Below, piece after piece: positions 1-64,000 of a stretch of DNA of 64,000 bases. A program made the translations under genes and the position numbers. The DNA comes from Octopus bimaculoides (lineage: Eukaryota), in NCBI RefSeq assembly GCF_001194135.2, contig NC_069008.1:17124829-17188828 (forward strand), given 5' to 3'. Position 1 is the stretch's first letter. Every line of letters starts with the position of its first letter. The notes beneath the pieces were generated by a model. That model saw nothing but the letters and a program-made list of their open reading frames with translations, did no database searches and was not told where the DNA came from.

Positions 1-257
1 CCTCCGACGAGGTCTTGGCTGGGGCCTCCGACGAGGTCTTGGCTGGGGCCTCCGACGAGGTCTTGGCTGGGGCTTCCGACGAGGTCTTGGCTGGGGCTTC
101 CGACGAAGTCTTGGCTGGGGCCTCTGACGAGGTCTTGGCTGGGGCCTCCGACGAGGTCTTAGTTGGGACTTTCAACGAGGACTTAGCTGGGGCCTCTGAT
201 GAGGATTTGGCTGGTGACTTTGACAAAGAACTTGCTTGGGCTTCTGATGAAGGCTTT
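1..257 (-). repeat. Coding 24-nt tandem repeat encoding (EAPAKTSS)n
   Basis: Plus-strand unit ggctggggcctccgacgaggtctt. Six near-perfect units, a partial unit at the edge, and four degenerate units toward 257. Confidence 0.95.
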
Positions 258-2824
258 TGATTTGGCTCCGATAATTCTTTCTTTGATAATGAAGAGGATT
301 TGGGCAGAGACTCCTCCAATGCAGATTTAGTGTGGGCCTGTAGCGAAGGTTTACTCTGCGACCCAGATGAGATCTTGGATGCACTTTCAGTTGGTTTAAT
401 GATGGATTTCTCTGAAGGATTGCTTTCTTTAATTAATGTTGTGGTCAGCTTTGTCAGTGTTTTCTCCTGCATGGAACCAGCCCCTGCTAGAACACTCTCT
501 CTTGAAGCCAACTTCGAAGGTTCTTCCTTAGATTTCGATGATATTTCTCCCGCCGTGGATTTCTCTGCAACAGATTTCTTGGTGCCAATGCCATCATCAA
601 GACCAGCTGCATCATCAGCAGTTTTTGAAGAGACAGATGCTGGACTGGATTCCTTTAACTCTGTCTTTGATACATCTTTGGTTGATTCCTTACTTTTCAC
701 AGACAAAGGAGTCTTAGAACTTTCCGATACAACATTGGTCTTCTCTAATTTCTTCTCTCCATCTTCAGCAGACACAGATTTCTTTGTCACAGATTCACTT
801 TTAGAAGATTCTTTCTTCTTATCGGACGACAGTTTTTCCCCTCTGACGGACGATGACTCACCAGAAAAAGGTTTCACACTGGTTCCTTCTTTTGAACTTC
901 CACGTCTCTGTTCTTCAGATCCATCGTTCTTCTTTTCGGATGCCTTACAGAAACCCTTTGAACTGTCATTCTTATCCAAAATTCCTTCAGCCTTGCTCTC
1001 AGAAGGTTTATCAGAACTGGGTTTCAAACTGCTACCCAATTTGGAACCGCCAGAATCTTTCAACTTCTGGGGCTCGGATGAGATTTTCTTCACATCATTT
1101 TGGTCATTCTTGGCCTTGTCTACAACTTTAGGGTCAGACGTTACTTTCGACTTCAGATCCTCTTCAGTAGACTTAACTCCCTGTGGTCCTTCTTCTTTTG
1201 TTACACCTGTCCCCGTTCCAGGCAGTTTAGAAGCCACCTCATCCTCTGCCGTACCCACCCCACCAACAGAATCCCTTGGTTTCTCTGTTTTCAGAGACCC
1301 GACTTTAGTAGTTTCTGTATCGAGTTTAGATTCCGAGGACAAATTCTTCTTCTTGTCCACAGAATCTGTCTGGACGTCCGATATCTTGTTGCTTTCTTTC
1401 TCTGGTTCTGATTTCTCAGTCACGGTTGACTGACTGCTTGCTGAAGAGTCGTTCCCAGACTTTGAGGCATCCGCTTTCGGGATGGAAACTTTCAAACCAT
1501 CGCCAGAAGATTTGGAATCAGCCGACTTTGAAATCTTATCAGGAACAGATTTCAAAACTGCATTATCTGACGACTTCCCTGTATCCTCTTTAAGGGGTTG
1601 CTTGGGAGTTTTTGGTCCTTGTTTTAGATGTGGAGTCTTTGTGCTATCATCACATGGCTTGCTCAAAGATTTTTTCTCCTTATCTTCAGATTGGCTCTCA
1701 ACAGACTTGGACTCCACAGTAACTGTTGATGCCTTCAAAGATGGTTTAACAGTGCCAGAAGAATTTTCTACCTTGCTCTTGGAGTCTGGAATATTCTCTG
1801 CAGGCTTAGTCTTCAAAGTTGTGCTCTTCTGCTCGGGTTCGGTTTTCTGCAGACTTTTCTTCCCACTGTCATCAGCTAGAAGTTCTTTGGATGGTTCCGG
1901 TGCCTCAGAGCAATCTGCTTCACTCTTACTCGACGCACCAGCCTCAGGTTCAGCTTTCTTCTTATCCGGAACAATCTTTTCGTCCTCGTCCTTCTTTCCT
2001 TTACGACCGACAGACAGGTCGACGTCACCGCCGCCACCGCCTCCTCGTGCTGCTCTCAACTTCTCGCAGACTTCCTGCAGCTTCTCAGCAGACTTGGACT
2101 TCCGTCCTTCAACTTCTGGCCACTTCTTAACTCTATCGGTTTTCCCAGAATCTGATTCTCCGGCAGCCATCTTTGTGTCTTTCGTCACCGCCTCCGTCGT
2201 CTCCCCTTTCTCTTGTGGTTCCACCTTCGATGACAAAGGATTCTCTGCTGTCCCTCCTGTAACCTTAACCTCACCTTTCTTCTCCTCCTTCTCACCAATT
2301 CTGACAGATTCCTTTGTCAAATCAGCAGTAGTGTCATCACCGTCATTCTTGTCGTCAAACAAAGGACTTTTAATGCCTTGCTTTGAACGAGCGTCCATTC
2401 CTTGGTCAGTTATCGGTCTTTTAGCTTCTTTGGTATCACTTCCAGACTTCAGGCCAGCTGTAGCCTCACTCTTTGCATTTTCAGTTTGTTGTGGACAGTG
2501 CTTCTTAGTGACCGGATCCAGGTTTGTGGAACTCTTGTGCTTCTCCTCGCTCAACTCTGTGTCTGTTTCGGAATGGTTTCTCTTCCTGGTCTGCGACGGC
2601 AGGGTGGTCTCAGAAGCAGCAGTGTCACAGCTACTCTTGGACTCTTCAGCAAGCTTATCAGCTCTCACATGTCCAGCAGGTTTGTGGTCAGACTCAGGGG
2701 CTGTGCTGTCGTGCAGTTTGACAGAATCGACGGAATCCTCTTTGTCAAACTGTGTCTTTGACGGCTCCGATGTATTGGTGTTATCGTCATCTTGGGGTAT
2801 TGTGTCCTTTGTTGACGCTGGACT
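1..2824 (-). CDS. Very large exon, at least 941 codons of Lys/Glu/Ser/Asp-rich disordered sequence, truncated by window edge
   Basis: Poly-T plus cctccag| acceptor, phase 0 (SPASTKDTIPQDDDN...). Frame checked at 2824-2400, ~1490-260 and 1-260 with no stop. It is absent from the ORF track, consistent with no stop before position 1. Confidence 0.9.
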
Positions 2825-5312
2825 CTGGAGGAAAAAAAAAAAAAAAANNNNNNNNNNNNNNNNNNNNNNNNNNNNNNNNNNNNNNNNNNNNNNNNNNNNN
2901 NNNNNNNNNNNNNNNNNNNNNNNNNNNNNNNNNNNNNNNNNNNNNNNNNNNNNNNNNNNNNNNNNNNNNNNNNNNNNNNNNNNNNNNNNNNNNNNNNNNN
3001 NNNNNNNNNNNNNNNNNNNNNNNNNNNNNNNNNNNNNNNNAAAAAACCCTATTTTATTTTTACAATCAAATATTATTAGGAATTGTATAAAAAGACAATT
3101 GTTAAAAAATTCTGTATTGTGTGTGTAGTCTTTTATTTGTTTGTTTCAGTCACTTGACAGCGGCCATGCTGGAGCACCGCCTTTAGTCGAGCAAATCGAC
3201 CCCAGGACTTATTCTTTGTAAGCCTAGTACTCATTCTATCAGTCTCTTTTGCCGAACCGCTAAGTTACGGGGATGTAAACACACCAGCATCGGTTGTCAA
3301 GCGATGTTGGAGGGACAAACACAGACACACAAACATACGCGCACACACATATATGAAGGGCTTCTTTCAGTTTCCATCTGCCAAATCCACTCACAAGGCT
3401 TTGGTCGGCCTGAGGCTATTGTAGAAGACACTTGCCCAAGGTGCCATGCAGTGGGACTGAACCCGGAACCATGTGGTTGGTAAGCAAGCTACTTACCACA
3501 CAGCCACTCCTGTGCTCAACCAATTTATTGCAGATAAATTTTAACAAGAAAATTTTAAATGGACCCTAGACAAGAACCATTGGGTTAGAAGAACATTATT
3601 GAGGCCCCTTTTTACAGTTCGATGCCCTTCATCCTGCTAACCCTTCCTTGATTTTCAAGTAAGATTCTCTAAGGTCCTTCCAGTTGACTGGATCAACCAA
3701 ACAGCCTGCTCATGAAATTAACTTGCAAGTGGTCGAGTACTCCACAGACACATGTACCCTTAACATGGTTCTGAGGGAGATTCAGTGTGACACAGAAGTT
3801 GACAAAGCTGGCCCGTTTTGAATTACAGATACAACTCATTTTTGACAGCTGAGTGGACTGGGGCAACGTGAAATAAAGTGTCTTGCTCAAGGACACAATG
3901 ACTTTTCCAGGAATCGAACTCATGACCTTGTGATCGTGAACTAAACGCCCGTAACCACTAAGCCAGGAACCTTCTCAATGTGCAACATATAACAAAAGCG
4001 AGGAATGCAGAACTTACCTCAGGTCTCTTCTTCTCCAAAGCCGAGACACTGCAGCTGTCGTCCGAAAACCCTTCAGGAGGGTTGTCAGAGGATGACACCC
4101 GAGACTTGCCATCCTGGTTGTCCTCGACAAAGAAATCCTCCTCTTCCTCCTCCTCTTCTTCTTCTTCCAACTCCTCCTCCTCCTCCTCCTCCTCGTCTTC
4201 CTCTTCTAAATCCTCCTCTTCCTCTTCCTCCTCCTCCTCCTCCCTGGTCGTAGCTGGCACGGTGAGGTTGCTGTCAGACCCAGTCCCTGCGGTGCTGCCA
4301 ATGCTGCAGCTGGCCGCACCGCCGGTGGCGTCATCGGAGCTGCCAGTGGTGGCCGCCCCGTCGATCTCCACATCGATGTCGGACGAGGTGAACACCGGTT
4401 CAAATGGCTCCTTCAGCATTTTAACAACTTCGGTCTTGTGGCCACGCAGCTTGTTCTTCAGTCGATGGATGCCCTCCAGTTGGAAGTGGAGGTCACGCTG
4501 ATCGGGCAGTGTTGGGAAATTGAAAATCAACTTAATCCAACCGGCGAGGTCGGCATAGCTCATGGTCGGATGCCTTTTCTTATAATAGAGCAATTCAAGG
4601 GCCAGAGCCTTCGACAGCTGCGACGCTGGCACATTTGGGCTCTCGCCCTTCTGTAACAGTTCAACGGTGATGCCCAGCTTGTCGCAGAGGGGGCCGAGAT
4701 TTTTCTGCGGCTCCAAGAATGTCTCCTTTATCCAATCGACACCACCTCGTTTCAACCTGCGCCGTATTCGAGACAAGAAGTTAGAGATGTTTTCGGGAGG
4801 ATCTAAGAAGAGATTCTCAAATATTCTTGGCAAGATCTTAACAAAAGTGTAGTCCTCACACGAGTAGATGTAGTCGGTGATGGCAAACCAAAAGCCGTAC
4901 GTGGCACAGTCTTTCTGAAGTTTCTCCCATTCTTCGGCTGTCCATTCCTCTATTCAAAAGACACAAATAGACACTTTGTTAGTTATATATAAAAACAGAT
5001 ACACAAATACATGTATACACACACACATGCATGCATATATATATATATATACACACACATGTATAAACCTCCTTGTCTCACTGTCTGTTTCTTTTAGTTA
5101 GTGTCCACCACCCTACCCTGTCTCTATCCTCTGTCCCATATCTTGTGTCCACCCCCCTCCGTCTGTCCATGTGTCCTAGCTTCTCTCTCCTATCTGCTCC
5201 CAGTTTTCATCTTCCTCCCTGTGTCCATCCATTTGTCCATCTCTCTGTCTCTAACGTAACACCGTCTGTTTCTTCTTGCCAATTGTTGAGAGAGAGAGAG
5301 AGAGAGAGCGAG

Positions 5313-5356
<44 letters not shown>

Positions 5357-5419
5357 NNNNNNNNNNNNNNNNNNNNNNNNNNNNNNNNNNNNNNNNNNNN
5401 NNNNNNNNNNNNNNNNNNN

Positions 5420-5456
<37 letters not shown>

Positions 5457-6722
5457 AATCAAATAAATCCAAGAACTTATAAGAAATGATGAAGACGTCA
5501 AGATGTTAAGTTGTAAAGGAGTGATATTGTGAGGCTGTGACAATGCTTAGAGGTAAAGTTATGGAGATATAAAGTTGGTGATAACGTGATGCTGTGAAGA
5601 GGTGATGCTGTGAAGATGTGGACGTCTTGAAGACATGACACTGTTTAGATGTAATGTCTTGAAGACGTGAGGGCCGGCAAGAGGAGAGGGCCATGAAGAG
5701 AAGACGAGAGGGTTGTGAAGACAAGGGGGTGGTGAAGATGAGATGTTGTAAAGATATTAAGATGTTAAATTACGAAAATCTGATGATGTTCAAATGAGGA
5801 GTTAAGAGAGTGTGAAGATACAAAGGCAAGAATATATAAAACTGTTAAAATGGGAAGAGGAGAAGATGTGAAGTTTTGAAAACATGGTAAGGTGTAAAAG
5901 GCAAAGTTGTAAAGTAAAGGTGTGAAGATACCAAAATGTATCAAGATGAAAGCAGCAGAGACAAGCTGAAATTGAACCGCTCACCAGCAATGTCTCGGTT
6001 GATTAGTTTCTCAATGTTTTCAGCCTCCAATTCGAATTCTTCACAGCAGACTTTTCTCCAGTTTGAAAACTCTGCATCAACGTCACTTTCAGCTGCAGCT
6101 TCTGTAGGAGTCTGCAAGGGATACGGAAGAGAAGAGAAGGGATCAGATAGGGACAGCAACAACAACAAAAGCATGTGCTTAGTGGAAACATATGTAGCAA
6201 TGTTAAAGGATTTATGAATTTTCCATTCAAATATTCTCGCTATTGCTATATTTGTCCTACGCTATAGCCTAAAATAGGTTCAAATAGAAATCTTGATTCA
6301 TAAATATTCAAATTAAAATCCAGAAAATGGAGTAGTAACGTTAATAATAAAAATTTATTAACTGCAAAAATTCAACATATTCACTTACAGATGTTTCAAT
6401 TTTGCTCAAAGAATTAAATTCCACTCAGTAAAACATATCTCGTCAGAGGAGTAAAAAAGATATATCGTTAGGTTATTACATGTTATTCTTCCAAAACATC
6501 TCAACATCTTCAGTCTGTTGAGAGATGTTTTGGAAGAATAACATATAATAAGCTAATAATGCGTCTTTTTCACTCCTCTGATGAGATTTTGCCCAATGAA
6601 ATGTTTTAATTACTGGAATTTAATTCTTTGGGCAAAATTGAAACAGCTGTAAGTGAACATGTTGAATTTTTGCAATTAATAAATTATATTAATGCTACAT
6701 CTCCATTTTCTGGATTTTCATT

Positions 6723-6761
<39 letters not shown>

Positions 6762-9220
6762 NNNNNNNNNNNNNNNNNNNNATACATATATATGGGGGCA
6801 CAGTAAATTAAGAAAAACAAAATAAAAAGCAAGCCTTGTTGCTTGCCATGTTGACTTTATGAACATACCTGTGTGGACAGAGTATCTTTCGGTACTTCCT
6901 GTTTTTGTGCATTCTGGGATTGATCAGAATCTTTGGGCCCTGCCGACTCGTTCGTTGCTGCGGAGCTGTTGCTGTCCTCCTCCAGCTTCTGTGTCGACGG
7001 CTTTGTGTCGGAGTCAATGGACTTGGCAGGGGCGGCACCTGGAAAGACAGGACGACATTAAACATTCATGCACAGCAACAGATGATCACAACATAGAATT
7101 ACATCTCGCGATTCTGGGATGAACACCACAACACAGCACAGCAGTGGCACCTTGGTTATGTGTCTTCTAACACGGTTCCTGGCGCGAGTGAAACCTGGTC
7201 GAAGGAAACAGTGTGTGCATGCAGATAGGGACTTGATGTATAGGTCTCTGAGTGTGGGTTTATACAGAGCCCACTAAGAAAATGTATACACACTTCAGGA
7301 ATGGAATAATCTATATGAATATTTAATTTGTATAAATACCTCTATAAATATAAATACCTCTTTTAATGTTTTAACAAATTGCGATAACACCGAATTAAAA
7401 TATTTCTACAGATTTTTCCTTTCCTGATGTATGTGTACGTTGGCGGACTCTGTACAGTGCTGGAAGTATACATCTGACATGCTTGTTGCCGGTGAAACAT
7501 TTGTTTTGTGTGCTCTTGTGATTCTAAGTTGCCCCTCACCGGAAATCTAGACAGGGCTGTGGAGTCGGGATCGGAAGCAATTACGGGTTAGCTGGAGTCG
7601 GAATCAGAGTCAGTAAAACTATACCGAGTCCGACTCGCAATATCTTTATTCTTTAATATAAACCAGTTATAACATAGGGACCGACTCAAAGTACAAACAT
7701 ATGCTTATGCTTTTTAAGATATGTAGACCACAATTAATTAATTACGTAAAGAGGAGTCAGAGTCGGAGGTGCCAATAGTAGAGGAGTCAGAACTTTTTGC
7801 TTCAATTCCACAGCCCTGAATCTAGAATTTTAGTGACTCTCAAATATTTTTTACCTATGGTCCCCTTTGGTGCCCCTTTTATTCTACTGGATCCCCATAG
7901 CCATTTGATATTTTAAAAAGCCCCTTATATTTTTATATTTAAATAATATTAGGAATTATACTAAAAAGTGGTTAAAATATTTTGTGTACTATAGAAATAA
8001 AATCAGTTAATGGTACATAAACTTTAACAACAAAACCTTATATGGACCCCCAGGGGTCTTGTGGACCCTGGCTGAAACCCGCTGGTTTAGATCTCAAAGG
8101 GTTAAACTTGTTTAGGGGTTCCGGATACTGGTGAGAATATCAAGTGGTGGCGGGGGACAAACACAGACACAGACACGATAAGCTTCTTTCAGTTTCCACC
8201 TATCAAATCCACTCACAAGGCTTTGGTCAGCCCAAGGCTATTGTAGAAGACACTTGTCCAAGGTGCCTCGCAGTGGCCCTGTCTTGTACTGAACTGAAGC
8301 AGACCCTTTTGCAAATCTATAAAAGATTTAGGGTTTGCCTTTCCCTTTCTTAAAAGCCCAGCCTTGTTTTTTCTGCTTCCCTTTTCATGAGAGTGCTAGA
8401 ATTCACTTCCAATTGGAAGCAGGGCTTCTTTGAGACAGGATTCCTAACTGTCACAAGAGCGATACCAGAACACCCAACAGTTGAAGGAAGCTGTTTCGGC
8501 AGCCTTTGCAACAATCACCAAAGCACAACTTCGTAAAATATCACAGAGGACATGGTGCCACGAAAATGATGGTGCTCATACAGACCTCCTCGATGTGTGT
8601 CTGTGTCAATCTAAGTAAATACATCAAAACCATTTCATGTATTTGATATTATCATATTGTTCTTCTGTTACTGTTTTTCCCTTTTTGGTAGGGAGTGACA
8701 ACAAGACTTTCGCACCACCCTACACTGCTAACAATAATAATCCTTTCTACTATAGGCACAAGGCTAGAAATTTGTGGGCGAAGGGACTAGTCGATTACAT
8801 CGACCCCAGTGCTCAACTAGTATTTATTTCATCTACTCCGAAAGGAATAAAAAGCAAAGTCGACCTCGGTGGAATTTGAACTCAGAATGTAAAGACAGAC
8901 GAACTGCTACCAAGCATTTCACCCAGCATGCTAATGCTTCTGCCAGCTCACTGCCCTAACAACAGCAGTCACAACGTCTGACAATAATAATAATAATAAT
9001 GATAATTCTTTCTACTATAGGCACAAGGCCTGGAATTTGGTGGGGAGGGGGCTAGTCCACTACATCGACCCCAACGTTTCACTGGTACTTACTTTATCGA
9101 TTCCAAAAGGGATAAAAGGCAAAGTTGACCTCGGCAGAACTGGAGCTCGTAACGTAAGGAGGAACGAAATGCCACTAAGCAGTTTGCCAAACATGATAAC
9201 AATTTTGCTAGCTTGCAGCC

Positions 9221-9261
<41 letters not shown>

Positions 9262-12200
9262 CCTAGGTATGCTAATCATATGCTTCCTTTTCTAACCACA
9301 CCCAATACCACAAAGGGGATATTTTTGTCATGTGGGGAGTATACTTAAATGAGTTCACCCTAGGACGTGACTGGTATCTTATTTTATCTACCACAGAGAG
9401 ATGAGAAAATAAAACAATTGGATGTTGGTGAGATTGGAGCTCAGAACGTAAAGCGATGTTAATACAGTCTAGCGCTCTACCGAGTCTGCCAGAAAAAGAA
9501 AAAGAAAAATCAAACAATACAATAACCGACAATAGTATCACCATTAGCAACAACAACAACAGCAGCAGCAGCACTACAATCATCTCTAACAACACTGCAA
9601 CCGTCGGCAAATAGCAACGACACGCTCAAGCACTGTTAGCAACGACAACCATGGTGCCATGAGTAATATTAGTGACAACTACTACAACACCAATAACACT
9701 GTTAGCAACAACAACAATGATCACAATAGCAACACCAGAAGCACCATTAGCAACAACAACTACTGCTGTGACGGCGATGGCAACAACAACTACAAACAAT
9801 GCTAGTAACTACAATGGTAATAGCAACACCGACACGGTTAGCAACAGCACCCAACACACCGTTAATAAAAGCAAAAGAAAAGAAAAAAAGCGACCCCGAC
9901 ATCAATAGCAACATTAAGAGAAGCAAAAATAACATCCACCACCACCACCACAACAACATTGCTAGCAACAATACCCACAGGACAGTTAGCAACGACAAAC
10001 ACTTTTGCTTCCTCTCCCCAGCATTAGCAACAACTACACTGCTGCTAACAATAGCAGCAATTGGAACAACAACAACAACAACATCAACTACAACATAGCC
10101 AACAACATCAACTACAACACTTGTTAGCAGCACCATTAGCAACAACACCAATAATTAGAAATAAACAGAAAAAGAACGAATGTGCCTTGCCAAATGCACC
10201 ATAAGTGTGTGTGTGTGTGTGTGTGTGTGAAACAGAGGGAGAGACAGAGAGAGAGAATGAGAGTATAAGCATAAAACACACACACACACACACACACATA
10301 TGTATATATATATATATATATGTGTGTGTGTATGTATGTCAGAGTAAACACATACAGGAAAACCTGTGTGAGTAAAGAGAAAAGGAACATAAAAAATGTG
10401 TGCATGTATATGTGTATATATATATACACACACACATATACATAGCTATATGTATGTATACACACATGTATGTGCATATATATCATCATCATCATCATCG
10501 TGACATAAAGACACCCGTTTCTGTCTCTCTCTAACCTTTCATCATCCGACGCAAGGTCCCCTCTTCCAATGCCCCCCACTCCTCACAAAGGATCTTTGTC
10601 TTGCAAGTTACTCGGTGACCCTGTCAGTGCAGGTGCCACTTAAAAGCACCCTGTCCACACTGTGAAGTGGTTGGCGTTTGGAAGGGCGTTCAGCTGTAAA
10701 AAACATTGCCAAAACTGACCTCGTAAAAAGGCACCAAGTCCACTCTGCTGGGTGGTTGGTGTTAGGAAGGGTATCCAGCTGTAAAAATCGTGCCAAAACG
10801 CACAGAAAAAAGGTGCAGGCATCCGCCCGGCTGGTGCCGGTCAAGCCATCCCACCCATGCCAGCACGACTGATGATATATGAGTAATTACCAGGTTACGA
10901 GAGAGTGATAAAACTTGAGTTTAAACAGTCATCACAGCAGATTTCAACCCCACAAATCTAGAACTGTAAACGATCTAAACCCCTAATTGCTAAAAGAAAC
11001 TAAAAGCAAACCCCTAATACAGTGGTTCCCAAACTTCTTCAAGCTGCCACCCGCTTCGTTCTAGGGGCCACATTCCTAGTGCTCCCACCCCCAACTCACC
11101 ATCACAGGCAGAAACCATTTTCTGCAGCAAATTCAAAACAACAGTATTTCAGGCCCCGTTTTAGTCACCCCATTATAGCCCCATTTTTCTTCAACATTTT
11201 AATTCCTAAATTTACGTACAAGTCAATTTGAACTCTGAACCACCGTCATCGTCTCATCGTCATTTAATGTCTACTGTCCATGTTGGCATAGGCTGGACAG
11301 TTTGACAGTATCTGAGGGGCCATAAGGTAATGGTAAGATCCAATGTCATCCACAGCATGGTTTCTACGGCTGGATGCCCTTCCTAATGCCAACCACTTTA
11401 CTGAGAGGACTGGATGCTTTTTATGTGGCACCAGTACTGACGAGATCTGTTTTGGAATGGTTTCTACGGCTGGATGCCCTTCCTAATGCTAACCACTTTA
11501 CAGAGTGGCACTGGGTGCTTTTTACATGACATTAGCACTGGTGAGGTTGTTGTGTAGCTTGCAAGACAGAGAGAAAAAAAAAAAAGAAAAAATAAAGGGG
11601 GAAAAAATTCCCTTTGCTAAGAGGTAAAACAGGTGTTGAAAGGCTGAAGTAAGAGAGAGGGAGAAGCACATAGAAGATGGTTTCTATGGCTGGATACCGT
11701 TCCTAATGCCAACCAATTTAGAGTGTAATGGGTGCTTTTTATGTGGCACCAGCACCAGTGAGGTTGCTATGCCACTTGCAAGACAGAAAAAGGAAAGGGA
11801 AAATCTCACAACGACGTTAACAACAGCAACAACAACAGTAACAACAGCATTGATGACAACAACAACAACAACAAGAAATATATAAGGTCCCATACTAAAG
11901 GACTTAGTTTACTGACCCCCCTCCCCATCCCCTAACACAACACCCTCTCAAACGACGAAACTCTGGTGGGATTTGAACTCGGAAGCTGAAGATAACTTAA
12001 GGGATGCAGCTCGGTGTATCTCAAACTTAATAAAGATGATTTCTAACAGAGGGGGGTGCAAGGGCACAAACTACGAGGGCTGGAGTGCCAGGGGTTATAT
12101 TGGGAATTAGGGATTAGATGAAGATCATCCCCTAACCTATTTCACTTTGTAATACCATCACCATCATTTAGTTCTTTGATTATTTAAACAAGCCATATTA

Positions 12201-14740
12201 AGGCTCAAACATCAGGTGTGCAAGGGAGGTGAGTGCATATGAATGAGAAGCTGGGTAAAGAGGTGAGAAAGGATCTATGGGTTTTGGGGCTCACAGAGGG
12301 GATGATAGGGGACTGAGACTCCTGGTGGTTTATTGCACTTCGAAAGACACATCAAGCTAAGTAAAAGCATGATTGCCCTTGTATACAGGCTCATCCTTTG
12401 TAACCCACTCCAGCTGAGCATCCCTAATCTTGCAGGCTTGTAGGGGCTGGGGCCACGTAAAAAAAAGCACCCATACCACTGCTGGGTTTAAGCACCCAGC
12501 ACACTCTGTAAATTGGTTGCCGTTAGGAAGGAGATCCAGCCGTAGAAACCATGCCAAGACAGACATGGAACCTGAACAGCCCTTCAGCTGGTCAGCTCCT
12601 GTCCAACCCATGCCGACATGGAAAACGGACGTTACATGATGATGATGTTCAAACTGGTCAGATCTGGCCTCTCACACCCACCCTACAATGTCATTCTAAA
12701 AAAATAGACAATCACATCATTGGAATCTCAAAGCTAAGAGATTAATTAAATGCACAATTAATTTAAAACAACAAGAATAAATCTGCATTACATTTGACAA
12801 CGTAATCTGGATGCTAAAGGCCTAAATGCCCTTTTTCCAGGAGTTAGAGAATTTGACAGGATCTGATGCATCTAAAGACTGTATTCTGCGCCAATGTCTT
12901 CTTTGGCATGCTTTCTACAATTGGATGTCCTTTCTAATGCCAACCATTTCACAAAGGGTAACAGGGGCTTTTCACACGACACCAGCTCAGCTGATGACTG
13001 GCTCGCCTTGTAACTTGCAAGGCTAAGGGCCTAATGTGGTCCCTGTACCTGAGGGAGAACGAGAGAGAGAGAGAGAGAGATGGGATGATGGTCCTAGCGG
13101 GGAGGGATGAGGGAATAGTAAGAAAGGAGGATGAGGCAAGTATAATAGGGAACAGGGGAGAGGGAAAGGGGTTGCTGACAGGGTTGAGAAGAACAGAGAC
13201 GGAAACAGGACAGAATGGGTCTAGATCTGTCCAACATGGTCAGTGGAAAGATGCGGGGNNNNNNNNNNNNNNNNNNNNNNNNNNNNNNNNNNNNNNNNNN
13301 NNNNNNNNNNNNNNNNNNNNNNNNNNNNNNNGGGGGGGGGGGGGGCGTTGAAGAAAAGTGAGATGATAGTGGGGTGAGCAAAATGGGGAGAAAGTTGTAA
13401 AAAGAAATAAATATTAAAAGGTTAATTCTATATTTAAGAGATGAGGAATAATGTACATTATTTACATTATTTACATTTGACGGATATTTGTCCTCAACAA
13501 ACAAGATGAGGACAAATATCCGTCAAATGTAAATAACGTAAACAATGTAGGTTAATTAGGTTTGAGTTTTATTTGTGAAATACAGTTGTTTTGAAGTGGT
13601 CTATGTTTGTGGTGGGGGCGAGTGAGAGGAGGTGCTAGGAATGAGGCCTGGGTGCCAAGGGGGGTACCATGCTGGCATGGGTTGGATGGTTTGATTGAGG
13701 ACCGGCCAGCCAGGAGGCTATGAGATAATGCAAGAATAATTCAAAACAATGTGAATAAATAAGCATTACATTTTGATGGAGTAATTTGAAGGCTAAACGG
13801 CTAAATACATAAAAAATTCACTTTGAACAAGGACAACAGTCTGATGAAGGAGATAAAAGCAGGAAAAACAGTTTAAAATACTTTTTTATTTTAACCATTT
13901 AACATTTAAACTGGCCATATTGAACTCAAATATTCTATCTGTTTTATATTGAAACCAACCAGATCCAGCCTCTCACACTTACCGTACAATGTCATTCTAA
14001 AATATAAACACTCCCTTCATTGTAATCTCAGAGCTATGAAATAATGCAGGGTGAATTCAAAACACTGTGAATAAAGAAGCATTGCATTTGACGGAGTAAC
14101 CTGGATTCTAAAGCATTAACCAGAGACTGCCATGTATATAGAAACTTCGAAGTTACAGTCAATACTACTCTTGCTAATGAATAATTTATACTCTACCAAA
14201 TGTACTGAGCAACTCACCACCATCATCAACATCATCATCATTTAACGCCCATGGTCCATGCTGGCATGGGTTGGACAGTTTAATCAGGGCTGGTAAGCTG
14301 AGGGGGCTGCACTAGGTTCCGGTCTGATTTGGCATGGCTTCTACGGCTGGATGCCTTTCCTAATGCCCACCACTGTAAAACTGTTTGTATTATAACATAA
14401 AGATAAACACTAATATGGTGTGGCTGTGTGATAAGAAGCTTGCTTTCCAACCACATGGTTCCGGGTTCAATCCCATTGTGTGGCACCCACTATAGCCCCA
14501 GGTCGACCGAAGCCCTGTGAGTAGGTGTCTGTGTCAGTGATTGTCCCCAACTGCTGCCTGAGAACCAGTGTTGGTGTGTTTACATCCTCATAACTTAGTG
14601 GGTCAGCAAGAGTCCGAGAGAATAAATACCAGGCTTACAGAAGACAAGTACTAAGGTCAATTTACTTGACTAGAAGTTCTTCAAGGTGGTGCCCCAGCAT
14701 GGCCAAAGTCTAATGACTGAAACAAGATATATACACACAT

Positions 14741-14772
<32 letters not shown>

Positions 14773-17700
14773 TAAGTTAAACTGATGAATGCATTTAGCA
14801 ATATTTTTAGCCCCACTATTTCAAGATAGGCCCAGCTGAGATCCACCTCCCACCCCAACAAGCCACATTTTTCTCCCTACAGCCAAATAAATGGATCAAC
14901 ACGACTAGTCTCAATACTTATTGACAGCTCATCAGATATTAGTCACAGTCACCCATTTTTCTGTCCACAGAGAGCAGCAGGAGAGGAAAAGAGTGGGTNN
15001 NNNNNNNNNNNNNNNNNNNNNNNNNNNNNNNNNNNNNNNNNNNNNNNNNNNNNNNNNNNNNNNNNNNNNNNNNNNNNNNNNNNNNNNNNNNNNNNNNNNN
15101 NNNNNNNNNNNNNNNNNNNNNNNNNNNNNNNNNNNNNNNNNNNNNNNNNNNNNNNNNNNNNNNNNNNNNNNNNNNNNNNNNNNNNNNNNNNNNNNNNNNN
15201 NNNNNNNNNNNNNNNNNNNNNNNNNNNNNNNNNNNNNNNNNNNNNNNNNNNNNNNNNNNNNNNNNNNNNNNNNNNNNNNNNNNNNNNNNNNNNNNNNNNN
15301 NNNNNNNNNNNNNNNNNNNNNNNNNNNNNNNNNNNNNNNNNNNNNNNNNNNNNNNNNNNNNNNNNNNNNNNNNNNNNNNNNNNNNNNNNNNNNNNNNNNN
15401 NNNNNNNNNNNNNNNNNNNNNNNNNNNNNNNNNNNNNNNNNNNNNNNNNNNNNNNNNNNNNNNNNNNNNNNNNNNNNNNNNNNNNNNNNNNNNNNNNNNN
15501 NNNNNNNNNNNNNNNNNNNNNNNNNNNNNNNNNNNNNNNNNNNNNNNNNNNNNNNNNNNNNNNNNNNNNNNNNNNNNNNNNNNNNNNNNNNNNNNNNNNN
15601 NNNNNNNNNNNNNNNNNNNNNNNNNNNNNNNNNNNNNNNNNNNNNNNNNNNNNNNNNNNNNNNNNNNNNNNNNNNNNNNNNNNNNNNNNNNNNNNNNNNN
15701 NNNNNNNNNNNNNNNNNNNNNNNNNNNNNNNNNNNNNNNNNNNNNNNNNNNNNNNNNNNNNNNNNNNNNAATTATGTGTATTTCTTCTATCTTAATGAAT
15801 AAAAATTCTTCTGATAGAATAAATGGGTTAATAGAAACCAATGTAGCAAAGAACACAAAATAACTGTGGTTTAGTTCCTGTTTTTAAGGCAGGAACTCCT
15901 TGAAATTTTGGGTGAGTATATATATATATATCTACCAATCAACTTGACTCATTCTTTTAATAATTCTGATGAAGGACTGGCATCCGAAAAGTTACAACCC
16001 ATTACTTCTCTTTTTCAGTGCTACACTAAAACTATCTTTCCTAAAACTTGTTCTCATGTTGTCTTCTTTTTGTGCTCGTTGGTTTATATACGTGTTTGTG
16101 CATGAATATGTGTGTATGTGTGTGCGTGCGTGCGTGCGTGTATGTATGAAGGCACATGGCTCAGTGGTTAGAGCATCAGACTCACAATCGTGAGGTAATG
16201 AGTTCGATTCCCAGCTGTATATTGTGTTCTTGAGCAAGACACTTTATTTCATGTTGCTCCAGTTCACTTCAGCTGTAGAAATGCGTTGCAACATCACTGG
16301 TGCCAAGCTGTATTGGCCCCTTTGCCTTTCCCTTGGATAACATCGGTGGCATGAAGAGGGGACGCTGACATGCATGGGCAACTGCTGGTCTTCCATAAAC
16401 AACCTTGCTCAGACTTGTGCCACAAAGGGGAACCTTCTTGGTGCAATCCCATGGTCAGTCATGACCAAAGGGGGTCTTTACCCTTTTACCCTAAGGTGCG
16501 ATCTAAGGGAAATTTGACTGCTATTTGTAGCAAGTCTAGCTACCCTATAAGTCTCCGATATTGCTTCATGCATACACAAGACAATAGAATGTGATGTGAG
16601 AGAAATTTAGCTGCTTTTCCTACCAGCTCTAGCTACAATGTAGAGGTCCCCTTCACTGACTCATACATCCATGCATAAAACAGTAGGATGTGGTATGAGG
16701 GACTTTTCACCACTATTTCTACCAGATAGAGGTCTCCCGCATTGGTTCATACATACAAAAGACAGCTCAGTGTGATTTGAGGGCAATTTGACTGGTATTT
16801 CTACTAAGTCTACCATGTAGAGGTCTCTTTCATCAACTTGTACATATATATTATAGATAAGACAGAGTATTTTTTGAGGGACATTTAGCTGATATTTCTA
16901 ACATGTCTAACTATGTAGAGGCCTCCTTCAATGGCTCATCCATATGATATACATACACATAGTAGTATGTTATGGTCTGAGGGAGATTTGGCTGTTATTT
17001 CTACCAAGCCTAGCTAGCAAGTGCATGCATAAGAGATTGAGGTGCGATTCAAGTGAGACTGGGTTGATTTTTCTGTCAAGTCTAGCTATGACATAAAAAA
17101 AGAGAAGGTGATTCGAGGGAGATTTGGCTGCTATTTCAAACCAACCCATTAGGCTTGTTTCATGTAGAAAGTGAAGTGTGAGAAGTAATGTTTGCTAATT
17201 AATGTTTAGGAAACTCGAAAAAATTCTTCACGAAAGGCAACACAACCCATCTACCCCGTGACAGGAATGAGATTAACCTCAGGCATAAGGGGGGGGGATA
17301 ATGAGGGNNNNNNNNNNNNNNNNNNNNNNNNNNNNNNNNNNNNNNNNNNNNNNNNNNNNNNNNNNNNNNNNNNGGGGGTTGGGGAGAGAACATGTATGCT
17401 TAAATGACCCCAAGTTTCACAGGGACGAGGGCACATGTTTAAAAGACCTGTGTGTGTGTGGTGGTGGGAGAGGGGCAATAGTAAAAAAACAGAGAAATAT
17501 ACAGAGAGAGATAGATAGATATATATATAATATAAATAGATAGATAGAGAGAGAGAGAGAGAACAAATAATGACAACAATAATAAGTATTCGTTAATGGA
17601 ATGACTGAATGAAAAGACACTAATTGGAATATACGGCGGAAAGAGAGGCAGTGAAGAGCATTTTAAGAAAACCTCACCCAATATCATCGTGCTCTGAGGG

Positions 17701-17980
17701 TATGTTGGTGGGCCACATCTCCTGTAAACTGATCAATGAACGGCTAATGTTAGGCCAACGAGGTAGGTAGACGGAAATTCAAGAGGACAGGCCACATGCA
17801 AACATCATCATCATCATCATCAACGTTAACAACAAGGACAACAACAACAACAACAACAACAACAGAAAGAAGAACAAGGTTTTTTTTTAAACAACGGAAA
17901 CACAGAATAGTTGTCATTATTTTAATGGAGACAGGTACAAACTATGTGTGCAGATGTGTGCATGTATGTCTATAAATGTG

Positions 17981-18024
<44 letters not shown>

Positions 18025-18347
18025 CATATATGCTATGTAGGAAGGAAGAGTAAGACCGCAGCTGGTTCCTCATGTAGCATGTAAAACTCTGCAATGCTTA
18101 TTAGCAAATGGAACATGTGTAATGGTGACTATAATATGAAAAAATTTTCAACTTCCTGTATTGTTTTTATAAGCGTTGAAGTGTGTATTGTGAGATACAA
18201 ACAAGATGATAATTTTATTTTCAAACGCATAAACGCTGATAAAAGAGCAGGAATTGGATAAGGTATCCATAAAAAGCAGATGTCATCATATTTGTATCTC
18301 GCAATATACATATATGTATATATATTTGATGTGTGTGTGTGTGTGTA

Positions 18348-18397
<50 letters not shown>

Positions 18398-19337
18398 TAT
18401 ATACATACACACACACAGATTTGCTGGTATATGTCTGCACATATTCATATACATACATGTGTGTGTGTGTGTGTATATACATACGTAAGTGTGTGTATGC
18501 ATGTCTAAATATCCATCATCATAATCGTCACCATTTAATATCTGTCTTCCATGTTGGCATGCGTCAGAATCTAACAATCCAGAGGACAGCACCATGCTCC
18601 AATGTCTGCTTTGGCATGGTTTCTACAGCTGGATGCCCTTCCTAACGCCAACCACTTTACAGAGTGGACTGGGTGCAGTTTCCTTCTTTGCCTACTACAT
18701 CGGATTCCTTTTATAGTCTAGTTTTTTCTCTCAAAATATTTATAATGTCTTTTGTGCACACTTACATTGCACATCCAATGAACCACGCTCACTTCGTTTC
18801 TTTCCAGTCATCTCAAGTTCCCTGCATTCAGGGCCCATGTCTCAATACCATGCAGCATCACAGGGCTAACGTAAGCATCACGCAAACTGCCCCTTCACTC
18901 TGAGGGAAAAAAACCTTTGCTACCAGCAGTGGTAGTAGGTCCATAATTATCCAGTTCTGTCCTATCTCCCAACCGTTGTCCTCTACTGCCGCAACTCAGC
19001 CAAAGAGGATCTTGGCCTTCTAGGCTACTAGTGCTGGTGTAATGAAAGAAGGAAGCACCCAGCACACACGTGAAGTGGTTGGTATTAGGAAGGGTAACCA
19101 GCCCCGGGAAGCAGACACCGGAGCAGAGTACAACTGCTGGACCCTGTTCAACTGCCCTACCCATACCAGCATGGAACAGAGTGAATAATGAAAATGATTA
19201 CATATATATTTGTGTGTGTGTATACACACACACGCACACAAATATATAGACATTTATACATGTACTAATTAAATGTTAGTGTGTGTGTGTGTATACAAAT
19301 ATATGTACTTATTAAATGTGTATGTGTGTGTGCATGA

Positions 19338-19399
<62 letters not shown>

Positions 19400-22300
19400 N
19401 NNNNNNNNNNNNNNNNNNNNNNNNNNNNNNNNNNNNNNNNNNNNNNNNNNNNNNNNNNNNNNNNNNNNNNNNNNNNNNNNNNNNNNNNNNNNNNNNNNNN
19501 NNNNNNNNNNNNNNNNNNNNNNNNNNNNNNNNNNNNNNNNNNNNNNNNNNNNNNNNNNNNNNNNNNNNNNNNNNNNNNNNNNNNNNNNNNNNNNNNNNNN
19601 NNNNNNNNNNNNNNNNNNNNNNNNNNNNNNNNNNNNNNNNNNNNNNNNNNCACACACACACACACGCACACACAAAGGGTGGCTGGGAAAAGAGACAAAA
19701 CGAAATAAAGGCAGTGGAAGACGATCAGGATATATAATGTTGGCTGATGTTTATTTCTATGATGAAGGCCATTCCAGCAGTGACCACCCCATCAGTTTCG
19801 TAATGTCCAGGGCTATACATCATCGCAAGGTTTCCTTCCCTGTTTAATACATTGTGTTGTAGTTTGAGGGAGATTCAGTTATGCTTTCTAGTAGGTCAAG
19901 CTCGTGCATAGAAGCTTCGTTGCTGGCTAGTTGGAATACAATACATGGGGTGAGTATTGGTCAAGGAAAGAAGGGAAATAGGGGACATGGGTGAGATGAG
20001 GGCAGTTTATGAGGGGGGGGACAGGCCAGGGCTGCTAATGACTGGGTCATGGATAGGATAGGACAATTAATAATTAAGGAAAAGGATAATGATTGGGAAA
20101 TAGGACAGAACTGGCACTATTCCATCAGTCACGACGATGATCCAATCAATGGAACAGCCTGCTCGTGAAATTAATGTGCAAGTGGCTGAGTACTCCACAG
20201 ACGCACATACCCTTAATGTAGTTCTGAGGGAGATTCGGTGTGACACAGAAAGTGACGAGGCTGGCCCCTTGTCAATTACAGGTACAACTCATTTTTGGCA
20301 GATGAGTGAACTGGAGTAATGAGCGATAAAGTGTCTTGCTCAAGAACACAATGTGGCGCCAGGAATCGAACTCTCAACCTTATGATTGTGAGCCAAATAT
20401 CCCTAACTACCACGCTACACAACTTCGCAACAGAACAGAACAATTAATGATTAGAAGACAGGGCATGAATGTGAAATAGGACAAAACAATTAATAGGAAA
20501 AAAGGAACAGTTAATGAGTGGGAAATAGGACAAGGCAACTAATGACTGGGGTTGGCGGGGATAAGATAGGACAATTAATAATTAAGAGACAGGACAGAAT
20601 TAATGATTAGAAGACAGGGCAGGACAATTAGTGCAAAATAGGACAAAATAATTAATGATTGAAAAAACAGGACAGGAAAGGACAATGATTCAGGAGACAA
20701 CAATTAATGGTTGGTGGATAGGACAAAAGAGAAACTGAGTGGGATGGAATGCAAAACAATTAACAATGGGGAAACGAGACAGTATAATTAACAAAAGGGA
20801 GACAGGACATTTAACAACTAATAATCAGGAGACAGAACAAGACAATTAACAATCAGGAGACGGCAAGATAATTGGGAATGTGGGAAAGAGGGTAGTTCTT
20901 GATTGGATGCAGGACGGGGGGAAGACGAATTATACGGATGATGTAGAATCTAGGTCTGACATTTTCACAGAATTCTCTAGCTCTGATACTTTCATCAAAG
21001 AAATTGGCATTGTGTTTTGCCCATGTATGCTGTCGTTGAAAAAAGAGGATTAATTTACTGGTGAAAGCTACTCGGTACATTACAAACTTTTCTGGCTAAT
21101 ATATGTAAATTTATATCACAGACTCCTCAGTATATTACAGGTTTCTGCGGCCGATAGGTGTTTATACTTTTTTAGATTCTGATTATTTCTGTGGGAGGTT
21201 TTGGAACGGAAAACCGGCAATAGTCGAGGGATTACTGTATATTTATATTAACTCAATAAAGGATGCGCTCCAAAGATACACGATGCCAGACTCTTCAATA
21301 GCACCATCCTATCAGCGCTCTTATAAACAAGCAAGACATAGGCAAGTATGAAGAGGATAGAACATTCATTGGCTACGACACAAAAGTACATGGAAAAATC
21401 CACCAAGGAATATCATTAAGAGATGTGTTTAAAATGAAATAATTCAAGAATGGAGCAGAGTGAATGATTTGATTGCAGAGTACCAAAAGCACAAGTTCTG
21501 CTGGGCCAGACATGTCACAAGGTTCACAGACAAGAGGTGGACTTGTGCAGTTGCTGAGTGATATCCAAGAGATCAGAACAGGCCACTTGGAAGGCCTCTC
21601 TGATGATGGAAAGATGATTTAGTTAAGCAATTTGGATCGAGATAGAAAAGGATGGTCACAGTGAAGACAGAATTGTAAGCGCATTGTGATCAGTGATGTA
21701 TAACCACACCTATTGGTCTGGTTGATAACTGTGATATTATACAGTGAAACCTTGGTTTACAAATGCCTCCCATCACAAACGAATTGAACAAGTTTTCAAA
21801 AATAAAATGTCTCAGGTTTTGCAATGGTGTCTCGAGTAACCAACACACAAGCCAGCATCAACGGTTGGCAACAAGCTGGGACTACCAGCAAAAGAGTATC
21901 AGTTGCTATCTAGCTTTCACGCAGTACACATCCCTGCTTGAATTCACTAGGCTTTTCTTGAATTTCTTAGGGAAAAAATAGTTTTGGTTTGGGAACATTT
22001 TGGATGACAAACGGCCTTCAGGAACAAATTAGATTTGAAAACTGAAGTTCATCACTATACATCATTGTCTGTAACAGGAGTATGAAATTTATTAATTCTA
22101 GAGACCTTGGTAATATATTATGCCAAGTGATGAAATAGTTGTGAATTACATGAAATTGGGTGAATGTAGATCTGACATTTAACTGACTTAGAAGGTTCTG
22201 GAATTCTTATCTGGAATATTTCTGAATCTTTTCGATTGTTACACCACACTTCCACGGCTAACACACATGAGGGCATTCATATCAAATCTCTCAAGCATGT

Positions 22301-25300
22301 CTGCTAACACATATACATACGCACCAACAGGTACACCAGCATCAGTTGTCAAGCGATGGTAGGGGGGGGGGGACATACACACAAACATACATACATATAT
22401 ATATATACACACACAGACACACATATATACACACACAGGACAGGCTTCTTTCAGTTTCCCTCTACCAAATCCACTCAAAGCTTTGGTTGGGCTGAGGCTA
22501 TGGCAGAAGACACATGCTCAAGGTGCCATGTAGTGGGACTGAACCCGGAACCATGTGGTTGGGAAGCAAGCTACTTACCACACAGCCACTCCTATTTTTT
22601 CTAACTTAAAATCTATTGACTAATTATTAGTAATTTTTACTGACAGAAAAATAAATCATAACGAATTACTTTTCTTTATAAAAATGGTAGTAATTTTACA
22701 GCCTCATCAGATACACACAGACCAAACAGCAGAAATAACATTGCAATAACAAGATAGACATACGAACGTACACATCCAGACAAATACAGAGAAAAACCGT
22801 TAACATAACAGCTAATTAATATGCATGCCCCACAATTCATAGTAAACAATTCCCAATGAAATAATATTCAGGAATGTTTTTAAGAAGTAATGAATAGCAG
22901 TAAAATAAAGAATACTAGCTCAGAGAATCATATTATGGTGAAACTAAAAGTTGTAATGTAATGACAGGATACCCAGTTAACCCCTTCAAACAGCAGACAT
23001 CGTCAATTGGCATTCCAAAATCATTGCATGGATACGTGCATCATAAACTGATGCCCGAGCATCTTCTTTGTTAAATGTGTCACAGCATAAAGGAATTTTA
23101 TCGATGGGAGAAATCAACGCAAACGAAAGGAAGATTAATACAGCGATGATGTATATGTATATACACACACAAACACACAAAGCAGTATTCCTCCTACTAA
23201 CATAGAATGAAAACTTCTTATGAAAGCATGAAATAGTAACATCATCACTAACTTGTTAGTTATGATTAGCACAAGCGAAACCAGTTGACTATGTAAATAT
23301 TTTATTTCATAAAAAATATATTTTGTCCAACAAAATTTCTGTGCATTTTCTTTTTATATTTTTCCCTATGATACACCACGAGGAGAAAAATAAAAAAAAA
23401 ATTATGAAGCTTTCTATATGTGTGTGTGTGTGTGTGTGTGAGTGTGTTTGTTTTTATGTTGAGTTGTAAGAGAAATACTTTCCCATTAAACTGAAGAATT
23501 ACTGAATATATTTTGTAAAATACAAATATATTACACTTTTACAAGAAGAATTGAGACAGAATTCCAAAGTTTCAGACTGCTACACGTTGTCAGATTGTCA
23601 AAGAGTCTGATGAAAGCTAGCAAGCCAAAACTTCGAAGTCACTGCCACCACTCTTCTTGTATACACACACACACACACACAAGTAAGCACAGAAACAAAC
23701 AAGGCGGAAAAAATAGTACTTGAATACCAAAGGAAGAGCAATATACTGTTTATTAAAACCAAAAATCATTTTCACAAATGGTAACTCGAATTTCCATGAG
23801 ACCATTTGCCAGACAGTTGCGATAACAGTGTGTGTGTGTTTTCAGGAGAGTTTTTTATAAACTGTTTAGGTGTATCATCTTACACATGTTTCATTAATAA
23901 CAAGGGCACTCAGAGAGCGCAAACCTCTGCTATGGCAACACCAACGTTCTCTCAACGATTAGCCGGCAATGGTTTTTAAAATGAGGATATCTGAAATAAA
24001 CTCAACTCCTCTCACAAATGAGAATACTAAAAATGAACCCGACCGCTCTCAAAAATTAAGTATAGAAAAACAGAAAAATAATCCAGCATCCTTGTTCGTT
24101 TTAAATGAATAGCATGAGACTTGTTGTTTTAGATCAATGTATAGAATTATGTATCTATGTAAGTATACTATAAAGTGTTAATATGTATGTATAATATATA
24201 AGGGAGATAATCAGAGAAAGATTTGAAAGACTTCATCTAATCCAGAATTTTTGTCCAGTACCGGATCGATCCCAAAATCTAATTAGTTCATGCCAATCAT
24301 GAGGCCAAACATCCCTGAAAGTTTGATCCAAATCCATCCAGCGGTTCTTGAGATATCTTGTCTATGGACAAACTAACAAACAAACATGACTGAGAACAAT
24401 ATCTCTGCCTTCGCTGAGGCGGAGATAATAAAGATATCCCTCACATAAGGAAGACCTCATGAATGGATTGTATGTGCGAGTGTGCATGTATGTAATCAGG
24501 AGTTTGTTTATAAATTGTTTAGGTATATCATCTTACACACGTTTCATTAATAATAAAGATATCCATCATATAAGGGAAACCTCATTATCAAATCTGCAGA
24601 GATTGCGTCACTTCTGCTAGTAACCATTACAATTTTATACTGGCCTCCAGAGAAGTGTTATAGTACCAACAACCATAGCTACAGTGGCCATGCTGGAGCA
24701 CTGCCTTCAAGAATTTTTAGTTAGAAAGATGAATGAATCCCTGTACTTGCTTTTTTTTAAAGTCTGGTATTTATTCTCTTCATCTCTTTTGTCAAAGTGC
24801 TATAATATGGGGATGTAAATAAACCAACACCAGTTGTCAAGCACTGGTGGGGGACAAACACACAAACACACACATATATATATATATATATATGATGGGC
24901 ATCTTTCTGTTTCTGATAACCAAACCCATCTACAAAGCTTTGGTTGGCTAAGTGCTATAGTAGAATACATGTGACCAAGGTACCAAGCAGTGGAACTGAA
25001 CCTGGAACCATGGGGTTGGGAAGTAAACTTCTTACCACAACACCTATACCTCTCTCTCTCTCTTATATACATATATGATGGACTTCTTACAGTTTCTGTC
25101 CACCAAATTCACTCACAGTGAAATTTGGCAGACAGAAACTGTTCTGAAACCTTGTCATGCATAGAGGTGTGTGAGTGTATACGCCTCCTTGTGACATTGC
25201 AAACTGTGCCATAAATGAACGTCATTCATTCCTGATATTCTGTGAAAACATGTCCAGCTATGGGGGAAATATTACTTTGCTCGGAAGAAACAAGGGTTCG

Positions 25301-26900
25301 TGACAGGAAGGGCATCCAGTTGTAGAAGAAAAAAAAAAGAAACCTGCCTCACTACATGCATGGCTACACACGACTGTGATCAGTGATGGAAAAATAGGGG
25401 CCAAGGGTGGGGTGGAGGTGAGGGCAAAAAGGAGAGGTGAAAATAAATGCAGATTGCAGATTTGTGTAACAGGGACACGGCAGTTGCACTGGAAGGGAAG
25501 GGGCCAAAGAGTAAAACCAACAAGTGAATGCTGAAACAAACTGGACACACAGACAGACGACAACGCTGCCATCACTTTCGCTGTCGTTGTTGCTCACTGG
25601 GGTGGGGTGGGGGCTAAGTAAAGTTAGTTTGGAGGGTCAAACTTAAAAGGGTTATGGGTCTTGAAGTGGGAGGAGTGGAGGGTGGGTGGCAGGGGAACCC
25701 ATAACAAATAAAAAGAGAAAAAGAAATACACAAAATTACACATGAGACAAAAAAAACAAACACTGAGGACAAAACAGGGGACGCAACAGAGACAGACAGA
25801 CAGACAGACAGGTAGACAGATGGAGAAAAAAAGGACGACGCCGCCGCCTTCGTTCCGCCAAGATTGTCGTATTCGGTCAGCCAGCCAGCCAGCCCGCCCA
25901 CCCGCCTGTCGGACAACGGAACGATTTAATGGAAAGGGTGGGGGCGTGGGGGGAGAAACGGAGGTGGAGGGGGGTGAACCGGAAATGGAGAGGGAACTTA
26001 GTCGCATCGTAGTTCGGACAGAGTGGAGNNNNNNNNNNNNNNNNNNNNNNNNNNNNNNNNNNNNNNNNNNNNNNNNNNNNNNNNNNNNNNNNNNNNNNNN
26101 NNNNNNNNNNNNNNNNNNNNNNNNNNNNNNNNNNNNNNNNNNNNNNNNNNNNNNNNNNNNNNNNNNNNNNNNNNNNNNNNNNNNNNNNNNNNNNNNNNNN
26201 NNNNNNNNNNNNNNNNNNNNNNNNNNNNNNNNNNNNNNNNNNNNNNNNNNNNNNNNNNNNNNNNNNNNNNNNNNNNNNNNNNNNNNNNNNNNNNNNNNNN
26301 NNNNNNNNNNNNNNNNNNNNNNNNNNNNNNNNNNNNNNNNNNNNNNNNNNNNNNNNNNNNNNNNNNNNNNNNNNNNNNNNNNNNNNNNNNNNNNNNNNNN
26401 NNNNNNNNNNNNNNNNNNNNNNNNNNNNNNNNNNNNNNNNNNNNNNNNNNNNNNNNNNNNNNNNNNNNNNNNNNNNNNNNNNNNNNNNNNNNNNNNNNNN
26501 NNNNNNNNNNNNNNNNNNNNNNNNNNNNNNNNNNNNNNNNNNNNNNNNNNNNNNNNNNNNNNNNNNNNNNNNNNNNNNNNNNNNNNNNNNNNNNNNNNNN
26601 NNNNNNNNNNNNNNNNNNNNNNNNNNNNNNNNNNNNNNNNNNNNNNNNNNNNNNNNNNNNNNNNNNNNNNNNNNNNNNNNNNNNNNNNNNNNNNNNNNNN
26701 NNNNNNNNNNNNNNNNNNNNNNNNNNNNNNNNNNNNNNNNNNNNNNNNNNNNNNNNNNNNNNNNNNNNNNNNNNNNNNNNNNNNNNNNNNNNNNNNNNNN
26801 NNNNNNNNNNNNNNNNNNNNNNNNNNNNNNNNNNNNNNNNNNNNNNNNNNNNNNNNNNNNNNNNNNNNNNNNNNNNNNNNNNNNNNNNNNNNNNNNNNNN

Positions 26901-26951
<51 letters not shown>

Positions 26952-28094
26952 GTATATATATATATACACACACACACATGCATACTCTATTTGTGTATTA
27001 AGGCTACCATTGGTTTAACGACAGCCTTGAAAACCAAGGAAATATCTTAATTGTTTTCAAGCCAATCAAATGGAGAAATGGCAACCTTAATACATGAAAC
27101 CAATGGTAGCCTTAATACAAAGAATATTTATCCATCAATATTCTCATTGTTCAACTAAGAGCATTGTCATTGATGCTATCAATCCAAGAACATATTTTTC
27201 TGGTTTCTACGAAGATACCCCAAAGTTAGCATCTGTAGCAATGGGACAAAACTGGACATCGTCTTAAACTGGTTCACACATTTACAGAAGCATTCATGTG
27301 CATGCACGCGCGCGCACTAGCATTCACACTTGACAGACATCTGTATCATTTCTACCTACCAACTTCCGTTGTCCACGCCGATAATCAACACGAAGCTGTG
27401 TAAAGACTTTGAGACACTTACCGAAGGTGCCAAGTAGTGCGACGGAACCTGGAATCAAGCGGTTCTTTTTAACGTTACAACTAAGATGCATCATTTTTAG
27501 AGGTTGGCATTTTCCATGCTCGCATCGAGAGTCAGACCCAAGATTTATTGAGGCAGATATTTCTACGGCCGGATGCCCTTCCTGACAGTGACCCCCGCCA
27601 GTTTCCAAACAAGGTAGTATTCCACGCCCCACTCCCGGCTGGACGTGTGTCTTGGAGAATACTGGGAATGCACGACATGCTTGTATAACACTGACAATTG
27701 TTTACAACAATGTGATGTCAAGAGGAGACACAAACACATATGTATGCACACACACACCCACATATATATATATATATACACACACATGCATTTATATTAA
27801 TACATATTATGTATACACACATATATGCATTTATATATACATACTCTCTCTCTCTTTTCCTCACCCTCTCTTACTATCCTATGTATCTCTCTCTCCACCC
27901 CTACACACTCAATAAAACTATATAAAGAGACCCTCCACAAGGTCTTCTCAAAACAATTTGAAAATCCTACATGATTAGGTGAAAAGCGCTTTATTTAATA
28001 TGTGACATTAATAAAAATCTGTAAATGTACAAACATCCAGATTTCCGAGTACCTTAATTTTTTTCTATATATACACACACACACATATATGTGC

Positions 28095-28148
<54 letters not shown>

Positions 28149-30824
28149 CAGGCTTCTTTCAGTTTCCATCTATCAAATCCACTCATAAGGTTTTGGTCAG
28201 CTCAAGGTTATAGTAGGAGACACTTGCCAAGGTGCTACGCACAAGGAACTATGTGGTTGGAAAGCAAACTTCTTACCACACAGACAACAGACACCTATAT
28301 GCTCACACACACATTTATCTTTAATTGGATATTCTGCTCATTATGAAGGTGTGTTTGAGTGCTTAATGCTTTGAACAAAATTAAGGAACGGCATCAAAGA
28401 TCTTTGGTACAGTGAAAAAAAATCTCAGTGTTACGCCCTAAGTAACCTTAACAATGGAAGGAAATCAAACAATCAAATTCAATGACTCAATGTTACAAAG
28501 ATCAATAAATCTGTGCACAGAACTAAAAGTAAAAAAAACATTCATGGGGCAAGGAATTTTCCAAACCCCCTGCTAATAGTTCTAAATTGGAATTGGTTGA
28601 TAAATATGTAAAAAAAAAAAAAAAGAATCCAAGAATAAAGAAAGAAAAAAAAAACAGTATTTAAACTGGCCGTATTTGGCCCTAATATTCTACCTGTATT
28701 ATGCTCAGACTGTCCAGATCTGACCTCTCACACCTACCCTGAAATATTCTAAATATAAACAATCACATCGGTGCAGGAGTGGCTGTGTGGTAAGAAGCCT
28801 GCTTTCCAACCACATGGTTCTGGCTTCAGTCCCACTGCATGGCACCTTGGGCAAGTGTCTTCTACTATAGCCTTGGGCCGACCAAAGCCTTGTGAGTGGA
28901 TTTGGCAGATGGAAACTGAAAGAAGCCCGTCATATATATATATATAAACTGTTGTATTAAATTATTTAACTACTCTACCTTTACCCATATATACCCCTGG
29001 TTGCGTTTTCACAACGCAAAGCCTACTCCTACTTGCTTGGACATGAACTCGCTGGGAAGCATCTGAGCACACGGAATGTTCCGTAGGTAGTGGACACCCA
29101 TAGCTAACAGCTGCATACTGTCCTTCTCTTCCAGATTGTGAAAGCTTACCATAACATTTAATCTAAATACAATGAAATTTGAAGACTTCATTATTTTTTT
29201 ATGGGTTAAATTGAACACATGTGCTTGGTGTGCACTCTCTCAAAGAGCAAAGTATGAGATCCAAGAACAAAACATGAGGGAGCTGGCTGGCTGAAGAAGA
29301 TTCAAGGACCCCCTCCCCCGACACCCACAAATTTTGCATTTCATTTGGACACAGATAAGTGTGGGCTGGAACATTTAATTAGTTGATATTACACCAATAC
29401 TGAAAAGGGAAGTCATTAACATTAATCGACACTTCTTGTCAATGAAGGCAAGGGAGATAATTCTGAAATTTAAATTAATTAAAAATTAAATGCAGAAAAT
29501 GTAGAGGGAGAAGGGGCATAATCTAACAGTCCATATGAAATACTAGGAAATTTTTTCCAATGTTATTTATTTAAAATCTTTTAACTGGTAAAAATATAAA
29601 CTTGTTGACTAGCTACCTGACAAAGACTAAGATGAATTAACATGTCATCAGACTCAGCTTCACTGAAGAGGTTCAACAAATGTTTTAACGAATGTAATAA
29701 CGAGATTTGTTTTGAAATTCACATTTAAACATCAGTGGGTTCACTCAACTAAGTTGGTCGTTTGAGCCAAAAATTTTTTCGGTCAACAGCGGCCGGGGTT
29801 GATAACAAAAGGGTTAAGGGTATGCATGTCTGCATGTTCCATTGATTGGATCAGCCGGAACACTCATCGCTATAAAATGACAGAGAGCCTGGCCAAATCA
29901 CATACCAGTCTACTGCAGTGAATTAGCAGAAAGAAAAGGCAGAGCGTCAGACGAAATGCCTTGCGGTATAATGTTTTGGTTCCATGTATGCAGAGTTCAA
30001 TCTCCACTGCTGTCAGTCACCACGGGGAGGTGATAGAAGATACAACTCTGTAATGGACTGCAACTCACTGATTAAGAATTCTTTTGCGCTTGATACATTA
30101 AAGTGTCTTAACCAGTACTTGACTATGTGTCCTTTATGCATAAGGCATCCATGAGAAAATTTTTAGAGGTATTTTTTTATACAAAGATACATCATTGTGT
30201 TATACACATACATGCACACACATACACATAGATATACACATTTCTTAGACATGTAACTACATGGGTACGAACGTGTAGTGACACGAATGTAAAAGCCAGA
30301 CAAGGACTTAATAATTCACATTTTTATGTGTGTGTATATGTGTATACACACACACACACACACACAAATACCCATATATACACATCTTCACATTCATATA
30401 TTGTCATATACCTCTATACACATACATACACATGTATATATACATACATATACAGTTATACACATGAACACACACACATATATACTCACACAAACACAAA
30501 TACACATATATACACACATGCACATTCACACGTGTTCACAGACTATATTTCTTATACAGATCAGCACACAACATGCACACACACACACACAACCACACAT
30601 ATAATAATGTGCCTATTACTGACAGAGTGAAAGTTAACCAACTGGAAGCCACCACATCACATGAGAGGTAAAGTAGTTGTGGAAGGATGTTCTCTATCCG
30701 AAATATTGCCACAACTGGGGGGGGGGATATTTACTGAAGCACTGGTGATCCATCCTAAGCTTCCTGTAAATAATAACATGGCATATAGAGAGAGGTAGGT
30801 AGGGGGTGAGGGAGACTGAAAGAG

Positions 30825-30861
<37 letters not shown>

Positions 30862-31581
30862 AGAAGGTCTAGAAAAGTGAAAGAAAGAGTGGGAGGGGAC
30901 TGAGGCTGAAATAAAGAAAGAGTAAAAGAAAGGAGAGAGAGAGAGAGAGAGTGAGTTATACAGAAATTAAAAAAAGGAGGGATTGAGACAGAGGAGTCGA
31001 ACAGGNNNNNNNNNNNNNNNNNNNNNNNNNNNNNNNNNNNNNNNNNNNNNNNNNNNNNNNNNNNNNNNNNNNNNNNNNNNNNNNNNNNNNNNNNNNNNNN
31101 NNNNNNNNNNNNNNNNNNNNNNNNNNNNNNNNNNNNNNNNNNNNNNNNNNNNNNNNNNNNNNNNNNNNNNNNNNNNNNNNNNNNNNNNNNNNNNNNNNNN
31201 NNNNNNNNNNNNNNNNNNNNNNNNNNNNNNNNNNNNNNNNNNNNNNNNNNNNNNNNNNNNNNNNNNNNNNNNNNNNNNNNNNNNNNNNNNNNNNNNNNNN
31301 NNNNNNNNNNNNNNNNNNNNNNNNNNNNNNNNNNNNNNNNNNNNNNNNNNNNNNNNNNNNNNNNNNNNNNNNNNNNNNNNNNNNNNNNNNNNNNNNNNNN
31401 NNNNNNNNNNNNNNNNNNNNNNNNNNNNNNNNNNNNNNNNNNNNNNNNNNNNNNNNNNNNNNNNNNNNNNNNNNNNNNNNNNNNNNNNNNNNNNNNNNNN
31501 NNNNNNNNNNNNNNNNNNNNNNNNNNNNNNNNNNNNNNNNNNNNNNNNNNNNNNNNNNNNNNNNNNNNNNNNNNNNNNNNN

Positions 31582-31621
<40 letters not shown>

Positions 31622-32785
31622 ACTGGATCTAGCAGACTCTGCAAACGCAACCTTCAAGGTTCGAAGAAGGGGAGCGCAGCTGCAGCAATGCATTCTGCGA
31701 TGCAGAGAGCAAAATACGGAGGCTGGTAAGACATCTTGGTCATTCACTATGTCCGTCTCCATCGCCAGTCATCTTACCCTGGTTATAAACCATTTTTTTT
31801 TCTATATTCATGGAGGCAATGTGGCCGATGCTGATGTTGCATAGCTAGCACCTGTGCTGGTGGCACATAAAATGCACCTTTCAAGCGCCGGGCCTCATGG
31901 AAGAAATGACAAATGACCGAGACCTTTGGCCAAATGCTGTGCTTGAGAAGACCCATCAAGCCAAGTGAAATCATAGCCATGGTAGATACTGGTGTCGCGC
32001 ATCTGGCACCTGTGCCAGTGGCACGTAATAGCATGCATTACACTCTCAGGAGTGGTTGGTGTTAGGAAGGGCATCCAGCTGTAGAAACCTTGCGAAATCA
32101 GACTGGAGTCTGGTACAGCCCTTCAGCTTACCAGCTCAGGTCAAACTGTCCAACCCATGCCAGCATGGACAACAGACGTTAAATGACGACAATGATGATA
32201 ACGACCCCTTTCGTTACTATTTTAATTTGGTGGACCCCTATAACCATTCAATATTTTAAAATTAGTTTCATGCTATTTCGTTATTCACACATTCCCTTCT
32301 GTAGGTTGAACTCTGTAAAATGTTAGAGAAAGAAACCCAGCTGTTTCTTGCGATACATACATTCTAATCCAAAGTTTTCATGGACCCTTACAACACTACT
32401 TTGGATCCCCTACCAGTTATTCCCAAGAACGACTCTCCTTTTAAGGTGGCAAGCTGGGCAAAATGCTTAGCGGTATTTTGTCTGTCTTTACATTCTGAGT
32501 TCAAATTCTGCAGAGGTCAACTTTACCTTTCATCCTTTTGGGGTCAATAAATTAAGTACCAGTTACGCACTGGGGATCATTGTAATCGACTTAATCCATT
32601 TGTTTGTCCTTGTTTGTCGCCTCTATGTTTAGCCCCTTGTGGGCAATAAAGAAATAAGAAATAAGAATGACTCGATGGTTTTCATCACACCAATGGATGA
32701 ACATTTACTGTGTGTATAGAGAGAGAGGAAGAGAAGAAGGTATAAATGACAGAGAGAAGACGGGGAGAGAGAAACTGCTTGTGTT

Positions 32786-32831
<46 letters not shown>

Positions 32832-34383
32832 AAGAGAGAGAGAGAGAGAGAGAAAAGAAAAAAGAGAGAGACTTACAATTTGATTCTTCATCCACGTCGT
32901 CTACTTCGACCCAGTCCACGTCTGGCTTCTGTGTGTAACAAGTCTTCTTGATGCAGTATACCATGTGATTAGCTGAGGAGCACCGCAGCAGAGGAGAAGG
33001 AGGAGGAACAAAAAGGAAACATCAATGAACAAGGCATGAACACCGCCACCCACACGTACGTACGGCACAACACAGCATTTACATACGGCTTTCACACCGA
33101 CTTTACCTTGAACGGACAACATGGAGAGGAGAGAGAGAAACATCATTGCGAAGTCTCTTCTGTACTTGAATAATCAGGACAGAGACGGAGCACCAATAGT
33201 GTCACTCCAACCTGCCAGAAATAGCAACCAAATCTCCCTCAAATTACATCCAAAATTCTAGTTAAATTCCCTCAAACAGCTAGATTTCTGTTATAAGCCT
33301 TAAGTTACATGGAGCCATTATTTCCATTCATATTATATCTTCTCAGAATATATATATAATAATATTAGGGACAAAATCCAAAATTACAGGTAAAAACTCA
33401 TTTAAAATCAATTTATAAAAAATTAAAATCAAATTGAGCTTTATAGATTATAATATATATAAAAATATATAGTTTTAGGGANNNNNNNNNNNNNNNNNNN
33501 NNNNNNNNNNNNNNNNNNNNNNNNNNNNNNNNNNNNNNNNNNNNNNNNNNNNNNNNNNNNNNNNNNNNNNNNNNNNNNNNNNNNNNNNNNNNNNNNNNNN
33601 NNNNNNNNNNNNNNNNNNNNNNNNNNNNNNNNNNNNNNNNNNNNNNNNNNNNNNNNNNNNNNNNNNNNNNNNNNNNNNNNNNNNNNNNNNNNNNNNNNNN
33701 NNNNNNNNNNNNNNNNNNNNNNNNNNNNNNNNNNNNNNNNNNNNNNNNNNNNNNNNNNNNNNNNNNNNNNNNNNNNNNNNNNNNNNNNNNNNNNNNNNNN
33801 NNNNNNNNNNNNNNNNNNNNNNNNNNNNNNNNNNNNNNNNNNNNNNNNNNNNNNNNNNNNNNNNNNNNNNNNNNNNNNNNNNNNNNNNNNNNNNNNNNNN
33901 NNNNNNNNNNNNNNNNNNNNNNNNNNNNNNNNNNNNNNNNNNNNNNNNNNNNNNNNNNNNNNNNNNNNNNNNNNNNNNNNNNNNNNNNNNNNNNNNNNNN
34001 NNNNNNNNNNNNNNNNNNNNNNNNNNNNNNNNNNNNNNNNNNNNNNNNNNNNNNNNNNNNNNNNNNNNNNNNNNNNNNNNNNNNNNNNNNNNNNNNNNNN
34101 NNNNNNNNNNNNNNNNNNNNNNNNNNNNNNNNNNNNNNNNNNNNNNNNNNNNNNNNNNNNNNNNNNNNNNNNNNNNNNNNNNNNNNNNNNNNNNNNNNNN
34201 NNNNNNNNNNNNNNNNNNNNNNNNNNNNNNNNNNACTTTAAGAAGAACGTTAGTGGTTGGTCGGAGCATAGGCATATAGACGAGTGTGTGTGTGTGTGTG
34301 TGTGTGTGCATGACTTTTGTATGTGAGTAAATGAATGAGTTAGTCATTTGTGTGTATACATGGCTGTGCAAACATGCATGTGC

Positions 34384-34422
<39 letters not shown>

Positions 34423-37400
34423 TGTGCACACACACAAGCACACGCACTTATATGTACATCGTGCTGGAGTAAGAGAAATGGAATCAGTACAGTGATGTAG
34501 AAATATCTAGAAAAATGAACAGAGTTTGTGATGATGGTGACGATGATGATGGATGGATGCTGTGGTGGTGGTGGTGGTGGTGGTAGTAATATCGGATGAG
34601 ACAAGAGACAAGAAGAGAACAGTGAAAGAGATGAAATGAGACAAGACATACAATGTGAAATCAGATGACAAAATGATGACGATGACGACGATGACAAGCG
34701 ATGATTACAAAGTCCCTTACCGGAAGTGTCCGGCAGTGTTCATGTTGGCTTTGCATTCGATACATTTATAAGTCTCCATGTATTCGGGTAGCTTCATTCC
34801 ATGGTAGTCCATAACTTTGGTGAGTGCAGGGGCATTCAATGACTTCACCCCTTTGTCTTTAGACGGGGCCACACCCGGCTCCGGTACTTTTATCATCACT
34901 TGGTCAGGGGTCGTGTATTTGGCATTCATACCTGCAGAGACACAGACAGACAGTATAGAGATATAGATTTCGATTTCAAATTTTGGCACAAAGCCAGCGT
35001 TTTCGAAGAGAGGGGGTAAGTTGATTACATCAATCCCAGTATGCAACTGGTACTTATTTTATCGACCCTTAAAGGATGAACGGCAAAGTCAACCTCAGCA
35101 GAATTTGAACTCAGAACATAAAGACAGACACAATGCCATTACGCATGTTGATGACGATGATGATGATGACAATGACAATGATGATGGTGACGATGACGAC
35201 GATGGTGTTGATGAGGGTGATGATGACAACAACAATGATGATGGTGATGATGACGAGGTGATGAAGATGAGATGACAATGATGACGGTGGTGTTGACAAC
35301 GGTGATGATGGAGATAACAATGGAGATGATGTTGGTAATGATGACAACAACAACAATGATGATGGAGATAATGATGATGATGATGACAACAACAATGATG
35401 ATGATGGTGACAATAAGATGACAGTATAAAAGAAAGATGAAGGCAAACAAAAACGAATGAACGAAAGAGTAGGCTAGGGTCACTCACCTATGACTCCCTT
35501 TTGGTTCGACTGGTGGTCCTTCTTGCGGTGAGCCTTCACTTCCAAAGAATTGAAGAATGTCAGCTTACATATGGGACATTTTCGAGAATTCGTCTTGGAC
35601 TGATGTTTCAGGAGGTGGTGATAGTACATTTGGGTCTGACCCCAGCCATTGGCCACGAATTTAACACGGAATATCTTCAAACAGTACAGACACAGGATGA
35701 ATGGAGAACTGTCATGTTTCTGAAATGCAAACATGACCATCGGTCAGAGAAATACAGGGAGAAACGAACAGATGACCGGAGGGTCTGAGAAGCTAAGACT
35801 TGTTGTTTTAACAAACAGCCAGAAGTTTAAAAAAAACAAACCAGACATTGTCCTAACAGCAAGATGACTATGAGGTCAGATCGGCTAACAGACATGTTTT
35901 AACAAATAGTCAGATGGGCAGGAGGTTTGGGCCTCAAGGAGGCAATGTGGCCAGTGCCGGTGTCGTGTAACTAACACCCATGCTGGTGGCATATAAAAAG
36001 CATCTATTGAGCACTGGGCCTCACAGAGGCAATGGCAAATGACCGAAACCTTTGGAATACGCCGTGCTTGAGAAGAAGATCCATCAGGTCAAGTGAATCA
36101 TAGTCGTGGTAGATACTGGCGTAAAAAAATGAAAGTTCAACCCCCACCTGCTGAAAAAACCAAAACATAAAAAAAAGAAAAAAAAAAGAACTTACCTTCT
36201 TGAAGTGGTCGACTGCGTCACTGTACATGGATGAGCGGAAATTGCACATTTGACAAATATATGGCATCTCGCACGCTGTGTGCACTTGGCGCATGTGATT
36301 GGTTAACGCAAGTCGACTGTCATGGTCCTTCTCGCAGATGCGACACAGGAGCACGTTGGCATTGTTCATATGGACCTGGTCAGAGCAGAGAGAGAGAGAG
36401 AGAGAGAGAGAGGAGACAGGTTAATGACTATTGTTTGACCAAATGCAGTGCTGCAGCATGGCCACAGTGAAACAAATAAAAGGACAGAGAGTGCTTACCT
36501 TCTCAATGTGAGTTTGCATTTCAAAAGGAGTATCAAACTGTTTGTAGCAATGTTTACACTGGGTGAGGTCGCTGAGGTCAAGATTCTGTTGTTTCTCGCT
36601 GTCAATATGACCCTGCATGTGCATCATGGTGCGCACGTTATTGTACAACATCTTGGAACAATACCAACACTGCAATACAACAAGAACAACAAATTAGAAG
36701 AGAACAAAGCGATAGCCATGGAGATAGAAAAGAGTGCAGTGGGTGCTTTGCGTTTCTGACATGGTGCTAGCCCCAGCGAGGTTTGCTTTGGCAGGTTTTC
36801 TGTAGCTAGATGCCCTTCCTAATGCCAACGAGCACTTTACAGAGAGGACCGAGCACCTACCACATGGCACCGGTGTGACAAAGGTCCCTCAAGTGAGAGG
36901 AGGTGTGCTACTGAATGAGGGCGGGGGGCTTTGTGACAGGTGATGAGAGATTAAAGCAGCGGGTGGGAAACGCCCACCTGCAGGCACAATTGCACCTGCA
37001 AACCCATTTTATTGCGCCTGCAGGATGGTATACTCATATGAACAAAATATAGTAAATTTTCCAATTATAAAATTTATGTGATACTTCGGCAGACTTTTAA
37101 CTCAGAAAGTTAACCTGGGCAAAACGCCATTATGCATTTTGCCCCCTATATTAAAGATTCTACTCCCTTAAGAATAAAAAAAAAGGGGGAGCTTACCTTA
37201 AATCTGTGTTCTCCTTTCTCTTCCCAATAATTTGGGTCACCTTCCATTTTGCCATAATAATATTCATCCAGTGGGACCCAGTTTCCTGAAAGAAGGTAAA
37301 AAAACACAAAATAAAAATGAAGTCCCCCAAAAACAGGGGCACAGGTTCAATCCTCAGATGTGATGCACACACGGCATTTTAACCCTTAGTATTTAAAGTG

Positions 37401-40400
37401 GCCAGATCCAGCTTATCACACTTACCCTACAGTGTCATTCTAAAAACAAACAATCCCATCATTGAAATCTCAAAGCCATGAGATAATCCAGGATTAATTG
37501 TAAACAATGTGAATAAATAAGCATTACAATTTGGTGTAGTAATCTGAATGCTAAAGGGTTAAAATAGGGACCACGTGAACCAATGAGGGGGCTTCTATGT
37601 AGTCATTTGGCCTTACACAATGTAACAGCCAAATCTCCCCTCAACAAACTCCCTACTCTCTTTAACCGTTTAACATGTAAACCAGCCATATCCAGGGACC
37701 AAATATTCTGCTTGTTATATGTTCAAACTGGCCAGATCCAGCCTCTCACACTTATCCTACAATGTCATTCTAAAAATAAACAATCACATCATCAAAATTT
37801 CAAAGCTATGAAATAATGAATGAGTAATTAAAACAACATGTTGACAGAGTAATCATCATCATCATCATCATCGTCTAACGTCCATCTTCCATGCATCCAT
37901 GGATAGGACGGTTGACAGGAGCCAGCCAGGCATGATGACCAATGACAACAAAACCAGAACATAATTCACCCACCCCCCACCCCTTCCTGAACAACTACTG
38001 CCCCCTGTTGACCAAAAGAGAAGAAACTGACCGGCAGAGGAATCTGTTGAAGTTTTTCGCTGCACCTTCTTTTTGGGTGGGGACTGGGCCGAATCTGTGT
38101 CTGCTGCCCGTTTCAGTGTTGTCGAGGCAGTGTCCAAGGGATCGGTTTTCTTGAAGCCATAGCCGATGGTGTTGGCACTGGTGGTCCCTTGGTCACTTTG
38201 GCCGAGGCTGCTGTTGTTGTTGTTGTTGCTGCTGTTTCCACTTCCAACTTGTCTGTGATTGGCAGCGGAGAGCAAAGAAGAGATAGCCTTTGGTAAAATC
38301 AGGGAGTGTTGCTGCGACAGGGAACTGTTTTCCCCTGTGGGAGAGAAAAAAGGTCAGAGGTTAGAGGAGACAACGGAGGGGGGTGGGGCGAAAGGTCGAG
38401 TGAGTGGTCAGAGGCTGGAAAAAGCGAGGTGAAATGGTCAAGTGATGATAAGGTTAGCAGTCAAAGGAAAAGAGAGAGGTCAAGTAAACAAGTGAGATGA
38501 GGTCAGAGGTTAGGTTAGAGCGGTGGTCAAATGGACAGAGATAAACAAACTAGAAAGACAAACAGACAGCTAGCTAGATAGACTGACAGACACCTAGACA
38601 GACAAATAAGACTGACAAACAGACAGACAGACAGACAAAACAGGAAGATTAGACAGAAGGAGAATGTTAAACGAAGAAAAAAATTTTTTAATGAAGGCAA
38701 AGCATTAATAAAAAACATGAAGCATAAACTTACCAGGTTTCCGCATTTGTCCCTGGACTTTTCCGAGAGACATGTTTCCCGCAAGATTTTTATTGAGGGT
38801 GTTGGCAGTGAGCATGGAGTTTGAAAGAGAAGAGCGCTGTAATTGGTTAGCATGAAGTTGGGACTGGAGGAAAAAAGAAAGAGAACAGTAATTTTAAGAT
38901 AAACTCACAAAATGACGGGATACGAAGGGATTCAGAAGTTCAGTTAACATTCAACTCTTTAGCATTCGGATTACTCTGTCAAACACAGTAATTATTTGGA
39001 ATTAAACATGAATTATCTTCCAGCTGCATCTTCTTGTGTGTGTGTGTGTGTGTGTGTGTATACACACGCGACAGGCTTCTTTCAGTGTCTGTCTATGAAA
39101 TCCGCTCACAAGGCTTTGGTTGGCCTGAGGCCATAGTAAAGGATACTTGCCCAAGGTTCCACACAGGGAGACTGAACCCCGAACTATGTGGTTGGGAAGC
39201 AAGCTTCTTACCACAGAGCCACAAAAGTGAAAAGCACACACACACACACACAAACACATTTTCACTTATACACACACGATTCACACTTACACACACACAC
39301 ACAAAAAAAACAAACAAACACACAAACATATAGACACACTTACCTTCAGAAGCTGTGTCGAACCCATTCTAGATTGCTGAACCTGGTTTGGAATTCGGGT
39401 CGCTGGCGTCTCACCAACAATGATCACATCAGGGGATTTACTCCTAGGAAGGGCTGAAAGATAATAACATAAACAGTTACCCTCAGGGCAGGCTTCTGGG
39501 TGGTGAGTAGTTTGCACACCCCGGAGGCTCGATATTGCAATGTTCCACGGTCAACAATGGAGTGTGCCACGCAGTTTTAAAACTATCTATCCATGCGTGA
39601 ACATGTTGGAAAGTAGGTTAACAATTTGATTGCACACAGCTACACAATCAATCTTTTCACACCTACCTGGCCAAGACATATCCAGGTTCTAAGAGAGACA
39701 AAAAACTTCCTGTTTAAAAGTGATCTAAATTAAAGCCTCCACCCACAAGATTAATAATGACAAAGTTATTTTAATAAATTCGCCATTATTGTCAAAATTA
39801 ATTGCAAGAAAGAGAAAGTATTTCAACAGAAATATGATAAGTCATCATCATCATCATTCAACATCTGTTTTCCATGCTGGCATGGGTTGGACAGTTTGAT
39901 AGGAGCTGACCAGCTGAAGGGCTATCCAGGCCCCATGTTGGTGTGGTTTCTATGGCTGGATGCCCTTCCTAATGCCAACTACTTTACAGAGTGGCACTGG
40001 GTTCTTGTACGCAGCATCGACACGGGTGGTTGTTACGTGGGACCAGCCCCTACAAGCCTGCAAGACTAGGGATGCTCAGCTGGAGAGGGTTGCAGGGGAC
40101 AAGCCCGTATGCGAGGGCAACCATGCTTTTTTTTACTAGCTTGACATGTCAAAGGATTTCAACAGAAAAAGGGTAACAAAAGGGTTAAAGGGATCTAATT
40201 TAAAACCCTCCATTAAAATGTTAAATTTATGTTCCAAACGCCCAGATTAATAATTAACAAAATTATTTTAATAAACTCTTCATTATTTTCAAAATTAATT
40301 AAAACAGCAGTGGATTTCAACAGAAATATGGTAACAAAAGGGTTAAATAACTTTATCTTTACCAAGAGGATTAACCTGGTGTTAACACTTTTGACACCGA

Positions 40401-40983
40401 TCCACATGAGACCACCACTCCTGGTATTAATATAGTAATTTCCTCAGCCATTTACACAGGCTGTTCCAGTGATCTGATGAACTAGAACCCTCGTCATCAT
40501 AAACTGACAGCGTACCAGTTATACATACAGTTACCACCCATGACAGGCAGCAAGGGTATCCCAGGGGTGGATATTACAGCACCCCAGGGTAGACAACAGA
40601 CAAAACCAAAGCACAGAGACAGACTAAATAGAGCACCAGATGAACAGAGAATAAAGCAACCTTTCTGGTAGACAGTGACCTCATTAGAGGTTTTGTTATT
40701 TGGCTAAAAATAGAAATTAACTTAGAAAAGGGTGGGAACAGGGTGGAGAGGGAGAAACTGTCAACTTACAAGCTGGGGTAGTAACAGACGATGCTTTCTG
40801 TTGTATCATTTGACGGGCTTTTGCAGCTTTGATACGTTGGACTGCTTTCTCGTAGTCATCCAGGGCCCGACGGGAAGCCTCGATTTGCCACGGAGACAAA
40901 TCGTCCTCTTCACATTCCATCATGAGCTCCAGGGAGCTCTGGTTCGATCGCCGAAGCGAGTATGGTCCTTTTATCTTCGCCAT
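1..40983 (-). CDS. POGZ: Spliced gene model: POGZ/ZNF280-family zinc-finger protein, at least ~1930 aa, 3' end outside window; link between the zinc-finger half and the C-terminal half is inferred
   Basis: Hand-assembled exons with canonical GT/AG and compatible phases: 40770-40983, 39344-39453, 38734-38863, 38032-38334, 37197-37285, 36499-36669, 36196-36375, 35488-35719, 34721-34931, [gap exon], 32877-32972, 6869-7038, 5985-6111, 4018-4949, 1-2824. The family call comes from recalled similarity to human POGZ/ZNF280 motifs (MECEEEELEPWQ, DFYYG, CQHCYRQFSTPF, EMPYVCQVCQYRSS, AYANHM). Orthology to POGZ versus ZNF280 or fly row is not resolved. Confidence 0.8.
3140..3512 (-). mobile_element. tRNA-derived SINE, family A, near full length
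   Basis: Reverse-complement head ggagtggctgtgtggtaagtagcttgc..ggttccgggttcagtccc (A/B-box-like), internal CA/TA microsatellite, 3' part ..gctccagcatggcc. Related copies at ~8140, 14410, 22280, 24690, 28150, 28770, 39070, 44025, 44580, 47850, 48300, 49000, 51200, 51720, 54615, 58590, 58985, 59720, 61215, 63628. Confidence 0.85.
4018..4949 (-). CDS. Coding exon (932 nt): ~180 aa helical globular segment, then S/G/T linker, poly-Glu tract and acidic tail ending EKKRPE
   Basis: cttttgaatag| acceptor, GAG|gtaagt donor, phase 1 to 0. Extends ORF 3958..4833 upstream by 38 codons (EWTAEEWEKLQKDCATYGFWFAITDYIYSCEDYTFVKI). Confidence 0.9.
5985..6111 (-). CDS. Coding exon: TPTEAAAESDVDAEFSNWRKVCCEEFELEAENIEKLINRDIA
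   Basis: cccttgcag| acceptor, G|gtgagc donor, 127 nt, phase 0 to 1. Confidence 0.85.
6310..6723. repeat. Long imperfect inverted repeat (foldback/MITE-like), ~200 bp arms with ~9 nt loop
   Basis: Arms pair throughout: aaattaaaatccagaaaatggag with ctccattttctggattttcattt; ttcaattttgctcaaagaattaaattcc with ggaatttaattctttgggcaaaattgaa; atgttattcttccaaaacatctc with gagatgttttggaagaataacat. Confidence 0.95.
6869..7038 (-). CDS. Coding exon: AAPAKSIDSDTKPSTQKLEEDSNSSAATNESAGPKDSDQSQNAQKQEVPKDTLSTQ (disordered)
   Basis: ctgtctttccag| acceptor, CAG|gtatgt donor, 170 nt, phase 1 to 0. The coding frame differs from the ORF-track frame. Confidence 0.8.
7552..7818. mobile_element. hAT-type MITE, 267 bp
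   Basis: Perfect 12-bp TIR cagggctgtgga/tccacagccctg, exact 8-bp TSD aatctaga (7544-7551 and 7819-7826), internal ggagtc subterminal repeats. Confidence 0.95.
7820..8090. mobile_element. Fragment of a second MITE family (ggacccc-rich, hAT/Charlie-like)
   Basis: Internal sequence shared with 3041-3125, 3545-3610 and 32205-32430. Related hAT-type ends at 11020 (cagtggttcccaaac), 42995 (cagtggtgggcaaac) and 56293/56852. Confidence 0.55.
8463..8618 (+). pseudogene. Tc1/mariner-superfamily transposase C-terminal remnant
   Basis: Translates NTQQLKEAVSAAFATITKAQLRKISQRTW-CHENDGAHTDLLD, resembling the post-catalytic C-terminus of Tc1/mariner transposases (recall). Short, with an apparent internal deletion. 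Confidence 0.55.
16151..16495 (+). mobile_element. tRNA-derived SINE with conserved central ttgagcaagacacttta box
   Basis: A box tggctcagtgg 16157-16167 and B box gagttcgattcc 16200-16211. The same head and box occur, with a different body, on the minus strand at 3700-3965 and 20140-20420. Confidence 0.75.
16495..17150. repeat. Degenerate tandem array (~6 units of ~100 bp) of the same family as 57843-58180
   Basis: Recurrent gtg.gat.tgaggga.atttg.ctg.tattt.ta..aagtctagcta..atgtagagg motif. Confidence 0.8.
20430..20870. repeat. Degenerate purine-rich minisatellite (~30-40 bp period)
   Basis: Recurrent acaattaat..g and aggaca motifs; also at 20035-20110. Confidence 0.7.
21270..21650 (+). pseudogene. 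RTE-clade LINE, decayed C-terminal part of reverse-transcriptase ORF
   Basis: Translation with stops and one frameshift: ARLFNSTILSALL*..KHKFCWARHVTRFTDKRWTCAVAE*YPRDQNRPLGRP..WKDD, the typical RTE pattern LFxxxILPxLLY..WAGHVxR..RW...WxP..xRxxGRP..W. Confidence 0.85.
21742..22057. mobile_element. pogo/Tigger-type MITE
   Basis: TA-flanked with degenerate TIRs: cagtgaaaccttggtttacaaat at the left end versus reverse complement tagtgatgaacttcagttttcaaat at the right end. Confidence 0.6.
23901..24428 (+). mobile_element. Helitron/Helentron-like non-autonomous element (HINE-like)
   Basis: 5' caagggcactcagagagcgcaaacctctgc, 3' hairpin atctctgcc-ttcgct-gaggcggagat, no TSD relative to the adjacent empty-site duplicate. 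Confidence 0.65.
32444..32668 (+). mobile_element. SINE family C (tRNA-like head; central cctttcatcc..ggggtc.ataaattaagtacc, resembling the Meta-domain by recall)
   Basis: B-box-like gagttcaaattc and short tandem tail (aagaaat)n. Other copies at 8735-8960, 9000-9220, 35000-35130, 41615-41880, 45630-45990, 54752-54978. Confidence 0.75.
32877..32972 (-). CDS. POGZ: Coding exon: (x)NHMVYCIKKTCYTQKPDVDWVEVDDVDEESN
   Basis: Polypyrimidine tract plus ctcctcag| acceptor, T|gtaagt donor, 96 nt, phase 1 to 1. xNHM matches the AYANHM end of the last POGZ finger. Phase requires one intervening exon after 34721. Confidence 0.7.
33482..34234. other. Assembly gap predicted to contain a coding exon
   Basis: Phase mismatch between exon 34721 (phase 2) and exon 32972 (phase 1), and the first half of the last finger is missing. 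Confidence 0.7.
34721..34931 (-). CDS. POGZ: Coding exon 9: linker plus atypical finger YKCIECKANMNTAGHF
   Basis: gtctctgcag| acceptor, CG|gtaagg donor, 211 nt, phase 1 to 2. CxxC..HF corresponds to the recalled CxEC..NHF segment of POGZ. Confidence 0.9.
35488..35719 (-). CDS. POGZ: Coding exon 8: fingers CLYCLKIF..HHLLKH and CPICKLTFFNSLEVKAHRKKDH
   Basis: catttcag| acceptor, G|gtgagt donor, 232 nt, phase 0 to 1. Confidence 0.95.
36196..36375 (-). CDS. POGZ: Coding exon 7: C2H2 fingers CRICEKDHDSRLALTNHMRQVH and EMPYICQMCNFRSSMYSDAVDHFKK
   Basis: gaccag| acceptor, AAG|gtaagt donor, 180 nt, phase 0 to 0. EMPYxCQxCxxRSS is characteristic of POGZ/ZNF280. Confidence 0.95.
36499..36669 (-). CDS. 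POGZ: Coding exon 6: C2H2 fingers CWYC..HMQGH and CKHCYKQFDTPFEMQTHIEK
   Basis: ttgcag| acceptor, AAG|gtaagc donor, 171 nt, phase 0 to 0. Close match to the recalled POGZ finger sequence. Confidence 0.95.
37197..37285 (-). CDS. POGZ: Coding exon 5: (G)NWVPLDEYYYGKMEGDPNYWEEKGEHRFK
   Basis: ctttcag| acceptor, AAG|gtaagc donor, 89 nt, phase 1 to 0. DEYYYG matches the DFYYG motif that precedes the finger cluster in POGZ/ZNF280. Confidence 0.9.
37383..37558. mobile_element. piggyBac-type MITE
   Basis: TTAA on both sides (37379-82 and 37559-62) and TIR cccttagtatt versus aatgctaaaggg. Related copies at 12650-12820, 13900-14120, 28660-28770, 37666-37840, 51530-51656, 61720-61908. Confidence 0.8.
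38032..38334 (-). CDS. POGZ: Coding exon 4: low-complexity S/N/T-rich segment containing candidate NLS SPPKKKVQRK
   Basis: tctctcccacag| acceptor, G|gtcagt donor, 303 nt, phase 1 to 1. In frame with ORF 37868..38275. Confidence 0.85.
38734..38863 (-). CDS. POGZ: Coding exon 3: SQLHANQLQRSSLSNSMLTANTLNKNLAGNMSLGKVQGQMRKP
   Basis: ttttcctccag| acceptor, G|gtaagt donor, 130 nt, phase 0 to 1, open frame. Not listed in the ORF track in this frame. Confidence 0.85.
39344..39453 (-). CDS. POGZ: Coding exon 2: (S)LPRSKSPDVIIVGETPATRIPNQVQQSRMGSTQLLK
   Basis: ctttcag| acceptor, AAG|gtaagt donor, 110 nt, phase 1 to 0, fits both neighbours. DVIIVGE resembles the hydrophobic-acidic motif near the N-terminus of ZNF280 proteins. 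Confidence 0.85.
40770..40983 (-). CDS. POGZ: First coding exon: MAKIKGPYSLRRSNQSSLELMMECEEDDLSPWQIEASRRALDDYEKAVQRIKAAKARQMIQQKASSVTTPA
   Basis: Acceptor tcttcctcag|ATAATGG (exon starts 40986; A at -3, G at +4). Donor T|gtaagt, phase 1. MECEEDDLSPWQ matches the N-terminal motif of POGZ/ZNF280. Confidence 0.9.
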
Positions 40984-41265
40984 TATCTGAGGAAGAGAAA
41001 AGAAAAGCAAAAAAAAAAAAAAAAAAAAAANNNNNNNNNNNNNNNNNNNNNNNNNNNNNNNNNNNNNNNNNNNNNNNNNNNNNNNNNNNNNNNNNNNNNN
41101 NNNNNNNNNNNNNNNNNNNNNNNNNNNNNNNNNNNNNNNNAAGTCTGCAAAAGAATACAGTGTCTTCACTGCTGCACGGGGGGGGGGGCATGCCCTTGCT
41201 CCCCAATGAGTGAAAACCATAGTTGTGGCCCTTGCCAGTGTCATGCAAAAAGTTTTCATTTTAAT

Positions 41266-41301
<36 letters not shown>

Positions 41302-41717
41302 GGCTGGATGCCCTTCCTAACACAAACCAATCCGAGAGTGTAAACACCCACTACACTCTCAGAGTGGTTGGCATTAGGAAGGACATCCAGCTGTAGAAAC
41401 CATGCCAAATCAGATTAGAATCTGATGCAGGCCCCCAGTTTACTGGCCCTGGTCAAACCGTCCAACCCATGCCAGCATGAACAATGGACGCTAAATAATG
41501 ATGATGATGCTATATGTGTGTGTGTGTGTGTTCCTTTNNNNNNNNNNCATGCCAGCATGAACAATGGACGCTAAATAATGATGATGATGCTATATGTGTG
41601 TGTGTGTGTGTTCCTTTCATCCTTTCGGGGTCAATAAATTAAGTACCAGTTGCGTAGTCAATGTAATCGACTGACCCTTCCCCCAAAATTTCAGGCCTTG
41701 TGCCTATAGTAGAAAGG

Positions 41718-41777
<60 letters not shown>

Positions 41778-44700
41778 GGTGGCGAGCTGGCAGAATCGTT
41801 AGCATGCTGGGCAAAATGTTTAGTGGTATCACGTCTGTCCCTACATTCTGAGTTCAAATTGCACCAAGGTCGACTATTTCCCCTGTCTTAGTGTTCTAAA
41901 TTGAAGCTGGTGCCCCAGCTTGGTCAGAGTCAAATGATTGGGACACGTAAAAGAAATAAAAGAAAAAAAATAGGCAAAACAGATTTTCTTTNNNNNNNNN
42001 NNNNNNNNNNNNNNNNNNNNNNNNNNNNNNNNNNNNNNNNNNNNNNNNNNNNNNNNNNNNNNNNNNNNNNNNNNNNNNNNNNNNNNNNNNNNNNNNNNNN
42101 NNNNNNNNNNNNNNNNNNNNNNNNNNNNNNNNNNNNNNNNNNNNNNNNNNNNNNNNNNNNNNNNNNNNNNNNNNNNNNNNNNNNNNNNNNNNNNNNNNNN
42201 NNNNNNNNNNNNNNNNNNNNNNNNNNNNNNNNNNNNNNNNNNNNNNNNNNNNNNNNNNNNNNNNNNNNNNNNNNNNNNNNNNNNNNNNNNNNNNNNNNNN
42301 NNNNNNNNNNNNNNNNNNNNNNNNNNNNNNNNNNNNNNNNNNNNNNNNNNNNNNNNNNNNNNNNNNNNNNNNNNNNNNNNNNNNNNNNNNNNNNNNNNNN
42401 NNNNNNNNNNNNNNNNNNNNNNNNNNNNNNNNNNNNNNNNNNNNNNNNNNNNNNNNNNNNNNNNNNNNNNNNNNNNNNNNNNNNNNNNNNNNNNNNNNNN
42501 NNNNNNNNNNNNNNNNNNNNNNNNNNNNNNNNNNNNNNNNNNNNNNNNNNNNNNNNNNNNNNNNNNNNNNNNNNNNNNNNNNNNNNNNNNNNNNNNNNNN
42601 NNNNNNNNNNNNNNNNNNNNNNNNNNNNNNNNNNNNNNNNNNNNNNNNNNNNNNNNNNNNNNNNNNNNNNNNNNNNNNNNNNNNNNNAGAGAGAGAGAGA
42701 GAAAGACTGTGAGTGACACAGCATGAGGTGGTGACGTTGGTGTTGGTAGTGGTGGTGGTGGTAGTAGTAGTAGTAATTTGACCCCACAAGGTCAGCCTTG
42801 ACTGAGCAGATAGGAAACCTATCATCAAAGAAGGAGGGCACTCCAGGCACGACCATCCTGTCTCTTTTGTCGACACGCTGCGGGACCCCCCCCCCCGGAC
42901 AACATTTATCTGGTGTGACCGTCTCAAAGGCGGCAGGGTGTCATTCGAGAGAGATTTGGCTGCTACTTCATGCAGACCGTCTGAACATACAGAGCAGTGG
43001 TGGGCAAACTGCGGCCCGAGTCGCATCTCATGCGGCCAGCTTATGGTGAAAGTCTGTCCAAATCTGCTATAAAGGATTCCTCACTGGCATCCCCTCATCT
43101 CCCTATGGCCGTAATAGTGAGTGGTAGGGGGGATGGGGGTGATGGTGGTGGTNNNNNNNNNNNNNNNNNNNNNNNNNNNNNNNNNNNNNNNNNNNNNNNN
43201 NNNNNNNNNNNNNNNNNNNNNNNNNNNNNNNNNNNNNNNNNNNNNNNNNNNNNNNNNNNNNNNNNNNNNNNNNNNNNNNNNNNNNNNNNNNNNNNNNNNN
43301 NNNNNNNNNNNNNNNNNNNNNNNNNNNNNNNNNNNNNNNNNNNNNNNNNNNNNNNNNNNNNNNNNNNNNNNNNNNNNNNNNNNNNNNNNNNNNNNNNNNN
43401 NNNNNNNNNNNNNNNNNNNNNNNNNNNNNNNNNNNNNNNNNNNNNNNNNNNNNNNNNNNNNNNNNNNNNNNNNNNNNNNNNNNNNNNNNNNNNNNNNNNN
43501 NNNNNNNNNNNNNNNNNNNNNNNNNNNNNNNNNNNNNNNNNNNNNNNNNNNNNNNNNNNNNNNNNNNNNNNNNNNNNNNNNNNNNNNNNNNNNNNNNNNN
43601 NNNNNNNNNNNNNNNNNNNNNNNNNNNNNNNNNNNNNNNNNNNNNNNNNNNNNNNNNNNNNNNNNNNNNNNNNNNNNNNNNNNNNNNNNNNNNNNNNNNN
43701 NNNNNNNNNNNNNNNNNNNNNNNNNNNNNNNNNNNNNNNNNNNNATGGTCCAAGTTCCATTTTTTAATTGTCTTTGTAAACTTGGAGGCGAAATAAAATA
43801 AAAAGGAAAATAAAAAAATAAAAGAAAATAATAAATAAAAAGAAACAAAGAAAAAATAATAAATAAATGAAAAAAAAAATGTTTTTCTTTTTTTTCAACT
43901 GCTACAAGGACGACAAATGGTGGAACTTCACAGAGACGGAATAGGGAACGGGAAGAGGAAGGGAACACAGAAATCGGAGAAGCATGGAAAAAGGAAAGCA
44001 AAAAAAAACAACCAAAAACAAACGGTAGACTGTGGCCATGCTGGGGCACCACCTTGAAGAATTTTAGTCCAATGAATTGACACCAGCACTTTTTAAAAAA
44101 AAACAAAAAAAACCCTAGTACATATATACAGGTATCTTTCGATGAACTGCTAAGTTATGGGGACATAAACACGCCAACAGCGGTTTTCAGGCAATGATGG
44201 GAGACAAACACAGACACACATATATATAAATAGATAGATATAATGATCTTCTTTCAGTTTCCATCTACCAAATCTACTCGCAAGGCTTTTGATTGGCCTG
44301 AGGCTATAATAAAAGACATTAGTCCAAGGTGCCACGCAGTGGGACTGAACCTGGAATCTTCTGGGTGCAAACCAAACCTCTTATTCACAAATATATAGTG
44401 AGCATTAAACAAGGAACTCCACAGGTTTAAGATTTAGCCCAGGGGCTTCAAGAAGGGCACAAAGCGGAAGGAACACAGTGAATCATACAGAGGTCAAATG
44501 CTAAAGACAGAGGTCAAACGCTAAGGATAGGGAATCATACAGGAAAGGGTGTGACAAAGACTCCTCTCACATTGCACACATGTGGCTGTGTGGTAAGAGG
44601 CTTGCTTCCCAACCACATAGCTCCAGGTTCTGTCCCGCTGAATGGCACCTTGGGCAAGTGTCTACGACAGCTTCAGGCCAGCCAAAGTTTTGCGAGTGGA

Positions 44701-45708
44701 TTTGGTGGACAGAAACTGAAAGAAGCCCATCGTGTGTGTGTGTGTGTGTGTGTGTGTGCATTTGTCCACCGCTACTTTTTGAAAACCACTGTTGGTTTGT
44801 TTACACCCCCATAACTTAGCAGTTTGGCAAAAGAGACGAATAGAATAACTACCTGGCTTGAAAANNNNNNNNNNNNNNNNNNNNNNNNNNNNNNNNNNNN
44901 NNNNNNNNNNNNNNNNNNNNNNNNNNNNNNNNNNNNNNNNNNNNNNNNNNNNNNNNNNNNNNNNNNNNNNNNNNNNNNNNNNNNNNNNNNNNNNNNNNNN
45001 NNNNNNNNNNNNNNNNNNNNNNNNNNNNNNNNNNNNNNNNNNNNNNNNNNNNNNNNNNNNNNNNNNNNNNNNNNNNNNNNNNNNNNNNNNNNNNNNNNNN
45101 NNNNNNNNNNNNNNNNNNNNNNNNNNNNNNNNNNNNNNNNNNNNNNNNNNNNNNNNNNNNNNNNNNNNNNNNNNNNNNNNNNNNNNNNNNNNNNNNNNNN
45201 NNNNNNNNNNNNNNNNNNNNNNNNNNNNNNNNNNNNNNNNNNNNNNNNNNNNNNNNNNNNNNNNNNNNNNNNNNNNNNNNNNNNNNNNNNNNNNNNNNNN
45301 NNNNNNNNNNNNNNNNNNNNNNNNNNNNNNNNNNNNNNNNNNNNNNNNNNNNNNNNNNNNNNNNNNNNNNNNNNNNNNNNNNNNNNNNNNNNNNNNNNNN
45401 NNNNNNNNNNNNNNNNNNNNNNNNNNNNNNNNNNNNNNNNNNNNNNNNNNNNNNNNNNNNNNNNNNNNNNNNNNNNNNNNNNNNNNNNNNNNNNNNNNNN
45501 NNNNNNNNNNNNNNNNNNNNNNNNNNNNNNNNNNNNNNNNNNNNNNNNNNNNNNNNNNNNNNNNNNNNNNNNNNNNNNNNNNNNNNNNNNNNNNNNNNNN
45601 NNNNNNNNNNNNNNNNNNNNNNNNNGCAGGATCTGGACACCATACCCAAGGAAATGCCACCAACCATTTTACCTGGTATGCTAACAATTCAGCCAGCTCA
45701 CTAACTGG

Positions 45709-45747
<39 letters not shown>

Positions 45748-46974
45748 TCTTTCTAGTAAAGGCACAAGGCCTGAAATTTTGGGAGATGGGGATTAATTAA
45801 TTACATTGACCCCAGTACTTGACAGGTATCTTAATTTTATCGACTCCCGAAAGGATGAAAGGCAAAGTCGATATCAGCAGAATTTGAACTCAGATCGGAA
45901 AGGCTGACGAAATACCGCTCAGCATTTCGCCCAGCGTGCTCATGATTCTGCCACCTTAATAATAATAATAATAATGATAATGTTTCTGCTGCAGAGGGAG
46001 GGCCTGAGATTCCACACAGGCATGTATGTGCAAACACACAAAAAAACAAAAAAAAACAAATACATGGCAATACATAAACACACAAACAAAGTAAATACAT
46101 ACACATTCGCACATATACAGAAAGATGGTCAAACACAAGCATAGAGACACACAGAGAGAAAGAGGCACATACACACANNNNNNNNNNNNNNNNNNNNNNN
46201 NNNNNNNNNNNNNNNNNNNNNNNNNNNNNNNNNNNNNNNNNNNNNNNNNNNNNNNNNNNNNNNNNNNNNNNNNNNNNNNNNNNNNNNNNNNNNNNNNNNN
46301 NNNNNNNNNNNNNNNNNNNNNNNNNNNNNNNNNNNNNNNNNNNNNNNNNNNNNNNNNNNNNNNNNNNNNNNNNNNNNNNNNNNNNNNNNNNNNNNNNNNN
46401 NNNNNNNNNNNNNNNNNNNNNNNNNNNNNNNNNNNNNNNNNNNNNNNNNNNNNNNNNNNNNNNNNNNNNNNNNNNNNNNNNNNNNNNNNNNNNNNNNNNN
46501 NNNNNNNNNNNNNNNNNNNNNNNNNNNNNNNNNNNNNNNNNNNNNNNNNNNNNNNNNNNNNNNNNNNNNNNNNNNNNNNNNNNNNNNNNNNNNNNNNNNN
46601 NNNNNNNNNNNNNNNNNNNNNNNNNNNNNNNNNNNNNNNNNNNNNNNNNNNNNNNNNNNNNNNNNNNNNNNNNNNNNNNNNNNNNNNNNNNNNNNNNNNN
46701 NNNNNNNNNNNNNNNNNNNNNNNNNNNNNNNNNNNNNNNNNNNNNNNNNNNNNNNNNNNNNNNNNNNNNNNNNNNNNNNNNNNNNNNNNNNNNNNNNNNN
46801 NNNNNNNNNNNNNNNNNNNNNNNNNNNNNNNNNNNNNNNNNNNNNNNNNNNNNNNNNNNNNNNNNNNNNNNNNNNNNNNNNNNNNNNNNNNNNNNNNNNN
46901 NNNNNNNNNNNNNNNNNNNNNNNNNNNNNNNNNNNNNNNNNNNNNNNNNNNNGAAATGAAGTGGAATTCAACAA

Positions 46975-47018
<44 letters not shown>

Positions 47019-47101
47019 CTGTGTGTGTGTGTGGTTGTGTCTGCTGCAACTGCTGCAGTGAGTCAGAGAGAGAAGTCTGAGCTGAGCTGACAGCTGGAAT
47101 G

Positions 47102-47149
<48 letters not shown>

Positions 47150-48689
47150 GAGAGTAGCAAGAGAGGAGGCGAGGGTAGAGAAGGGCAGGCAAAACACAGA
47201 CAGCTGCAGTGTAGGAGAGAGAGAGAGAGAGAGAGAGGTGTGGGAGGAGGAGACGGCAAGAGAAAAAGTAAGGGGGAGAGAGAGGAAGAGGGATAAGGCA
47301 AGTAGGGGCTGCAGTGTAAAAGAGGAAGTCCCTTCTTGAAAGGGAACCAGATTTGTCAAAAAGCACTCAAAGAGATGGGAACTGGGGAATTTTAATACAA
47401 AATGGAGTTGATTGATAGACAAAACCAGAGAAAGACAAAGAGATAGAGAGAGAGACAGAGATAGAGAGACAAAGAGATAGAGAGAGAGACAGAGATAGTA
47501 GTGCAACCTTGGCACACAACTATTCAAAATAGCAGAATATGAAACAGTTGAAAGCTTTTTAACAATCACACATAAATGTGTGTATGTGTGTATATATACA
47601 CACACACATATATATATATACACACACACACATATATATACACATATATTCACACACACACATATACACATATACACACAAATATATATACACACAAATA
47701 TATATATACACACAAATATATATACATACATATATACACAAATATATACACATACATATATACACAAATATATACACACATACATACACATAAATACCTA
47801 TACATACATTTACATATATATATATATTCTTTTATTCTTTTACTTGTTTCCGTCATTTCACTGCGGCCATGCTGGAGCACCGCCTTAAAGGGTTTTTAAT
47901 CAAACAAATCAACCCCACGACTTATTCTTTGTAAGTCTAGTACTTGTTCTATCAGTCTCTTTTGCCAAACCGCTAAGTTACAGAGACATAAACACACCAA
48001 CATCGGTTGTCAAGTGATGGCAGGAAGACCAATACATACACATGGATGGATAGATAGATAGATAGACAGACAGATAGAGATAGACAGACAGACAGATAGA
48101 ACAGTCACCACTACTACATGGACCTGAAGATTGCATAGTTTAATGCATGAAAGTACTAGTTCAATCAGAATGGACATTTAATGTTCTATCATTTCATTAT
48201 CTTATCTTATATTATTATAAGATTATAAATATAATGTGAAAATCAAAGTTGGAATTTCTTTGTGTGACAGACAGACAGACAGACAGATATTACACACAGC
48301 ACAGGCTTCTTTCAGTTTCTGTCTACCAAATCCATTCACAAGGCTTTGGTCAACTTGAGGCTATAGTAGAAGACACTTGCCCAAGGTACCACGCAATGGG
48401 ATTGAACCTGGAACCATGAGGTCGGGAAGCAAGCTTCTTACCACACAGTCACACCCGCGCGTACACATATACATACATATATATAAGTATATGTGTATGT
48501 GTGTTGTTGACAGCATAAGAATTTCATAAATGAGAGAGAGAGAACAGGGTTGATGAAATAAAGTACCAGTTGAGCCCAGGGCGTCCCTTCCCCCTCAAAC
48601 ATTTCAGGCCTTACGCCTGCAAGAGAAAGAATTATTCATAGCTTTATATGTATGTTTCGAAGAACCACTATTCCAAAAAAAGAAAAAAA

Positions 48690-48830
48690 AGAAACCTCTC
48701 TGCTGTCCGTTTCCTTCCAGTCTTTAAGATCCTGTCTCCCAGTTTTTTGGGCTCCGTCTTTACCTCGTCATTCCACAACGGTGTCACTTTTGGTCAGTCT
48801 GGGACCTGGCACCAGTCATACGTTTTTATC
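48690..48830 (-). pseudogene. RTE-type LINE fragment (endonuclease-RT linker)
   Basis: Minus strand gives WCQVPD*PKVTPLWNDEVK, then after a frameshift KDWKETDSRE, like the WWNxEV..WKxWK motif of RTE ORFs (recall). Confidence 0.55.
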
Positions 48831-49379
48831 AGTACCCATCCTTCCAACCATTGTCACCACCCACTCACTATTCCCTGGAGGGTCGTGAGGCTAGAGCCAT
48901 CAGCCACCATCCCCCCAGGGTGCCATCAGGAGCAACAGCCATTAAAATTTCCTGCTGGACTCCCAAACACGACTGACTGAGATTATGGATAGCATTCAAC
49001 CATCCCTTCCCAAATGAATGGTTCTGGGTTCAGTCCCACTGCATGGCACCTTGGGCAAATGTTTTCTTATATAGTTTTGAACTGACCAAAGTATTGCGAG
49101 TGGATTTGGTAAACGGAAACTGAAAGAAGCCCACTGTGTGTGCATGTGTGTGATGTATCTGAGTGTGATTTGAACTTAGAACACATATTTGGAACAAAAA
49201 CCAGAAAGAATTTCACCCAACACAGAAATGGCTTTGCCATTTCAACACATTTTGAATTTGTTTCTCAATGCTTGTATGCATCAGAGAGAGTTTCGTGAGG
49301 TAGATTTTTCAAAAGCCAGATAGCCTTCTTGTTGCCAGCCACCCCATTTCCAAGCAAGCTATTATTTACCAGCCCACCT

Positions 49380-49890
49380 GAGACCACCACTTCCTGTTTT
49401 AAAATTATCTAAGTTAAACCCTTCCATCAAAATTCCATGTCAATTTATATTCCAAACACCAGATTAATAATCCCAAAGTTATTCTACAAAATTCTTCATT
49501 ATTTTGAAAATTACCACATTCTAACATGTATAAGGAACCCTTTTTTGTTAAAAATTAGGTTTTAAAAATATGGGAGATTTTTATACATGGATAGTATTAT
49601 AATCCTTTATAAACCCCTTTTTCCAAATATTAAACCCCAAAAATTAGGGGGTTCCTTATGCACATTAAAATACGGTAATTGAAACAAAGGCAGTGGATTT
49701 CAAGAGAAATAGGGTAACAAAAGGGTTAAAGTGATCTAAATTAAAAACCCTTCCTTCAAAATTAAATTTATGTTCCAGACACCAGATTAATTTATGACAA
49801 AGTTATTCTAGTAAATTCTTTGTTATTTTCAAAATTAATTGAAACAAAGGCAGTGGATTTTAACAGAAAAAAGGTAATGAAACGTTTAAA
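49380..49890. mobile_element. Tandemly arranged fragments of an AT-rich MITE family ending aaatatggtaacaaaagggttaa
   Basis: The same sequence recurs at 39700-39840, 40150-40345 and 55030-55350. The aaagggttaa end suggests piggyBac-type termini. Confidence 0.6.
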
Positions 49891-50668
49891 TAGGTTTTTG
49901 CAGAATACTGGAAATGGACAACACTGCTTATATAACAGTGACACTCATTTACAATGATAACACAATGTCAAGACAAAGATACATACATACAGACAGACAC
50001 ACATACACATAAAGTGGGCTTCTTTCAGTTTCTGCCTACCAAATTAACTCACAAGGGCTTTGATCAGCTTAGGCTGCATTGGAAAACACAGGCCCAGGAT
50101 AAAATACAGAGGGATTGGCCCTAAAAACAGTAAGGTTAGGAAGCAATATACATATATTGTAAAAACAAAAAAACCCTTTTTTGTGTTAACAAAGTGAAAC
50201 TTTCAGTTCTATAACAAAAAATACCTAAATACATATTATATATACCATCATTATTTTGTTTTTTGTGCTGAGCATTTTACACAAATGAATACTCATATCT
50301 GATGATGACATATATATATTTATGCCGAGTTATGTATAAAACCAAGTTAACGTCAACACTTTAGTACTTAAATAGGCCATATCTGACCCAGATATATATT
50401 TAGATAAAGATAGTCATGGCCAGTTCATAGGATCGATCACCCAGGGCTTCGTGTCTATAAAGCCCTTGGTCTGAACTTCATTGTCATTGCTCCGATTTGG
50501 TCACCAATGTTATGTATTTAGTTTAAAATGCACCCTTTAATATAATTATATATATACAATTATAAATTTGTGTGTGTGTGTGTACATATGTAAGCATGTG
50601 TGTGCATGTGTGTATGTATGAAATACAAAAAGAAGAAGAAGAAGAAGAAAAAAGTCAGAGAACTCACT

Positions 50669-50771
50669 CCACTGTCCAAATGGTAAAAGACACTCTCTCT
50701 GCCAGGAAGTGAATCCCTACCAAACTACTGTTGACACAAGTCTTAGTGTCACACAACAACAGTGACCTGAT
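50669..50771 (-). other. Putative non-coding 5'UTR exon
   Basis: ctctgtctctgctattccag| acceptor and GA|gtgagt donor around 103 nt of unique sequence. No ATG. Contains an in-frame TAG upstream of ATG 40983 if spliced directly to 40986. Confidence 0.6.
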
Positions 50772-52574
50772 CTGGAATAGCAGAGACAGAGAGGGGGGGG
50801 GGGGAAGTGGGGAGGTCATAATTAAGGATTTATTACATAGAAACACAAATATTGATATAAACATGTAGGCATACCAACAAGGAAGACAGGCATTAATTGC
50901 ATTACACTTACACGCATACAAATGCAGGGTAATTCAAAAGTAATGGTACAAGAAATAAGATTTTGTCTATTCAAGCACTCAATACTCTTCCTCTCAAATA
51001 GCAGCACCTCTTTTCAGCAATTTGGAAAAGGCGAGGCCATCAGCGTTGCCAAACAGAACTTGCAGAGGCAACCTTTCTTGTTACATCTAGATTTTTGCAA
51101 TATATTCATTACAATAGTCACATGTAGGTTTTCTTTTTGTCTATATGCATTTTCTTTCTTTATTTCTTTCTTTTTTATTTAAGTGCTTCAGTTATTAGAC
51201 TGCGGTCATGCTGGGGCACTACCTTAAAGGATCTTTAGTTAAATAAATCAATCCCAGTACTTATTTTCATTTTTATACTTTGGTTAAGCCTGGTGCTTAT
51301 TTTATCGAACTCTTTTGGCAAACCGCTAAGTTATAGGGACAAAAACACACCAACACCAGTTGTCAAGCAGTAGTGGGGGACAAAGACCTGATCTCTCTCT
51401 CTCTCACACGCATTTATATATGACAGGCTTCTTTCAGTTTCCGTCTACCAAATTCACTCATAAGGCTTATCCATTCACATTGTTTTCAATTACTCACAAT
51501 TTTATATCATAGCTTTGAGATTTTGATGACGTAATTGTTTATTTTTTGGAATGACATTGTAGGGTAGGTGTGAGAGGCTGGATCTGACCAGTTTAAACGT
51601 AAAACAAGCAGAATATTTGGAACCTGGATATGGCTAGTTTAAATGCCAAAGGGTTAAAGAGAGTAGGGAGTTTGTTGAGGGAAGATTTGGCTGTTACATT
51701 GTGTAAGGTCAAGTGACTACATTTAGTCGAACAAATTGACCCCAGGACTTATTCTTTGTAAGCCTAGTACTTATTCTATCAGTCTCTTTTGCTGAGCCGC
51801 TAAGTTACGGGGACATAAACACACCAAACATTGGTCACCAAGCGATGGTGGGTAGACAAACACAGACACCCAGAACCTTGTAGTTGGGAAACAAGCTTCA
51901 TTCAGTTTCCGTCAACCAACTCCACTTGCCCAAGGTGTCACACAGTGAGACTAAACTCAGAAGTGGTTGGGAAGCAAGCTTCTTACCACACGGCCATGCT
52001 TATCGCCTTGAGCAAGTGTCTTTTACGATAGCCTCAAACTAAAAGCCATACATTCTTTTGAAAACAACCGAAGTGGAACGAGGGACGAAAACAAACAAAA
52101 CAAAAGACGACTGAGAAACACCTGTGTAGGAAGACTTCAAAGATATTGGGGTACAATGGGGGAGCGAAGTTTGGGAGATGATTGGGAGATAAAGGGGGTT
52201 GGGAGAGAGAGAGGGATGGAGCGAAAGTGAGAGTAAGAACGGGGGGGTGGAGACAAAGAAGGAGATGTGTTGAATCAAGACAGAAAGAAGTCACGGAGAG
52301 GGAAGGCCGTGTGAGTGCGAGTGAAGGTGTAGGTGTATTAAGGTGAGTGAGAGTGTGAGAATGTGTGTGTGTGTGTGTGTGTGTGTACGTAAGCGTGTGC
52401 GAGTGTATGTAGGTGTATGAGCGACAATGTGTGTCAAGAGAATGTATTTATGAGTGTGTGTGTGTGTGTGCATGTCCGTGTACGTATAGGATCGTTCTTG
52501 TGTGCATGTGTGTGTGAAAGGTGTATATGTAAAATTCCACGAGTGTGTGTGTGTATTTTGTTTAATAGTCGTAC

Positions 52575-52750
52575 CTGAAAGACCGTTGTTGAGTGCTAGC
52601 GAAAGAACTACGCACGAAGGGGAGGGTGTGTGTGTGTGTGAAATCTGAAGTTTCGTGAGTCACCACATACAGAGGGTTAACTGTCTTGAGAGGGAGTGCG
52701 AGCGAGCGCGTGCCTGTGCGTGTGTTTGAAGGGGAGGGGGTTGGAGCCGT
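52575..52750 (-). other. Putative first (non-coding) exon; 5' boundary approximate
   Basis: CAG|gtacga donor at 52575/52574, located in CpG-rich unique sequence. Confidence 0.45.
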
Positions 52751-53600
52751 GTTGTAGTCATTGGAGACAAACCACCTCACCAAAATCTCTTCTTATAACT
52801 CGACCCCCCCGCCCAACAGCACAACGACGCCCTCGTTTCTCTCCCATTTGCAAAAAGCCAAATAGAAATCACACACCAAGTCTTGGATTAAAAAGAAAGA
52901 CGAAACAAAAAACGAAGGCACATTAAATTAATGTAGTCCTAGATACACCTAAAACACACACGCAAGCGCACGCGCAGGCAGGATGGTCACGGCGAGAACG
53001 TGCCTAAAAAAATACGACTTGTCTCCACCATCATCGCCTCCACCACCGCCGTCACTACAGCAACGAAGCCGACCTCATCACAATAACACTACGCCTCCTC
53101 TTCCTTCTACCACCACTGCCTCTTACCTCCTCCCACTACCATCAGCTGCAGCTCATCTTTCAACCACTGCTGCCTGCCTCTTCCTACCACCACCACTACC
53201 ACCACAGTATCACAACATAGTTCCCAAACACCACCACCACCACCACCACACTAATCCCCTCCTCCTCTCACGTTCACTGTTATTCCTCTTCCTTCAGTCA
53301 TCAACAATGCCTGCCTCTCACTCATCCCCCTCTAGTAGGCCAAAATAAGAGAGAGATGGAGAAGAGAGAGAGAGAGAGAAAGTAATATAGCAGCAGCAGC
53401 AGTGAAGGTTGGCAGAGGCAGAGGTGAGGTTCATTGGAGGAGGAGGAGGAGAAGAAGCGACAGAGGGGGGTAAAAGTCATGCAGGCAGGCAGACATAGAG
53501 ATTGATGGGAGACGCACAACAGGGAACCAATCAGAGAGCGGCGAAAGAGGATCATAAACCAGACCTGCTAGAAATAGCAGCCGGGTCATAGCACAAGAAA
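52690..53600. promoter_or_regulatory. CpG-rich promoter-like region upstream of the gene
   Basis: Raised CpG density (gcgagcgagcgcgtg, gcgcacgcgc), G-rich box ggggagggggg ~52731, CCAAT at ~53527 and on the opposite strand ~53433. Position fits the gene 5' end; no TSS data. Confidence 0.4.
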
Positions 53601-56600
53601 TACATTTGAGAATATCTGGGTCAGCGAGTGTGAGGGGTGGGGCAGCGGAGTAACATGAGGTGCCGACATAATGGAAGATACAAGACTGTAGTGGGCTGGA
53701 NNNNNNNNNNNNNNNNNNNNNNNNNNNNNGGGGGGGGGGGAGGAGAACGGTTTCTCAGCCGTTCAAGCCTTTATCGTACAACCAGCCTATTCTCCTGCAG
53801 GGACTAGACAACCAAGAGGCACCACCCTTCACAAATACTTAACCACCTCCAGCAAGGAAGGACACATTAGATGATGTAGTCCTAGATACACTGCGTCGAA
53901 TTAAAAGATGGGATGGGATGATCAAGGCTGGAAGACCTTTCGTTATAGGCTTGCTGGATCAACACCAACCGAGGGTTAAACACAGACAAGGAAGGACACA
54001 TATAACGAAGTCCGGCGTGGTAAGAAGCTTGCTTCTCGACCGCACGGTTCCGGGTTGATATAACCAGCCACACATCTCACCAACACGAAAAATGTGTCAC
54101 CTTATGGCACTTGTCTTAGAATAAGGCCATTGTTTAGAGCTGAGGCTTTCGGACTGTGTTCCTCTCTGATAATCTTTAAGTGCATCAGAAAATCAATTTG
54201 AATGTGATTGATTTAACCTGCCCTCTTTCTCTCCCCAGCTCTCTCTCTCTCTCTCTGGCTGGGTAACCATGTCTCTCCTCTACAGCAAAACACCTGTTTC
54301 TGTCTCAATCTCTCCTTGACACACCCTAACCTTTCAGCATCTGACACAAGATCCCCTCCTCCAATGTCCCCTTCCCCTTTCAAACATTTCTTGTCTTGCC
54401 AGTTACTTGGTGACCCTTCCAGTGCTGGTGCCACATAAGAAGCATCCGGTCCACACTGTGAAGTGGTTGGCATATGAAAAGGCATCCAGCTGTAAAAACC
54501 ATGCTGAAACTGACCTCGCCTGTGCTGGTGCCACTTAAAAAACACTCAGCCCACTCTATGACGAACACACACACGGACACATACACACACACACACACAC
54601 ATACATACACAATGGACTTCTTTCAGTTTCCGTCTACCAAATCCACTCAAAAGGCCTTGGTCGGCCTGAGGCTATAGTAGAAGACACTTGCTCAAGGTGC
54701 CACGCAGTGAGACTGAACCCAGAACCATGTGCTTGGGAAGCAAGCTTCTTATTTCTTTACTGCCCACAAGGGGCTACACACAGAGGGGACAAATAAGGAC
54801 AGACAAACGGATTAAGTCGATTACATCGATCCCAGTGCGTAATTGGTATTTATTTAATCGACCCCCGAAAGGATGGAAGGCAAAGTCAACCTCGGCAGAA
54901 TTTGAACTCAGAACGTAGTAGCGGCAGACGAAATACCGCTAAGCATTTCGCCCGGCGTGATAACGATTCTAACAGCTCGCTTCTTACCACACAGCCACTC
55001 CTGCGCCTACCAGCTTGTGACCACCACCCCTAGTTCTGGAAAAGAAATTTCCTGTTTTAACATGATTGAAATTAAAACCTATCAAAATTCTGTTAATTTA
55101 TGTCCCAAACATCCCGTTTTACTAATTTCTTCATCATTTTCAAAATGAATTGAAACAAAGTCAAAGGATTTCAACAGAAATAGGGTAACAAAAGGGATTA
55201 AAGTGATCTAATTCAAAACCTTCCATTAAAATGTAAAATGTATGTTCCAAACACCAGATTAATAATTAACAAAGTTGTTTTACTAAACACTTCGTTATAC
55301 TCAAAATTAATTGAAACCAAAGGCAGAGTATTTTAACAGAAATATGGAAATGTAAGTGTTAATGACATCGAGGTAACTGGTCCCTAAAGGCCTGCAGAGA
55401 TCATAGTCATTGCCCTTTTTTTTTCCAGGCTCAACAACCAAAAATTATAAAAAGAAAAAGGATTAATCCATGTTAGAATCAGTAGAGAATTGGACAAAAT
55501 GATTTGCCAGCACCAGTATGGTTGATTGTTCTGAAGAAGTCAGCTGTACTAATACAGGGTCTCTGGTTCAATTCCACTGCATGAAACCTTGGAAGGAAAT
55601 AAATGCCATTTACCAGAACTTTGGAATGACAATATTGGCAGAGGTTACCATGGTCTTTTCTGTAGGTTTTTCTTTCCACTTTTTTACAAGAGAACATTAC
55701 TGTGATACACGATCGCTATTTTCTTTCCCCAACCCCGATCCCTTTTGATCGAACTCCCCCCTTTTTCTTTCCTACGATCCCTTTTGATAGACCCCACCCT
55801 TTTTTTTTCTCTCCTTCCCCCTCCCAAAAATTAAAGCTCTACATTGTATTTGTCCCCTCTGTGTAAAGCCCTGTGTGGCTAATAAAAGAAATGCATCTGT
55901 CCATCTATCCATCTATCTATCTATCTATCTATCTATGTCTGTCCATCTGTGTATCTATTTATAGATCTTTGTATCTATCTATCTATACATCTTTGTATCT
56001 CTCTCTCTCTCTCTCACTCACTACTCTCAAATTCACACAATGCATAATAGATCACTGTTGTCCCTCCTGGATGAAAGAGAGAGAGAGGTGGGAGGGTCTC
56101 TCCTGGGTCTATCTGTAAGTCACTAACAACTAGTTCCCAACACCACTACACACACACACACACAGCCAGCAACAAGAGATACAAATGAGAAAACTCCAGC
56201 CCCACCCCCCAGGCTCAAGCAGCTACAGAGAAACAGGGGGGACGGCTATCTCTTTATATCTAGCCATCTGTTGTTTAACAGGCTATTTATATCATTGTTT
56301 CTCAACCGGGGATGCTCCCAATATGGCCCTTGCAGGGAGCCAGATAACATTTTATCTGCAATAAATTGGTCACACTCTTACAATACACAAAATACCCCGA
56401 GTAATATTTACTTCGAAAAACAATGGGGTTTTTTAAACATCGAAAAAGAGGGGCCATAGACAAAAAAGAAAAAAGTCACAAAACACCGAAAAACATATCT
56501 ATCTATATATTTATATCTATCTATATGAATCTACCTATCTATCGATCTATCTAGCCATCCAAATGTTTATTCATCCATTCAGGTACCCATCTACTCGTTT

Positions 56601-56929
56601 ATCTGTTTACACATCTATCTATCCCATCCATATCTTATCTGTCGGTCTCTCTTACTAGTCCTCGAAAATTATACAAACTGTTCCCTTCTGCAATAAATTG
56701 GTCATACCTTACGATACACGATATATTGCTAATAATATTTAGTTCTAAAAATATAATGGGACTTTTAAAACATCGAATGGCTTGGCGGGTCCAGCAGCGA
56801 AAAATAGAAACCAAAAGAGGTCCGTAGGCAAAAAAATGATTGAGAAACACTGACATGCACCCATTTATTTATACCCACCTACCCACCTACCTACCTGTCT
56901 ATCTATCTCCATCGTTTCCAAGCTTTGCC

Positions 56930-57238
56930 TTACTGGCACTTGTGCCGGTGGCATGTGAACAAAACATTGAACTGACTCCTGTGCAGGTGGCACGTAAAAA
57001 AACAAAGCACCATTTGAGCGTGGTCGTTGCCAGTACCGCCGGACTGGTCCTCGTGCCGGTGGCACGTACAAAGCACCCACTACAGTCTCGGAGTGGTTGG
57101 CGTTAGGAATGGCATCCAGCTGTAGAAACTCTGCCAAATCAGATTGGAACCTGGTGTAGCCATCTGGTTCACCAGTCCCCAGTCAAATCGTCCAACCCAT
57201 GCTAGCATGAAAAGCAGACGTTAAATGATGATGATGAT
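56930..57238 (+). mobile_element. Retroposon family B (LINE 3' UTR or SINE) with terminal stem ccatgctagcatg and (GAT)n tail
   Basis: Core tggttggcgttaggaagggcatccagctgtagaaac..aacccatgc.agcatgg..ggacgttaaatgatgatg. Many copies, e.g. 10620-10870, 11270-11780, 12490-12645, 14240-14375, 18520-18680, 31810-32200, 39845-40000, 41350-41510, 59335-59600, 63800-63940. Confidence 0.8.
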
Positions 57239-57842
57239 CTATCTCACTAGCTAGCTATCCATCTACCCGTCTGTCTATCTATCTTTATTTATCTATCTAT
57301 CTTTATTTATCTATCTATCAATCAATCAATCAATTCCAGCCAGCTATTTATTCATTCATTCGAGTATATTTTTCCCTCCAGCCCCCTATTTATACATTCA
57401 TTTATCCATCCATCTCTACCTTTCTGTCTCTCTTACTACTAGTCCCTAAAAAATATACAACTGTCCCTTCTATTCTAACCCTCGAAAAACCAAAGCAAAC
57501 CACTATACTGAGAGTGAAAGAGAGAGAAATTAACAAACAGACAAAGAGGGGTTTTTTTATCCTCCCTTAGATATCTGTCTGTGTGTCACACAAACAAACA
57601 GGCTTCCCTCTGCCCCAGTCCCTCAGAGCTAGCAACAAGAGATACAAGGGCAAACTAATGAATGAATCAATCAATGGAGGCAGCGGCGGTGGTGGCGGTG
57701 GGGCTTGAGCGAGTGAGTCATTTTTTTTTCTTTTTGTTTTTCGATGCATTACACAAGCTTGAGTGAAAGCTGAGTGGAGTGGAATTATTCTTTTAATTGT
57801 TTTAGTCGTTTGACTGCAGCCATGCTGGAGCACTGCCTTTAG

Positions 57843-58180
57843 GTCTCCCTCATTGACTCATACATACATATGTCCATAGATAAGAGAGTAGGGTGTGATT
57901 TGAGGGAGAGTTGGGTGTTATTTCTAGCAGGTCCAGCTACCATGCAGAGGCCTCCCTCATTGGCTCATACATACATCAATACATAGATAAGAGAGTAGGG
58001 TGTGATTTGAGGGAGAGTTGGCTACTATTTCTAGCAGGTCTAGCTACCATGCAGAAGCCTCCCTCATTGGCTCATACATACATAAATACATAGATAAGAG
58101 AGTAGGGTATGATTTGAGGGAGAGTTGGGTGTTATTTCTAACATGTCTAGCTACCATGTAGAGGTCTCCCTCATTGGCTC
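57843..58180. repeat. Tandem repeat, 107-bp unit, about 3.2 copies
   Basis: Units start at 57843, 57950, 58057 and 58164 (g[tc]ctccctcattg[ag]ctc..). Confidence 0.95.
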
Positions 58181-59931
58181 CTGTTGGTGGTGGTGGTATC
58201 AGATGAAATGCAGTGATATCAAATTGTTCTGGTGACACACAGACAGAAGGGGGGGGCGGAGGTTCCTTTTCCCTCCTCACTGCTTGACTGACATTCATAT
58301 TACATTACAGACTCCCTTAGAAAACAATAGCAGTGGTGGTGGTGGTAGCAGTAGCAGTCTTAGTAGCAGTAGTAATTGCAGTTTTAGTAGTAGTATCAGC
58401 AGCAGTAGTAATAGTAGTAAACATTGTATTCGTGGTGGTGGTGGTGGTGGCGGCGATAGTGGTGGTGGTAGTAGTGGTGGCGGCAGCGACGGTGGTGGTG
58501 GTGGTGGTAGTAGTAGTAGTAGTGGCAGCGCTAGTAGAAGTGGTAGTAGTAGTAGTAGCAGCAGTGGTGGTAGTAGTAGTGGTGTAAAAGAAACTTGCCC
58601 AAGGTGCCACACAGAGGGACTGAACCTGCAACCATGTAGTTGGGAAGCAAACTTCTCAACTACACAGACACAAAGACACACACACATACACATATATATG
58701 ACAGGCTTCCACACAGTTTCCATCTACCAAATCCACTCACAAGCCTTTGGTCAGCCCATGGCTATAGTAGAAGACACTTGCACAAAGTGCCATGCAGTGG
58801 GACTGAACCCAGAACCATGTGGTTGGGAAGCAAGCTTCTTACCACACAGCCAAACAGGAATATGGAAATTTTTTTAGTATTATTCATTCACCATTACACA
58901 TGTTTCATTTGCTAATAGGAACTACAAAATTGTACACGGCTTGCATACATACATGTATATATGTATAAATCTTATGTTATTAGATTGTGGCCATGCTGGG
59001 GCTACCTTGAAAAATTCTAATCAAACAAATCAACCCCAGTACTTTTTTTTTTAAAGCTTGTTACTTATTCTCAGTCTCTTTTGCTAAACTGCTAAGTCAC
59101 ACCAACGCAGGGTGTCAAGGAGTGATGGGGGAGAAACACACACACACATATATGTATATATGACAGGCTCCTTTCGGTTTCCATCTACCAAACCCACTCA
59201 CATAGCCTTGGTCAGCGTAAGGCTATAGCAAGTGCCATAGCGTAGAACTGAACCCAGAACCATGTGGTTAGGAAGCAAAATTTTCACCACACCAAACCTG
59301 CCCTATGTAGGAGTGTATGTAATTATATATATCATCATCGTTTAACGTCCGCTTTCCATGCTAGCATGGGTTGGACGATTTGACTGAGGACTGGTGAAAC
59401 CGGATGGCAACACCAGGCTCCAGTCTGATTTGGCAGAGTTTCTACAGCTGGATGCCCTTCCTAACGCCAACCACTCCGAGAGTGTAGTGGGTGCTTTTAC
59501 GTGTCACCCGCACGAAAACGGCCACGCTCAAAATGGTGTCTTTTATGTGCCACCCGCACAAGCCAGTCCAGGGGCACTGGCAACGATCTTACTTGGCTTG
59601 CCGGGTCTTTTCATGCACAGCACATTTGCCGGGTCTTCTCACGCACAGCACATTTATNNNNNNNNNNNNNNNNNNNNNNNNNNNNNNNNNNNNNNNNNNN
59701 NTATATATATATATATATATATTCTTTTACTTGTTTCAGTCGTTTCGCCATGCTGGAGCACTGCCTTTGGTTGAGCAAATCGACCCCAGGACTTATTCTT
59801 TGTAAACATAGTACTTATTCTATCAGTCTCTTCTTGCCGAACTGCATGGTTATGGGGACATAAATGCACCAGCATCAATTGTCAAGCGATGTTAGGAGGG
59901 GGGGACATACACATACACACACACACACACA

Positions 59932-59965
59932 GAGGGGTTGGACAAAATAATGGAAACACCTAGCA
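59932..59965 (+). mobile_element. Isolated Tc1-like terminal inverted repeat fragment
   Basis: gaggggttggacaaaataatggaaacacct resembles Tc1 TIR consensus (recall); no partner end found. Confidence 0.4.
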
Positions 59966-60464
59966 TCATAGCATCATAATACCACATTGTCACATGGGAA
60001 AGGGAGCACCATTTTCACTTCAACACACACACACACACACACACATCATTTATATGACACTACAGTTGTTGGCTTTGTAGATTTCTCTAGTCATGTTTTA
60101 CATGATAGAGAAAGCAGAAATACTGTAAGATATACGAGTGCACATACTAAGCTTGGTGGCAGGCAATGAGTAAAAGGAAGCTACAAACATGGACAAAGAC
60201 AGAGAATGAACCACAGGGACGAGAGGAGGAGGGAAAAGAAAACAACGGTTATAGAAATGAAAGTGTCTGTGTATGTCATTGAGCAGGGATGGTTGATAAG
60301 GAGAGGTGCTACTTAGTATTGTTGTTGTTCTTGTAGTATTAGAGCCATGGTTGTAGGTGGAGGAGTGGTTGAGGGAGGGAGTTACATAGAAGTGCTGGGG
60401 AGGAGGGGGGACAGCGAACAGCAGCAGAATGTAAAATGTGAAGCCATCTGTATAGGAAGTAGCA

Positions 60465-60622
60465 TGGGAGATAGTTGCTGTGTATTATGTGTGTTTGAGA
60501 GATAGTTGCTGTGTGTGTGTGTGTGTGTGAGAGAGATAGTTGGTGTGTGTGTGTGTGNNNNNNNNNNTGTGTGTGAGAGAGAGAGATAGTTGCTGTGTGT
60601 GTATGTGTGTGTGAGATGGTTG

Positions 60623-60666
<44 letters not shown>

Positions 60667-60700
60667 GCTGCTGTGTGAGAGATAGTTGTTGTGTGCGTAG
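60465..60700. repeat. Minisatellite gagatagttgct(gt)n
   Basis: About seven units separated by variable GT runs. Confidence 0.8.
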
Positions 60701-61214
60701 TAGTAGTAGTAGTAACAGTAGTAGTAATTCTGAGTGTGCATGTATAGTAATTGTGTCGTGTGTGTGTGTGTGTGCATGAGGCAGCTGTTTTGTGCATGCA
60801 TGCACTTGTGTGTGCAATAGTAGGATTACTCCACCACTAAAGTTGTGTATATGCAGTCATTAATAACCACACATGTACGTAGCAGCACCTGTCTTTCAGT
60901 GTAGTAGCAGTAGCAGCAGACCTATATGGTCTATATGGAAATAGCATTTACAGCACACACAGAAAGAGGAGGAATAATAAAAGAGGTGGGGGAGGGGGGT
61001 AGTAGTAGTAGTAGCAGCTATAGCAGGGGCCTGATTAAGACCAATAGAGACCCTAAGCAGTGAAAAGATTTTGGTGTCCCCTAGATATATGTAATTCAAA
61101 AAATATAAACAATAATAAACCATAAAATAATTTTTTTTTATTTTCCATAATGAAACAAAACTGATTTTAAGATGGAAAATAATGTTTATTTTTGTAAATT
61201 TCCATTTTATTTAG

Positions 61215-61240
61215 ACGGAAACTGAAAGAAGCCTGTCGTA

Positions 61241-61296
<56 letters not shown>

Positions 61297-61510
61297 TGTG
61301 TGTGTATGTGTGTTTGTCCCCTCCCCACCAACATCGCTTGACAACCGATGCTGGTGTGTTTACGTCCCCCGTAACTTAGCGGTTCGGCAAAAAGAGGCCG
61401 ATAGAATAAGTACTAGGCTTACAAAGAATAAGTCCTGGGGTCGATTTGCTCGACTAAAGGCAGTGCTCCAGGATGGCCGCAGTCAAATGACTGAAACGAG
61501 TAAAAAGAGT
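61215..61510 (+). mobile_element. Family A SINE, 3' two-thirds, with long internal (TA)n
   Basis: High identity to the reverse complement of 3140-3512 (gacggaaactgaaagaagc..(ta)n..gcttgacaaccgatgctgg..ggccgcagtcaaatgactgaaac). Confidence 0.85.
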
Positions 61511-61969
61511 AAAGAGTAATTGAAACAAAACTGACATTAGGATGGGAAATACTGTTTAGTTTTGTCTACTTCCGGTTTCTTTAGATCGAAGAAGTTTTCT
61601 CCTGTTTTTTTTCTTAATTTCAAAGTCTTTGATCAGATCCTCGCCATGACACCAGGAACACCATCAAATTCTCTGTCTGATCGCATAAAACCACTCTGAA
61701 TATCATTTTAGTGAATTCAACCCCTTAGCGTTTAAACCAGCCCATGTCCGGCACAAGTACTCTACTTGTTTCACATTCAAACCAGCCAGATCGGTCCTCT
61801 CACACCTAGCCTACAATGCCATTCTAAGCTATGAGATAATCCAGGATTAACAGAAAACAATGTGAAGAAAGAAGCATTACGTTTGACAAAATAATCTGAA
61901 TGCTTAAAGGGTCTGTGGTATGCCCCGCCCTAAGCACCTGCATATTTTGCTTAATGGTTGAGCACTGGT

Positions 61970-61992
61970 TAGTAGTAGTAGTAGTAGTAGAG

Positions 61993-62027
<35 letters not shown>

Positions 62028-62040
62028 GGTAGTGGTGGTG

Positions 62041-62104
<64 letters not shown>

Positions 62105-62118
62105 AGGTAGTAGTAGTA

Positions 62119-62150
<32 letters not shown>

Positions 62151-62310
62151 TGTGGTGTAGTAGTAGTAGAGGTGGTGGTGGTAGTAGTAGTAGAGGTAGT
62201 AGTAGTAGTGGTAGTAGTAGTAGTAGTGGTAGTAGTAGTAGTGGTAGTAGTAGTAGTAGTGGTGGTGGTGGTAGTAGTAGTAGTGGTGGTGGTGGTAGTA
62301 GTAGTAGATG
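61970..62310. repeat. (AGT/GGT)n compound microsatellite
   Basis: Direct inspection. Similar tracts at 58330-58585 (AGT/GGT), 35150-35430 (GAT/AAC), 9540-10150 (AAC/AGC), 47570-47830 (TA/CA) and 30325-30600. Confidence 0.95.
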
Positions 62311-62968
62311 CATTATTGTTGCTGTTCGTGTTTAGCCAAGTCCTGAAGCAATAGGACCTTATACTATGATCAAAGCTATTTCCCCACCATGACAACCCCA
62401 TGCTGGAGCACTGCCTTGAAGAATTTTTGACCCCAGGACTTAACTTTTTAAGTCTGGTACTTATTCTATCACTCTCTTTTGCCAAGCCGCTAAGTTACAG
62501 GGTGGTGGTGGTGGTAGCTGAAGCAGTCAGGGACAATGGTGATAGTAAGCGATGTGAAAGACAGTGCTGATGGTGGTGGAGGGGAAGGCAGTGAAGTCAA
62601 AGGTATTGATGGTGGTGGTGTCAGAAGTCTGAATGGTGTGTGTATGGCAGTTGTGGTGGCGATGGTGGGGTACTGGTGATGGTTCAAAACAAGAGAGAGA
62701 AAGAAAGAGGTTAGACAGAAAAACAATTGTAATGACCTGACCCCTGAATGGGAAAACAAAAAATGTTGTTTATCACAAAGCTTTTCAATAAGTTCCAAGT
62801 CCACAAATTATATCATTGTTTGGATGAAAATTGTTCATTGCTTGAAAAATATTGGTCAAGTTTAATAGAATTAATACTCAATGCATGAAGTGCCATTGTT
62901 GGGCCCAAGGCCTAATGAAGAGCCCTCCACATACATAAATATACACACACACATACATACACATTCAC

Positions 62969-63001
<33 letters not shown>

Positions 63002-64000
63002 GGTCAAAAGCAAACACTTGTACAGTCAAGGTGTACCTTGCAGTGAGATTGAACCTCTAGCAACCATATGATTACGAAGCAAACACTTGTAGCTGTTTGG
63101 CCTCACCTGCACCCAGAACGCATCCTCCGCACCACTTGAACCAAGCATCTACGAAAGGGTGGCGTGGGGTGGCGTGAGGTGGGGTGGGGTAACCTTACTC
63201 ACGTGTACACACGAGGCTGAGAAGAGCCTCGAGAGATACCAGGGAGAACCTTTAACCCCGTCGCATCCATTGTGCCTCGTTAAGCAATCTGGGTTATCGA
63301 AAGCGAATTGACAAAGGTACGAGTCACACGGTCAACGTAAACAGCGTAAACAAAAGAAGAACTCCAAAGAAAATAAAAACTACACTTTGTCCACAAGCTC
63401 CAACCCCCACCACCACCCCAACCTCCACAATGCNNNNNNNNNNNNNNNNNNNNNNNNNNNNNNNNNNNNNNNNNNNNNNNNNNNNNNNNNNNNNNNNNNN
63501 NNNCCACAATGCGCGCACCCCCCACCCCCACCCCACCGACACGTCTCTCTTATCTTCCTATCAATTGTTTCTTTGACACATATTCCTCTAAATAATACAA
63601 ACATTAACTGGATATTTATCTTTAGGTGCAGGCATGGCTGTGTGCTAAGTAGCTTGCTTACGAACCACATGGTTCCGGGTTCAGTCCCAATACATGGCCC
63701 CCTTGGGCAAGTGTCTTCTACCATAGCCTCAGGCCGACCAAAGCCTTGTGAGTGGATTCGGTAGACGGAAACTGAAAGAAGCCCATCATGTGTATCATCA
63801 TCGTTTAACATCCGTTATCCGTGCTGGTGCAGGTTGGATGGTTTGACCAGGGCTGGCACACTGGAAGGCTGCAGCAGACTCCAGTCTGATTTGGCATGGT
63901 TTTCCATGACTGGATGCCCTTCCTAACGCTAACCACTTGTATATATTTATGTGTGTGTGTTTATGTCTCCATAACTTAGCAGTTTGCAGCAAAAAAAGAC

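What the first reader, a model, noticed from the sequence alone, without database searches (positions are those of the whole stretch)
4400..4949. Unexplained ~180 aa helical globular domain, possibly captured from a different DNA transposon
Seen: between disordered regions lies an amphipathic, W/F/Y-rich segment (EEWEKLQKDCATYGFWFAITDYIY..LSKALALELLYYKKRHPTMSYADLAGWIKLIFNFPTLPDQRDLHFQLEGIHRLKNKLRGHKTEVVKMLKEPFEP). It has two loosely similar halves, each ending in a basic helix and KETFLEP or KEPFEP. I cannot assign it to a named family. Inference from loose recall: the LEL..Y..W..IF..L..KL..EPF.P pattern resembles N-terminal helical regions of uncharacterised marine-invertebrate transposon-associated proteins. 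If so, this scaffold would have domesticated a transposon-derived module independently of vertebrate POGZ. This is the best novelty candidate in the window.
Basis: inference. Interest (0 to 1): 0.7.

Follow-up and report, generated by a model that had tools for sequence, protein, structure and literature searches.

The report
Transposon-derived domain in cephalopod POGZ-like gene
A conserved, helical, roughly 190-residue domain in an octopus POGZ/ZNF280-like chromatin gene was taken, intron included, from the front end of the transposase of a DNA transposon family still found in mussels and ribbon worms, a capture separate from the pogo capture that made vertebrate POGZ.

Summary
Window 4949-4393 (minus strand) is the first part of a spliced exon (4949-4018). 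It encodes an all-helical domain with no Pfam or PDB match.

The host gene is a POGZ/ZNF280-like zinc-finger gene. Only the cephalopod copies (octopus, cuttlefish) carry the domain. No other homologue recovered does, including about 33 from other lophotrochozoans.

The other homologues (23-29% identity) are N-terminal domains of long transposon proteins from Mytilus, the nemertean Lineus and unidentified eukaryotic contigs. Two of these lineages sit in 7.5-8 kb elements with perfect 12-13 bp terminal inverted repeats (TAGRG...). Four insertions each have a different 7-bp target-site duplication.

Three Mytilus transposon lineages and the octopus gene share a phase-1 intron at the same codon, just before (D/E)(D/E)W. 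The capture was therefore a two-exon, frame-neutral cassette (6111-5985 plus 4949-4018) taken as DNA.

Between two octopods the domain has dN/dS 0.026.

Residues 114-157 match pogo/CENP-B_N-like helix-turn-helix repeats (hhalign 96%). A domesticated transposase DNA-binding module is the best reading, but binding is untested.

The "two similar halves" claim is not supported.

Verdict: a real, new host-transposase fusion, independent of vertebrate POGZ.

The parts
4393..4949 (-). Main coding part of the captured module: about 185 codons of helical domain, from EEWTAEEW to KEPFEPV. It forms the 5' part of exon 4949-4018.
   Evidence: Splice acceptor and reading frame. Homology to Sepia P0002 residues 869-1054 and to transposon proteins. 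AF2 pLDDT 78. dN/dS 0.026.
5985..6111 (-). Upstream exon of the captured cassette (TPTEAAAESDVDAEFSNWRKVCCEEFELEAENIEKLINRDIA, plus the first base of the next codon). The acceptor is AG 6113-6112 and the donor is GT 5984-5983.
   Evidence: Sequence. 75.6% identical to Sepia P0002 residues 826-870. Aligns with the exon that precedes the shared intron in the transposon genes (W..L..nI..LLIN). Same donor position and phase as in the transposon genes.
4950..5984 (-). Phase-1 intron that splits the first acidic codon of (D/E)(D/E)W. The position and phase are the same as the intron in three divergent Mytilus transposon lineages.
   Evidence: Octopus: GCT G|GTGAGC ... AATAG|AG GAA TGG. L002: ACC G|GTTAGT ... 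TTTTAG|AT GAT TGG. L007: GCC G|GTTAGT ... TTTTAG|AT GAT TGG. L008: ACC G|GTTAGT ... TTGCAG|AT GAT TGG.
4483..4614 (-). Helix-turn-helix-like core (domain residues 114-157, SKALALELLYYKKRHPTMSYADLAGWIKLIFNFPTLPDQRDLHF).
   Evidence: hhalign against five HTH repeats of the Mortierella pogo-like protein P0005: probability 96.3%, E 2e-9. With transposon members only: 63.8%, E 6.7e-5. phmmer hit to P0005 at E 1.1e-5 in 1.84e9 proteins. P0005 has Pfam HTH_Tnp_Tc5 directly after its first repeat. AF2 helices 115-127, 133-144 and 152-168 have pLDDT about 90.
4018..4392 (-). Acidic, low-complexity remainder of the same exon, including a poly-E stretch encoded by the (TCC)n repeat at 4136-4243. It ends at donor GAG|GTAAGT. 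No homology to transposon proteins.
   Evidence: dN/dS 0.128 with indels against the second octopod. The transposon homology stops at about KEPFEP.
32875..40983 (-). Host-gene exons upstream: N-terminal region and C2H2/zf-POGZ zinc-finger array. Exons at 40983-40774, 39445-39350, 38869-38738, 38311-38021, 37289-37194, about 36672-36496, about 36318-36196, 35722-35486, 34932-34720 and 32973-32875. The internal boundaries in 36672-36196 are approximate.
   Evidence: tblastn of Sepia P0002: zinc-finger exons are 87-92% identical. P0002 has Pfam zf-POGZ at E 1.9e-14.
2..3145 (-). Long S/K/E-rich disordered stretch that probably continues the gene. This is inferred: the acceptor was not located, and an N gap lies at 2848-3040. 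The frame runs off the window.
   Evidence: Stop-free frame of 1048 codons. Orthologues in other lophotrochozoans have long acidic, serine-rich C-terminal tails. A 24-nt tandem repeat lies at 1-214.

Best explanation
The segment is a domesticated piece of a DNA transposon. An ancestor of coleoid cephalopods had a cut-and-paste element inserted in the long intron of its POGZ/ZNF280-like zinc-finger gene. The element belonged to a so far unclassified family with hAT-like ends: TIRs starting 5'-TAGRG, 7-bp target-site duplications, and a transposase of about 1,280 residues.

Two exons from the 5' part of the transposase gene, together with the intron between them, became spliced into the host mRNA. 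They form a frame-neutral internal cassette of 127 + 932 nt (353 codons). It sits between the zinc-finger array and the disordered C-terminal tail. The rest of the element (coiled coil, catalytic core, TIRs) was lost.

The retained module is the helical N-terminal domain of the transposase. It contains a helix-turn-helix of the pogo/CENP-B_N-like kind. It most likely binds DNA, originally the transposon's own ends, and now gives the scaffold an extra sequence-specific anchoring module.

Shown: homology, the transposon context of the relatives, the shared intron, restriction to cephalopods among the homologues recovered, and purifying selection.
Inferred: DNA binding, the target sequences, inclusion of the cassette in the mature mRNA of this species, and the link to the downstream giant exon.
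For: Homology:
- Exhaustive phmmer gave 9 hits. Seven are proteins with the domain at or near their N-terminus, E 5e-8 to 4e-4.
- The alignment is collinear over about 190 residues, with conserved DDW, FW, NIS.F.RKIR, GPLC..GI..WL, LEL and W motifs.

Transposon context:
- Mytilus coruscus L001 and L002 share a 7,967-bp unit at 96.9% identity with unrelated flanks. It has a perfect TIR (TAGAGATGCCAG/CTGGCATCTCTA) and 7-bp duplications TTAGTGT and GCGTTGT.
- A second lineage (L006/L003) has TIR TAGGGAGTTCAGT/ACTGAACTCCCTA and duplications CTCAAGG and CCTATGC.
- The domain maps inside these elements.
- L006 carries an intact 1,279-residue ORF. L003 is a decayed copy with a nested reverse-transcriptase insertion.

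Shared intron:
- Same codon and same phase in L002, L007, L008 and the window.

Lineage restriction:
- The domain HMM hits only Sepia P0002, the second octopod's fragment P0001 and the transposon proteins among the 56 proteins collected. The best POGZ-family hit outside cephalopods has E 0.18.
- The host gene belongs to the POGZ/ZNF280 family.

Direction of transfer:
- Transposon lineages differ from each other as much (17-58% identity) as from the cephalopod domain (23-29%).

Constraint:
- dN/dS 0.026, no indels, and 73-74% amino-acid identity between octopus and cuttlefish.

HTH:
- hhalign 96.3% against the Mortierella repeats.
- The transposon domains are basic, pI 8.5-9.8.
- No other transposon remnant lies in the window.
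Against: - No transcript data were available. Inclusion of the cassette rests on consensus splice sites, frame neutrality, the lack of a start codon before most of the domain, and the Sepia gene model.
- DNA binding is untested.
- Pfam HTH models do not hit the domain, and Foldseek finds no significant fold match.
- The HTH similarity drops to 64% probability when the cephalopod sequences are left out.
- The octopus domain is less basic (pI 5.9) than the transposon versions. That could mean a shift to protein binding.
- The transposase has no Pfam or PDB match. Its superfamily and catalytic motifs were read by eye only.
- Nautilus and other cephalopods could not be examined.
Confidence: 0.85

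Rival explanations
1. The module is transposon-derived and domesticated, but it works as a protein-protein interaction or oligomerisation domain rather than as a DNA binder. In the transposase it would help assemble the transpososome. In the host protein it would recruit a partner or drive self-association.
For: - No significant structural or Pfam match to any DNA-binding fold.
- The octopus version is near-neutral to acidic (pI 5.9), whereas the transposon versions have pI 8.5-9.8.
- The first about 100 residues show no HTH similarity.
- The host protein already has a large zinc-finger array.
Against: - Residues 114-157 match HTH repeats that sit directly upstream of a Tc5-type HTH in a pogo-like fungal protein.
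- No zinc-finger or other DNA-binding Pfam domain was seen in the transposase apart from this N-terminal domain. From general knowledge, DDE transposases bind DNA through their N-terminal part.
Confidence: 0.25
2. Reverse direction. The domain is an old host domain, and the transposons picked up host exons by transduplication. The transposon context would then be secondary.
For: DNA transposons can capture host gene fragments (general knowledge). A shared intron is also what one would expect if genomic host DNA were captured.
Against: - The domain is the in-frame N-terminus of the single long transposase ORF, not a passenger fragment.
- It occurs in at least four deeply divergent transposon lineages across two phyla.
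- Among host genes it is found only in cephalopod POGZ-like genes and is missing from all other homologues recovered.
Confidence: 0.04
3. The exon is not part of the POGZ-like mRNA. It is a decaying transposon fragment, or a separate nested gene, inside the gene's 27-kb intron, and gene predictors joined it to the host gene by mistake.
For: - No RNA evidence was available.
- The Sepia model P0002 is a computational prediction and ends shortly after the domain.
- About 26.7 kb separates exon 32973-32875 from exon 6111-5985.
Against: - dN/dS of 0.026 with no indels, and 73-74% identity across the octopus-cuttlefish split, rule out decay.
- The exons have consensus splice sites, together keep the frame, and offer no start codon before most of the domain.
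- The same arrangement was predicted independently in Sepia.
- A nested independent gene remains possible only with an unseen upstream first exon.
Confidence: 0.07

Closest known systems
Vertebrate POGZ (pogo transposable element derived with ZNF domain)
   Same: The ancestral scaffold is the same: a C2H2 array with the zf-POGZ double finger. The transposon-derived module lies C-terminal to the zinc fingers. Both are cases of transposase capture by a host gene.
   Different: - Vertebrate POGZ captured a whole Passer-type pogo transposase (HTH_Tnp_Tc5 + DDE_1) in vertebrates only (PMC7386202; Pfam on teleost pogzb).
- The cephalopod gene captured only the N-terminal helical domain of an unrelated element with a 7-bp TSD and TAGRG ends. 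Pogo elements make TA duplications (general knowledge).
- It has no catalytic domain.
- The domain HMM does not hit pogzb. hhalign against the pogzb DNA-binding region gives 0.2%, though that test has low power.
Host-transposase fusion genes formed by splicing into transposase exons (for example SETMAR, and the vertebrate set of Cosby et al. 2021; cited from my own knowledge)
   Same: A host gene gains a transposase N-terminal, putative DNA-binding domain by exonisation of a transposon in an intron. The catalytic part is lost and the fusion then evolves under purifying selection.
   Different: - The captured part is an internal, frame-neutral two-exon cassette rather than a C-terminal end.
- The transposon's own intron is retained.
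- The donor family and its domain are absent from Pfam.
- The lineage is cephalopods. PMC10027918, the one paper checked that surveys transposon-derived transcription factors in Octopus, does not mention POGZ.
CENP-B N-terminal / pipsqueak-type helix-turn-helix of pogo-like transposases
   Same: Residues 114-157 align with five tandem HTH repeats of Mortierella protein P0005. The first of those repeats directly precedes a Pfam HTH_Tnp_Tc5 domain. The AF2 model has three helices in the right order and spacing.
   Different: - No Pfam CENP-B_N, HTH_psq or HTH_32 hit on the domain.
- The loop before the third helix is longer (FPTLPDQ).
- The HTH is embedded in a helical domain of about 190 residues whose first half has no known relative.
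hAT superfamily transposons (as the donor element)
   Same: The TIRs start TAGAG or TAGGG, which fits the hAT YARNG rule (general knowledge). The elements are of kilobase size and encode a single long transposase. The transposase shows a C..H motif and a C-terminal SE[KR]DF..LD motif, read by eye. [quoted passage not shown]
   Different: The TSD is 7 bp, not the usual 8 bp. There is no BED finger. Pfam Dimer_Tnp_hAT and other hAT models do not hit the transposase, and neither does any PDB transposase sequence.

Membership tests
Domesticated transposase-derived domain (host-transposase fusion) | Significant sequence homology to a domain encoded by transposons | tested here: met
   phmmer E 5e-8 to 4e-4 against 1.84e9 proteins. 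The alignment is collinear over about 190 residues.
Domesticated transposase-derived domain (host-transposase fusion) | The relatives lie in mobile elements with terminal inverted repeats and target-site duplications, present at several sites | tested here: met
   Two lineages, four insertions. Perfect 12-13 bp TIRs and four different 7-bp duplications.
Domesticated transposase-derived domain (host-transposase fusion) | The host copy is orthologous across species, has lost the transposon ends and catalytic part, and evolves under purifying selection | tested here: met
   Sepia orthologue at 73% identity. No other transposon remnant in the window. dN/dS 0.026. Synteny was not tested.
Domesticated transposase-derived domain (host-transposase fusion) | The module is expressed as part of the host mRNA | not testable with these tools
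   No RNA data. Support is indirect: consensus splice sites, a frame-neutral cassette and the Sepia gene model.
POGZ/ZNF280 zinc-finger family (host gene) | C2H2 array that includes the POGZ-like double zinc finger (Pfam PF25429) | tested here: met
   Sepia orthologue: zf-POGZ E 1.9e-14. Window zinc-finger exons are 87-92% identical to it. Part of the double finger falls in N gap 33482-34234.
Vertebrate POGZ pogo-derived module | HTH_Tnp_Tc5 plus DDE_1 domains of a pogo transposase | tested here: not met
   No Pfam hit at E<=10. The domain HMM does not hit pogzb. hhalign 0.2%. Teleost pogzb does carry these domains.
CENP-B_N / HTH_psq helix-turn-helix | Match to the curated Pfam models | tested here: not met
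   No hit for the window sequence or for any of the 9 family members at E<=10.
CENP-B_N / HTH_psq helix-turn-helix | Profile-level similarity to bona fide pogo-type HTH units, and a three-helix arrangement | tested here: met
   hhalign 96.3%, E 2e-9 against the Mortierella P0005 repeats. Transposon members only: 63.8%. AF2 helices 115-127, 133-144 and 152-168.
CENP-B_N / HTH_psq helix-turn-helix | Sequence-specific DNA binding | not testable with these tools
   Needs EMSA, SELEX or DAP-seq.
SANT/Myb domain (suggested by WTAEEW...GFWFAI) | Match to Myb/SANT profiles, with three regularly spaced aromatic residues | tested here: not met
   No Pfam Myb/SANT hit at E<=10. In the transposon relatives the motif reads DDW...FW, without the SANT pattern.
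hAT superfamily (donor transposon) | 8-bp TSD, YARNG termini, hAT dimerisation domain | tested here: inconclusive
   Termini TAGAG and TAGGG fit. The TSD is 7 bp. No Pfam hAT domain in the intact 1,279-residue protein.

The most novel reading that the evidence does not exclude
The POGZ/ZNF280 zinc-finger scaffold may be a recurrent landing pad for transposase modules across animals:
- pogo in vertebrates;
- an additional piggyBac-type domain in teleost pogzb;
- THAP domains in bivalve, brachiopod and annelid orthologues;
- the N-terminal HTH-bearing domain of an undescribed hAT-like transposon family in coleoid cephalopods.

If so, there is a general selective advantage in coupling this chromatin scaffold to DNA-binding modules that recognise transposon sequences, for example to target heterochromatin to transposon relics. 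The cephalopod domain and its donor element would then also define a new transposase DNA-binding fold and possibly a new transposon clade.
Probability: 0.35. Interest if true: 0.8.

Novelty: new member of a known kind. Interest (0 to 1): 0.64.

Why it matters
- It documents a clean host-transposase fusion in cephalopods, supported by an unusually direct line of evidence: an intron shared with the donor transposon family.
- It shows that the ancestral scaffold behind vertebrate POGZ, a major autism and intellectual-disability gene, captured a different transposon module in a second large-brained lineage.
- It brings to light a protein domain and a DNA-transposon family (TAGRG ends, 7-bp TSD, transposase of about 1,280 residues) that have no match in Pfam or among PDB sequences.
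- It gives a testable hypothesis. The domain should bind DNA related to the donor element's ends. The cephalopod protein's genomic targets could then be compared with those of vertebrate POGZ.

Tried and rejected
- SANT/Myb reading of 'EEWTAEEW...GFWFAI'. No Pfam support, and the transposon relatives lack the pattern.
- My first idea, that the domain is a degenerate remnant of the POGZ pogo DNA-binding domain (HTH_psq + HTH_Tnp_Tc5). Rejected: there are no Tc5 or DDE_1 hits, the relatives sit in non-pogo elements with 7-bp TSDs, and the domain is missing from all non-cephalopod orthologues.
- Internal duplication ('two halves'). hhalign probability 0.3%.
- Single-sequence AF2 model. pLDDT 47.9, unusable.
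- Foldseek of the good model against PDB and BFVD. Nothing below E = 1, only non-significant DnaA domain IV-like rows.
- Profile against PDB sequences. Nothing.
- Word-indexed homology searches with the domain or its alignment. Only 1-3 hits; the exhaustive search was needed.
- Pfam and PDB on the intact transposase P0058 and on the L003 ORF pieces. No transposase family recognised.
- Inverted-repeat scan of L003 alone. It did not reveal the TIRs; they came from comparing copies.
- Look-up of the Sepia locus for P0002. Not on record, so the intron position and dN/dS against Sepia could not be computed.
- Literature. No paper found on this fusion or on POGZ in cephalopods.
Full report
**What is in the sequence**

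The window is a gap-rich, repeat-rich animal genome segment. On the minus strand the frame is open from 4953 to 3961. A polypyrimidine tract and AG at 4951-4950 set the exon start at 4949. GAG|GTAAGT sets its end at 4018.

The exon encodes three things in order:
- an acidic poly-E tract, encoded by a (TCC)n repeat at 4136-4243;
- a short further tail.

Downstream lies a stop-free frame of 1048 codons, rich in S, K and E (3145-2). It is interrupted by an N gap and runs off the window.

**Which gene it belongs to**

An exhaustive HMMER search found a 1,108-residue protein annotated as POGZ in the cuttlefish Acanthosepion pharaonis (P0002). It is 73% identical to the segment over 188 residues, without gaps. 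P0002 has the Pfam zf-POGZ double finger (E 1.9e-14).

Mapping P0002 on the window recovers the gene on the minus strand:
- N-terminal and zinc-finger exons between 40983 and 32875; the zinc-finger exons are 87-92% identical;
- an intron of about 26.7 kb;
- a small exon at 6111-5985;
- the exon at 4949-4018.

**No named family matches**

- Pfam finds nothing at E<=10 for the octopus segment or for any family member.
- PDB sequences give nothing, either with the single sequence or with a profile.
- A single-sequence AlphaFold2 model was unusable (pLDDT 47.9).
- With a 9-sequence alignment the model is confident: mean pLDDT 78.4, about 90 for residues 85-190, ten helices and no strands.
- Foldseek against PDB and BFVD gives no match below E = 1.

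**Relatives**

The exhaustive search returned nine proteins in all. Besides the cuttlefish orthologue it found:
- Seven proteins, 25-32% identical by phmmer (23-29% over the alignment columns), E 5e-8 to 4e-4. All carry the domain at or near their N-terminus.
- A Mortierella protein (P0005) that matches residues 118-170 only.

The seven align collinearly over about 190 residues. Conserved motifs include DDW, FW, NIS.F.RKIR, GPLC..GI..WL, LEL and an invariant W. Their sources are Mytilus coruscus (three divergent lineages), the nemertean Lineus longissimus, and eukaryotic contigs in ENA assemblies. One cluster contains an intact 1,279-residue ORF, P0058. Its order is domain, coiled coil, a large central region, then a C-terminal part.

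**The relatives are transposon proteins**

- Mytilus loci L001 and L002 share a 7,967-bp unit at 96.9% identity, with unrelated flanks.
- The unit begins TAGAGATGCCAG and ends CTGGCATCTCTA. It is flanked by TTAGTGT/TTAGTGT at one site and GCGTTGT/GCGTTGT at the other.
- The domain is encoded inside this unit, at L002 8821-9513.
- A second lineage (L006 4643-12164, holding P0058, and L003) begins TAGGGAGTTCAGT and ends ACTGAACTCCCTA. Its duplications are CTCAAGG and CCTATGC.
- L003 is a decayed copy, with frameshifts and a nested reverse-transcriptase element.

These are cut-and-paste DNA transposons with 7-bp target-site duplications. Pfam and PDB do not recognise the transposase. By eye it shows DGT, TD..VN, C..H and SE[KR]DF..LD motifs. 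The ends fit the hAT YARNG rule, and Repbase lists hAT families with 7-bp TSDs (PMC4455052). I therefore call the elements hAT-like, and that is an inference.

**A shared intron**

In three Mytilus transposon lineages whose domains are only 30-39% identical, the transposase gene has a phase-1 intron inside the first D codon of DDW:
- L002: ACC G|GTTAGT ... TTTTAG|AT GAT TGG
- L007: GCC G|GTTAGT ... TTTTAG|AT GAT TGG
- L008: ACC G|GTTAGT ... TTGCAG|AT GAT TGG

The octopus gene has GCT G|GTGAGC ... AATAG|AG GAA TGG, the same codon and the same phase.

The exons before the intron are also alike. They are 42 and 41 residues long and share a W..L..nI..LLIN pattern.

The host therefore acquired two transposon exons with their intron, as genomic DNA. 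Together the two exons are 127 + 932 = 1,059 nt, or 353 codons, so the cassette keeps the reading frame. No other part of the transposase is detectable in the window.

**Restricted to cephalopods**

A search with P0002 returned 45 POGZ/ZNF280-like proteins. They come from gastropods, bivalves, a chiton, a brachiopod, nemerteans, annelids, Hymenoptera and teleosts.

An HMM of the domain, run with filters off against all 56 proteins collected up to that point, hit only three groups: the Sepia protein, the fragment from the second octopod (P0001), and the transposon proteins. The best hit in any other POGZ-family member had E 0.18.

Transposon lineages are as far from one another (17-58% identity) as they are from the cephalopod domain (23-29%). 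This argues for transfer from transposon to host.

Vertebrate POGZ arose from a Passer-type pogo transposase within vertebrates (PMC7386202). The cephalopod event is therefore independent.

**Selection**

A Logan contig from a second octopod (L004) aligns to window 5058-3746. Identities by region:
- domain, 94.6% with no indels;
- flanking introns, 79-81%;
- acidic tail, 86.9% with indels.

Nei-Gojobori counts for the domain are 27 synonymous and 3 non-synonymous differences over 185 codons (dN/dS 0.026). The tail gives 0.128.

**What the domain does**

- Residues 114-157 align with five tandem HTH units of Mortierella P0005. hhalign gives 96.3%, E 2e-9 with all members, 63.8%, E 6.7e-5 with transposon members only, and nothing for the first half.
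- In P0005 the first unit is followed directly by a Pfam HTH_Tnp_Tc5 domain. That is the arrangement of pogo and CENP-B DNA-binding regions.
- The AF2 model places three confident helices there.
- The transposon versions of the domain are basic, pI 8.5-9.8.
- No other DNA-binding domain was recognised in the transposase.

Together with the general rule that the N-terminal part of a DDE transposase binds the element's ends, this makes a domesticated DNA-binding module the best reading.

It is not proven. Pfam HTH models and Foldseek do not support it. The octopus domain is less basic (pI 5.9). A protein-interaction role remains a live rival.

**What did not hold**

- The 'two similar halves' idea fails a profile-profile test (probability 0.3%).
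- A SANT/Myb reading has no support.
- My own first idea, a degenerate POGZ pogo DNA-binding domain, is contradicted by the source element and by the distribution across species.

**Known or new**

The kind of event is known: a transposase N-terminal domain captured by a host gene through splicing. I found no report of this case, of the domain, or of POGZ in cephalopods in the searchable literature.

I file it as a new member of a known kind. Three points stand out:
- the transposon's own intron is retained;
- the captured part is an internal cassette;
- the capture is convergent with vertebrate POGZ, into the same ancestral scaffold.

Teleost pogzb additionally carries a piggyBac-type domain, and several lophotrochozoan orthologues carry THAP domains. 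Repeated capture by this scaffold is therefore the most novel reading that the evidence still allows.

Noticed in passing
P0050 (teleost pogzb) residues 752-1113; also P0051, P0053-P0056: Teleost pogzb proteins carry a full piggyBac-type transposase domain (Pfam DDE_Tnp_1_7, E 2e-55). It sits between the zinc fingers and the pogo-derived HTH_Tnp_Tc5/DDE_1 part. That would make two different transposases in one host gene, conserved across several fish.
   Followed up: partly
P0026 residues 4-88, P0037 residues 208-292, P0044 residues 10-94: POGZ/ZNF280-like orthologues of Mytilus trossulus, Lingula and Capitella carry a THAP domain, which is a P-element-type DNA-binding domain. Most other lophotrochozoan orthologues do not.
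   Followed up: partly
P0047-P0049 and P0052 (Hymenoptera), about residues 300-640: Hymenopteran relatives have a conserved insertion of about 350 residues upstream of the zinc fingers (…FSATKFAEWLIQQGL…GYVWISSCCPDRF…) with no Pfam match at E<0.001. From memory it resembles IS1595/ISXO2-like transposase regions. This was not tested.
   Followed up: no
L006 6001-9840 (P0058), C-terminal about 120 residues; L002 11971-12405: The transposase ends with a conserved '...VAYEDTWYLGEV...' / '...VVAYMDTWYPGQV...' segment that looks Tudor- or chromo-like. It might target integration to chromatin. Pfam gave no hit.
   Followed up: no
L003 12077-15188 and 17597-18470: The decayed transposon copy carries a nested non-LTR-type element (Pfam RVT_1 + RNase_H, 978-residue ORF on the minus strand) and a second insertion of about 0.9 kb. 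The copy itself lies next to another reverse-transcriptase ORF.
   Followed up: partly
window 1-214: A 24-nt tandem repeat (8.9 copies, 88% matches) lies inside the long disordered coding stretch. On the minus strand it encodes SSEAPAKT repeats.
   Followed up: partly
window 3640-3990; copies at 16148-16288 and 20145-20410: An interspersed repeat with a tRNA-like 'GGTTCGATTCC' core starts about 30 nt downstream of the exon's donor site and recurs elsewhere in the window. Many other short repeats of this kind appear as spurious ORFs throughout the window.
   Followed up: partly
window 32875-6111 and N gap 33482-34234: Two stretches of the Sepia protein have no counterpart in the window. Residues 684-744, the second half of the zf-POGZ double finger, probably fall in the N gap. 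Residues 778-825 may be divergent or hidden in one of the many gaps of the 26.7-kb intron.
   Followed up: no
window 4017-3958: If the donor at 4018 is not used, the frame reads on for 19 codons into the intron and then stops. The Sepia model also ends shortly after the domain. A short isoform ending just after the captured module is therefore possible.
   Followed up: no
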